Shown: piece by piece, positions 1-64,000 of the stretch
Layout: every line of letters begins with the position of its first letter
How positions within the stretch are numbered: the first letter of the stretch is position 1
NCBI GenBank assembly: GCA_950097015.1
Contig: CATNEN010000011.1
Location: 2,046,001 to 2,110,000 of the forward strand
Direction: 5' to 3'
Source: Macrostomum hystrix
Taxonomy: Eukaryota > Animalia > Platyhelminthes
DNA length: 64,000 nt
Notes under the pieces: model-generated
What the model was told of the DNA's origin: nothing
Databases searched by the model: none
The model's input: only the letters and a program-made list of their open reading frames with translations
Made by a program: the position numbers and the translations under genes

Positions 1-1210
1 GCATCAGTTTTATTTTGCTGAAATTAAATAAATTTATCTTTCTGTTCGCGTAATAAGCCGAGAGTAAGAGCACACAGCAATGCAATTAATGAAGCCAAGG
101 TGTACAGTATAAACACACCAAGATTACTAGTAAATAATATAGTCATAATTAATTATTATTAATTAATTTAATTAACATAAAATATTCATAACCTTTAAAG
201 CTCACATTGTGTACAGTTCTGAAAAAGGAGAAATAGTCACAAAATAAGCAACAAAAATGCTTGCTGCGTCTGTTTAACAGGACACAGAGCGCGAGAAAGC
301 ATTTTGAAGCGCTCTTCTGTAATTTGAATTTCTAGGACACGAAGGTTTTTAGGAGAAAGTTCACTATTTTGAGTATAAAGTCTAATAATCTAATATCAGC
401 TAACGAAGCTTTTTTATATTTACACCCTGCGTAAATAGCGATTAAATAATCATGTCACCAGATGCAGGGGCAACTATGTATAAGTTTATAATATATGTAA
501 CTGCTTGTGCCCTACCTCGAAACTAAAGGACATAAGTTCTGGCTCTGGGATGACTGATTTAGCAAGACTTCTCAGGAATTAACGACTCACGTGTCTCCAT
601 TTTAAAATACCTTAAACTAAATGTCAGCAAAAACAGATACGGCAGTTTTTGAGGCTTTATTTGAGACAGTTTTTGAGTTTATTCTTATGTAACAGGTCTA
701 AGTATCATTTGTTAAAAACAACTATAAATTATAAATATCGTGGCTTCCAAGAACTCGAGTTTTCGTTTTCGCTTTTAAACCGAAAATCCAGTGTTACCAT
801 AAGTTAGTACCTTGTTCATTGTTTCTGATTTAAAGATGCATTTACAATTGTGTGTTCGGCAGATTTAACATTCAGAAAAATTAACTTACAACTTAACTAT
901 TATGAGCAATCTGGTTCGCTAATAATAAAAATAATTTTTTAATTAGGCATCAGTCTTCAGATCGAGTCTATAATATTTCTTTGTGTTTCAGTAGCAGAAA
1001 TATCAAGTTCGATATATAATTTTCTGCGTATAGATAGCCATTCTTACATCATTACAGATTGAATAGTTTATTTTAATTCTAATAGAACTTTAATTCTATA
1101 TAATCAGTATTTGTTTAGGCAGAGCTTATTCCCACGGTCCCATGCCAATAATTTAAATTTTATTCACACGGATCCATGCCGATAATTTTCTGCTTATCCT
1201 TACGGCAGCG

Positions 1211-1692
1211 GAAGTGCTTTTTCCCATGGTCCCATGTCAATAATTTCAATTTTATCCACATGGATGTACGTGCCAATAATTCTCTGCCTATCCACACAGC
1301 AGCTTGTTTTGCCAATAACTTTAAGAACTTAAAGCACATATTTTACAGGAACTATGTAGCAATTTTCATGTACTATATACAACTGGCCATACATGTTTTC
1401 CAGAACCTGCAGTACCTATAGTAGTGCCTCTTAATTACAAGCAATGCATACATCAAATTTCAAATAATCGTTAATTTTGAATAATATGTAACGTTGCTAA
1501 CAATTGCATGAGAAATCGCAAAAGATTTAGTAAGTTTTTATTACAATAATTAAAAAGGATAACATTAATGTCTAGGCCTAGGATATATAGGATTCATACA
1601 AGCTGCCATGTGGATAGGCAGAGAATTATCAGGACGGATCCGTGTGGATAAAATTGAAATTATTGGCACAGGACCATAAGAATAAGCACTTC
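1211..1692. mobile_element. Fold-back / MITE-like element with ~95-bp terminal inverted repeats upstream of RNF213
   Basis: 1211-1307 (gaagtgcttt...ttatccaca...gcctatccacacagcagcttgt) is the reverse complement of 1598-1692. A diverged extra direct copy of the arm lies at ~1122-1200. The interior is AT-rich. Confidence 0.6.
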
Positions 1693-2658
1693 CACTTGTT
1701 TAAGCCAAGTTTTTTTAATAAGATGTTATACTTATCTACTAAGGCTTTACTAGATTGATTGGAAAAGTTATATCAACATAAAAACACAATTTGAGTTTCT
1801 GCTATCTTTGTTTTGATTTTTAAGCTAAAGATTTAGAAACATAGCGGACAAATCTATTTTTACATTTATCACACTTATTAAGTTAGATTAGTTAGATTAG
1901 TTTTATTTAAGAAAAAAGTCTAATTAACTATTATTATTAAATGCAAAACAATTGTTTTTGCTCTGGTATTAGTTGGGAAAGTTGGTATGCCACAAAATCA
2001 TTTCATACTTTTTCTAGGATTTTACCTAGTTCCAGAATTGGCAATGCTCTAGTTTTGCATGTTTAAATTATAATTTAATAATTAATTATTAATTAAACGG
2101 ATAAAATTATTTTTAAAAAAGATAAAGACTTTCCCAAAATTTAATTTAGTAAATTGTTTTACTTGCCCAAGTTTATAAATGTCTTGGCAGTGCATGGTTA
2201 TGTCTCTGGCAAAATATATGCATTTGTTATAGGTTTCAATTGACATGGTAATGCTATGTCTATGGCCCTTTTATAGTGAAGGCGTATCTATGGTGAAGAT
2301 ATTCAAGAAAGAGATAAATAAGGGTTGGGAACATCATTTTCTGGGTGGCACACTACCAGGCATACCATTATGATAACTAAGAGGCTTGTTTGTCTTTGGT
2401 AGGTTATTACTTAATAAAATCTTGGAAAAGTTGTTATCTAGCAAAGTATTAAAGTATACAAACATAATTATATAAGCTATAAGACAAGAAGCTTAATTGG
2501 TTTAAAAACAAAGATATTTTTTCGATTATTTTTAGCTTAATTTACATTTTTGTACTTTTGTATCCATTATATATGGATTTATTTCAAGCATATAAAGCTA
2601 GTAAGATTTCTCTATTTCAGATTTAACTCTCACTATTCACTAGCATGTAGTAGCCATA

Positions 2659-5600
2659 ATGTCAAGCAACTGTGAACATTCAGCGCAGCACCTGCGCAAG
2701 CGTTGCCTGACCTGCGAAACCCCAACAGCCAAGCTGCAATCTAAATTCTGCTCGCAGTGTCGCTCAGGCGAGACTTTTGAGTACTTCTGCGATGTGTGTG
2801 CTGGCAATGTGGTGGCAAACTGTTCTCACTCAGTGTCTAGCTGGCAGAAGCGTTGCTCAGACAAGGATTGCCAAGAAGTGGCAGAAAACCTTAGCAGCAA
2901 GTTTTGTTCTGAATGTGGCAAACAAGGCACATTCCAGGTGTTCTGTGACTGCTGTAATGCTCAGCAAGCTAATCAATTGCAGTCCAACAACTCTGCAGCT
3001 GACAGCCTTGGTCAACTGCCAACACCATCTCTGCCACCCTACCAGCAGGGCTCTCTGATGTCGCTCACAGAAGTGACACTTTATCGCCCTGATCTGCTGC
3101 AGCAAGAAGCTGGTTTGGTGGCGTCGTCGAATGATCAGGCGACTTCTAGCTGCCCAAACCAATCTGAAGATTCAAGCAATCTGATGCACCTCATGGACAC
3201 CAGTACGGTAGACTCAACAGAAAAGCATCAGCAAGAGTCAGCTGATTCAGACCAAATCCAGGACCTACTTAACCAAATGTCACAAATTGTGTCTGCTAGT
3301 CAGCAAGACCAGCCTCTGCAGCATGGCTCTCAGATGTCCACCGTTCCACAGGACCAGCCTCCGCAGCATGGCTCTCAGATGTCCACCGTTCCACAGGACC
3401 AGCCTCCGCAGCATGGCTCTCAGATGTCCACCATTCCACAGGACCAGCCTCCGCAGCATGGCTCTCAGATGTCCACCGTTCCACAGGACCAGCCTCTGCA
3501 GCATGGCTCTCAGATGTCCACCGTTCCACAGGACCAGACTGTGCAACATGGCTCTCAGATGTCCACCGTTCCACAGGACCAGCCTCTGCAGCATGGCTCT
3601 CAGATGTCCACCGTTCCACAGGACCAGCCTCTGCAGCATGGCTCTCAGATGTCCACCGTTCCACAGGACCAGCCTCTGCAGCATGGCTCTCAGATGTCCA
3701 CCGTTCCACAGGACCAGCCTCTGCAGCATGGCTCTCAGATGTCCACCGTTCCACAGGACCAGCCTCCGCAGCATGGCTCTCAGATGTCCACCGTTCCACA
3801 GGACCAGCCTCTGCAGCATGGCTCTCAGATGTCCACCGTTCCACAGGACCAGACTGTGCAACATGGCTCTCAGATGTCCACCGTTCCACAGGACCAGACT
3901 GTGCAACATGATGCTGAAACGGCTTCCAGCACACGGGACCAGCATGAATTGTTCAGTCATCAGATGTCCGATAGAAAATATCCTGAAGCTGCGAAATATG
4001 ACCATCAGATACTTACTGGTTCATTGAATCAGTCTGAACAAACAAGTGCTCCAATACCAAATCTAGACCTTGAGCAGTTCTCAGATGCTTCATTTCAGCA
4101 GGCGGAGCAGTTAAGAAAGCGCCAAGGTGCACTTGAAGATTCAGTACAAGCTGCTAGTTCATGTATTGGTTCCGGTGACGCAAGAGTGCCAGAGTCCTCT
4201 GGTTCTGACGCAATGACAGCCACTGGTTCGAGTCCTAGTCTGACTAAACGACAAAAACTTGACTCTGAATGTGTCGATGCCAAAATCCAGTCAAGTAACG
4301 ACTCTGATGATGCTAGCAGAGGTCACACGGAGACCAATTCATCAGCGACAGAACCCGTCAAGACAGCACCCGTGTCCAACGGAGCTGGGGACTCCATCCA
4401 TGCCACTCTGACTGAAAGCGATCCGGAAGTGTCTGTGCAACAGTCGGATTCGACGCAGTCTGCAAATGAATCGAATGAGGATCAACAAACTAGTGATTGT
4501 CCTGCCGATAGTTGCTCTAATATGGATCAATCGCAATCTGCTGACATTGAAGAACCAATGGACACAGACGACACCATTACTAATAAAACTGATCGGCTAA
4601 CAAATAAGTCTGGAAACTTAGCTCCTGAGTCTCCAAATCAGATGTTACAAAATATCGGCGAAAAGATGAGCGACCTCAATATGACTGATGCTCAGAATTC
4701 CCCGTCGAAACAACAGGGGCAGAAACATGCACCTAAGCCAGACGAGAGTAGCAAACGTTCGCGCAGCGACGGGCAGAGAGGCGCTGTAGACTATCTTCAA
4801 ATCATGTCTGCTGCATTTCCCGACGAGCCCCATATCGAAGTTAGATTGCGCTTTTTCCTTGACGCAGAATCGTTTAATTTCAATCCACAAAGAGATCACA
4901 TCTTACTTGTGATCAAGCACGAAAAGCTTGGTAATGGCAACGCTCATCAGAGTCCTTTTATCATTAGAGATGAGTTTCTTAAAGAATTTCAATTGGAGGG
5001 CTACAAATCGAAAAAACTAATCCAGGTAGCCGCTTCCTTTTTTCTGCCAAAATGTCTTCTAAATTCTACTGGAGGCCTTGATTATAGATATGCTGTCAAA
5101 GTCGAATCAGATTGGCTTGAGGCTGGCGGTATGCCTCCAATGAAATATTGTAACACAGAATCGCAGCTCCACCTGCAGTTTGACGGCCTTGTGCGTCGTG
5201 TCGCAACTGATCGCTCTACTCGCTCTACCGGAGCAAGTCAGTTTGAAAACTCTGAGCTAGAACACCGCCTGTTTGTTGAAAGTGTACTCGCAGAGTTAGC
5301 CCAAGTCAAGACTGCTACCGACCCTTCGTTCTGCTCTTTCGTGCTAAGATCAGCTGGTCGTATGCTTAAAAACATCGAAGTGGACTTGCATGACCATAGG
5401 TGTAAAGAGCTGAAACCTAAGGTGAGTCAATGAGGAAACTATAGGGTATGGTTAGTTTGTTAGGAAAATTGTTGCGTTGCAATTTTGTTCAATTATTAGT
5501 CAAGCTCTATATTCTGAGACGAACTACCCTAAATGCAGGCACTGAAGCAAATGCTAGAGCGAATTCTAGATTCGCCTAGCGAATACGGATATGATCTTGG

Positions 5601-8600
5601 TGAGCAAAAAACCTGGCACCAGTGGCTGGACTGCGTGAAGCTGTTTCTATTTGCCAGTCACCACAGGATGCTGCCGTTTCAAAAGCACTGCGCCTTCCAG
5701 CTAAAAAAGGAACACGCCAAAACTCTTCTGAAGCTAGTTCTGCCTCCTGTTAAATCATACTCTGATGGTGCTCCTGAGATTAATGGGTGAGCCTTATATA
5801 TTCAACTGCAAATGGCAAAACTTCTTTGATTACCTTTTTTAGAAGTATATTAGTTAACTACTATTTTCGAACCATAATTACGCTTCAAAGGGAGCTGGCT
5901 AAACAATTTGCTGAAGCGATTCAAGAAATCGCTAATGGTGATTCTTCTCAGTACATAGCCGAGCTGCTCTACCTTGGCCCAGCCCATTATCTGATTGTTC
6001 TTGGGCTACGGCCCTTTGATTCTGACCAAGTTTATGAGATCTATGGACGGAGGCACAATGCGTACGAACCTGTCTGGTGGGGACTGAAAGACTTTCCCGC
6101 AAGTTTCTTCGAAATGATGAAGTACAGGACGAGTGGCAGGTCAGTGCCATAGTCGTTTCTCATGCTTCAATTTTATTTCGTACAGTTTTTACCTTGCAAT
6201 CTCTGTATCGGTAAATCCAAATCACATTTTTAGTATGAACTTTAGTATGAACTGGCTAGCAGAATTTCTGACCAAGTACGGCGCTATGGATCCTTTGCTG
6301 GATAGATTTTGCTGCGCTGTTCTCAAAGAAAGCGACCTTTCTGAGCTGCTTAAGCTGAAGCCGGTTGCTTGCGAAGTGAAGCTAGCCCTGTGCTATTATT
6401 TTTTACGCTCTGCTGTTTCAGATCTTTCACGATTCCACGTAGATATTTTGGTAAGTAATTTCAGTTTTATGTAGTTTTAACAAGCTCTATAAATGTTTGT
6501 TTTACCTGAGCACGGAATACAAAACAAACTATTGTTTAATACAATGTGCTGCTCGTTTTATTTTCACTTCAGACACTTCTGGAAGGCGTCGTCGTGCAAG
6601 AGCTTGAGCCGATTTCTCTAACTCTGTGTCTGTTTATCTGTACAGACTTAACTAAAGAGACACTTCGCAAGACCAGTTTGTACTCCAGTTACAACGACAC
6701 GGCTAACAGGCTTCGATACCAGCTTGTTAATTTCGTCCTCAGGTGTTTCCTGGAATTGCAACGCCGAATACAAACACAAGCTTCTAATATTGCTTATTTT
6801 CTTAAAGAGAAGGATATTGCGTCGCGTCTCACAATTTCTTTAATTGAAGCTTTAGTGAAAGAGGACCAAATGTTTGTGAAACTGAATATTCAATCGCTGG
6901 CAGTCGGTGTTCAAGTAAGAAATGCAAAATACACAAAAAAGTAATTCATTAAATTAATTAATTAATTACTTAGTTTTTAATAAATTTATTTTCACTAAAT
7001 ATTGCAGTGCTTCAATCAGTTTTATGAAACGCTGAAAGCCTACGAAAATGTAGATTCTCCTGAGTTGCACACCGCCTGTGCGAGGGCTTTGAGAGACTTA
7101 TTATGCTATGTCTCTAAAGTAAGTACATAGAGTAAGAATGCATACAAATTGATTTATTTTACATTGAATTTGATATAATAATTATATTTCGCCGTTAATT
7201 CTAGACTTTAATGATGGACCTTTTCAATTCTGGCACCGTGATATCGCTGCTTGAAATCAGCATGACGGGAATTGTTCTTGAGGTTCTCATGGAGAAGCTG
7301 GAAGGTGGCTGGCACAAGGGAGTTTTACCGGAAAATCTAGTATGTTGCGATGAAATAGATGATTGTTGTATTCCTGCCATTTAGTCCATAAAATATTTTA
7401 AAGCCGAATTCTGTTCTTTTTTAGAAAAAAGTCTGGAAGGAAATCCAGTGCTTATTTGACAGCAAGCATCGCTACTCGAAAACTGTTAGCGAAGTCATGT
7501 CTAACATGATTTTGACAATGAGCCAAAAGTTTCAACGGGCAGAGATGGTACATGACCTTGACCGCTCTTTGGTGTTTGTTCTGGAATGGCCGATTGCAAC
7601 GCATCTCATTTCTGAGCTCAGTAAGTTTCTAAATTAATGTTACTTACGATCTGTGGCGTATAGCTGTACAATTTTTTTGTTGTTTGTGTTATCCGTTACA
7701 TATTTTTGGTAGCCTACTAGCTCTAAAAGTGAGTGACTTCAAGAACTCTCTTGAGCGTCGATTTTGACTGGTCAGGAGATAATGTGTACTAGTAGCAGTT
7801 TATACTTCTAGTTGTCACTTCTGACTCTGATCAATTTATCCCCCCTAACGCTAGTTTATTGTTACTAGTTTAGACAATACTGTACTAGTTTGTTCCCTCA
7901 GTCTTGAAACTTCAGCTCTTAAGCGATGAATGTATAATATTTTCCATTTATTTCGACCCACTAAGATGCAAGACTTAAGGTGCAAATTCATTGACCGAGG
8001 CGAAGCCGAGTCTATGTCTATGTCTATAGTCTATGGTAAAAGGACACAGGCGACAAAAATCATGGAGGAAACACAAAATACACAAAGAAGAAAAAGTTCC
8101 GTTTATCCCCCACTTGGGCTGGCCAAATAAATGGCTCCGCCAATAGGAAAGCAAGATTCATTTATCTGGCCCGGCCAAATAAATGGCTCCGCCAATAGGA
8201 AAGCAAGATTCATTTATCTGGACCGGCCAGTTTTTTACCATAGAGTCATAGACTACAGACTCTGGCGCCGTCAGCCAAGCGAGGGATAAAGACATTATCA
8301 CCCACTTGTTTGACTTATCTATGGCCGAAAACGTCTTCGGACATCGTTTCTTGGCCATAAACGAGTCCTCAGCCGTTCCCGGCCCAAATAAATAAAAAAG
8401 TGGGTGATAACTTATACATGTATCCCCCACTTGCCCGCCAACATTGTCTATGTCGTAACGCGTTTCGTTTATTTGCCCTAGGGCAATAAATCATTTATTT
8501 CCCGCGCCCCCGCGCGAAACAGAACTTTTACCACAGACATAAGTCACACCCGTCTGGGGAAATAAACAAAGAAAGTGCAAAACGAGAACGCTCGGAACCA

Positions 8601-11600
8601 AACACACCCTCCGTCCAGCTGTCATCTTCGATGGGCTTTGACACCGGGTCAGACTTCTTGAGCCCGACGCCCTTGCCCTCAGCAGTTGATAGCTTCATAG
8701 CAGCGTCCAACGCTCTTCTGCACTCGGCAAACTCGACATTCGTCCAGAGGCACCAGTCCTTGCGATGCACGTTGCGCATTTGGTATTGTAGCATTGAGAA
8801 GAAGTCCTTCAGGGTACCAGCCGAGTACCGTTCGTTCCGTTTTGTCCGGACCTCCAGGATAAACAACTTCAGGAGAAAGTTCAGGTCCGTCTTGTCAAAC
8901 TCATCCATGTCCTTGATAACCATGATGGATGGTCCACCATTCGTCGCCCATTCTTGCTTCTTAAACGCGTGCCATTCATTGAAAGTAGACAGCATCCACT
9001 CGCATTTCTTTACGGTGTTCGGAGGGACCGTGCCGCCAATCATGGCCTCCGCCTCGGCCTCAGTCAAGCTTTCAAATCGAGGGCTAGACATATACAAGCG
9101 TCTGCTATTCTGTCCTGTTCTGTCTTTTTCGCATAAAGGTTGTCTTTTTTAGCGTCTACCCTCCTCTCGGATTTTGATTTTCACCATAGACTACAGACAG
9201 AGCGTAGCAAGAAACAGAAGACTTAAAGTGCAATGAAAGTCGGCAGCCAAGTGGGGGATACATACCATCTCTCCCACTTATTTCGGCTGTCTAGGGTGCA
9301 AAGGCACTCGGCGCGAATTTCATTGACCTCGGCTTCGCCTCGGTCAATAAATTTGCGCCTCGAGCCTTTACACCCTGGCAGCCGAAATAAGTGGGAAAGA
9401 TTATACATTTATCGACCCGGGCGATAAATAATTGAAATGCTTTAAGACATAGATTGCGATAGCGTGCAAACGGGGAATGCATAAAAAGGCAACGTCTACA
9501 GAGTAGATTTAACATGAATAAGCAACAATCTAATTAATTAGTAGCATCAGCTACAAGCAGAACATCTTATTGCTTGTTGGCTACTTTTAGACTAATGTTG
9601 ATATCCGCTTCAGCACTTCCATTAATTTTATATACTCGCACACATCGGGACAAAAATTCGGTTTATAATCTAAAATCCATGATTTTTTAGATCGCGAAGG
9701 CCTGTCTGATCGATTTTCAACTGAGGCAATGAATGTTTTAAAACACTGCTCCTCTGTTAGTTCGAAATTTCTGAATCAAATTTCCAATGTCAACTTCATC
9801 AGCTACGGCAGCGTTGACTACCTGGCTAAGCAGCAGGACGCTATTGAGACTCTCAGTCGTGCTCTCAAAGCAAATATCAATATTAAAAGCGTTCTAGAAA
9901 CTGCTGTAGGAATGAAGCAACAGCTCGATGCAACATTGGATGTGTTGAACAACCTGTTACAATTTCTTGAAAACGTTACCGATCCCCAGATGGGTAAGTT
10001 TAGCAATTTTAATAACCTAATAAGTTTTAAATGACAAAAAAAATTGCTTTGTTATTCCAGTGGACCTGCGAGATTTTAGACAGACGCTGTCCAACAGTCA
10101 CTTAAGCAGCGTAAATCTAGGATTTCTGATCGATCCTCAACTGCCACGGGGTTCTCTACAGCTGAAATACTTTCAGTCGTTGATAAACTTTCAAAATGAA
10201 ATTCAACAAATAGCTACTGGATTTGATCGGCTATCGCGAAGCAGAACATTTGAGGGAAGTCTTGGCAGAGCAGTGCGATTTCAGTTCAAAAAAAATAATG
10301 AACAGAAATTGCAAATCGATAAGCTCCTCCCATGTCTTGCTGCAGCTATTGAAGACTGGGAAGGCCAGGTTGCTAGTCTGCAGTCAAAACAGGCTACTTT
10401 GGCTACAGCCGAGAAGTTCCTTGGCAATCTAGCAAAAGATCCCAAAAAATTAGCTGAAGAATTTCGCTGCTTTCAGTCTGGCTGGGACCAAAATGCTTGG
10501 ACAGAGTACGTTAGACGGATTCTATTCGCAATTAAAATTTCAAGCTATTCTAAAGCTGCATCGGCTATCACTAAGGTTCTAGAGGCATTTAGTGTAACAG
10601 ATGAACTCGCTTTGTTAAAAAGAGTACTCCAGATAGGGAGAGGAAGCAGGGACACGCCTTTACAAAGCATTGAGATGGCTCAAATCGACCAATTTGAATT
10701 TCTAGAAGAGGTTTCACGAGATGACTTGTTTGTACCAATGCTGGATGCCATTAGAAAAAGCTTCGATTTCTGTCAGTGGGTTCGCGCGAATGTACAGCGA
10801 CAAGACCTTAAAACCTTCTTTGATCTTGCAATGATTTATCTAGGCGACTCTGGCGATTTAGAAAGGAAAAAGATCGAAACGTTTAACCACGTTGTAACTG
10901 AACTCGATGAAGTTATATACGAACTTGGAGTAGCTCAACGAGAGCGAAACGCTAACGTGGCTACCTTCCTACATCAATGCGGCAGAATTTTAGAGAAGGT
11001 CAGAGCCAGCCCGGGTTTGATTCAAGAACTCGGAGAAACAAGTTCTCGTTTGGACTGGATCAAAGCAGTAAAAGAGAACCAGGGCTCTGTTGAAAAATCT
11101 ACCATCAAGAAAATCGAGGCTATAGTGGCTACTGGTTTCGTTTACATTGGCTGTTTGCTAAATAAAGACGAGCCATTTTTATTGAAGGCGACTTCGATTA
11201 GTGAACACGAATGCGGAAAAGAGGAAGTTATGGAATTTGATATCGAAGATGTGCGCGATCTTCAGTCCAAGCTGATGCTCATCGCAGGACAGTCTTACGA
11301 GAATCGAGACCTTCTAGAGCGCTTCGTGAGTTTAACAACGAGCATTTTCAGACTTATCGATGTGTACAAAGAGTTCAAACTGCACTGCTGTGTCTTGTGT
11401 GAGAAAGTAGCTATGAAATTCAATCTAAAGGCCTCGAGTAAAAACAATGCTTCAATAGAGCTTCGCTATTGCAACCCACCAAAGACTATTAAGTTTGCGT
11501 ACGATGACATTGCTGCTGGATTAACGGACTTATCGAATGTTTTCCAAGACTGCCTCAACGAATGGAAGGCCGTAGTACAGAACGTTAGAGTGTCTCATCA

Positions 11601-14600
11601 TTCCTTAAACTTTTTCAATCTGAAGCAAATCAGACATTTTCAGACTGAGCTGGCTCCATTGTTTTGCACTGCAGATGCAGTTGATCAAGTCAGTCAAATT
11701 TTGCTCCATTTGCTTGGCTACCTGAACCCGAATTGTTCCGTTGAGGATATCAATCGTACAGTTGACGAGGTTGTCGTTGAAAGAGCTCAGGGCTCTCACG
11801 GCCAAACTCAAAGGAATGATGCTCACTCAATCGTCACTGAGCACCTGCGAGACGAAGGATTCGGTGAGGACATCATCAAACAGACTGTGCGTATTCTCTT
11901 CCGCAACACAGATCTGGAAGACCTACCCACTGTTGAAGAGCTACAAGAGCAGGCCATCGATTTAGCTTATAAAATAGAAAAAAACACAGTGACACAATCT
12001 GACAAGCAACCAAGAAAGGAGTGGAAGACCGCTGATCAGGAACTTATTGCGGCTGAAGTCGGTAATCTCTCGGCTCATGAGGCCTTTAAAAAACTGTGGC
12101 AAATTTATCTCAGAAACATTGACACGTCTCATAAAGACTTCTTGAGTTTTAAGGACGTTGCTCTTTTCCTCAGCCACATTGAAAAGCAAAAGTGCAGTCC
12201 GAGATCTCGGCGTAAGATTCAAGGCTCCTTCAGAAACCAGTTTAAACATGGAAAACCGATTTCACTAAGTCTGGAGTCGAAAGATCAGCTGCTAGCAACA
12301 CTGTTTCTATTTCAGCAGGCGTATGATGCACTTCCATATTTTGAGGAAGTTTTAATTTGTTGTGAGGAAACAACCGAAGAAGAAATTGTTGTCTTTTTGC
12401 ATCGAGCAATTCTAGATAAAAATCCGGAGTCCATCTATGTAATAATGAATGCTGATCAACTCACATACGATCTATCAGTGACTGCCGAAGAGCATTTTAG
12501 CACCCTTCTTGACCGCGTCAACAGCAGCACCGAGTCATATCTGTTTGCTCTATCATCTTCAGAAAGTCAAAAGCAGTTCCCCTTTTGCAACGCTCTTAGT
12601 CTGTTTCAAAGGGATCTACCAACCAAGCCTAGGCAGCAAAATATCGTCGACTGGGTCGCAAAGTTCATGAAAAGAGAATCCGGTCCAGCACAGAGTAGCT
12701 TTCTCTGGATCAAGTCGGATCGATCAGGAATGGGAAAGTCGCACCAATGCCTTGAGATTTCAAAGCTTCGGTCAATAAAAGTACCTTATGTATTTTGCTG
12801 CAGTGATTCACACCTAAATGTCGATAAGCTGTATGAGTTCTTTGAAAAAGCCGAGGATCAAAGCATAAGAGGCCAGACATTTCATTTGGACATTGCTCGC
12901 GAGGTGCAGACGGGTTTCGACAATGTGTTCACCCAGTTGGCACTCTTTGGAGCCATCACCGACTCGAACGGACGGGTTTGGCGCAGAAGACAGCAAGACT
13001 TGTACTTGCTGGAGCATTCAATAAACTTTCTATTCAAGACCGAGTTTTTCATTCTTAAGTACTTGCCATCGATAACCTGCGTGTCACCTACAGAAGCCCT
13101 GCGCAATTTAGAAGCGGGTGAGATGGGAACTGTTTGGAAACCTCTGCTTAGCGAGACATGCCTTCAATCAGAAATTTTCAAGCGACCTGCTATGTACCTT
13201 GCATCACTTGCAAATCAAACTGCGGTGAACTTTAGCTTAGAAACTCCAATTCCGTCGATTGAAATCGTTCGCCTCTTGATGATTAGCTGCGGCATTCAGA
13301 ACCCGTCGTGGCTCGAACTGAAGAATTTCGCCCGTTTCTTTAATTGTCAGCTTGTGGACTTTGAGCGGTCTCCATTCTGCGGGCCTGTGGCTGAGCAAGA
13401 CCTGCCTGGCTTTAGAAGATTCGTGCTCTCCTGTCTTCTGCTAATGTCAAAGGATTTTTCTAGCCGTTCGCTCAACATTGCGGACGAAAGTGAAGCGGCG
13501 CAAAACAATGCGCGAGACGATGACCAGTTGATCGAAAACTTTGAAGTTCGTCGACGCTGGGAGCACACGAGTCACCCTTATTTGCTCTTCAATCAAGATG
13601 GAACAACCTTTACATTCGTAGGATTCACTGTGAGTGCAGAAGGGCATCTCTTGGACAGCTCAAGTAACGCGGTTGTACAGCAAGGCATTATGAGCCAGCA
13701 GCTCTACCAGAGCCTCACTACTCAGCGAGTTCGACTTCAAGAACGGTTTGAAGACCTGAGTCGTGAGAACAAGATTGAGAGAATGAGAATGATCTTTGGC
13801 TACTCGGATGCCAATTTTCCTGATCCCGATCCGTCTTACGAGCTCACGATGGATAACGTTAAGAAAATGATTGCAATCTACATGCGACTCAGAAGCGAGA
13901 TTCCGGTTGTTCTGATGGGTGAAACAGGCTGCGGAAAGACAAAGCTTGTTGAGTTTTTATCACGAATCATGCTGCCGTTCCAATCAGACATCCGCAACAT
14001 GCGTATTCTTAAGGTTCATGGTGCTGTAACAACCGCCGATGTAGTAAAAGCAGTTAAGGAGGCAGTGGAGCTGTCTCGTCAAAATCACGCAGAGACTCCG
14101 TACACAATTCTGTTCTTTGACGAAGTGAACACAACAAGCGCAGTTGGACTGATAAAGGAGATAATGATTGACGGCAGGATCGACGGTCAAAGGATAAGCT
14201 TTGCTTATGGTCTTCGGTGCATTGCTGCATGCAATCCATACCGAAAACACCCAGAAGCCACAATCAAGAGGTTAGAAAACAGTGGTTTGGGCTACAGAGT
14301 AAGAAAGGAAGACACTCGAGATAAATTTGGCAATGTTCCGATGAGGCATTTAGTCTATCGTGTGAAGCCGCTTCCACTTTCGCTGATCAGCGTTCTATGG
14401 GACTTTGGCCACCTCTCAGAGGACTCAGAAAGAAAGTACATCACAAGGATGGTGGAGTCGCGGCTTCGCACTAATGCCGTACAGAAGGCGCGCCTTGTTG
14501 AGCTTGTGGCGGCATCGCAAGAATTCATGCGTAATACTGACGACGAAACTAAGTACGTCTCTCTAAGAGAGGTTGAGAAAGTCATTGTTGTGTTTCAATG

Positions 14601-17600
14601 GCTTTCAAATGGATTGCTTACAGGTTTAGACGACCAAGGAGAAGATGGAGAACCAGAGTGTGGAGAGGAAACACTGATCAAAATCATGACGCTCGCATCA
14701 TGTTATTTAAGTCGCTTGCCAAAAGAGCAGAAGAAAGGCTACCTGGAGCTGCTTTCACGAGTTCTGAAAGCAAATTTGAGTTATCATGACATCTCGCAAG
14801 TGATCACGCGGTGCCATCAAAGACTTCTTAATGACATTTCGGAACAACTGCCAAAATCGATCGCGAAGAATGAAGCCCTCAGAGAAAATGTCTTCATGAT
14901 GGTGCTCTGCATCACACTTCGAATTCCTCTGTTTGTCGTCGGAAAGCCTGGCAGCTCAAAGTCGCTCGGAAAGTCAATTGTAAAGAGTAACATGCTGGGT
15001 ACGAACTCGCAAGGAGCCATATTCCGACAGCTGCCAAACACGCAAATGCTGTCATTCCAGTGTTCCCCTTGGTCAACTTCTGAGGGAATCATCAAGACAT
15101 TCGAGCAATGCTCCCAGCTACAGAAGGACAAAGACTTGGAAAAGTTTGTGTCTGTCGTTATTCTTGACGAAGTTGGCTTGGCTGAAGACAGCCCTAAGAT
15201 GCCCCTGAAGGCTCTACACCCACTTCTTGAAGAAGGATACTTCACTGACTCATTGCAAGTAGCGGAGGACAGCAGGCATCGCAAAGTTGGATTCATTGGA
15301 ATTTCCAACTGGGCACTTGATCCAGCGAAAATGAACAGAGGTCTGTACCTGTTGCGAGATGTGCCCACACATGACGACCTTCTGGAAACTGCAAAAGGAA
15401 TTTGCCAGAATCAAGAGCGCAAAGAAAAACTTCGAACGTTCCTCGGGCACGTCACAACGTTTTATGAGGAAATCTACAAGCACACACAGAAAGAGTTTTT
15501 CGGCCTTCGCGACTATTTCAGCTTGGTAAAGCATCTCGCTTCAAGAAATTCGCTGGATGAAATTTCAGTAGCTCGCAGCATCAAGAGGAACTTTAGCGGC
15601 TTTGAAAATCTGGACCCGGTTGATTTCTTTGCTAAAAAGATTCTTCTCAAACACATCAACCTGGGTGAGTATTCAGCCATCAGAGACGCTCTTGCCTCAG
15701 AAGGTGATGAGCAGCGGTATCTCCTCCTAATTACAGAGAATTATTCAGGCTTCAAGATTCTTCCCCAGCTGCTTTTGGACCGCCAGGTTAACATAATTTT
15801 TGGCAGTAGCTTCCCAAAGGACCAGGACTACTCGAAGATTTGCCTGGACATCAATCGTATCAAGATCTGCATGGAGAGAGGAAGTACTGTTGTGCTTCTG
15901 AACATGGACGCATTGTATGAGAGCCTTTACGATGTCTTGAACCAATATTATGAGCAGTGCGGTCAGGATCGCTTCGTTGACTTAGGTCTTGGAACCCACC
16001 GGCTAAAGTGCAAGGTCCATGAGAAGTTTCGAATGATTGTGGTTGCAGAACAGGCCACAGTGAGAGAACGATTTCCAATCCCACTGATCAACCGGCTGGA
16101 GAAGCACAAGCTTTCAACATCAGCGGTCCTTAAGTCGGACCAGCAAGAGTTCGTGACCAAGCTTTTAAAGTGGGCAAAGGAATTTTTTCCGAATGCAAAT
16201 CATACCAAAAATCCCAGCAATGTGTTTGTGGGCTACCACGAAGATGTGATTCCATCGCTGGCATTGGAGGTCGAATCAGACGAAGACGCTGTGAAGAAAA
16301 GCATCTTGTTCGTAGCAACTCCTGACAGTCTTGTTAGACTCGATCAGACACGGCTAAAAGATGAGAAGATAAATTACATGAATTATCACTATGAAAGCCT
16401 TTGCCTCGAAAGTCTCCTAAGGTTTCTTGCTAACTACACATTTCTCAAGCCGTTTCTTCAGATCACAACATTTGACCGACTTCTAGCGACGAAGCAAATC
16501 GAGGAGCTGTCAAGGCAACACTTGCAGCTATTCGGAGCTGTGACATCTGCGAATCTGAGCAAATTTGAGAGTGAGACACAGTTCATGGAATTTCTTAGAT
16601 GCTTCCTAGAGCAAGACGGTATTTCGACGCTAGTTCTGCAATTCGAAGGTCTTAGACTGCAGTATCAGAATCTGCTCGCGTGCGCTAAGTACCTAATCGA
16701 GGACCAGTTTAAAGAACTAGAAACAAGAGATCCGAATGCCTGCAGTCGGAAGCGAGTTATTCTGCTTATTAAGCTGGTCCGATCGCACGCCAGCCCATTC
16801 ACTGGGTTCGACTGTGGCAGATGGCAGTCTGTGCACATCGAGGAACTGGTGCCATCGGGCAGGGTGAATATTAGGTTGCTCGATAAAATGAGCGTATCAA
16901 ACGCCATGGAGCAGAGCCTTGAAGCTCTCCGTGATGAGGCTGACGAAAATGACGGTGTAAGAATGGAAGTTGAATACTCGCTACTGCTAGATAGAGAGTT
17001 GCACTCACCGATTAACCTGCGCCAGTTGATTGAGCAGTCGTTGCACCAGGCCATGAGTTTACTTAGAGACGGACATGATGGCAAAGGCAGCGAGACCGAT
17101 AATCGTCTGATGGATAGACAAGAAGTTCTGTTTGACGCCTTGAGAGGTAAGCTGTGCGTTGTGCAGCCTAGTATTTAGTCTGGAAATAAAAAACTTATCA
17201 TGTTTATTTCAGAGAATAATGTGCAAAGCAGGCAATTCTTTGGTTGTATGTGCCGCTTTGCCATCAAGGCTCTAGTGTGGATGGAGGAGAGCTCAGTGGC
17301 TCAGTACAGTCCAAGTGAATGGTTGAGTCGTGAGGCAGCCCAGGACCTGAATGTACTCAACGCCGGAACTTTTATGTAAGTAAAGCCATTCAATGATAAA
17401 TCTTCTTGGCCAAATCTAGCTTGGTTGATGCGAGCCTCACCAAGGCAAAGATGCTCGCGTTGCCCCGCCCACAGCGAGAGCACGTGGCGCATCCTGAAGC
17501 AGAGAGTGGCTCCCGCCATCGCCTGCTTCCTGGCCTTCGCTGACCGAGACAGCAACCTAAGCTGCTACAGACAGGAGGCAATGAGGAGTCTATGGCTGCG

Positions 17601-20600
17601 CCTGGTGGAGCCAGCATCCGGTCTGGACCAGATAACAGAACACCTGGTGAAGGGAACCACCGGAGACTTTCAGAGAATTGAAGTGGTCTCCTCGTCGCCT
17701 GACGGTCGCCGATTCGCCTGCCGTTTTCCGTTCTCGTGGGCGGTGGCTGAGCGGCTAGAGCGAATCTGCAGCGAAAATCGCAAAGGTCAGGAGCGCCTTG
17801 ACGAACTGTTTCTGACCACCACTCCTATCGGTCAGATCCTCGCTGCCGAGGAGGCTGCGCCAGAGCTGGTCGGCGCCTTCTGCCACGACCTCCTGCACAT
17901 CCGTATTCCCGGAGTGACGGAGCAGGTCTCTGACGTCCTGGTTCCCGTGATGCTGCGTGGCATCAGCGGCAGAGCCGAAGCCTCTCTGGGCGCTGCGGTC
18001 TTCGAGAGCTTCCTGCTAGTCAATGAATTTAGCCAGCAGCTGACACTGGTGACACGGCTCATGCAGAAGGTTCAGGGCCTGGTCCTGCCTGTGAACCGGA
18101 TCGACAGGCTGAGCGAGCTGCCAGAGGTAAACGACAGATGTCCTGTCAGGTTTGCTGTCTAACAGGAACTGTTCCTGTCTAACAGGAAGGTTTCCTGTCT
18201 AACAGGAAGGTTTCCTGTCTATCAGGAAGGTTTCCTGTCTAACAGGAAGGTTTCCTGTCTAACAGGAAGGTTTCCTGTCTAACAGGAAGGTTTCCTGTCT
18301 AACAGGAAGGTTTCCTGTCTAACAGGAAGGTTTGCTGTTTAACAGGAAGGTTTCCTGTCTAACAGGAAGGTTTCCTGTCTAACAGGAAGGTTTCCTGTCT
18401 AACAGGAAGGTTTCCTGTCTAACAGGAAGGTTTCCTGTCTAACAGGAAGGTTTCCTGTCTAACAGGAAGGTTTCCTGTCTAACAATAATGTTTCTTGTCT
18501 AAAAGGAAGGTATCATGTCTAACAGGATGTTTTCCTGTTTAACTGTCTAACAGTAGGGTGTCCCGTCTAACAGGAGAGTTTTTCATTTTTAACAGGATTC
18601 TCTGCCTGAGAAAGTTTTTTATGTGCATATAACCGATAATGTTCCAGGCGGAAAAAACTGTACTTTTTAAAGCTTTCGACTTCCCAATCCTCTCCCATCA
18701 GGCCCTGTTTTTCGCATTTTTCGAGTACTTTGAGCAGAACCGGCGCGACCTGAACTCGGCCATGAAACGCCAGGTTTGGCTAAGTCGAGTCGAACGCGCC
18801 CAGGCTGTGATTGACAGCCTGTTAAGCAACTTTGGCAGTCCTGCAATGGACTTGCAGTGGCAGCGCATCGTGTGCGTGTACCTATTCCTGAAGAATGTCA
18901 CCGCCCCCTTCGACGCCAGTGGAGACATCGGCGAGAATTCCCTCAAGCCAATCCAGCTGTGGACTGTGAGTTGCTTTTAAAAAACACAGAATATTTTTGC
19001 ACTACTCGAATAAGACATTTGTAAGTAGTATATTATGGTTGATTTCACCCGCCACTACTGCAGTCTCTGACTAAGAACTCTAGCGCGAACTTCAGTGAAG
19101 TGTCCGGCCTGCGTCTTGTTGAAGAGTTTCTCAAGAAGATGAAAGACGACCTGACAGAGAAGCTGCAAGGGTGAGCAATGTTTCAGGCTTTGGGTTTCTG
19201 GGACAGAAAGGAAGGCTCGACTTCCAGGTTGAGATTAGGCTCGAGAGAGATGAGACATGGCTGGAGAGAGATGAGACATGGCTGGAGAGAGATGAGACAT
19301 GGCTGGAGAGAGATGAGACATGGCTGGAGAGAGATGAGACATGGCTGGAGAGAGATGAGAAATGGCTCGAGACAGATGAGACATGGCTGGAGAGAGATGA
19401 GACATGGATGGAGAGAGATGAGACATGGATGGAGAGAGATGAGACATGGATGGAGAGAGATGAGACATGGATGGAGAGAGATGAGACATGGCTGGAGAGA
19501 GATGAGAAATGGCTCGAGAGAGATGAGACATGGATGGAGAGAGATGAGACATGGATGGAGAGAGATGAGACATGGATGGAGAGAGATGAGACATGGATGG
19601 AGAGAGATGAGACATGGATGGAGAGAGATGAGAAATGGCTCGAGAGAGATGAGACATGGCTGGAGAGAGATGAGACATGGCTGGAGAGAGATGAGACATG
19701 GCTGGAGAGAGATGAGAAATGGCTCGAGACAGATGAGACATGTCTGGAGAGAGATGAGACATGGATGGAGAGAGATGAGACATGGATGGAGAGAGATGAG
19801 ACATGGATGGAGAGAGATGAGACATGGATGGAGAGAGATGAGACATGGATGGAGAGAGATGAGAAATGGCTCGAGAGAGATGAGACATGGCTGGAGAGAG
19901 ATGAGACATGGCTGGAGAGAGATGAGACATGGCTGGAGAGAGATGAGACATGGCTGGAGAGAGATAAGACATGGCTGGAGAGAGATGAGACATGGATGGA
20001 GAGAGATGAGAAATGGCTGGAGAGAGATGAGACATGGATGGAGAGAGATGAGACATGGCTGGAGAGAGATGAGACATGGCTGGAGAGAGATGAGACATGG
20101 CTGGAGAGAGATGAGACATGGATGGAGAGAGATGAGACATGGCTGGAGAGAGATGAGACATGGCTGGAGAGAGATGAGACATGGATGGAGAGAGATGAGA
20201 CATGGCTGGAGAGAGATGAGACATGGATGGAGAGAGATGAGACATGGATGGAGAGAGATGAGAAATGGCTGGAGAGAGATGAGACATGGATGGAGAGAGA
20301 TGAGACATGGATGGAGAGAGATAGAATAATAATAATAATAATAAAATAAAATTAATAATAGTAATAGTAGAATAATAATGAGATAAGACAGTAGTGAGAT
20401 CAGACTGGAGATGTGAGAAAGCGGAGAGACGATTGTCTGCAATGGAAGACAATGCCCAGAGTAAGATGCCGCTGTTTAAACCGCACATTCATTAAACTGT
20501 GATTTGCAGAACCATCACCTGTCCCACTTGTGATTTGGCCTCCGAGCGGCTCCTGATTCTGCCGTGCAACGATCGTCTGTGCAGGACCTGCTTCGACAAT

Positions 20601-23600
20601 ATTCTAACTGTAGCCGCAGTACAGGCTGAGGACAACCCGAATGTGGCAGCCGCAGTCGTCTGTCCTGCCTGTCAGGTTCCGTTCGACCCGGCCGCGGCAA
20701 CTCGAGCCCGACCTGCCGCCCTGGATGAGTTCAAGGCTCGCTGCAACGCCTTCCTTATGGAGCTCATCACCCGCCTGTGCTTCCGTCGTGGCGGTCATGG
20801 CGGTAGGCCGCCTAGCAGCCAGCTGTGCGACCGTCTTCTGGCCTATGTTACCAAGAGCGTTCAGCATGACGTCGCCGCCATAACCTGCTTTGTTGACGGC
20901 AACGAAGAAGATGGCGATGGCAATACTCCAGTGTTTCGATCCTTTATTCTGCAGCAGCTGCTGGCTTACCGAGAGAGTGAAGTGCTCAATCAACTGGATG
21001 AACATCTCAAAATGGCTAATAGGATTATCGACTCGCCGGATCATTTGGCTCTCATTGTCGTCCACTGTCTGGAGGTAAGCTGATAAGCTGACAACGGCTA
21101 CCCCAAAACATGCAATCTGAAGTCACGTGATCAGCGGGGCAGATGGGTAGATAAGTCCAAAGCACGCACTGTTAAGTCACGTGATCAGCGGGACAGAGGA
21201 CCAGGCAACAGCCACCCAAAAACACGCTCTCTAAAGTCACGTGATCAGCAAGACAGATGGGTAGATAATAGCCAGTCCAAAACACGCACTCTGAAGTCAC
21301 GTGATCTGCGTCACAGGGTAGCAGGCAACAGCCACCCCAAAACACGCATTCTAAAGTCGCGGGACAGAGGGGCAGGCAACAACCACCCCAAAACACGCAT
21401 TCTAAAGTCGCGTGATCAGCGGGACAGAGGGGCAGGCAACAACCACCCCAAAACACGCATTCTAAAGTCGCGTGATCAGCGGGACAGAGGGGCAGGCAAC
21501 AACCACCCCAAAACACGCATTCTAAAGTCGCGTGATCAGCGGGACAGAGGGGCAGGCAACAACCACCCCAAAACACGCATTCTAAAGTCGCGTGATCAGC
21601 GGGACAGAGGGGCAGGCAACAACCACCCCAAAACACGCATTCTAAAGTCGCGTGATCAGCGGGACAGAGGGGCAGGCAACAACCACCCCAAAACACGCAT
21701 TCTAAAGTCGCGTGATCAGCGGGACAGAGGGGCAGGCAACAACCACCCCAAAACACGCATTCTAAAGTCGCGTGATCAGCGGGACAGAGGGGCAGGCAAC
21801 AACCACCCCAAAACACGCACTCTAAAGTCGCGTGATAAGCGGGACAGAGGGGCAGGCAACAACCACCCCAAAACACGCACTCTAAAGTCGCGTGATCAGC
21901 GGAGGGGGACAGAGGGGCAGGCAACAACCACCTCAAAACACTCGTTTAAAGTCGTGTAATGGGCGGGACAGAGGTAACCGAGATCCTCATCTGAGTGTCG
22001 TCCCAACCCAACACCGTTTGCAGGACCTGTGGATCTCCCAGCTCGCCTCGTTTCCCATCGAGCAGCGACTTTTTCGCGCCATCAGCCAGATCAGCCAAGC
22101 TGCGGCTCCCAACATATCGCCGCACGATGCCAATCCGCTCGACCTTCAACGGCTGCGTCAGGTAGCCAATTGGCGAGTCTGTCTGTCGTTGCTCGCGTCC
22201 AGCATCTCCCAGCTGCCCGATGGGACTCGAACTGTTGACCTGCCGCCGCTGCAAGACGCTCGACGACGGGAGCAGCTGGCCAGATCGCTGCTCAGGCACC
22301 AGTGGTCTCGCGCGTACTTCCTGCGCTGCCTGAGCCGCTACGGTGGCACCTGCGCTGCTCTGGAGCGACTGAAAACAGACGAATACCTGGCCAAGGTGTT
22401 CAGAGAGGAGATGAAACTCATCGAGGGTCAGGTTGAACTGCCGGACATCCTGTTGGGACACTCGGAGCTGTACAGAAATGTTCGTCGGTGTCTGTACCAG
22501 TCCTACCTTACTGGCGAGCTTGCGCAACAGGTGATTGATTATGATTTCTGCTCCTGTGCTCTAGAGTGTCCATAGTGTTAGAGGGTGTCCATAGTGTTAG
22601 AGGGTGTCCATAGTGTTAGAGGGTGTCCATAGTGTTAGAGGGTGTCCATAGTGTTAGAGGGTGTCCATAGTGTTAGAGGGTGTCCATAGTGTTAGAGGGT
22701 GTCCATAGTGTTAGAGGGTATCCACAGTGCTGCAGGGTGTCCACAGTGCTGCAGGGTGTCCACAGTGCTGCAGGGTGTCCACAGTGCTGCAGGGTGTCCA
22801 CAGTGCTGCAGGGTATCCACAGTGCTGCAGGGTGTCCACAGTGCTGCAGGGTGTCCACAGTGCTGCAGGGTATCCACAGTGCTGCAGGGTGTCCGCAGTC
22901 AATGCCTTCATCCAGCTCATGCCAAACCATTGCAGAGACCCGACATGGCGGAAGCCGACGGTTCCGTGCTGGTCCTGGCGACCCTGATCGCCACCTACCG
23001 ATTGCGTCACATGCATGGCCGCTGCGATGTTCAGCAGCTGACTGCCTGCATCAACCTCATGCTCAGCTGGATGTCTGAGCCAGCTAGGCAGTTGCACAAT
23101 CAATTAGCTCACCTGACAGACCCAGCAGCTGACAACAATCACCAGTTAGCTCTGCTGAGAATTCACCTGGCATTCGTGCTCAATACCTGTCAATCAGACT
23201 TTGTCAACTTCCTCAACCAGCTGCCTAATAGTTATCAGAACTGGTTGCTACCCGGAATGCGACACGACGAACTCTTTGAGGCCTTCACGGCTCAGGGTAT
23301 TGGCGGCACTCGGGCCTACGGTGAGTTTACATGCTTTTGACGCTTTTCGTAAATTAGCCATTGTAACCATTGTAATGTTCGCCTCGCTTCACCGACTTTA
23401 TTCACTGAACTATTGCAGCTTGCCCGAACGGACATCCGTACTATGTGGCGAATGTGAGTTTAAATGCGACACTAAATCTGAAACATCGATTATGAATTCT
23501 TCTTTCTTTGTCTCCCTTGACTTGTTTTGTTTTCCACCATTTTATCTATATTTCCTACCGTTCTTTTTCTCACCCTTCCGTCCTATGTTTTCACCCTTCC

Positions 23601-26600
23601 CTCCCTTCTTCTCGCCCTTCCCTCCCTTCTTCTCGCCCTTCCCTCCCTTCTTCTCGCCTTTCCTCCCTTCTTCTCGCCTTTCCCACACTACTTCTCAGCC
23701 TTCCCTCCCTTCTTCCCTCTCGCCCTTCCCTCCCTTCTTTTCGCCTTTCCTCCCTTCTTCTCACGCTTCCCACGCTACTTCTCGCACTTCCTCCCTTCTT
23801 CTCGCCCTTCCGTCCTATGTTTTCACCCTTCCCTCCCTTTTTCTCGCCCTTCCCTCCTTTCTTCCCTCCCTTCTTCTCGCCCTTCCCTCCCTTCTTCTCG
23901 CCTTTCCTCCCTTCTTCTCGCCTTTCCCACACTACTTCTCACCCTTCCCTCCCTTCTTTTCGCCTTTCCTCCCTTCTTCTCACGCTTCCCACGCTACTTC
24001 TCGCACTTCCTCCCTTCTTCTCGCCCTTCCGTCCTATGTTTTCACCCTTCCCTCCCTTTTTCTCGCCCTTCCCTCCTTTCTTCCCTCCCTTCTTCTCGCC
24101 CTTCCCTCCCTTCTTCTCGCCTTTCCTCCCTTCTTCTCGCCTTTCCCACACTACTTCTCACCCTTCCCTCCCTTCTTTTCGCCTTTCCTCCCTTCTTCTC
24201 ACGCTTCCCACGCTACTTCTCGCACTTCCTCCCTTCTTCTCGCCCTTCCGTCCTATGTTTTCACCCTTCCCTCCCTTTTTCTCGCCCTTCCCTCCTTTCT
24301 TCCCTCCCTTCTTCTCGCCCTTCCCTCCCTTCTTCTCGCCTTTCCTCCCTTCTTCTCGCCTTTCCCACACTACTTCTCACCCTTCCCTCCCTTCTTTTCG
24401 CCTTTCCTCCCTTCTTCTCACGCTTCCCACGCTACTTCTCGCACTTCCTCCCTTCTTCTCGCCCTTCCGTCCTATGTTTTCACCCTTCCCTCCCTTTTTC
24501 TCGCCCTTCCCTCCTTTCTTCCCTCCCTTCTTCTCGCCCTTCCCACACTACTTCTCACCGTTCCCTCCCTTCTTCTCGCCATTCCCTCCCTTCTTCTCGC
24601 CCTTCCCACACTATTTCTCACCCTTCCCTCCCTTCTTCTCGCCGTTCCTTCCCTTCTTCTCGCCATTCCCTCCCTTCTTCTCGCCCTTCCCACGCTACTT
24701 CTCACCCTTCCCTTCCTTTTTCCCTCTCTTCTTCTCGCCCTTCCCACACTATTTCTCACCCTTCCTTCCCTTCTTCTCGCCGTTCCTTCCCTTCTTCTCG
24801 CCTTTCCCACACTTCTTCCTACTCTTGCCTCTCTTCTTCTCACCCTTCCCACACTTCTTCCCACCCTTCCCTCTCTTCTCGCTCTTCCCTCTCTTCTTCT
24901 CGCCCTTCCCTCCCTTCTTTACGCCCTTCCCTCCCTTCTTCCTATATTATCTGCTGTTATATTTGCCTGGCCAGTCACCAATAAGCCAGCATTGACTAGC
25001 CGCAGCCGTTTCCCAATGACAGTGCGGCCAGCCGATGCAGCAGGCTCGCTGTGCAGACTGCGGCAGCGCCATAGGCGGTCAGAACCACCAGCTGGTGGCG
25101 GGCAACGCGGGCTACCAGGCCGCTGACAGAACTCAGCGCGGCTTCGTGCCGGCGATGGACCAGAACCGGCCGGAACCGGTTCGCCAGCTGTCGGCGGGCG
25201 GGGTGGCGCTGCTTCGATCGCTGCAGTCGCTGGCGATGCTGCTAGCGCGTCAACCGGCTCAGCAGTTTCTCGTAGAGTTCCGCACCGGCCTGACGATGTT
25301 CGGCCGAGCCACGGGCCGCAGCGAGGAGGATGCGGCCCACGCCCTGCACCTCCTGCTGCTTCGCTGCCTGTCGGTCCCCGCCGCCGCCGCAGCGTTCAAC
25401 CTCGGCAGCAATGACGGACGTCGCGAGTTCGAACATCGCATCGAGACCCGCCTCCTGCGGCCTCTGCTGGACAATCTGACCGCCTGGCTTCAACAATCGA
25501 ACCGTGTCGTTGGCCAGGACGACCTTGGCCGCACCTCCGAGCTGGTCCGCCTGGTTCAGGAAACCTCCGAGCTGGACCGTCAGCAGGCTCATGAAGGACA
25601 GCTGTGGCGCTTCCGTCAGGTCATCTCCGTTGAGCACGCCGTGCAGACGTTCCGGGAGCTCGGCGCCGAGCAGAAGACCAGACACGCCCTCATCGAAGCC
25701 GTCACTCGCTGGGAATTCGCTCTGCGCCACGTCAGGGCCCTGCCAGACCTGCTGCAGCTGGTCAAGGACCTGGTGGCCACCTGGAAGCTCAACTTGTCTA
25801 CCAAAGATGCCAAGAATCATAGCGTCCAGTCCCTGCTTAGGAATGACAGGTTGGCAGGCTTTAGTCTGTGCTCATTGACTGTGCTCAGTGACTGCTCAAT
25901 GACTGCGTGCTCAGTGGCTGTGCTCAATGACTGTGTGCTAAGTGGCTGTGTTGAATGACTGTGTGCTCAATGACTGTGTGCTCAGTGACTGTGCTCAATG
26001 ACTGTGTGCTCAGTGACTGCTCAATGACTGCGTGCTCAGTGGCTGTGCTCAATGACTGTGTGCTAAGTGGCTGTGTTGAATGACTGTGTGCTCAGTGACT
26101 GTGCTCAATGACTGCGTGCTCAGTGACTGTGCTCAGTGACTGTGCTCAATGACTGTGTGCTAAGTGGCTGTGTTGAATGACTGTGTGCTCAATGACTGTG
26201 TGCTCAATGACTGTGTGCTCAGTGACTGTGCTCAATGACTGCGTGCTCAGTGACTGTGCTCAGTGACTGTGCTCAGTGACTGTGCTCAATGACTGCGTGC
26301 TCAGTGACTGTGCTCAGTGACTGTGCTCAGTGACTGTGCTCAATTACTGTGTGCTCAATGACTGTGTGCTCAATGACTGTGTGCTCAGTGGCTTTGCTCA
26401 ATGACTGCGTGCTCAGTGACTGTGCTCAGTGACTGTGCTCAGTGACTGTGCTCTGTGACTGTGCGTTTAGTGTCGGGTCATTGACGGTAGGTTTAGTGAC
26501 TGTGAGGTTGGGGTCAGGGTTGGAACTTAAGTTATTATTAACTTACTGAAGTTAATGATTGTTCTATTCCTAGAATTAAACGTACAGTACAGTATGATAC

Positions 26601-28322
26601 AACGTATCAGAAAAATGTGACAATATTCTAATACTCTACTACAGTGAGTAGTTAATACGCTTATTCCCAATCGAATTATTTCCGCAGGTTTGAGGCCGGA
26701 GTTCGAGTCTTCCAGCGCACCTGGGAGGCTCTCCGTGGTCACCTGGCTGGCAGGGGAGCCAGATTTCCTGAAGCCGTCTTCCCCATTACGCTGCACATAA
26801 ATCCCTTTGAGGACATGAGACTGGCTGCTCTTTTGCCCCATCGGGGTGTCTGGGGCCGCTGCATTGTGGGCCTGGTGCAGCTGCTGATGGAAGGCCAGAA
26901 TGCCGTTCTGGAGGCCAGCAAGATTCAGTGCGACGAGATCGACGTCTGCCAGGTTTGGGTCGCGTATTTGCGTTTAATAAACCTTTGCAGTGACGCAAGC
27001 TTTTTCAACTCAAAATTATATTTTCCGTCATATGCTTCCAGGCTACTAACAAGTAGGCTAGTTGCGCATTTTGCAAGTATAATTTCAAGTTAAGATTCCT
27101 TTCAGACTACTATCAAGTAGGCTAGCTGCGCATTTTGCAAGTATAATTTCAAGTTAAGATTCCTTTCAGACTACTATCAAGTAGGTTAGTTGTGCATTTT
27201 AATACCATAATTTATGTTTCGAATTTCCGATGGCACCGCAGGCGGACACAGCCTCGATGATCGCGTACGACCCGGACGCGGACCTGCTGCCAGTCTTGCT
27301 GGCTAATTGTGCCTACTCCCTGCGTCCCGGCCAGGGCTGCCGGGTGGACTACAACTTCGCCGGCCTGCAGCAGCAACTAGCTGAGCTGCTGGTGCGAGGC
27401 AAACTCAAGCTGACTGGCCACCTACCGGAGATGCTCTATAAGGAAGAGTTTAACCTGATGGAGCAGTTCCAGCTGCTGGACAAGGTAAGCTGCTGCTGAA
27501 AACCTATTTCGGGCTGCTAAGATGGTCATTGAGCTAGTTACAGCCAGTTACAGCCCGTTACAGCCAGTTAAAGCTAGTTAAAGCCAGTTACAGCCCGTTA
27601 CAACCAGTTACAACTACTTGTAGTTACAGCTAGTTACAACCAGTTAGAGCTAGTTACAGCCAGTTACAGCCAATTACAAATAGTTACAGCCAGTTACAGC
27701 AGTCCCATCCCCTTCCCAGGCGGTGCCGCAGCGCGCTACTCCGAGCAGCTCGGCAGTTGCCCACGCGCTCAGCTCGGATCTGCCCAGCAGTACTCCCGTC
27801 ATCACTTCGCTGCTGGAGGAGCTGCTGCCGCCGACCGTCAGCTTCCTGACTTCGCTGGCGCCGCAGGACCGGTCGCAGCTGCTGCACGACTTCATGACGA
27901 AGTCGCTGCGGATGCCGCACGGCCTGCCGGAGCCGCTGCGCCGCTGCGTCACCATCGACCACGCCCGCCTGCTGTGGCTCGCGCTGGACCGTCTGCGCTG
28001 CCAGCAGCTCGCTGACGATGGCTTCGAGCCGTTCCGCGACTGTCCAGGCCTCGAGGCGGCTCCGCTGGAGCCTCGGCTGAGCCGCCTGCTGCCCTGCGAC
28101 CTTCGCAACCGGCGCAGCCTCCTGCTGGAGCGGCTGCACAGCCTGCTGAAGCTGCAGCTGGCCAGCAGGTCGGACCTGCTCGACCTGCCGCTCTCCGAGA
28201 TCGCCCTCATCTACACCGAATACGAAGGCGTCTTCGATGACTTCAACGACCAGCTGCTCTGCAGGCACGCCGCCGCCATCTGGACGGCCACCTTCTCGTG
28301 TGAGGAATTGCGCGGCGATTGA
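2659..28322 (+). CDS. RNF213: RNF213/mysterin-like giant AAA+ ATPase / E3 ubiquitin ligase, 22 exons, ~5435 aa
   Basis: Exons read by hand, all GT-AG and phase-consistent: 2659-5421, 5539-5786, 5891-6139, 6246(or 6234)-6450, 6573-6914, 7008-7118, 7205-7339, 7425-7620, 9691-9993, 10061-17146, 17213-17375, 17475-18126, 18648-18965, 19064-19170, 20510-21074, 22024-22530, 22936-23320, 23419-23453, 25023-25849, 26688-26952, 27242-27484, 27720-28322. The sum is 16308 nt, divisible by 3. In-frame TAG at 2641 lies upstream of the ATG. RNF213 hallmarks: N-terminal KFCSQC zinc ribbon; Walker A SGMGKS (~12724), GETGCGKT (13918-13941) with ILFFDE, and GKPGSSKS (14941-14964) with VVILDE; SNWALDPAKMNRG; IPLINRLEKH; RING (exon 15); RZ finger (exons 17-19). 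Confidence 0.95.
3304..3910 (+). repeat. Coding 45-nt tandem repeat (QDQP[L/P]QHGSQMSTVP, ~13.5 copies) in RNF213 exon 1
   Basis: Unit cagcatggctctcagatgtccaccgttccacaggaccagcctc(c/t)g; nearly identical copies, all in frame. Confidence 0.95.
8121..8228 (+). repeat. 52-bp direct tandem duplication inside the intron-8 element
   Basis: ggccaaataaatggctccgccaataggaaagcaagattcatttatctgg at 8121 and 8173. Confidence 0.9.
8528..9097 (-). pseudogene. Truncated Crypton-type tyrosine recombinase ORF (DNA-binding half only)
   Basis: 189-aa ORF; family similarity ends at GVFGS, after which the sequence is unrelated and a stop follows. Confidence 0.75.
10061..17146 (+). CDS. RNF213: RNF213 giant exon 10 (7086 nt) encoding stalk and dynein-like AAA+ core
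   Basis: Acceptor ttccag at 10060 and donor AG|GTAAGC at 17147. Lies within the 2372-aa ORF carrying the Walker A/B motifs. Confidence 0.95.
18150..18595 (+). repeat. 20-bp minisatellite (aacaggaaggtttcctgtct), ~20 copies, RNF213 intron 12
   Basis: Period visible directly; the unit is self-complementary (acaggaa/ttcctgt). Confidence 0.95.
19243..20322 (+). repeat. 21-bp purine-rich minisatellite (gagagagatgagacatgg[c/a]tg), ~51 copies, RNF213 intron 14
   Basis: Direct periodicity; followed by an (AAT)n-like tract. Confidence 0.95.
20510..21074 (+). CDS. RNF213: RNF213 exon 15 containing a variant RING finger
   Basis: CPTC-x11-CNDRLCRTC-x23-CPAC; acceptor ttgcag at 20509 and donor GTAAGC at 21075. 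Confidence 0.9.
21118..21975 (+). repeat. 60-bp minisatellite, ~14 copies, RNF213 intron 15
   Basis: Identical 60-nt lines at 21421-21780 (gggacagaggggcaggcaacaaccaccccaaaacacgcattctaaagtcgcgtgatcagc). Confidence 0.95.
22563..22895 (+). repeat. 19-bp minisatellite with two variant blocks, RNF213 intron 16
   Basis: gtgtccatagtgttagagg copies followed by gtgtccacagtgctgcagg copies. Confidence 0.9.
23419..23453 (+). CDS. RNF213: 35-nt micro-exon of RNF213 encoding (A)CPNGHPYYVAN, first half of the RZ finger
   Basis: tattgcag|CTTGCCCGAACGGACATCCGTACTATGTGGCGAAT|gtgagt. It bridges the phase-1 donor at 23321 to the phase-0 acceptor at 25022. Confidence 0.93.
23560..24945 (+). repeat. Polypyrimidine array (~21-bp cttcttctcgcccttccctcc-like monomers) with a 219-bp higher-order period, RNF213 intron 18
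   Basis: Almost entirely C/T on the + strand. Identical antisense ORFs recur at 23939-24151 and 24158-24370 (offset 219). Confidence 0.9.
25865..26465 (+). repeat. Mixed 13-15-bp minisatellite (ctca[a/g]tgactg(tg)tg), RNF213 intron 19
   Basis: Direct inspection. Confidence 0.9.
27043..27200 (+). repeat. 64-bp tandem repeat, ~2.5 copies, RNF213 intron 20
   Basis: ctact...aagtagg.tag.tgcgcattttgcaagtataatttcaagttaagattcctttcaga starting at 27043, 27107 and 27171. Confidence 0.9.
27535..27700 (+). repeat. 10-bp minisatellite (cagccagtta), RNF213 intron 21
   Basis: Direct inspection. Confidence 0.85.
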
Positions 28323-29031
28323 AGAGCGTTGATTAAATTTCGCACTATGCCCTACTCGACTCGTGTTGGACAGTAGACTAGTGAGGACATTTTTCCCTTT
28401 TTTCTGTGGACAAGTTTGTTACTTTTTTTAACTTGAATTAAAATTTTGACATGGTTTGAAAATAAGTTCCATATATATTTTTAATCTATCGTGTTTACTT
28501 AATGCGGCACTCCGATTGCACTGTAATATTTTATATGAAATTTATTGGAATGTCTATTAATTAAATAGTTTATTTATAAAATAGATGAATACACACAAAA
28601 TAATACTTGCAAGGCTCAGTAGTGTGGTTGGAGTGTCTCAGACCCGGTTTTTATCACGTTGCCACTTTTCAAATATATAATTTTAGACTAATAGCTATTT
28701 TCTGTCGTTTTGAAAAAACTTTCAGCAATACCAAATTTTTCATCTTTTTTATAATTTACCGTTTTTAATTCCAAAATTATGTCTGTTAAAGTGAATACTT
28801 ATTTCCACATCTTCACACTTGATTTGCTGGTTCGGAATAATATCTATATATACGTATAATACTTTACTGTGGCGAATCTTTCAGTCACAATTATTTAGTA
28901 TGCTATCCAGTTGTTTCTAAAGACACTAACTATTTTCACATTTGTAAGAAAAATACATTTCTTTTGTTTTCTTCAGTTTTCTTTTGTCTTGTGGCTAACA
29001 TCTGACTAGAAGGTCGGCAGTTCGAATCTTA

Positions 29032-32000
29032 GTGTTGTGTCATTGTGAGTGTCTGCAGTCTGTTGTGTCAGTGTGAGTAGCTGCAGTCTGATGTGTCGGT
29101 GTGAGTAGCTGCAGTCTGTTGTGTCATTGTGAGTGTCTGCAGTCTGTTGTGTCAGTGTGAGTGTCTGCAGTCTGTTGTGTCAGTGTGAGTGTCTGCAGTC
29201 TGTTGTGTCAGTGTGAGTAGCTGTTGTGTCAGTGTGAGTAGCTGCAGTCTGATGTGTCAGTGTGAGTAGCTGCAGTCTGATGTGTCAGTGTGAGTAGCTG
29301 CAGTCTGATGTGTGAGTGTGAGTAGCTGCAGTCTGATGTGTCAGTGTGAGTAGCTGCAGTCTGATGTGTCAGTGTGAGTAGCTGCAGTCTGATGTGTCAG
29401 TGTGAGTAGCTGCAGTCTGATGTGTGAGTGTGAGTAGCTGCAGTCTGATGTGTGAGTGTGAGTAGCTGCAGTCTGATGTGTCAGTGTGAGTAGCTGCAGT
29501 CTGTTGTGTCAGTGTGAGTAGATGCAGTCTGATGTGTCAGCGTGAGTAGCTGCAGTCTGATGTGTCAGTGTGAGTAGCTGCAGTCTGATGTGTCAGTGTG
29601 AGTAGCTGCAGTCTGATGTGTCAGTGTGAGTGTCTGCAGTCTGATGTGTGAGTGTGAGTAGCTGCAGTCTGATGTGTGAGTGTGAGTAGCTGCAGTCTGA
29701 TGTGTCAGTGTGAGTAGCTGCAGTCTGATGTGTGAGTGTGAGTAGCTGCAGTCTGATGTGTCAGTGTGAGTAGCTGCAGTCTGATGTGTCAGTGTGAGTA
29801 GCTGCAGTCTGATGTGTCAGTGTGAGTAGCTGCAGTCTGTTGTGTCAGTGTGAGTAGATGCAGTCTGATGTGTCAGCGTGAGTAGCTGCAGTCTGATGTG
29901 TCAGTGTGAGTAGCTGCAGTCTGATGTGTCAGTGTGAGTAGCTGCAGTCTGATGTGTCAGTGTGAGTAGCTGCAGTCTGATGTGTGAGTGTGAGTAGCTG
30001 CAGTCTGATGTGTGAGTGTGAGTAGCTGCAGTCTGATGTGTCAGTGTGAGTAGCTGCAGTCTGTTGTGTCAGTGTGAGTAGATGCAGTCTGATGTGTCAG
30101 CGTGAGTAGCTGCAGTCTGATGTGTCAGTGTGAGTAGCTGCAGTCTGTTGTGTCAGTGTGAGTAGCTGCAGTCTGATGTGTCAGTGTGAGTAGCTGCAGT
30201 CTGATGTGTCAGTGTGAGTAGCTGCAGTCTGATGTGTGAGTGTGAGTAGCTGCAGTCTGATGTGTCAGTGTGAGTAGCTGCAGTCTGATGTGTGAGTGTG
30301 AGTAGCTGCAGTCTGATGTGTGAGTGTGAGTAGCTGCAGTCTGATGTGTCAGTGTGAGTAGCTGCAGTCTGATGTGTCAGTGTGAGTAGCTGCAGTCTGA
30401 TGTGTCAGTGTGAGTAGCTGCAGTCTGTTGTGTCAGTGTGAGTAGATGCAGTCTGATGTGTCAGCGTGAGTAGCTGCAGTCTGATGTGTCAGTGTGAGTA
30501 GCTGCAGTCTGATGTGTCAGTGTGAGTAGCTGCAGTCTGATGTGTCAGTGTGAGTAGCTGCAGTCTGATGTGTCAGTGTGAGTAGCTGCAGTCTGATGTG
30601 TGAGTGTGAGTAGCTGTAGTCTGATGTGTCAGTGTGAGTAGCTGCAGTCTGATGTGTCAGTGTGAGTAGCTGCAGTCTGATGTGTCAGTGTGAGTAGCTG
30701 CAGTCTGTTGTGGCAGTGTGAGTAGCTGCAGTCTGATGTGTCAGTGTGAGTGTCTGCAGTCTGATGTGTCAGTGTGAGTAGCTGCAGTCTGATGTGTCAG
30801 TGTGAGTGTCTGCAGTCTGATGTGTCAGTGTGAGTGTCTGCAGTCTGATGTGTCAGTGTGAGTGTCTGCAGTCTGTTGTGGCAGTGTGAGTAGCTGCAGT
30901 CTGATGTGTCAGTGTGAGTGTCTGCAGTCTGATGTGTCAGTGTGAGTGTCTGCAGTCTGATGTGTCAGTGTGAGTGTCTGCAGTCTGTTGTGGCAGTGTG
31001 AGTAGCTGCAGTCTGATGTGTGAGTGTGAGTAGCTGCAGTCTGATGTGTCAGTGTGAGTAGCTGCAGTCTGATGTGTGAGTGTGAGTAGCTGTAGTCTGA
31101 TGTGTCAGTGTGAGTAGCTGCAGTCTGATGTGTCAGTGTGAGTAGCTGCAGTCTGATGTGTCAGTGTGAGTAGCTGCAGTCTGTTGTGGCAGTGTGAGTA
31201 GCTGCAGTCTGATGTGTCAGTGTGAGTGTCTGCAGTCTGATGTGTCAGTGTGAGTAGCTGCAGTCTGGTGTGTCAGTGTGAGTGTCTGCAGTCTGATTTG
31301 TCAGTGTGAGTGTCTGCAGTCTGATGTGTCAGTGTGAGTAGCTGCAGTCTGGTGTGTCAGTGTGAGTGTCTGCAGTCTGATGTGTCAGTGTGAGTAGCTG
31401 CAGTCTGATGTGTGAGTGTGAGTGTCTGCAGTCTGATGTGTCAGTGTGAGTAGCTGCAGTCTGATGTGTCAGTGTGAGTAGCTGCAGTCTGATGTGTCAG
31501 TGTGAGTAGCTGCAGTCTGATGTGTGAGTGTGAGTAGCTGCAGTCTGATGTGTGAGTGTGAGTAGCTGCAGTCTGATGTGTGAGTGTGAGTGTCTGCAGT
31601 CTGATGTGTGAGTGTGAGTGTCTGCAGTCTGATGTGTCAGTGTGAGTAGCTGCAGTCTGATGTGTCAGTGTGAGTAGCTGCAGTCTGATGTGTGAGTGTG
31701 AGTGTCTGCAGTCTGATGTGTCAGTGTGAGTAGCTGCAGTCTGATGTGTCAGTGTGAGTAGCTGCAGTCTGATGTGTCAGTGTGAGTAGCTGCAGTCTGA
31801 TGTGTCAGTGTGAGTGTCTGCAGTCTGATGTGTCAGTGTGAGTGTCTGCAGTCTGATGTGTGAGTGTGAGTAGCTGCAGTCTGATGTGTCAGTGTGAGTA
31901 GCTGCAGTCTGATGTGTCAGTGTGAGTAGCTGCAGTCTGATGTGTCAGTGTGAGTAGCTGCAGTCTGATGTGTCAGTGTGAGTAGCTGCAGTCTGATGTG

Positions 32001-32175
32001 TCAGTGTGAGTAGCTGCAGTCTGATGTGTCAGTGTGAGTAGCTGCAGTCTGATGTGTCAGTGTGAGTAGCTGCAGTCTGATGTGTCAGTGTGAGTAGCTG
32101 CAGTCTGATGTGTCAGTGTGAGTAGCTGCAGTCTGATGTGTCAGTGTGAGTAGCTGCAGTCTGATGTGTCAGTGG
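29032..32175 (+). repeat. 3.1-kb satellite, 28-bp unit gtgtgagtagctgcagtctgatgtgtca, ~112 copies, intergenic
   Basis: Direct periodicity with a few recurrent variants (tgtc/tagc, tga/tca, gtt/gat). Confidence 0.97.
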
Positions 32176-32332
32176 GTTAGTTGTATATTTTTAGCGAGTC
32201 CTGTTTGAAGAAGAATCTGAATAAAACAAAGGCCATTTTCTTACTATTATAGGCATAAAATGTATTTTTACACGCCAACTGGCATCAGCAACAGGGGAAG
32301 CATGCCAGTGATGGTGAGTCAGTGGTGTCCTA

Positions 32333-32749
32333 TCAGTAGTGAAACACTCCGAATGCCACAGCCACGCAGAACAGGCTGTCGTTCATGAAGATGTCCTGCA
32401 CATAGTTGTCACTGTCGCTGTCCCACATGCAGCGGCAGGCCATCTTGACGCCCTGACCTCGTTGCTCTCCGATGGCCACCTGTACCACAAATTTGTATCG
32501 CTGCAGGCCGTGAGCTCTCAGCTTCGTTTTGATCTCGTCCGTGAGCTCCTTGCACAGGCTGCTGCTGGTCTCCTTGTCGTAGGTTTTTCCTTCCAGTCGT
32601 TCGACCAGCACTTTGTGAATGGTGGTCTGGGCTAGGAGCGGACGAAATTTGTTCTCAAAGTTGGGCCGTATGATGTAGGTGTGGGCAGCCTCCTCCACCT
32701 GCTTCTTCTGCTGCTGAAGCTGCTCTGTTGCCAATGACTCGTTTTGCAT
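32333..32749 (-). CDS. DYNLT2B: Tctex1 domain-containing protein 2 (dynein-2 light chain), single exon, 138 aa
   Basis: TYIIRPNF..KFRP, RYKFVVQVAIGEQRGQGV, CRCMWDSDSDNY..DIFMNDSLFCVAVAFG are diagnostic of TCTEX1D2/DYNLT2B. Confidence 0.93.
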   Translation of the reverse strand: MQNESLATEQLQQQKKQVEEAAHTYIIRPNFENKFRPLLAQTTIHKVLVERLEGKTYDKETSSSLCKELTDEIKTKLRAHGLQRYKFVVQVAIGEQRGQGVKMACRCMWDSDSDNYVQDIFMNDSLFCVAVAFGVFHY

Positions 32750-32898
32750 AGTGGAGTCTCGAGGCTTTGCTAAGCTTGGAATGCGAAACTGCTATCTTAG
32801 CTTAGTTTCTGTTCTAACAGTTGTTATATTGAAGTCTCTCAGCCCACAGTGGGTAAGAATGTACATTCGGACTTGGGTAATGTACACCTGAGCTGCAA

Positions 32899-32912
32899 GT
32901 TGTCATGACAGC
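32899..32912. promoter_or_regulatory. RFX X-box-like motif GTTGTCATGACAGC
   Basis: Near-palindromic match to the X-box GTTRCCATGGYAAC, 150 bp upstream of the DYNLT2B ATG in the shared spacer. Confidence 0.6.
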
Positions 32913-33026
32913 AGGTGAGACAGGAAAGGTAGGCAGAGAGAGGCAGCGGAGGGCAAGGCAGAAACAGGTTGAAAGAGAATAGTTTTGAGTACAGCAATTG
33001 TGCATAGCAAGGGAGCGTGAGCAAGC

Positions 33027-33040
33027 GTTGCCATGGACTC
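33027..33040. promoter_or_regulatory. RFX X-box-like motif GTTGCCATGGACTC
   Basis: Perfect GTTGCCATGG half plus a degenerate second half, ~127 bp upstream of the ENO4 ATG. Confidence 0.5.
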
Positions 33041-33166
33041 TCTTCTCTCTCTTCAACACTCTCCAGTCTCTATTGCAATGAGCTGAGTTTCCAGGTGTAA
33101 AATAGCTTCAGTATTAACAAACTGACTGTTCTGTTTGGAAGACTTTCGGTCGGCCAGCCAGAAGCC

Positions 33167-35098
33167 ATGGACGATGCCAAAATGCAGGCCATGCGGGCAC
33201 ATCAGCTGCACCAGCTGAAGAAGGAGGCGATCGCCTACTACCAGGCCAACGGCGTGCCGCTGAAGATGGAGGACGCGCTGAACCAGATGTTCCGCGAACG
33301 GCCCGACTGTGTCTACGGCTACCTGTCCAACTACTTCGAGCTGCTGGCACAGCCGCCGGTGATCAGCGGCCTGCGCGCCTATCGCTGCTGGGACTCCCGC
33401 GGAGTCGACAGCCTCGCAGCCGAGGTCAGCTGTCGGCATCGCAACGAGGACCGCGTCGCCGGTAAAAGCCGCGCCGTACTCCAGGTCACCGTCGGCGAGC
33501 ACGACAAGCCGGAGGAGCGCGATCGAGAGTCTCAGGAGTTGAAGCAGCATGTCGAAGCCGGCTTGTGTCTGGTGAACGAAGGCCCGCTGCGAGACCTAGT
33601 CGAGCAGGCCTTCGACCCGAGGCATCAGCGAGCCATCGACGAATTCCTGCTGGCCAGACTGCAGGCCGAGGAGGACCGGGTCAAGGACCAGCTGCAGCGC
33701 GAATTGGACGAAGCGGCTGCTGCCGCGGCAGCGTCCGGCGCTGAAGCATCCGGTGGCTCAGAGAACGCCTCGCCGCAGCATCAGGCGCCTGCGGCGGCTG
33801 GCAAGGCCGCTGGAGGCAGCGCCAAGAAGCGCGGCGGAGGCAAAGGCGGAAAAGAGGTGAGTTTTTTGGGCCTGTGTTCCTTTGAGCATTATTAGAGTCA
33901 ACTGCTTCAACGGCTCCGAAACGATTCCCAATGTCCTGTCCAGGTCGTCATCGTGCCCGACGAGCCCCGCGAGGGCCTCTTCCCGGGCTGCCTGGCGCTC
34001 AGCTGCCTGTCGGCTGCCTGCGCCGCCGCCGGAGCTGCCGCCGCTGGTCTGCCACTCTACAAACACCTGCGCCAGCAGCTGGCCGACGGTCCTGACGACC
34101 CGTGCGACTGGCGCCTACCGCTGCCTATGCTGACCATTCTGAGCGGTGGCAGGGCTAGTCCCGGCAAGAGCAACTGCGTCAAGGAGTACATGATCGTGCC
34201 CAAGCCTGGTCTGGCGTTCGACAGGGTGTTGTGCGACTCAGTGGCCGTCTACCAGCAGGTGGCCAAGGCCCTCAGCGTCAAAGGAGGCCCAGCGGCTCGT
34301 TTCACTAACGACACCGGCGCCCTGAACACCGTGATCGATCGGCCGGAGACTGGATTCGACCTGATCAACGACGCTCTGAAAGTCCTCGAGCTGACTGACT
34401 CGTTCGACCTGGCCGCGAACATCGCCGGCCACGAGCTGTTCGACTACGAGAAGGGCAAGTACGATCTGGCCCAGGGAACTCAGAAATCGCCGGACGAGGC
34501 GGCCGACTTTCTTGACGACTTGAGCGCCAAGCAGGCCTCGCTGGTGGCGCTGATCGACCCGTTGAGGCGCGTTGAACGCGATGCCTGGATCCGGCTGTGC
34601 CAGAAGGCCTCACAGCGCTGCCTCATCATCGGTGACGCTACGCAGCACCGGACAGGTCGCCTGCTGGCTGAGCTGCAGCAGATGGAGCAGCGGGAGGCTG
34701 AGGCTGAGAAAGCTCAGGATGAGGGTGAGCAGGAGCAGCAGGAGCAGGACAAGCAACAGTTGGAGCCGCTGCTCACCTCGGGCTGGGTTGCGAGGCTTCA
34801 GCAGCGAAACACCGTCACGGAGCTCTTTGACTGCGCCAAAAGAATGCGCGCCGCAGGTCAAGTGGTCTTGGCCGCGGTCGGTCCAAGCGACAACGGTGAC
34901 ACGGCCATTGTGGACCTGGCGGTGGCCATCGGGGCCAGGTACCTGAAACTCGGCGCTCCGGTACGGGCTGAGCGCATCGACAAGCTGCAACGCCTGGCCG
35001 AGATTGGAGATGAGTTGCGCTCAGGCGACCAGCTCACCCAGTGGGAGCAACTGCGCCCGAAGCTGCTCAGACCGCGCGGCTCCGAGACGCCCGAAGGC

Positions 35099-35131
<33 letters not shown>

Positions 35132-35191
35132 GATCCGCAACCGTCTGCTGGAAAAAGTCGCAAGAGCTCATCGTCGGTTTCCAAAGCCTGA
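33167..35191 (+). CDS. ENO4: Enolase 4 (ciliary/flagellar enolase-like protein), 2 exons (33167-33856, 33944-35191)
   Basis: 87-nt GT-AG intron in phase 0. N-terminal YY..NGVP.KMEDALNQMF.ERP..VYGYLSNYF extension typical of ENO4. Enolase-fold motifs DSRG, LPLP...LSGG, KEYMIVP, DLAVAIGARYLKLGAP.R.ER..K. C-terminal polyQ. Confidence 0.9.
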
Positions 35192-35968
35192 GACTTACCA
35201 ATCTGAGTATCCAGAAACTGCTTATTTGACTGCAGTCCAGCCCAATCTGACACTCCTTCGCTAACAAAATACAATATGTTATATTGTTCGTGCGCAGAAA
35301 GTTCTGAAATATAAATAATTTTCATAACTTCCACTCGCTGATTTAGAAGCATCATTTTTTAGCAGCAATACTAAAAAACGGTGCATAAAAAAGCTAGAAG
35401 TCTAGAATAGGCATGTCTGGTTCCCAGCAATGCGCAGCATTTGGGTGTGTTCTTCTATTGATCGCTGCGTCCAGTTGTGTGAGGCCGGGCCACCATAGTC
35501 GGTATTAGTTGCGTCTCTACGTAATACACCCAGCGTTAGTCATTCCAGCCAGAAGTTGTGTTCGCATCCTACCGGATTAGAAAAGGCCACAGCTAGCTTT
35601 TCGCGCTGCTTTTGTCTCCCACCGTCGTACACTGGCTACTTACTGCATCCACTCGCGGGAAATGCAATCCAGCCAGACGGCCAACCCACCCCTCCTCCGT
35701 CCCGTTTCGTTCGCCGTCCCTTCCGTGCGCGCTCCGCTGTGTACGTTCAATACTGGGTCGATGGTCTGAACAGGGCGGCATGGGCTGGGAGAGAGGGAGA
35801 GAGAGGCCACTCTCTTTCCCACTCCCTCTCCCCTCAGCCCAACCCCCTCCTTATCACCAGCCTGAATACTGACGGCAATCATAAAAACTAGAATTTCCAA
35901 CTGAAGGCTGGGCGTCCAGACTCCGCAATAGAAGGCCATTGTGATTCAGTTATTCAAGTCATTGCGCA

Positions 35969-38444
35969 ATGCAAGGCATTATCACTGCGATGATGCTGCA
36001 GCCAGTCCTCCTCGCTGTGCTGGCCCTGGCCATCGTCAGCGCCCAGCCACTCTATCCGGTGCTATGCGATCCGGCTCGCGAGGGCTGCATCAAGGCTCCT
36101 GTAGAATGTCGGAGCGTGTTCCGCGGCGTCGGCTCGTTCAGCGGAGACGAGCTGCAGTGCACCTACGCTGCTGCCTGGCGATTTATTAACGGCGACCTGG
36201 AAGTGGAGATCAGCGGCCAGGTGGGCCCGAATGGCGGCTTCGTTGCTCTGGGCTTCTCGCCGGATAAGAAAGCGACCAGCGGCCTGGCCTTGGTCTGTTT
36301 CAAGAGTTCCGGGAACTCGGGCGTCTCTGTGCGTCTGGCTGCCTACAGATCTGGCGACCTGACGGAGCTGCTGCCACTGTCCAGCGTCCTGGCCGAGGCG
36401 GACAGTGCGCCGCACTTTGAGCCAGATCAGCCGCAGCAGGGTGGCTACTACTACACCCTGAAGAAGCTGGGCTACTCCGTCATCGAGTGCAGAGCCCGGC
36501 TGAAGCTCTCGGCTTCGTCAGACGGTCGGCTGACATTCCTGCAGCGGCCTCGGGATCCCACGGTGAGTGAACTGGATGAGCTGGGACTGGCTGTTAGACA
36601 CTAGCTGTTAGACACTAGCTGTTAGACACTGGCTGTTAGACACTAGCTGTTAGACACTGGCTGTTAGACACTAGCTGTTAGACACTAGCTGTTAGACACT
36701 GGCTGTTAGAAACTGGCTGTTAGACACTAGCTGTTAGACACTAGCTGTTAGACACTGGCTGTTAGACACTAGCTGTTAGACACTAGCTGTTAGACACTGG
36801 CTGTTAGACACTAGCTGTTAGACACTAGCTGTTAGACACTGGCTGTTAGACACTAGCTGTTAGACACTGGCTGTTAGACACTAGCTGTTAGACACTAGCT
36901 GTTAGACACTGGCTGTTAGAAACTGGCTGTTAGACACTAGCTGTTAGACACTAGCTGTTAGACACTGGCTGTTAGACACTAGCTGTTAGACACTAGCTGT
37001 TAGACACTGGCTGTTAGACACTAGCTGTTAGACACTGGCTGTTAGACACTGGCTGTTAGAAACTGGCTGTTAGACATAGCTGTTAGATACATTTGACGAA
37101 CGAACCAACTCCGCAACAGGTGTACATGACGGCCTCGCTAGGCAATGAGCCGCCATCGCCTACAGGCGAGGGCATCGACAAGCCAACCTGGACCTACACC
37201 ACACCGCCACGCCGGCTGTCCGATGTCGGCCTTCGTGCTAGTCAGCCGAGGAGCGGTCTGGCGAAGGCTCACGGCTGCTTCATGATCCTGGCCTGGGTGA
37301 TGTGCGCCTCAATTGGCACTCTGCTAGCCAGGTAGGCGGAGGATGACGCCATCTAGATTCTAGGAATCACGCCATCTAGATTCTAGGAATCACGCCATCT
37401 AGATTCTAGGAATCACGCCATCTAGATTCTAGGAATCACGCCATCTAGATTCTAGGAATCACGCAATCTAGATTCTAGGAATCATGCAATCTTGATTCTT
37501 GGAATCTCGCAATCTAGATTCTAAGAAACATGAATGACTCCCCAATGACCCTAGAATGGCTCCCCAATGACCCTCGAATGGCTCCCCAATGACCCTAGAA
37601 TGACTCTCCAATGACCCTAGAATGGCTCCCCATTGACCCTAGCATGACTCCCCAACGACCTTATAATGGCTCCCCAATAACCCCAGCATGACTCCCCAAT
37701 GACCTTATAATGGCTCCCCAATAACCCCAGCATGACTCCCCAATGACCCTAGACTGACACTGACCGGCACCTCGCAGGTACTACAAGCTGCAGTGGCCGG
37801 GCCGCCTGTTGGGTCGCGAAGCTGCCTGGTTCCAGCTTCACCGTGTCCTCATGGCTGTCTGCTGTTGTTTTACACTGCTCAGCTTCATTCTCATCTTCAT
37901 CGATCTTCGTGGCTACAGCGGCCTGGACACTTTCCCGGAGCTGCTACACCCAATCCTGGGCATCATCGTCACCATCCTGACGGTGCTGAATCCGTTGGTG
38001 GCTCTGTGCCGCTGCGATCCTACCCACGAGAACCGGCCCTGCTTCAACTGGATCCACTGGCTCATTGGCACCATCGCCTACGTGCTGGCTGTATTGAACC
38101 TCTTCCTTGGCCTTCGCATGGAACGCGCAGGCGATCTTAGCAGCATCAACTATCACGTCTGGCTGCTAATCTTCTTCGTCCTATTCCAGTTCATTGTTGA
38201 GATAATCCTGGAGATTCACACCCTGTACCATTGGAAGCGCAACAAGAAGCAGTGGCAGGCCTACCGACTCGAGCTAGATGAGTACAATGCGGCCAAGACA
38301 AACCCGGCTTCGCTGCAGCCGCGCTCCCGACCAGTCGAGCCTCTGCCTCGCGGACGCTGCCTTCGGGCCTTCCTGCTGTCGCTGCACGCTGTGGTGGCCG
38401 CTGCTGTCGCCTTCATTCTGTGCATTGTGATTCTGGCCTACTAA
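35969..38444 (+). CDS. FRRS1: DOMON + cytochrome b561 ferric-chelate reductase (FRRS1-like), 3 exons (35969-36562, 37120-37331, 37778-38444), ~490 aa
   Basis: Signal peptide; DOMON-like segment (GFVALGFSPDKK, ECR); b561 heme histidines in KAHGCFMILAW, WFQLHR, LHPILG and FNWIHW; splice phases consistent. No reeler domain is evident, so the symbol means family-level similarity. Confidence 0.85.
36590..37090 (+). repeat. 14-bp minisatellite (ct[a/g]gctgttagaca), ~35 copies, FRRS1-like intron 1
   Basis: Direct inspection. Confidence 0.95.
37345..37755 (+). repeat. Two adjacent minisatellites in FRRS1-like intron 2: 23-bp tctagattctaggaatcacgcca, then 22-bp ctccccaatgaccctagaatgg
   Basis: Direct inspection; the switch is near 37530. 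Confidence 0.9.
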
Positions 38445-39569
38445 TTCACCTTCTGATAACTATGGAGGGATTAACAGTTAAAGCTGAAATGTAACGACTG
38501 GTAACACCTAGCTGGGTCCTGAATATCTGTTAACCAAGCACCTGCATTCTGCATTCTGCTTCAATTAAAGCATTTTTGTGAGCGAATTCATCCTACGGGC
38601 GGGATATTTAATTCAGATGTCTATGGCCCAAACAGATTCAAGTAATTTAATAAAATTTTCATTACCGCCTCAACTGTCTATGGCAGAAAATGCCTTTCAC
38701 TTGAACTAAATTTCGACATTGACAACTGGCAGAAGTTTCAAACCGACCATAGACTACAAGGTTGATTTGACTTTGCTTGCTCATAGGATGTACTCGCTTT
38801 CAAAAATGCTACAGTACAATTAATTATCTAGCATGCAGGCTCACTAATTTTTATCTTAGCCTAATCGCTTTAGCGGCCTTTTTATGCATTGTCCAAAACT
38901 CAGCCAGCATAGTTAATCTCATAATTGCTTATTTTGTTTACAATCATTATTAAAAGAAATTTTCGCGAAATCTGACTTTATTTATTGGCAGTAGTATTCC
39001 TAGTCGTTTTATTAATTATTCTAATAATCCAAAAAATTGCAGTTCGCCGTTAGATTATGTCTTTTAAGCTTGTTTAAAGCAACAAATCAATTTTGTACCT
39101 TTATCAAAGCTGCAATCTGTGTTTCGATGCTCGTGAGCGGGTTTTCTGCTCATGGCTAAATGTACAGCTAAGCTAAAATTTAATCTTTTGTAACCAACAA
39201 CCCTTCGCTTCATTTGCTAACTTAAATATTTTCTTGAACGAGTCAAACCAATTGCTTTGCTTGTCGCATCACTAGCAGTTATTCTGTTAAACTGTTTTGT
39301 ACTATAACATTTTATTGCATGACAACAAAAGTACATTTTGTAATAGTTCTAATAACTCTGCTGCTAAAACACAGTGTGCTTTATGGGTTCGATTCAATTT
39401 TAAATTTGTTCAGTTCAGTTCAGTACATCGTTTTTTGTTTAAAAATAAGTGCTGAATTGAGTAAAGAAAATAATTTTTTCCGGTTTAGCTTATGGGCGTC
39501 TATATACAGCATCGCCATCGCTATATATGACATCATAGGTGACTTATATACTTTAGTTCAAGAGTCTAT

Positions 39570-40175
39570 AAGTCTAGATTCTTGGAATCACGTCATCTAC
39601 ATTCTAGGAATCACGCCATCTAGATTCTAGGAATCTCATCATCTAGATTCTAGGAATCTCACCATCTAGATTCTCGGAATCTCATCATCTAGATTCTCGG
39701 AAACTCATCATCTAGATTCTAGGAATCTCATCATCTAGATTCTAGGAATCTCATCATCTAGATTCTGGGAATCATGCCATCTAGATTCTAGGAATCACGC
39801 CATCTAGATTCAAGGAATCAGCCATCTAGATTCTAGGAATCACGCCATCTAGATTCAAGGAATCACGCCATCTAGATTCTAGGAATCATGCCATCTGCAT
39901 TCAAGGAATCACGCCATCTAGATTCTAGGACTCACGCTATCTAGATTCTTAGAAACACGCCATATAGTTTCTTGGAATCACGCCATCTAGTTTATTGGAA
40001 TCACGCCATCTAGTTTCTTGGAATCACGCCATCTCGTTTCTTGGAATCACGCCATCTAGTTTCTTGGAATCACGCCATCTAGATTCTAGGAATCACGCCA
40101 TCTAGATTCTAGGAATCACGCCATCTAGATTCTAGGAATCACGCCATCTAGATTCTATGAATCACGCCATCTAGA
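39570..40175 (+). repeat. 23-bp minisatellite (tctagattctaggaatcacgcca), ~26 copies, intergenic
   Basis: Same unit as 37345-37530. Confidence 0.93.
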
Positions 40176-40859
40176 TTTAAAACTTCGCTTAATCTTCGCT
40201 TAGAGAGTCAAACCAAATCACTGCTTTGCCAATCAGCATAGACAATGAGCAAATTGGAATCTTACTTTTCCTATAAGATTCATATATCCTAAGCGTACAG
40301 CATCTGCTTATAGTGCTTCGAGTCACACATAGCGGAACAGTCACGCAGCAACCGTGAGAAATTCGGGCGCCTTGGTTCCCATCTTAATAAATGTCTCAAC
40401 AAAGAAAGCAGAAATAAAACTATTTTGCTGCCGTCTAATTAGTGCGAGTTGAATTGCCATAAAATTATTGTCCTACACAAGCATTGACGCCTAAGAGAGC
40501 ACATAAAAGTATGCTTTTCAATCAAAAATGTTAGTCAGTCAGATGTGCACAGTCTGGAAAATTTCTTATCGAATGGTGCGAGTTGGGTTAAAAAAGTGAA
40601 ATTATTTTTCAGCCAGGTCAAATGTCTCTTGTGTGGCAAAAAAAGTTTTTCTCGGTGTACGAAATTTTGATGAATTGTGTCAAATGAGCTTGATCACGTG
40701 ATTGATATTTTGTAGCTGTGAATAAACCCGACCTTTATTAATAAATAAGCACTCATTTTAATACGAAGTCTAATACCAAGGTAAAATTTCGAACGGTATT
40801 TACAACTCGATTAGCAGTAGGACTACCAAGCCATTTTGCCGCCCGTTTTTATACCAAGT

Positions 40860-42843
40860 GGGGTCCCTGACATTTTTTTTGGCAGCGCCCGAATGCTAAC
40901 AGCATTCGGTGGTGACTGATTGGTTGACAGACTAGGCGATGGTGTCCTGTGGTTGAGCTGCGCCTAATATTTTGGCTTGAGCATTGAAATTTGAGAAATT
41001 CACGTCAGGGTGTCCATAGTAGCTTAGTTCCACCTGTTGTAGCCCTTGAAGGTCCAGCAGTCCGTCTAGATAAAGGTAGGTGACCACCGAAGACGGAGAT
41101 GATGCAGGCACACTCGGGTGACATGCTGATAAAGTTTGAAGGTCTGGAAAGGCCGCACTGAGGCGCAGTGCAAATTCGTGTATAGGGGTGTATGAAATAC
41201 ACTAGCTCTTATGGGAAAAATCGGACCTTCGGCCAGAAACATTGAATATCTCGACGGTCTGAAGAGTTCTTGAGTTTCGTGTGCTTGCGTTGCTCCGTTC
41301 GGGTGCAGCAAAAAAATTGCCAGTGGGGAAATCCCCCTTGGTAGTTGTACTGTTAACACGAAATGGCTAATTCTAGCGCTTACCTTCAGTCTAAAGTACT
41401 TTTCCATTTTGAAATCGATCACAAGTTCCGGTTGAACTGTAGGCGGCAACCTCAGAGTCAGTCTGTCGACAAGCTCGCAGCTTCTATCGCTGTGTTTGTA
41501 CCTCACACACTGAAGTATTTGAATATCAATAGCCGATACTAGAACACCGATTTCACCGACCATGTCACTATTGCTGTTTGGTATGACCTCGTCCTTGTGC
41601 AACATCGGCACGAACTTTGATCTTTCAATCCGAAAGCCAAACGTGCTCGGACGGAGGAGCTATCAGGGTTAAGGACTTGTTGGAGCTTTGGTAATTCCTT
41701 GGATCTCGGATTCCTGCAGACGATTAAATGGGATTTCAGTCGCCCAGAATGTGTCCTGTCATCTTAAGCACAGCTGGAATGTGACCCTGTCCTCCTACAA
41801 CTGCTAGGTGGATGTTTCCAGCCTCCACGTCACTATCTTTCACCAGTTCGCGAATCAGTTTCAATCGTAGAACAATCAGACGGTTAAACTGAGGTTGATC
41901 TATAGAACACCCGTGAATTCTTCACCTGCGACTCGACCTGAATCTTTACCGCCTCATTTGATGAGAGCATTGCTACGGCGCGATCTGCTTCTCTGCGCAG
42001 CTTCTCGATGGCCAAAGCATCTTCCAAAAGCCTTTCGTAGACCGTCTTTCCGTACCGCCTCTCGAAGTCACGAAGCAGATGGCTGAGCACTTCCTGGCTG
42101 AACGCATCGCCCCCAGTGTCGGGAAGACAGTCGTGAGCGAGTGTTGTCACGCCTCCCTTCTCTGAGATTTCGACGATGCTGGCACCTACTGAAGTGCCGA
42201 CGTTCAGAATGAAGAGAAGCTTCGCATTTCGACCTTCGGTTAGTGTTCAATGCGCAGCGTTAACGGCAGCCGCCAAGGTGGCATCAACGAGGAGCACTTC
42301 GTCCGTAAAGCCAGCGATTCTGGCTGCATCCCTGATGGCCTTCGCTTTCGAGTTGGTCAAGCAGCTCGGCACGCTGATGACTGCACCAGTCACTTTCTGG
42401 GCACCAGCTGCGACGCTTTGCTCGGATCGAGCGCGCAGCTCCCGCAGTTGAAGCGCCAGGATCTCCTCCGGCGAGAACTGCTGCTCGACCCCGTCGCTCT
42501 CTATACTACCAAGACGATGGACTTGGCTTCACCGCGCCGCACCTTGAACGGCCGCACCTGTGACGCTGTACGGCTTCGCTGTCGAACTATGCTCCCAAAA
42601 ATGGGAAGATCGAGAAAATTGTGCCGTTGGCATTCGCTGTCACCTGACATTTTGCCTCGTCTCCTAGGAGCAGTCGGCTGTGAAGGCAACGTAAACTGGT
42701 GTACGCTCGCCGCCGTGCTCGCTCGATTAGGCCAGGATGTCCTCTGGTTGAACTGTGCCGAATATTTAGGCTTGATCAGTGAAATTGGAGACTTGCGTCA
42801 GGGTGTCCATTGCTGATGCTAGTGCCACCTGTTGAAGCCCTTG
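40860..42843 (-). pseudogene. Highly divergent HSP70-family relic (NBD + SBD-beta) followed by a linker and the start of a second NBD copy
   Basis: Hand translation of the minus strand gives GERTPVYVAFT, LLGDEAKCQV, RPFKV, QFSPEEILAL, VTGAVISVP, AIRDAARIAG, LAAAV, GGDAFSQEVLSH, EKLRREADRA...LSS, VVGGQGHIP, LNPD, then MLHKDEVIP, IDIQILQCVR, LVDRLTLRLPP, QPELVIDF. These are collinear with HSP70 motifs. At least three frameshifts and in-frame stops are present (e.g. TGA after AAVNAAH near 42250). Confidence 0.8.
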
Positions 42844-43849
42844 TCATATATCATATATCATAAAAGCCATGACATATCTATCGTACACTACTTTCATTTA
42901 CGGGATTTATTCAAAAAAATCCCTGAAATCGTATTGTTCAAATTGGTTAAAAACGGACGTAAAATTCTTGAAAACGAATTACGCACAAATTAAGATTATG
43001 CATGAATTAAGCACAATAGCCAGTCAATAGCTATATTGTGATTTTAACGTGAAAAAAACGTGCAAAGTGGCTATCTCGCTTGTGCATTTTTTCGTGAAAA
43101 TCTGCCTTTATTAAATTTTCCAAGAAACTAATTCTCCCGTCCTTCTTCTTCTTGTGGTCCATGACGAATACATGGCTGGCAGTTTTACCATAGACTACGG
43201 AAAATTCGAGACGTGACCCCGAAAAGGGGGGACCATCTGACTAGATCCTCTTATTTCTTCGAGTCTTTGATCATAACATTGATTGATTGACAGCTTTTTG
43301 GGGCTTAAGCCAGTTAAAAAGAAACTTTGTAAAAATAGCCACATAGCATGAGGCCAGATATGACTGAACTCAAAAGATTTGCAAAGTGTTGGGAATAAAA
43401 ACTACTATGTATTTAAAACAAATTTTTAACACTCGACTAAGTAATTTACGAGCTTTTTATTCGAGAAATTCGATAAAAATTAACACCGATTTCTAGATAA
43501 GGAGCTATCGATGATTAAGAAGTTAACTGATAAAATCACATTTCTATAACCACGACATTTAGACCCACAAAACTAAAGATTAGAGTTTATAAATGGTTTA
43601 TCATGCCACATTGACAAAGACGTTCGAAATCATTAAATGTGGGACCTATTAGGCAGTAGCAATGCCTCATTAGATACTAAATAGTAGGAACTTTCAATAA
43701 CATTCGTGCGTGCTAAAAACATCGAGACGACTCGAGTTTCTGAATATTTTTTGTTAAATCTCGAACATAAAAGAGCGAAATTCTGTTGACAAGAAACCAT
43801 TTCCGAAATTCCCTGTAACTAAACAGACAAACCACAGATACACCGAATG

Positions 43850-44330
43850 ATCCACACACGAATGACAGTGACAGCTGATTGATACACACACGAATGACAG
43901 TGACAGCTGATTGATACACACACGAATGACAGTGACAGCTGATTGATACACACTCGAATGACAGTGACAGCTGGTTGATACACACACGAATGACAGTGAC
44001 AGCTGATTGATACACACTCGAATGACAGTGACAGCTGATTGATACACACACGAATGACAGTGACAGCTGGTTGATACACACACGAATGACAGTGACAGCT
44101 GATTGATACACACTCGAATGACAGTGACAGCTGATTGATACACACACGAATGACAGTGACAGCTGATTGATACACACTCGAATGACAGTGACAGCTGATT
44201 GATACACACACGAATGACAGTGACAGCTGATTGATACACACTCGAATGACAGTGACAGCTGATTGATACACACACGAATGATAGTGACAGCTGATTGATA
44301 CACACTCGAATGACAATGACTTGGATTTCG
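43850..44330 (+). repeat. 32-bp minisatellite (gaatgacagtgacagctgattgatacacac[a/t]c), ~15 copies, just downstream of the GPCR stop
   Basis: Direct inspection. Confidence 0.95.
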
Positions 44331-44406
44331 ATGCACATGATGAAGGTGTGTAGGTCAGATCCGATCAACTAGAATCGACAGCCAGCCATCATCTCCAACG
44401 GGCGAA

Positions 44407-47400
44407 TCACAGCTGGCAAACCGGCAGCATCGGCTCAACCTCGTCTGGCTGTGCTTCGCGCCTAGCCATGTGAGTCATCTGTACGCTGGTGCTGCCAGGA
44501 CCTTGCTTGAAGCTATCACTGTCGGGACTGTCCTCATCGTCGACCGGATTGTTGTGGATGTCAGCAGAAGCGGCGGCTCCGTGTATTTCAACTGCACGCA
44601 GTAGGCCGCTACCGCCACCCTGGACATTGTCGCTACCTTTGCGTAGGCGTCGGGCACCCAGGGCGTCAGCCGGCCTGGCGGAAGTTGCGGCAGCTCCGGC
44701 TGTCCAAGCGCTGCCACCGCCGCCATCAGGACGCAGACGCTGGCAGCAACAGCAGCAGGAGGCCACCACCTGTAGGAAGTGCGCCCTGAAGCGCTTGCTG
44801 ATGATACACAATGTGATCGGGTTGCTGGCTGAATATGCCGACGACAGCAGTTTGGCGATCATCTTGATCCAAACGAATGCTTCGGGGACCTGTGTCAACA
44901 GAAATAAAATAATAGGTTTTCAATTGCTGATCAGTTAACAGCAGAACGACCACGGGGTATTTCAAGTATCCACCGATTTTTCCCCAGAATATTCAACCAA
45001 TCGACTTGAAAATCGATCTGTCCGATGAAACAACTTTCAAAATCACGAAACATTGACATCCTTGAGATATTCAACAATTCTCGTCGGGGTGTCTGGTAGC
45101 AAATGTCCACCAATGCAAGCTAAATCGAGGTCCCTGAGCTCGTAATTTACCTTCTTAGACAGCAAGAAGTGCAGCATGACGATGTATTCCAGCCCCCAGG
45201 CGAGGAAGAACACGGCGGCCAGGCACAGCACCAGCTTGGCGAGCTTCTTCCGGCTCTCAATCTGCGACGCGGCGGACGCGTTGGCGCGCTCCGAGGCAGC
45301 CGCTGCCCGCTCGTGAGCCCGGGCGGTCCGCATCAGCTTGCCAGCCATGAGGCCGTAGAACACGGCTATCAGGGCGCCTGGAAGCAGATAGTAGAGCAGC
45401 AGCTTCAGTATCGCCATGGCGTTCATGTAGACCCGACCCCAGGCTGTCGGGAACGGGAAGCAGTGCTTGATGAGCTGACAACGCTGCCGTTCCACCTTGA
45501 TGTTCGAGCTGATGGCGTACGGGGTAGCCAGAGCAACTGCAGGATGGTGGAAGTTTGGTGGAAGATGGTGGAAGATGGTGCCTTGGAGGTTGGCCATCAA
45601 CAGCGCAAATTGCACGACAAGCCGTCTCCCAGCGGCTGCGCCCCAAATGAATGTGGCCTCGCCGCGGAAACGATCTCAGGGACCTTGGTGCGAGAGACAA
45701 ATGCGATAGACCCCACTGCCCCTCACCCCATAGTATCCCCTTAATGTGGGAGACGGTATGAACGTCGATTATCCAGTTAGCGAGACAATTATTGGCGCCA
45801 GACTTGGTTTTGACAACTTGCTCACCAAAAATACCACGCCCGTAACATACCTGAAAAACCTTTATGACTGGGATCTAGATTAGCAATCATAGTTTACTAC
45901 ACCTGCCCCGATTGGGCCAGCTATTGCGCCGCGCATCTGAGGACTGTGTACAGCTGTTCAGTCCATGGACTGGGCGACGCCACACCCACCCTCAGTTACC
46001 CCTGCTGATGCTGGTACCCACTTAGTTGCTAAGTTAACTACACTGTAAAGCAACGCAGAGTGAAGTGTCTTCTTAAACAACACGAATTGTTTCATTGGTG
46101 TCGGGAATCGAACCCCCGACATTCAATTCGAGACTCCGACGCTTAAATCACTGTGCTACAACCCCTTCAAGGACCTTTGAGACCTCGAGACCTCGATGAC
46201 AACTAGAACATCGAAAAAGACATAAGTCTAGCGATGTAAAAAAAAATTAAATTGGATTCTAAGAGGGTGTCTGCACCAGAACAGAGGGTGTCTGCAAATG
46301 CGTGTTTAATAGTCTCACCTGCTGCAGTCCAGATTGCACCCAAGCCGAGCTTTGAAATTAGTCCGGGTCTCGAAGACTTCAGTTTGGACATTGGACGAGT
46401 GATTGCCAGACACCTGCAGATAACACGTGCCGGAGTTATTTGATTGCTACTGACGAAAGTAGTAATAATGGATTGAAGCTAGAATGTTTTGTTATCAAGA
46501 TATTCTTGGTGCAATTATTCTGCAAATTCACAGCTGTCATTTCTTCCCATAGCGAGTCGAACACTCAATTAGTTGGGAGTCTGTTCTATTCAAATCCTTA
46601 CTAAACTGTCCTAAAATGATGCAGCGACTACCGTAGCAGCCTTCATTGACCTCCCCTGAGCTAGTGTGACGGATCGGTCAAATATTTGCTCTCCTGAGCC
46701 AGAAAGAAATTGTTAGAGATCATCGAACTTCTGACTGCAGGCTGACACACAGGGCCCATGAGAAGTCCTGAGAAGTCCTGAGAATGCGTCATTCGTCTTG
46801 GAAGTTCGCGAGTAAAACTAAATTAGGATGAAAAAATACTGGGGAAGTGAGAGGTCTCATGACAATCTGGCTGTGTGTTTGCCAGAGAAGAGACTTAACT
46901 GAAAACTGAGATCACAGTTTTGGAACCGAAGCGGGGGCCGACCGGACGGATGTTGCTGCTGCTTGCTGGAGTTAATCAGGCGCACGCACTGCCCAATCTT
47001 CGAAGCGAAGGAAGGATACAGTCTTGGAGGGAAGTCATCTTCAACTATCTGGGTCCAGTTGTACGCCTATTTAACCTGATCTTCGCCTAATTTTAAACAT
47101 AAAGCCGAGGGCATGGGTGGGGTAAGCCATTTGAGATTTGAGAAGAAAACCACACTCATTGATCTCTCACAGCTGAGACTAAATCTGCTATTGTGAACTC
47201 ATTCCGAGGCATGATAGACCTCGGCGAGCATCTGCTTTCTGATCCTTACATTTCCTATGCATTGCTTGGTGATTTTCAGAGCGATCTGGAAACAAGTACT
47301 GCTGAGCGCGCGATTGCGACGGATGAAAATGTTTGCGAGTCTTGAGTTGGACAGCCATCACCACAGTGAGAGCCCCTAAAAGGTTCTAAATTACAGAACC

Positions 47401-47909
47401 TTTACATGAATTCATCGTGATTGACATTATAAAGTAGTATCAAATTTCAATTTTCAGTTGGACGCAAAAACTGCAGCAAACAATACTGACCTGTCGATCG
47501 ATAGAGCTACCAGTGTGTAGACAGACACCCCAACAGTAATAATGCGACAGAAGTAGATGACCTTGCAGATGAAGACAGGCAGTTGCACGCCAAATTTGCT
47601 AATGATATCACAGGGAATGAACAGCATCAGGTAGACACAGTCAGCTGCAGCCAAGTTGGTGATGAACAAGTTTGGCGTTGTTCTCAGGCGCTTGTGGCTA
47701 GCAATGATGTAGACGAGAATGAGGTTACCGCTGAGGCCTAGCAGGAACACTGTACACTGCAGGCTGATGTGCGTCAGGTCCATGGCGCCAATCTTGTGCT
47801 GGTAGACTGTGTAGTTTGCGCAGCCCCGCTTGCTGACGTTAGCGAGAACCTCTGTTGGCGAAGATGACGATGCTGCATCCTCGGAGGCTGAGTCCAAACC
47901 GTTTACCAT
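44407..47909 (-). CDS. Class A neuropeptide GPCR, bombesin/GRPR-CCHamide-like, 4 exons (47909-47491, 46413-46319, 45536-45151, 44889-44407), ~460 aa
   Basis: GNLILV, PNLFITNLAAAD, TVGVSVYTLVALSIDR, QIESRKKLAK (as in GRP-receptor ICL3/TM6), NPITL and a C-terminal Cys cluster. Exon phases 2/1/0 are consistent; the total of 1383 nt is divisible by 3. Confidence 0.88.
45570..45700 (-). mobile_element. Copy of a dispersed SINE-like repeat in GPCR intron 2
   Basis: Shares aaattgcacgacaagcc and atgtggcctcgccgcggaa.cga.ctcagggaccttgg with 58700-58815. Confidence 0.6.
45960..46165 (-). mobile_element. tRNA-derived SINE-like sequence (A and B boxes) in GPCR intron 2
   Basis: Minus strand tgtagcacagtgatt (A-box-like) ... 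ggggttcgattccc (B box), without a foldable cloverleaf. The extent of the body is uncertain. Confidence 0.5.
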
Positions 47910-49769
47910 GGCTATTCGGAGCTTCACTTGCAACAAGCTGTTGATAAGACCTGCAGTAATGTCAATGTGAGACTACTGCACTCCGAGTCGCCGCAAATAA
48001 TATTAGATTTCGATTTCAACGAAATGGAAATACGTTGCGATGTACCGAATGACATTGTAAACTAATTTGCTTGGTCCGATAAAAGTTCTTCCTGAAATTG
48101 TGGTAGCACTAGTAACACGTTCCCCCGTATTGAGCATGAAATTCGTATTCTTTGCAATGCTCTGCTCAGGGAATTCGATCACGACGCCTAAATTGATTGC
48201 AAAATTGTCGAGATTCAAAGGATGTACTTTAAAAAAACGTACGTCGCGCAAAGTTCGGTGTATAGTTTCAACTACGCTTTTTTGGAGTTTCTCCGGTATT
48301 TAGAATAATTTCAGCTAAAATCTCTTCAGCAGCCGCAGCACAAGCGAGAGAACACATTTCTGACACGATTTTGATGCGTGCAAAATATTTGCTGATAGTT
48401 TTCCAAAATCTAATAAATCTACCATAGCAGCCGTACTCTGAGGACGCGTGGGGAACACCCAATCGCGACTGCTGCCGCGTTTTGTCTATGGCCGTATCGA
48501 AAATCAAATAGAATAAAGTGAACGGCTACTTATTGACCCTATAGCTCACTCCAGTCTGCTTCTTAGAAATGTCTATGGTCCAAGGAGAGGCCGAAGCAAA
48601 CTTTTGAGCCGCTTATAATCCAATAATTTCTATCTGCAGACAATGCATCTATAAACCAAGGCTGAGAATGAAACGTGTACTAGTTTGTACTTTTAACGTC
48701 GCGATAATGCACACTTTACGAATACTTACCAAAGTTGCTCGTGTCAAGCTTGTTTAAAGTCAGAACTGCAGTTGCAGAGTTAAAGAAAGTGGTATCGATT
48801 GGCGATGTTGCAGTTTCCTATCGCTTTGTAGATAAGCGCCTTGTCATAAGGACTGTTTTGAAAGGCCGCAGCTAGCAAAACCCGGCATACGCGGCGTTCT
48901 ATGGGATTTTATAGCAGGTCGATCCCCACCTCTATCTGTCTCGCCCCTCTGCTATCTCTATAGAAGTCCTCTCCTGGCGTTTCCTATTGGCAGCCAATGG
49001 ATGACATCGCGGAGGTGACAGCACCAATGTGATACCGCCAGTGCCATGCATGAAAGTTTTCAAGCAAAGTAGCTGTAGGCTGTTGAATGAAGAAATAAAT
49101 TAAACAGGCATTTGTTGCCACCCACGCAACTATTTCCCTCGTAAGCGGAACTGCACTTTGCATCGGAAATTTTTTTCCAATTTTTTGTTGAAATAAACAC
49201 AAATATTTACTGTGAAAATGTTCTTTTTACAAATCCAGTTAATTAAACGCAATCATGTCGCGTTAGTCAAACTTAGATTTTGGTTCGCCTCTTGTTATAG
49301 CCAACTCGCCAACTAGCACGGCTTCTGACTTCATCTGCCTGCCTGCCCGCGTTTTTAGGCTGCTAATGGCCTCTTTAATAGATATTAGTCACTGTAAGCC
49401 CAACTCAACGCATGCTTGAGAAGTCTTTGAATGTCTAGGCTATAAGGATTCTCTGTTGATTTGGCACTGAAATCAAATAGCGAAAATCTTCTGGCTCAAA
49501 GGATTAATTTTAATATTGACAGGATTTGTCTAGTTAGTCGACTGTATTAAACATTGTTCGATTCGAGTACCTAATACATTTGTCTGCACAGTGAAATAAG
49601 TAAATTCATTTACCATTTTTTCGAGTGGAAATATACTCGTATTATAGTGCATGATAATAAGTTTACTCTTCAATCCATGAGTAAATGAGCAAATTTATGA
49701 GCAAATTTTCAATATCCTTCAATTTACCTTCGGTAGATTATAGCCAGTCGAATGTGCTTAAGTTCAAAT

Positions 49770-49895
49770 GACTGAGCTCGATTCCGCGGTCAGGGCAGAT
49801 GTACACACCTGTGTGGGCGTATACCTGCGTACGGTATCTGCGTGCGTGTGTGCTCAGGAGTCAGCGAAATGGGCAGAATTGCCTCCTCGCTGACT
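49770..49895 (+). mobile_element. Partial copy of the dispersed SINE-like repeat
   Basis: ctgagctcgattccgcgg plus gtcagggcagatgtacacacct...gtgtgtgctcaggagtcagc.aaatggg.agaattgcct matches the reverse complement of 58560-58640 and 58770-58800. Confidence 0.6.
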
Positions 49896-50639
49896 GCGGG
49901 TCAAGTGATGCGTCATTGTTATTAGTTTTATGAACCAGTTCATTCCTTCAATCAAGAAGCTGTCACTAAATGTAGATCATGTTAAGCAATGTCGGTATTT
50001 CGAATTTCGTTAATAATTTACTGCTCCATTGCTTCCATTAAGTAGATAATGCGGTTAATAAGTATCGATAATATACATACAGCAGTGCCACACTCCAATG
50101 ACTGTGCTAATATATTTGCCTCATTATTTTCCTAATCACGTGCCTTTCATTCTCAGTTCGTTCCATTCTGCGCTGTTTCTTTGAGACTTCGATATGCTAA
50201 TAAACTCATTAGCTCTGCATGCATGGGATCTCCGATTTACAAATGGACGCCGAAATGACACTAAAAAAACAAAACAGACCAATAAGCGTTATACCTGCCA
50301 TGGCAGGCCAATTCTGCCTAGCAATGATCTAGGAAAGCTTACCGAACGTCTGATCACATCGCAACTTTATTGACAAAAATCCATGACTTCCAGTAAAATC
50401 CATGTATTTCCATGACTTCCAGGAATGGAAATACCTGGGCTTCCACATGAACACAAAGGGAACAGTGGACTGCTGTGCTAAAGAACTTTAGATCCTTTAT
50501 TTCTTGGAACAGGGGGCCATGGGACAAAAGTAAACCAAAACACCACAACATACAGAAAAAAAGTATTCAGCACTGAGCTCCACTCTCTAATCGGCAATAC
50601 TTTATCACCCATCACTCTGTCATCCTTGAGTCTTCAGGA

Positions 50640-50920
50640 TGCACTAGATGATCCGTGAGGAATCAGCCGAGAATACACTAGATGATCCGTGAGGAATCAG
50701 CCGAGAATACACTAGATGATCCGTGAGGAATCAGCCGAGAATACACTAGATGATCCGTGAGGAATCAGCCGAGAATACACTAGATGATCCGTGAGGAATC
50801 AGCCCAGAATACACTAGATGATCCGTGAGGAATCAGCCCAGAATACACTAGATGATCCGTGAGGAATCAGCCGAGAATACACTAGATGATCCGTGAGGAA
50901 TCAGCCGAGAATACACTAGT
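50640..50920 (+). repeat. 34-bp minisatellite (actagatgatccgtgaggaatcagccgagaatac), ~8 copies
   Basis: Direct inspection. Confidence 0.93.
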
Positions 50921-51869
50921 CTGTAGTTCAGATCCTTGTGTCTGAAGTTCAGATCCTTGAGTCTGCAGTTCAGATCCTTGAGTCTTTAGGTCGTTGAGAT
51001 TACGGTTTAGGTCCCAGTGATTACAATCATCGAGACATAACACTCTCAACACAAAAATTGGCCTCGCCTTTGGTCGACTAATTAATATAAATGAATGGAG
51101 GCACCAAAAAGCTACAGCTTAGTATATGCATGCGAAACTTGGCCAACTTACATACGTGAGTCAATTAAGCAACAGCAGCAGCAGCAACATCAGCAGCAGC
51201 CATATAACAAGTCATTCCTCAGAGCAGTGAAAAAATATGCACCCGTACGTAGTGGTGCCAACAAGCTTAGTGCTTTCAACTGATGAAATAGCAGAGACAA
51301 TAAAAACGCTGTCACACTGAAGCAACAGCAGCAGCAGTGATGCTTGCCTCGCTCTGAAGCATTTTGTCAATCGGTGGTTGAGAGCCTTTGAGTTGACGGC
51401 TGGCTCTATGCCGCTACTCTGGTAGCAGCCGCAGCAGCAGCAGCAGCAGCAGTAGAAGCAGCAGCAGCAGCAGCAGAAGCATTGGGAGTTAGAATGAAAT
51501 TCAATGCAGGCTGCGAGACAGAAACGTTGAATTTTTTAATCCGCCTAAAACAGCCGACGCATCCCCGTTGTCCACCTCCTCACACCCAGCACTCCCACCT
51601 CCTTGACTCAAAGCGAAACGGTTAATGGAGTGTCTGAATTGAATCCCAGATTGGGATTATTATTATTTTAAGAAGATCAGCTCGAGGCAGTCGCGAAGCG
51701 GGCTGAGCACAAAGCCATCAAAATGCTTCCCTGGTCTCAATCCTTGCAGCTCGATGTCATGCATTTTTTCTATGAGAATCTGATTTTAAATATTTGCCGT
51801 CTGAATGGCATGCCTGATTTATCAAATCAGTTAAAAGCTGAGGAACTGAAAGACACTGAATTTACCATT

Positions 51870-53680
51870 AGTCCGTGAGGAATCAGCCGAGGATACACTA
51901 GATGATCCGTGAGGAATCAGCCGAGGATACACTAGATGATCCGTGAGGAATCAGCCGAGGATGCACTAGATGATCCGTGAGGAATCAGCCGAGGATACAC
52001 TAGATGATCCGTGAGGAATCAGCCGAGGATACACTAGATGATCCGTGAGGAATCGACCGAGGATGCACTAGATGATCCGTGAGGAATCAGCCGAGGATAC
52101 ACTAGATGATCCGTGAGGAATCAGCCGAGGATACACTAGATGATCCGTGAGGAATCAGCCAAGGATGCACTAGATGATCCGTGAGGAATCAGCCGAGGAT
52201 ACACTAGATGATCCGTGAGGAATCAGCCGAGGATACACTAGATGATCCGTGAGGAATCAGCCAAGGATGCACTAGATGATCCGTGAGGAATCAGCCGAGG
52301 ATGCACTAGATGATCCGTGAGGAATCAGCCGAGGATGCACTAGATGATCCGTGAGGAATCAGCCGAGGATGCACTAGATGATCCGTGAGGAATCAGCCGA
52401 GGATACACTAGATGATCCATGAGGAATCAGCCGAGAATACACTAGATGATCCGTGAGGAATCAGCCGAGGATGCACTAGATGATCTGTGAGGAATCGACC
52501 GAGGATACACTAGATGATCCGTGAGGAATCAGCCAAGGATGCACTAGATGATCTGTGAGGAATCGACCGAGGATACACTAGATGATCTGTGAGGAATCGA
52601 CCGAGGATACACTAGATGATCTGTGAGGAATCGACCGAGGATACACTAGATGATCCGTGAGGAATCGACCGAGGATACACTAGATGATCTGTGAGGAATC
52701 GACCGAGGATACACTAGATGATCTGTGAGGAATCGACCGAGGATACACTAGATGATTCATGAGGAATGCGCCGAGGATTCACTAGATGTTCCGTGAGGAA
52801 TCAGCCGAGGATACACTAGATGATCTGTGAGGAATCGACCGAGGATAGACTAGATGATCTGTGAGGAATCGACCGAGGATACACTAGATGATCTGTGAGG
52901 AATCGACCAAGGATACACTAGATGATCTGTGAGGAATCGACCGAGGATTCACTAGATGATCCGTGAGGAATCAGCCGAGAATACAATAGATGATCCGTGA
53001 GGAATCAGCCGAGGATGCACTAGATGATCCGTGAGGAATCAGCCGAGGATTCACTAGATGATCCGTGAGGAATCAGCCGAGGATTCACTAGATGATCCAT
53101 GAGGAATCAGCCGAGGATACACTGGATGATCTGTGAGGAATCGACCGAGGATACACTAGATGATCCGTGAGGAATCAGCCGAGGATGCACTAGATGATCC
53201 GTGAGGAATCAGCCGAGGATACACTAGATGATCCGTGAGGAATCAGCCGAGGATTCACTAGATGATCCGTGAGGAATCAGCCGAGGATGCACTAGATGAT
53301 CCGTGAGGAATCGACCGAGAATACACTAGATGATCCGTGAGGAATCAGCCGAGGATACACTAGATGATCCGTGAGGAATCAGCCGAGGATACACTAGATG
53401 ATCCGTGAGGAATCAGCCGAGGATGCACTAGATGATCCGTGAGGAATCAGCCGAGGATGCACTAGATGATCCGTGAGGAATCAGCCGAGGATTCACTAGA
53501 TGATCCGTGAGGAATCAGCCGAGGATGCACTAGATGATCTGTGAGGAATCAGCCGAGGATACACTAGATGATCCGTGAGGAATCAGCCGAGGATTCACTA
53601 GATGATCCGTGAGGAATCAGCCGAGGATGCACTAGATGATCCGTGAGGAATCAGCCGAGGATGCACTAGATGATCCGTGA
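51870..53680 (+). repeat. 34-bp satellite (actagatgatccgtgaggaatcagccgaggat[a/g/t]c), ~53 copies
   Basis: Direct inspection; same family as 50640-50920. Confidence 0.95.
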
Positions 53681-56067
53681 CGAATTTGTGAGAAAAAAAA
53701 TCGTGAGGAATCCGCCGAGACACATTGGATGATCCCTGACAGATCCGGTAGAAATATGCTCTCTATTGCACTATAAACTGAGTTAGAAAAGCAAGACACT
53801 GAATGATGAATGGGTAATTTTGATGGTATCACTATAAAATTCGCGTCAAGAAAAAAACTGACTACTGTGAGTAGGAATGTATAAATTTTTTAGCTTTTTA
53901 CTTAGGTTCTAGTTAAACTTTGGCGTAAGAATGATTTTAAAGAAACAACAGAGCTTGTAGCCCAGTGGTGGGAGCTTTGTACTTTTGTCCGCGAGGTCGA
54001 GAGTTCGTTTCTCAGTCCAGGGGTCAGCATCGTCTTGCTGGGGTTGAAATTTGGGTGAGTTTGGCAACTAAACTCCGTCCACAGACAATACAGTTGTACA
54101 CAGCTTTGGAAGCGCTGCGCGACAGGTACGAACGCGTCACTTGGCTGTACATCTGGCCCAAAACTATGCCAGGTGTAATTTCTATTGGATTCTAGTTTTT
54201 TTATATAGAATCTATCAATTGTGCAAACCATTCTCGTAGATTCTTATTTTCCTGCGGTAGAATTAAATTCAGCGGAAAAAAATCTGTAAAGGTTCGTAGT
54301 AAGTAAAAACGTGTTGCTCGAGTCACGCGTGCAGCATTGCAACTCTTAACTAATCGCATATTTACGTGTGAGTACAGTACAAAGCTTTGAAAAAAATCTT
54401 GTTTCACACGCACAAGACAAAAAATACAGGCGAAGGAAACGACAGTAAGTAAGAGAATATGGTCAAGAAAAAGAGTTTAGCTGTTGCTCGCCTAAAATTC
54501 TGTCTCCTCTTCATCTTCTCGGGCGTCTCTCTTTAGGCAGCGTCCCTCCTTAGGATTGGATTGGATTGGATCCATAATTTGGTCCATATAATTTACGATA
54601 GCTTTAGTGGGGTGTTGGTCATAGCCTACACTGTACAGTGCTATATTTGGCCTCCGCTCAGAGTGGAAGGGAATCTACACTCTCGCCAGGACAGCAGTCT
54701 TAGATTAGAATGTACATAGACGCTATCGCGGAGGGAGGGGTTGGTCTCTGCAAAGATATGAGAGGATAGAGGGACGAGGGACGAAGCATTCACATGAAGC
54801 TGGATGCTGTACAGGCCGGCTGAAATGTGTAACACTGGCGCACATGTCATGCACCCGAGAAGTATCTTTGAGCGAAAGGCTGCTAACGAGGAAGAAGAAA
54901 ATTTATTGGCAAGAGATGGTCCAGCTGGAAATTATGAGTTTCAAATTTCGATTGCCTCTGAACTGAACAAGATGTTATTGTTACCTGAATCTGAAGTGAC
55001 TGTACAATAACCTCGGTGAGTTATCTATTATCCTTTTCTATTTAATCTTTGCTCACAAAATTCCGTCTTGCTGTCTTTTAGTAAAGATTCTTCATTTCAT
55101 GGCACGCAACAGATAAATCTGTCGCTTCTCTAGGAACCAGCACGCTCCGTTGACAACTAATCCCTTAGCTTAGGATCATGCAATCTCGTTTGCTCTCAAA
55201 TGATAATAGAATCGATTCTTCCCCTGACATAGCCGCATGCATTTCTACCCCATTCCTGATCTCCCATCAATGTCCATCCGTACTGTTTTTCTCCCCTCGC
55301 CATCGATCAGTTAGCTATTTTCCTTCTCCAAACCTTCTCCAAGGAAGAAATGAGATTTTTCTGATCTGAACTCTAGCATGAGTCGCTGTCCTATTGGCTG
55401 GGAAGTCTGGGAACTTCTCCAATAATAAACCTTACAATCAGCCATAAAATTCACCGAGAAATCCCATTTAAAACATGAAGTAATTTTCTCCCATATTTTA
55501 CATCTAAAAATTAGCAGCTTAGCTGTTTCAATTTAACAAAAAACATTCCTGAAAAAGAGACAGTTCGGTTGGTAAGTTAAAAAATGCCAGTGTAATTTAA
55601 AGTAAAATTCGAAGATACGATTCGAGAAATTATGAATTCATACTTTTAAAATCACCTAATTTTGAGGTCAATCAGGTAAATCTAGATTAGAAGTTAGTTG
55701 CAGGTAATATAGTACATGCACTCAGTTGAATGATCAGCTAGTCTGAGCATGCTCTGGGCATAGGCAAGCTCTAATTTTTTTATTACTATCTCCAATTTGA
55801 CCTAAGTGTGTAGATTGTTCGAAATCCAGAATAAACAGGTTTTTCCCAGCGTATGCACTGAATATATGTTCTGATATAATAAGTACAGGCTGTACTGTTT
55901 TGCGTGAATATAAATGTTAGTGAAGTTCGCTCACTATATGTGCCAGTTAAATTACGCAACCTGTATTAAGCAAGTGAAAAATGCCTAAAGATCGATTTCG
56001 TTTTAATCGAGTGCTCACACTATGGGGTGCATCTCCGTTTATAGATGACCGACAGCCTGACCTGAGA

Positions 56068-59000
56068 ATGGCCTCTGGTGACACCGCTGGCGACAGGGAC
56101 CACGTTGAAGGTAATCTGACTGCAGGCATGCGGCTTTAAGCCATGTTAGAACTTCGTCAAGTCCTTCAACCAGTGTTCTATAGTCACTGGTCAAGTCCTT
56201 CAACCAGTGTTCTATAGTCACTGGTCAAGTCCTTCAACCAGTGTTCTATAGTCACTGGTCAAGTCCTTCAACCAGTGTTCTATAGTCACTGGACAAGTCC
56301 TTCAACCAGTGTTCTATAGTCACTGGTCAAGTCCTTCAACCAGTGTTCTATAGTCACTGGTCAAGTCCTTCAACCAGTGTTCTATAGTCACTGGTCAAGT
56401 CCTTCAACCAGTGTTCTATAGTCACTGGTCAAGTCCTTCAACCAGTGTTCTATAGTCACTGGTCAAGTCCTTCAACCAGTGTTCTATAGTCACTGGTCAA
56501 GTCCTTCAACCAGTGTTCTATAGTCACTGGACAAGTCCTTCAACCAGTGTTCTCAGACACTGGACAAGTCCTTCAACCAGTGTTCTCAGTCACTGGACAA
56601 GTCCTTCAACCAGTGTTCTCAGTCACTGGACAAGTCCTTCAACCAGTGTTCTCAGACACTGGACAAGTCCTTCAACCAGTGTTCTCAGACACTGGACAAG
56701 TCCTTCAACCAGTGTTCTCAGACACTGGACAAGTCCTTCAACCAGTGTTCTCAGACACTGGACAAGTCCTTCAACCAGTGTTCTCAGTCACTGGTCAAGT
56801 CCTTCAACCAGCGTTCTATAGTCACTGGACAAGTCCTTCAACCAGTGTTCTCAGTCACTGGTCAAGTCCTTCAACCAGCGTTCTCAGTCACTGGACAAGT
56901 CCTTCAACCAGTGTTCTATAGTCACTGGACAAGTCCTTCAACCAGTGTTCTATAGTCACTGGACAAGTCCTTCAACCAGTGTTCTATAGTCACTGGTCAA
57001 GTCCTTCAACCAGTGTTCTCAGTCACTGGTCAAGTCCTTCAACCAGTGTTCTCAGTCACTGGTCAAGTCCTTCAACCAGTGTTCTATAGTCACTGGACAA
57101 GTCCTTCAACCAGTGTTCTCAGTCACTGGACAAGTCCTTCAACCAGTGTTCTATAGTCACTGGACAAGTCCTTCAACCAATCAACAACTCAGTCAACCAG
57201 TGTTCTATAGTCTCTGGACAAGTCCTTCAACCAATCAACAACTCAGTCAACCAGTGTTCTCAGTCAACAGACAAAAACTCCAGACAGTGTCCTGAGTCAT
57301 CTTAAATCAATTTTTTATTCGCAGTGACGCTTCAACCAGCCGACGATCAGCCAGGTACTTCGCTAACTGGCGGCGATGCTCGTCAGCAGCGCCGTCCGCA
57401 GCGCGGCAAACGTCGGCCACATCGCGCTAGTCAGAGTCGTCGTCCGCTGCTGTCAGGCGGTGGCGACGGCGCGGGCGCAGTGTTCGAGGGCGGCAAAGAC
57501 GAGGACCTATTGAACAGTGACGACAATTATGACGACAGCTCGGACAGTGACTTGGACACGGAGCACAGTTTCCGCGTGATCCGCCCGGTCTATACTCAGC
57601 AGCAGTTCGACGAGAAGCACGGAGGCCGCCTAGTTCGCAAGCCGCTGCTCACCAGACTGAAGGACAGCGCCAAAAAAGTGGCCCCAGGTGGATCTGCTGA
57701 TCATTGCGGCGTCGACAGTGTCACCTCTCATCTGCTGCGCCTCCTGCCATTCATTGGAATACTCAGGCAGTACAACGTCAAGGAGTGGCTGCTGGCAGAC
57801 TTCATCTCTGGTGGGTGTCTCTGACCAGTCAGTTAGTGTTTGTTTGTCATTTAGTTGGTTAGTTTTTTATTTGGTTGTTTTTGTTTGTTTGGTTTGGCGG
57901 TTAATTAGTTCGTTGTTTGTTTGTTTGGCTGTCTTGTCTGTTAGTTAATTATTTAGTTAGCCAGTTCGTTTTTGTTTGTTTGTTTGTTGTTTATTTAGTT
58001 AGTTATTTAGCTAGTTATTTATTTAGTTACTTAATTAGTTCTTTATTTAGTTAGTTAGTTATTTAGCTAGTTATTTTGTTTGTTTGTTTGCTTGTGCATG
58101 AAGAAGTAGATCTTGATCCAGTTTTAGTTGCCTACTCGTTAGTTGCACTTTTCTGGGACAATATTTACAATCTACTCGAATTTCATAGCTTTTTATCTCA
58201 ATCAAACCCATCGTCTCATTCATAAAAGTGACAAAGCGACGACAAGATCTGACGAAGTGATGTCGAGAATTTCTTTCAAATACGAGCGTGTCTTTAGATT
58301 TCGTGACATCGAGCGAACACGAACAGCTCTCATTGATTTTCTACTGGCTAAGCGGGGAAGAATCCTGGGAAAAACAAGCCCTGAAATTCACACCCTGACA
58401 TTGAGTGGGATCAACGAGAAAATGGGAAGATGGGAAGAAGTCTTGGGCGAAAGAAAAGTCAGGAAGAAGGGTTGGAGAATTTTTTCATTTAAAACACTGG
58501 TAGAGTGCTAATGCGCTGGTATGTACGAGCGTAGCAGTATTACCATTTAATAATATTTTGTATAGTTGCAGGCAATTCTTCCCATTTTGCTGACTCCTGA
58601 GCACACACGCTCACATAGGTGTGTACATCTGCCCTGACTTTCTCATCGTCAGGATTGCCTGCAGTGTACACTCTCACTGTGCCTTGGAGTTTGACCTTCA
58701 AGGGGCGTAAATTGCACGACAAGCCCCCAAGCCTTCTCGCCGCAAATGTACGAGAAATAAATGTCTCGTATGTGGCCTCGCCGCGGAATCGAGCTCAGGG
58801 ACCTTGGCGCGCTGTTATTACCAAGATGCAGGTAAATTGATCAGCTCAACACCACCCACCTACCCTGACCCCACAGGCCTGACCGTGGGCATCATGCACA
58901 TTCCTCAGGGCATGGCCTACGCATTCCTAGCCGAGTTACCACCTTACATTGGCCTGTACACGTCGTTCTTTCCGCCGTTGATCTACTTCTTTTTCGGCAC

Positions 59001-61700
59001 CTCGCGTCAGGTTTCCATGGGAACGCTGGCTATTATATCGCTGCTTGTTGGCGGCTTGGTTAGTAAGAACTATCCGAGACCATTGAGCACCTCAACTGGA
59101 CTTGGCAGTCTGACTAATGAGTCTGTGGCCGAGTTGACGGACTTCAACATCACGGGGACGCTGGCGGACATTGGGCCGAGCTCGCCCTTCCAGTGGAGCT
59201 CAGATCCCATTAATCGCAATCGGGTTGCTTTGGCTTGCGTTGCCTGCCTGTGCGTTGGACTCATTCAGGTGAGCTGTATAGCTTTTGGAACTGTTAGATG
59301 GAATCGTTTTTCATCATGTTAGACTCGATTGTGATCCTGTTAGACATAATTTTCATTCTGTTAGACATGATTGCCATCCTGTTTGGCAGGCGTTAAAATC
59401 CTATTAGACATCGTTAAGATCCTGTCAGGCATCGTTAAGATCCTGTTAGACATTGTTAAGATCCTGTTAGACATTGTTAAGATCCTGTTAGACATTGTTA
59501 AGATCCTGTTAGACATTGTTAAGATCCTGTTAGACATTGTTAAGATCCTGTTAGACATTGTTAAGATCCTGTTAGACATTGTCAAGATCCTGTTAGACAT
59601 TGTTAAGATCCAGTTAGACATCGTTAAGATCCTGTCAGGCATCGTTAAGATCCTGTTAGACATTGTTAAGATCCTGTTAGACATCGTTAAGATCCTGTTA
59701 GACATTGTTAAGATCCTGTTAGACATCGTTAAGATCCTGTTAGACAGGCTTATAATCCTGTTAGACATCTAAGCACTGCAAACTGTTATCCGCCAATTCT
59801 CCCAAATCCCCTCAGCTGGCCATGGGCATTCTGCGGCTAGGATTTCTCACCCGCTACCTCAGCGATCCCCTGATCTCCGGCTTCACAATGGGAGTGGCGA
59901 TACACGTCTTCTCCAGCCAGATCAAATACGTTCTCGGCATTAAAGTGGCCAGTCGCAATGGAGTGTTCAGCCTTCCGCTGGTGAGTAGGGTTTGAGCTCT
60001 GCCTCATCAATCAGTGCCGGGGCTAGGGTTTGAGGAAAAGTTCTCCCAGTTCCTGGTATAAAAAATCCTAATTTATTTCGGAGCTAGCTAATGGAACTAA
60101 TCCCAGGTCCGGGCCATCTCGCTTCCCATTTAGGAATGGGGAGATCATTTTCCGCTGGATTTACTGCCGACATGGGATAATGCTGCGTACATATGCATGG
60201 ACAGCATTTCCCCGGGGCTAAATGAAATGCACCTCCGGCTTTGCTTTCCTGATCGGAAAAAGTTTGTTAATTAACTCAAGGATAGAAACGAAAATTAGCT
60301 AGAGAATTTGGCTGCAATGCCAGAAAATCGGTTATGTTGATCTTTTTAACATGTTGAAACATCCGTTTTATTCGTTTCTTTTTAGAATCCGTTAATTTAG
60401 TTACAGAATTGCTATGTTGATTTCCTATTTTCTTTTACTTAACAAACGTTACTTCATAACTTGCTTTTAATTCGTTGCTTTTAATATTTACTTTCAGAGT
60501 CCGTTATTATTGTTTTTTATTTCCAACTTCCATAACCCGTTACTTTTGTTAGTTAACTAAACTTTAGTTATTTTCTTATCGTAAATAAATAAATTGTGCA
60601 AAGCCGTGACTTTTATCGTTACTTTTAAATTTAGATTGGACAGCAGCATTTACTTCAGCATGTTTTAATTGAGATTCACTTTGGCATTTTGCAGCACTAC
60701 TTTGATCTACTGCGCAATATTGACAAGACCAACTTTGTAACCGTGGGTATTGCCGTTGTGTCGATTGTGATCCTCTACGTTACCAAGGAGTACATCAATC
60801 CCAGGGTGAAGAAGCGCATAAAGGCTCCGCTGCCTATTGAGCTGCTCATTGTGAGGCTAAGTCTGAGCACTGCTGGTTAATTCAAATTTATTTGCATATA
60901 TATTGTGTCCGGATTGGGATTGTTGTTTATCAAATGTTAATTTTCAGGTCACCCTAGGCACCGTGCTGTCTTACTTCCTGGATTTGAAGAAGAACTACAA
61001 TGTCAACATTGTGGGAAAGATACCGACTGGGTGAGTGGCTTTCTATATCAGGAGTTGACAGTACCAGATGAGATACGGGAGAGATGAGACTGGGGAGAGA
61101 TGAGACTAGGGAGAGATGAGATACGGGGAGAGATGAGACTGGGGAGAGATGAGACTAGGGAGAGATGAGACTAGGGAGAGATGAGACTGGGGAGAGATGA
61201 GACTGGGGAGAGATGAGACTGGGGAGAGATGAGACTAGGGAGAGATGAGACTGGAGAGATGAGACTAGGGAGAGATGAGACTGGAGAGATGAGACATAGG
61301 AGAGATGAGACACGGAAGGGATGAGAAATAGGAGAGATGAGACACGGAAGGGATGAGAAATAGGAGAGATGAGACACGGAAAAGATTAGACACGAGAGAG
61401 ATGTGATAAAAAATAGATTCGACAGGGGAGAGATGAGGCACGATAACAATAACAGTACCTCAATAACAATGAGACTGGTCGATTGGATCAAAGGCATTCA
61501 AAAGGATTTTTATTATCGCGCATGTCACTCCGCCCATCCGAACCAACAGAATACCTCCGCCTGAGTTGCCCGACTTCAGCATACTCAAGGCCTCCATGGC
61601 TGTGGACATTATCACCATCGCCATCATCGCCTTCTCAGTGTGCGTCTCGCTGGCTAAAATCTTTGGCAAGAAGCACAACTACGAAGTGGCGCCTAGTCAG
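56068..61700 (+). CDS. SLC26/SulP anion transporter (prestin/SLC26A-like), 5' part; exons 56068-56110, 57325-57810, 58877-59268, 59816-59980, 60695-60850, 60948-61030, 61550-61700; continues beyond the window
   Basis: LP...L.QYNVKEWLLADFISG|LTVGIMHIPQGMAYAFLAELPPYIGLYTSFFP.LIYFFFGTSR.VSMG (SLC26 signature), YLSDPLISGFT.G.A.HVF.SQ, PIELLIV, VGKIPTG and SVCVSLAKIF.KKHNY. All splice phases match. The first exon and start codon are less certain. Confidence 0.88.
56150..57290 (+). repeat. 34-bp minisatellite (caaccagtgttctatagtcactggtcaagtcctt and variants), ~30 copies, SLC26 intron 1
   Basis: Direct inspection; internal inverted repeat ccagtg/cactgg. Confidence 0.95.
57830..58095 (+). repeat. 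T-rich low-complexity (gttt/agtt)n tract, SLC26 intron 2
   Basis: Direct inspection. Confidence 0.8.
58555..58830 (-). mobile_element. Longest copy of the dispersed SINE-like repeat, SLC26 intron 2
   Basis: Minus strand begins ...ccaaggtccctgagctcgattccgcggcgagg (B-box-like head) and contains both segments seen at 45570-45700 and 49770-49895. Confidence 0.6.
59335..59770 (+). repeat. 21-bp minisatellite (gttaagatcctgttagacatt), ~18 copies, SLC26 intron 3
   Basis: Direct inspection. Confidence 0.95.
61066..61450 (+). repeat. ~20-bp purine-rich minisatellite (gagagatgagact[a/g]gg), SLC26 intron 6
   Basis: Direct inspection. Confidence 0.9.
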
Positions 61701-61713
61701 GTGAGTGGTTACA

Positions 61714-61808
61714 GTCTGTATGACCGATTGATGGGATTGACTAGTCTGTATGACCGATTGATGGGATTGACTAGTCTGTATGACCGATTGATGGGATTGA
61801 CTAGTCTG
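61714..61808 (+). repeat. 30-bp minisatellite (gtctgtatgaccgattgatgggattgacta), ~3 copies, interrupted by an LTR
   Basis: Direct inspection. Confidence 0.9.
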
Positions 61809-62116
61809 TATGACCGATTGATGGGATTGACTAGTCTGTGTGAAGAATTGAGAGAACCAGTCAGCGGTTTAATTGTCAGAAAAGTACGCGCTCACACTCG
61901 CATGCAGCGCGGGTCATTTATATTATTTTATCAGCACGTTGGCATCAATGTACATATATTATGAACTGGATTAATGTACATACTGGCTTGGACAGGCAGG
62001 TAATAATTTAACAACGTGCTAAATGAAACGTTGCACGTGCAACGTACAACGTGCTAATACGAGTATAGGACTAAATGAAAGGTTAGAATATTTTTATAAG
62101 CAGCGGAGCTCTCACA
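61809..62116 (-). mobile_element. 3' LTR (~308 bp) of the Ty3/gypsy element
   Basis: Bounded by TGTGA...TCACA inverted termini. On the minus strand it is immediately preceded by the polypurine tract GAGGAAGAAAA (62117-62127). Contains a TATA-like ttataaaa and an attaaa. Confidence 0.75.
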
Positions 62117-64000
62117 TTTTCTTCCTCAAGGGAGTTTGACGCAAATATAAGCAACAATAGAAATAAGAATCGACAAATAGCAATAGAAAATATTATGAGC
62201 AAATAGTATAGAATAGCAGCGAAATACTCGTACATATGAAGGTTCTGATTGTCAGTCACTAGCGCAAAATCATTGATTAGTCAACTTGAAGCTGCAACCT
62301 GTCGGGCCGATTTCGGATCCGCTCGGGGTAGCGCCTCACCGAGCTGCCCGGTGGCTCAGCAGCCGCTGACGTTGGCACTGAAGCCGAGTCCGGAGCATTC
62401 GAAGTCCCGCTAGCCGCATTCGATACCACTGGCGCCCGGTCTGTTCCAGGCTCGACCTCAGGTTGCACTGACACGATCGATGGTGCAGCTGCACGAGCTG
62501 AGCACCGCGGACTAGAGTCGATGGTGGCAGACGGCATGGTCGGCTCGGACAGCATCTGGTCGATGTGGCGTCGTACGATGCCGTCGCCGACCTGGACGTC
62601 ATAGTTGCGCTGGGCCGCAGAAACCGCGGTACCGGACACCCAGCCGGCGTCCTTGCCGAAGCCCTTGACTCGAACGATGTCGCCGACCTCGAAGGGTCGG
62701 GAAGACCGCCCTGACTGCGCCGCGGCGTCCTGCCGATCTCGAACCCGGTCCACCACTGACGGCCGCAGGAGGTCCAACCTGGAGCGCAGCCGGCGCCCGA
62801 ATAGCAGCTCGCTGGGAGACACGCCGGTTGTTGAATGCGGCGTGATTCGGTATGCGAACAGGAAGTTTTGCAGCGCCGCGGCAGAGTGACCGGACTTTCT
62901 GATGTGCAGCTTCAGCGTCTGGACGAACCGCTCGGCTTGGCCGTTGGTTGCCGGATGGTATGGCGCCGATGTTATGTGTCGAATGCCGTTGCGGCTGGCG
63001 AATTCAGAGAACTCCTTTGACGAGAACTGTGGACCGTTATCGGAGACTAGTATGCGAGGTAGACCCAGGTGGCTGAAGACGTCTCGCAGATGAGCGATGG
63101 TGCTGCCGGCCGAAGTGTCAGTCATCTATCGAACCTCTGGCCACTTGCTGTGCGCATCGATGATAATCAGATAGACTCGCCCGTCGACAGGGCCGGCGAA
63201 ATCGACGTGAACACGGCTCCAAGGCTCGCTGGGAAATAGCCACGGGTGCGTTGGAGCCTTGATCGGATCAGCCTGATGAGCTTTGCAGGTTTCGCATGTT
63301 CGTGCCAGCTGCTCCAGCTCCTTGTCGAGCCCCGGCCACCAGACGAAGCTGCGTGCCAGGGCCTTCATTCGATTAGCACCTGTGTGCGACAGGTGCAACT
63401 CGCGTAAAACAGACTCACGCAGCGCTTCAGGGATGACCACTCGAGCTCCCCAGAGCAGACAGCCGACTTCGATCGTCAACTCGTGCTGTCGCTGAGCGAA
63501 GTCTGGGAACTCGGTGCCTTGCAGCTTCTCGCCGGACAGCAGAGCTCGCAGCAGCCTGGACATTGTAGGGTCCGCCTGAGTTGCTTTGGCGATCGCAGCA
63601 GCCGTCAGTGCGGCGTTGGAGTCCTCCACTAGCAGGAGCGAATGCACTGCCTCCTCCTCGTTGAAGGTTCCGCGCAGAGGCAAACGAGACAGGGAGTCGC
63701 AGTTCGAATGCTTCTCTGTAGGTCTGAACTCCATCGAGTACTGGTAGCCAGAGAGCCGAATGGCCCATCGCTGCATTCGGGCGGCCGCCCGGGTCGGAAT
63801 CTCCTTGTCTGGGCCGAGCAGTCCCAGCAGCGGTTGATGATCCGTGATGATTGTGAAATGACGGCCGTATAGGAACTGATGGAATCGATGGACACCATAG
63901 ATGATGGCTAGAGCCTCTTTGTCAAGCTGCGAGTAGTTGCGTTGTGCTGGCGTCAACGACTTGCTCGCGAACGCGACTGCGTGATCTCGGCCGTCCACGC
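61809..64000 (-). mobile_element. Ty3/gypsy LTR retrotransposon (K02A2.6-like pol), antisense in SLC26 intron 7; 5' part outside the window
   Basis: RNase H-like (AFASKSLT.AQRNYSQLDKEALAII.GV.RFHQFLYGR.F...TDH), H2C2 zinc finger (LHLSH.G...C.TC) and integrase core D-D-E (VHVDFAGP, LVSDNGPQF, NGQAERFV). One in-frame TAG at 63128-63126. Confidence 0.93.

What the first reader, a model, noticed from the sequence alone, without database searches (positions are those of the whole stretch)
23300..25130. Complete catalytic RZ finger hidden across three exons, with its first half on a 35-nt micro-exon
Splicing 23320->23419-23453->25023 yields AYACPNGHPYYVANCGQPMQQARCADCGSAIGGQNHQL. The spacing C1-H5-C12-C21-C24-H33 equals that of the human RNF213 RZ finger (C4505, H4509, C4516, C4525, C4528, H4537), so the zinc ligands and the catalytic Cys/His pair are all present. 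Skipping the 35-nt exon would delete two zinc ligands and shift the frame, so this micro-exon could be an on/off switch for non-protein (LPS-type) ubiquitylation in an invertebrate. Gene predictors would probably miss it.
Basis: partly seen in the sequence, partly recalled or inferred. Interest (0 to 1): 0.75.

Follow-up and report, generated by a model that had tools for sequence, protein, structure and literature searches.

The report
Ancient 35-base exon in RNF213
A flatworm copy of the immune ubiquitin-ligase gene RNF213 does carry half of its catalytic zinc finger on a 35-base exon, but the same tiny exon sits at the same spot in snail, amphioxus and fish RNF213 genes, so it is an old, ordinary part of the gene, and nothing shows that it acts as a switch.

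Summary
The window holds an RNF213 gene of a Macrostomum flatworm on the + strand. Its RZ finger is split as described: an exon ending at 23320, a 35-nt exon at 23419-23453, and an exon starting at 25023. All splice sites are canonical. The six Cys/His residues have the human spacing.

Pfam's RZ model matches the 35-nt exon alone (positions 13-24, E 0.006). It matches the next exon at positions 25-53 (E 1.4e-9).

The exon is not special to this animal. A 35-nt exon with the same boundaries and intron phases is present in:
- three paralogues in this genome;
- the M. lignano orthologue, where five of six changed codons are synonymous;
- a snail, amphioxus and a teleost fish.

It is therefore an ancient exon of RNF213, most likely constitutive, and many public gene models already include it.

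The remark about gene predictors is partly right. Seven of 44 database models that carry the second half of the finger lack the first half. The M. lignano annotation stops before this region.

The on/off switch idea has no support. Skipping shifts the frame and gives a stop after 33 codons, which would lose the whole C-terminus. I could reach no RNA data. Interest is low.

The parts
10060..17178 (+). Giant exon (open frame of 2372 aa) encoding the dynein-like AAA core of RNF213
   Evidence: phmmer against PDB: mouse and human RNF213, E = 0, about 1089 bits, query 731-2290 aligned to mouse 1267-2905. Pfam AAA hit at residues 1283-1360. M. lignano proteins are 75-86% identical.
20502..20700 (+). 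RING-like motif of the E3 module, with Asp where the canonical His ligand sits (LPCNDRLCRTC)
   Evidence: Translation and comparison with M. lignano P0011, fish P0065 and snail P0111. No Pfam RING hit at E <= 0.01 on this frame.
22936..23320 (+).
   Evidence: Sequence. tblastn of M. lignano P0011 residues 1656-1787 maps to 22936-23334. 75% DNA identity to the M. lignano orthologue with no gaps.
23321..23418 (+). Intron of 98 nt, phase 1
   Evidence: GT..AG. 49% identity with indels against M. lignano.
23419..23453 (+). 35-nt exon: 2 nt plus 11 codons (CPNGHPYYVAN), carrying the equivalents of metal ligands C4505 and H4509
   Evidence: Same exon in three paralogues, the M. lignano orthologue, snail, amphioxus and fish.
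23454..25022 (+). Intron of 1569 nt, phase 0, nearly filled by a C+T-rich minisatellite (23563-24941, 21-nt unit in a 219-nt higher-order unit)
   Evidence: The same intron is 388, 430, 87, 69, 212 and 99 nt in the other genes measured. The M. lignano orthologue has no such array.
25023..25849 (+). Exon starting with the predicted nucleophile Cys (C4516 equivalent), then C4525, C4528 and H4537 equivalents and the start of the C-terminal domain; the 3' end near 25849 is approximate
   Evidence: Pfam PF20173 positions 25-53, E 1.4e-9. Mouse RNF213 3939-4219, E 1.3e-13. Candidate donor GT at 25850.
26704..28322 (+). Remaining C-terminal exons; the gene ends near 28283-28322
   Evidence: tblastn of M. 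lignano P0011 residues 2077-2426 (of 2435) maps to 26704-26964, 27236-27442 and 27717-28283.

Best explanation
This is the RNF213 gene of a Macrostomum flatworm that is not M. lignano. The 35-nt segment at 23419-23453 is a genuine exon, most likely constitutive. It encodes the first two metal ligands of the RZ finger and ends exactly one codon before the catalytic cysteine. The exon, its length and both intron phases are inherited from the common ancestor of at least flatworms, molluscs and chordates. When spliced in, the gene encodes a complete RZ finger. By homology with human RNF213, that finger takes ubiquitin from an E2 onto the cysteine and passes it to a substrate. Shown here: gene identity, exon boundaries, motif completeness and cross-phylum conservation. 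Inferred: inclusion in the mRNA of this species, and enzymatic activity.
For: Gene identity: PDB hits to RNF213 at E = 0 and E 1e-13; 655 homologues, the best from M. lignano. Exon: canonical AG/GT sites and a matching frame. Pfam RZ profile split 13-24 / 25-53 across the two exons. Chance below 0.1%. Conservation: 35-nt exons with AG + 2 nt + 11 codons + GT in own-genome paralogues on contigs C11, C3 and C41; in M. lignano L013:18682-18716; in the snail Batillaria L015:41202-41236; and in the fish Xyrichtys L014:17144-17178 (all). The same exon is in amphioxus, with its Cys codon at L016:20423. Against M. lignano the exon has five synonymous codon changes and one Val-to-Ile change, while the flanking introns drop to 49% and 28% identity with indels. 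The M. lignano paralogue model P0011 contains the full finger and maps exon by exon onto the window, including 23421-23459. The rest of the gene is intact to its C-terminus.
Against: I obtained no transcript of this species. Two word searches with the exon at 25023 found nothing in their length ranges. Inclusion is therefore inferred from conservation and not observed. Enzymatic activity of any flatworm RNF213 is untested. The RING-like motif has Asp instead of His and did not reach Pfam significance.
Confidence: 0.9

Rival explanations
1. The 35-nt exon is a regulated switch. It is skipped under some conditions, and this turns off RZ-finger ubiquitylation. Because skipping shifts the frame, the realistic form is unproductive splicing: a premature stop leading to mRNA decay or a truncated protein.
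For: Skipping gives a frameshift and a stop after 33 codons at 25124-25126, so skipping would abolish function. In this species the downstream intron has grown to 1569 nt through a pyrimidine-rich array that the M. lignano orthologue lacks. Pyrimidine-tract binding proteins are known regulators of small exons in mammals (PMC4317164, abstract seen).
Against: No RNA evidence exists. The exon length is not a multiple of three, unlike typical regulated micro-exons. Donor and acceptor sites are strong in every species examined. Flanking introns are poorly conserved between the two Macrostomum species, so there is no sign of conserved regulatory elements. Almost every intron in the 3' half of this gene has its own unrelated minisatellite, so the array is not specific to this exon. 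Skipping removes the whole C-terminal domain, not only the finger.
Confidence: 0.07
2. The match is fortuitous or the gene copy is decayed. The 35-nt segment is not spliced in, and this copy makes no functional RZ finger.
For: Only the absence of direct transcript evidence.
Against: Chance is below 0.1%. There is an exact positional match in seven other genes from four phyla. The substitution pattern against M. lignano indicates purifying selection. All mapped exons stay open through to the C-terminus.
Confidence: 0.03

Closest known systems
Human and mouse RNF213 (mysterin) RZ finger
   Same: The six Cys/His residues have identical spacing. The exon starting at 25023 aligns from the nucleophile Cys onward and into the C-terminal domain. 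The AAA core aligns over about 1600 residues. Residue roles are as in PMC11549300.
   Different: Sequence identity is only about 30-45% outside the motifs. The residues before the finger are AY rather than the WY seen in the vertebrate models. The RING-like motif has Asp in place of His. No biochemical data exist for any flatworm protein.
Annotated rnf213 gene models of Xyrichtys novacula (fish), Branchiostoma floridae (amphioxus) and Batillaria attramentaria (snail)
   Same: A 35-nt exon with the same boundaries: a phase-1 intron upstream and a phase-0 intron just before the catalytic Cys. These public models already include the exon.
   Different: Their downstream intron is 99-212 nt against 1569 nt here. 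In the fish there is an extra intron further upstream, giving a 76-nt exon before the 35-nt exon. That stretch is continuous with the upstream exon in the flatworm.
ZNFX1-type RZ finger
   Same: Same Pfam family PF20173. A full-length match exists in this genome on contig C38 (81.5 bits).
   Different: There the finger is encoded on one uninterrupted exon. The split by a 35-nt exon is seen only in the RNF213 genes examined.
Regulated (for example neuronal) micro-exons
   Same: Small size. It counts as a micro-exon only under the <=51-nt definition (PMC4317164, PMC6600660).
   Different: It is longer than the <=27-nt or 3-30-nt definitions (PMC8378409, PMC9929638). It is not a multiple of three, its splice sites are strong, and no conserved flanking intron sequence or alternative use is shown.

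Membership tests
RNF213 (mysterin) family | Dynein-like core of AAA units homologous to RNF213 | tested here: met
   E = 0, about 1089 bits over query 731-2290 against mouse 1267-2905. AAA Pfam hit; 655 homologues, named RNF213 where a source gives a name.
RNF213 (mysterin) family | RING domain in the E3 module | tested here: inconclusive
   A C-x2-C ... C-N-D-x2-C-x2-C ... C-x2-C pattern lies at 20502-20700, at the position where the fish and snail RINGs map. Asp replaces the His ligand, and there is no Pfam RING hit at E <= 0.01.
RNF213 (mysterin) family | RZ finger followed by the RNF213 C-terminal domain | tested here: met
   (PF20173 positions 13-53 over two exons). (255 residues aligned to mouse 3939-4219). 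(exons map to the C-terminus of P0011).
RNF213 (mysterin) family | E2-dependent transthiolation, ubiquitylation of LPS or other substrates | not testable with these tools
   Biochemistry is needed. The role of the residues is taken from PMC11549300.
RZ-type zinc finger (Pfam PF20173) | Four metal ligands (Cys, His, Cys, Cys) plus a Cys/His pair at fixed spacing | tested here: met
   Spacing 1-5-12-21-24-33 read. Profile matches. Profile positions 1-12 were not detected in the upstream exon.
Regulated alternative micro-exon | Very short length that usually preserves the frame | tested here: not met
   35 nt. Skipping gives a stop after 33 codons. It exceeds the 27-30-nt definitions.
Regulated alternative micro-exon | Observed inclusion and skipping in RNA | not testable with these tools
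   No transcript data were reachable; the word searches were blank.
Regulated alternative micro-exon | Conserved flanking intron sequence | tested here: not met
   Window against M. lignano: intron 1 is 49% identical with 19 gap columns, and the start of intron 2 is 28% identical with 21 gap columns.

The most novel reading that the evidence does not exclude
The frame-shifting 35-nt exon has kept its exact length and place since the bilaterian ancestor. It could be a conserved point of unproductive splicing through which animals tune RNF213 output. In this species, the lineage-specific 1.4-kb pyrimidine-rich array in the downstream intron might alter how often the exon is included.
Probability: 0.06. 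Interest if true: 0.55.

Novelty: new member of a known kind. Interest (0 to 1): 0.2.

Why it matters
The finding shows that a free-living flatworm keeps a complete RNF213 with an intact RZ finger, and has three further RNF213-like paralogues with the same split. This extends the family's catalytic module to Platyhelminthes. The practical lesson concerns annotation: the first half of the RZ finger lies on a 35-nt exon in every RNF213 gene examined. Some public models lose it and then look catalytically dead. Anyone inferring loss of RZ activity from predicted proteins should check this exon. It does not open a new mechanism.

Tried and rejected
- **Transcript or gene-model search.** Word searches with the exon at 25023 (311 aa, then its first 120 aa) looked for transcript fragments or short gene models of this species. 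Both were blank within their length limits. This says nothing about longer or shorter proteins.
- **Upstream exon searches.** The PDB and Pfam searches of the upstream exon tail found nothing relevant.
- **RING regular expression.** A standard RING pattern found none in single open frames between 17000 and 24000. The motif turned out to have Asp in place of His.
- **Other genomic loci.** Loci of Mytilus, Dreissena and Gigantopelta homologues were too long to be delivered. Podarcis and the sponge Corticium were not on record. The age of the exon therefore could not be pushed beyond Bilateria.
- **Literature.** Searches for RNF213 together with micro-exon or flatworm terms listed no paper containing RNF213. 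This is weak evidence of absence.
- The joined three-exon peptide was not searched or folded. Exons were searched one by one by reference, so no structure prediction of the assembled finger was made. No contig that I took for human was fetched. The Logan contig behind the unnamed vertebrate protein P0064 was not fetched either. The large representative search was not used, because the identity of the protein was not open.
Full report
**What is in the sequence**

- An open frame ends ...gcc tac g at 23320 and is followed by GTGAGT.
- After a 98-nt interval there is an acceptor AG at 23417-18.
- A 35-nt segment follows at 23419-23453. It consists of ct plus eleven codons, which translate to CPNGHPYYVAN, and it is followed by GTGAGT.
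- After 1569 nt there is an acceptor AG at 25021-22.
- An open frame starts at 25023 with CGQPMQQARCADCGSAIGGQNHQL.

The split codon g|ct is Ala. The second junction lies between codons. The Cys/His spacing 1-5-12-21-24-33 is as stated.

I checked the pieces one by one, by reference.

**Which gene it is**

The 2372-aa open frame at 10060-17178 matches mouse and human RNF213 structures at E = 0 over about 1600 residues.

The exon at 25023 aligns from its first residue with the Cys that opens the second half of the RZ finger. It continues 255 residues into the C-terminal domain (E 1.3e-13). In human chain 8s24 that Cys is index 4556 of a 5247-residue chain. This is C4516 if the 40 extra residues of the chain all sit at its N-terminus; I inferred that offset from the chain length and did not check it. 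The residue spacing supports it independently.

The best protein hits are Macrostomum lignano proteins at 75-86% identity, followed by hundreds of RNF213 proteins from molluscs, amphioxus and vertebrates. The window is therefore from a Macrostomum species other than M. lignano.

An M. lignano paralogue model, P0011, maps onto the window exon by exon to within nine residues of its C-terminus. The mapping includes a separate hit on 23421-23459. The gene is therefore intact and ends near 28300.

**Is the 35-nt exon real?**

Four lines of evidence say yes.

1. Profile match. Pfam's RZ model PF20173 matches the 35-nt exon alone at profile positions 13-24 (E 0.006). It matches the next exon at positions 25-53 (E 1.4e-9). 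The two pieces abut exactly.

2. Chance. A loose pattern (AG, 2 nt, Cys, three codons, His, six codons, GT) occurs once in the whole window on both strands. It occurs in 4 of 20000 shuffles of the 1702-nt interval.

3. Paralogues. A six-frame search of the window's own genome with PF20173 found three further RNF213-like genes, on contigs C11, C3 and C41. Each has a 35-nt exon with the same structure (AG, 2 nt, 11 codons, GT). The encoded peptides are CPNGHPYYIGN, CPKGHLYFVGE and CPNGHPYVIGD. In each gene, an intron of 430, 87 or 69 nt follows, and then an exon that starts with the catalytic Cys.

4. Orthologue. In M. lignano the exon lies at L013:18682-18716. Six codons differ from the window. 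Five changes are synonymous and one is Val to Ile. DNA identity by segment:

| Segment | Identity to M. lignano | Gaps |
|---|---|---|
| Upstream exon tail | 75% | none |
| 35-nt exon | 80% | none |
| Intron 1 | 49% | 19 gap columns |
| Start of intron 2 | 28% | 21 gap columns |

This is the pattern of a coding exon under purifying selection.

**How old it is**

The same exon is present outside flatworms. It has the same 35-nt length, a phase-1 intron before it and a phase-0 intron after it.

| Species | Location |
|---|---|
| Xyrichtys novacula (teleost), rnf213-alpha | L014:17144-17178 |
| Batillaria attramentaria (gastropod) | L015:41202-41236 |
| Branchiostoma floridae (amphioxus) | L016, Cys codon at 20423 |

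The exon therefore dates at least to the bilaterian ancestor. The public gene models of those three species already include it.

The ZNFX1-type RZ finger in this genome (contig C38) is encoded without any intron. The split was seen only in the RNF213 genes examined.

The residue roles are those proposed in the literature. C4505, H4509, C4525 and C4528 bind the metal. C4516 and H4537 are the predicted nucleophile and general base. H4509A and C4516S abolish pathogen ubiquitylation (PMC11549300). The 35-nt exon thus carries two metal ligands, and the next exon begins with the nucleophile.

Skipping the exon does shift the frame. Reading from 25025 gives a stop after 33 codons, at 25124-25126. That outcome would remove the finger and the whole C-terminal domain, or trigger mRNA decay. 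It is not a clean toggle of one activity.

Nothing in the sequence suggests regulated use.
- The splice sites are strong in all eight genes.
- The length is not a multiple of three.
- The flanking introns are not conserved between the two Macrostomum species.

The large pyrimidine-rich array in intron 2 (23563-24941) is absent from the M. lignano orthologue. Nearly every intron in the 3' half of this gene has its own unrelated minisatellite, so the array is not specific to this exon.

I could not obtain RNA data. The switch idea is therefore untested and has a low prior.

**Do gene predictors miss it?**

Partly. Among the 120 listed homologues, 44 carry the second half of the finger.
- 37 also carry the first half: 35 with the exact human spacing, plus one snail and one mollusc model whose spacing differs.
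- 7 lack it: turtle, a bird, elephant shark, two cichlids, Astyanax and one unnamed model.
- Three further models (an ostracod and two amphioxus models) have variant fingers that my second-half pattern did not match.

In the models that lack the first half, the missing piece is about 37-39 residues. In the fish locus it corresponds to a 76-nt exon plus the 35-nt exon, which together keep the frame.

In M. lignano's GenBank annotation, the orthologous gene model stops at the giant exon. No gene is called over the RZ exons.

**Verdict**

The feature is an ordinary, ancient part of RNF213 gene structure and not something hidden or specific to this invertebrate. The gene is a new flatworm member of a known family. 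The switch hypothesis has no support and is unlikely in the form stated.

Noticed in passing
window 18148-18543, 19238-20322, 21157-21974, 22566-22899, 23563-24941, 25866-26464, 29036-32174: Almost every intron in the 3' half of this RNF213 gene holds its own unrelated minisatellite, with units of 13 to 60 nt and up to 52 copies. A 28-nt unit repeated 112 times lies just downstream of the gene. Several arrays are open in many frames and produce long spurious ORFs. The M. lignano orthologue lacks the array in the intron examined.
   Followed up: partly
window 20502-20700: The RING-like motif of this RNF213 has Asp where the canonical His ligand sits (C-N-D). The M. lignano paralogue model P0011 shows the same. 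Fish and snail RNF213 keep the His. Pfam RING models did not reach E 0.01.
   Followed up: partly
L013:15590-19917 (M. lignano NIVC01000952.1): The GenBank gene model of the M. lignano orthologue (P0003, 1809 aa) ends at the giant exon. Clearly homologous exons, including the RZ finger, continue for more than 4 kb downstream with no gene called over them.
   Followed up: partly
proteins P0054, P0082, P0098, P0076, P0115, P0037, P0085: Seven vertebrate RNF213 gene models lack, or garble, the first half of the RZ finger. In four of them the junction fits in-frame omission of two small exons (76 + 35 nt in the fish locus). These are probably annotation errors, but nobody seems to have checked whether such an isoform exists.
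   Followed up: partly
L001 (G000 contig C38:33030276-33030431, minus strand): A second RZ-finger gene in this genome, ZNFX1-like by its motif, encodes the whole finger on one exon (81.5 bits to PF20173).
   Followed up: no
L005/L007 (G000 contig C41:2646407-2646595, minus strand): This RNF213-like paralogue has one extra residue before the general-base His (GGQSMH), so its His sits at position 34 instead of 33. The snail protein P0111 shows a similar shift.
   Followed up: no
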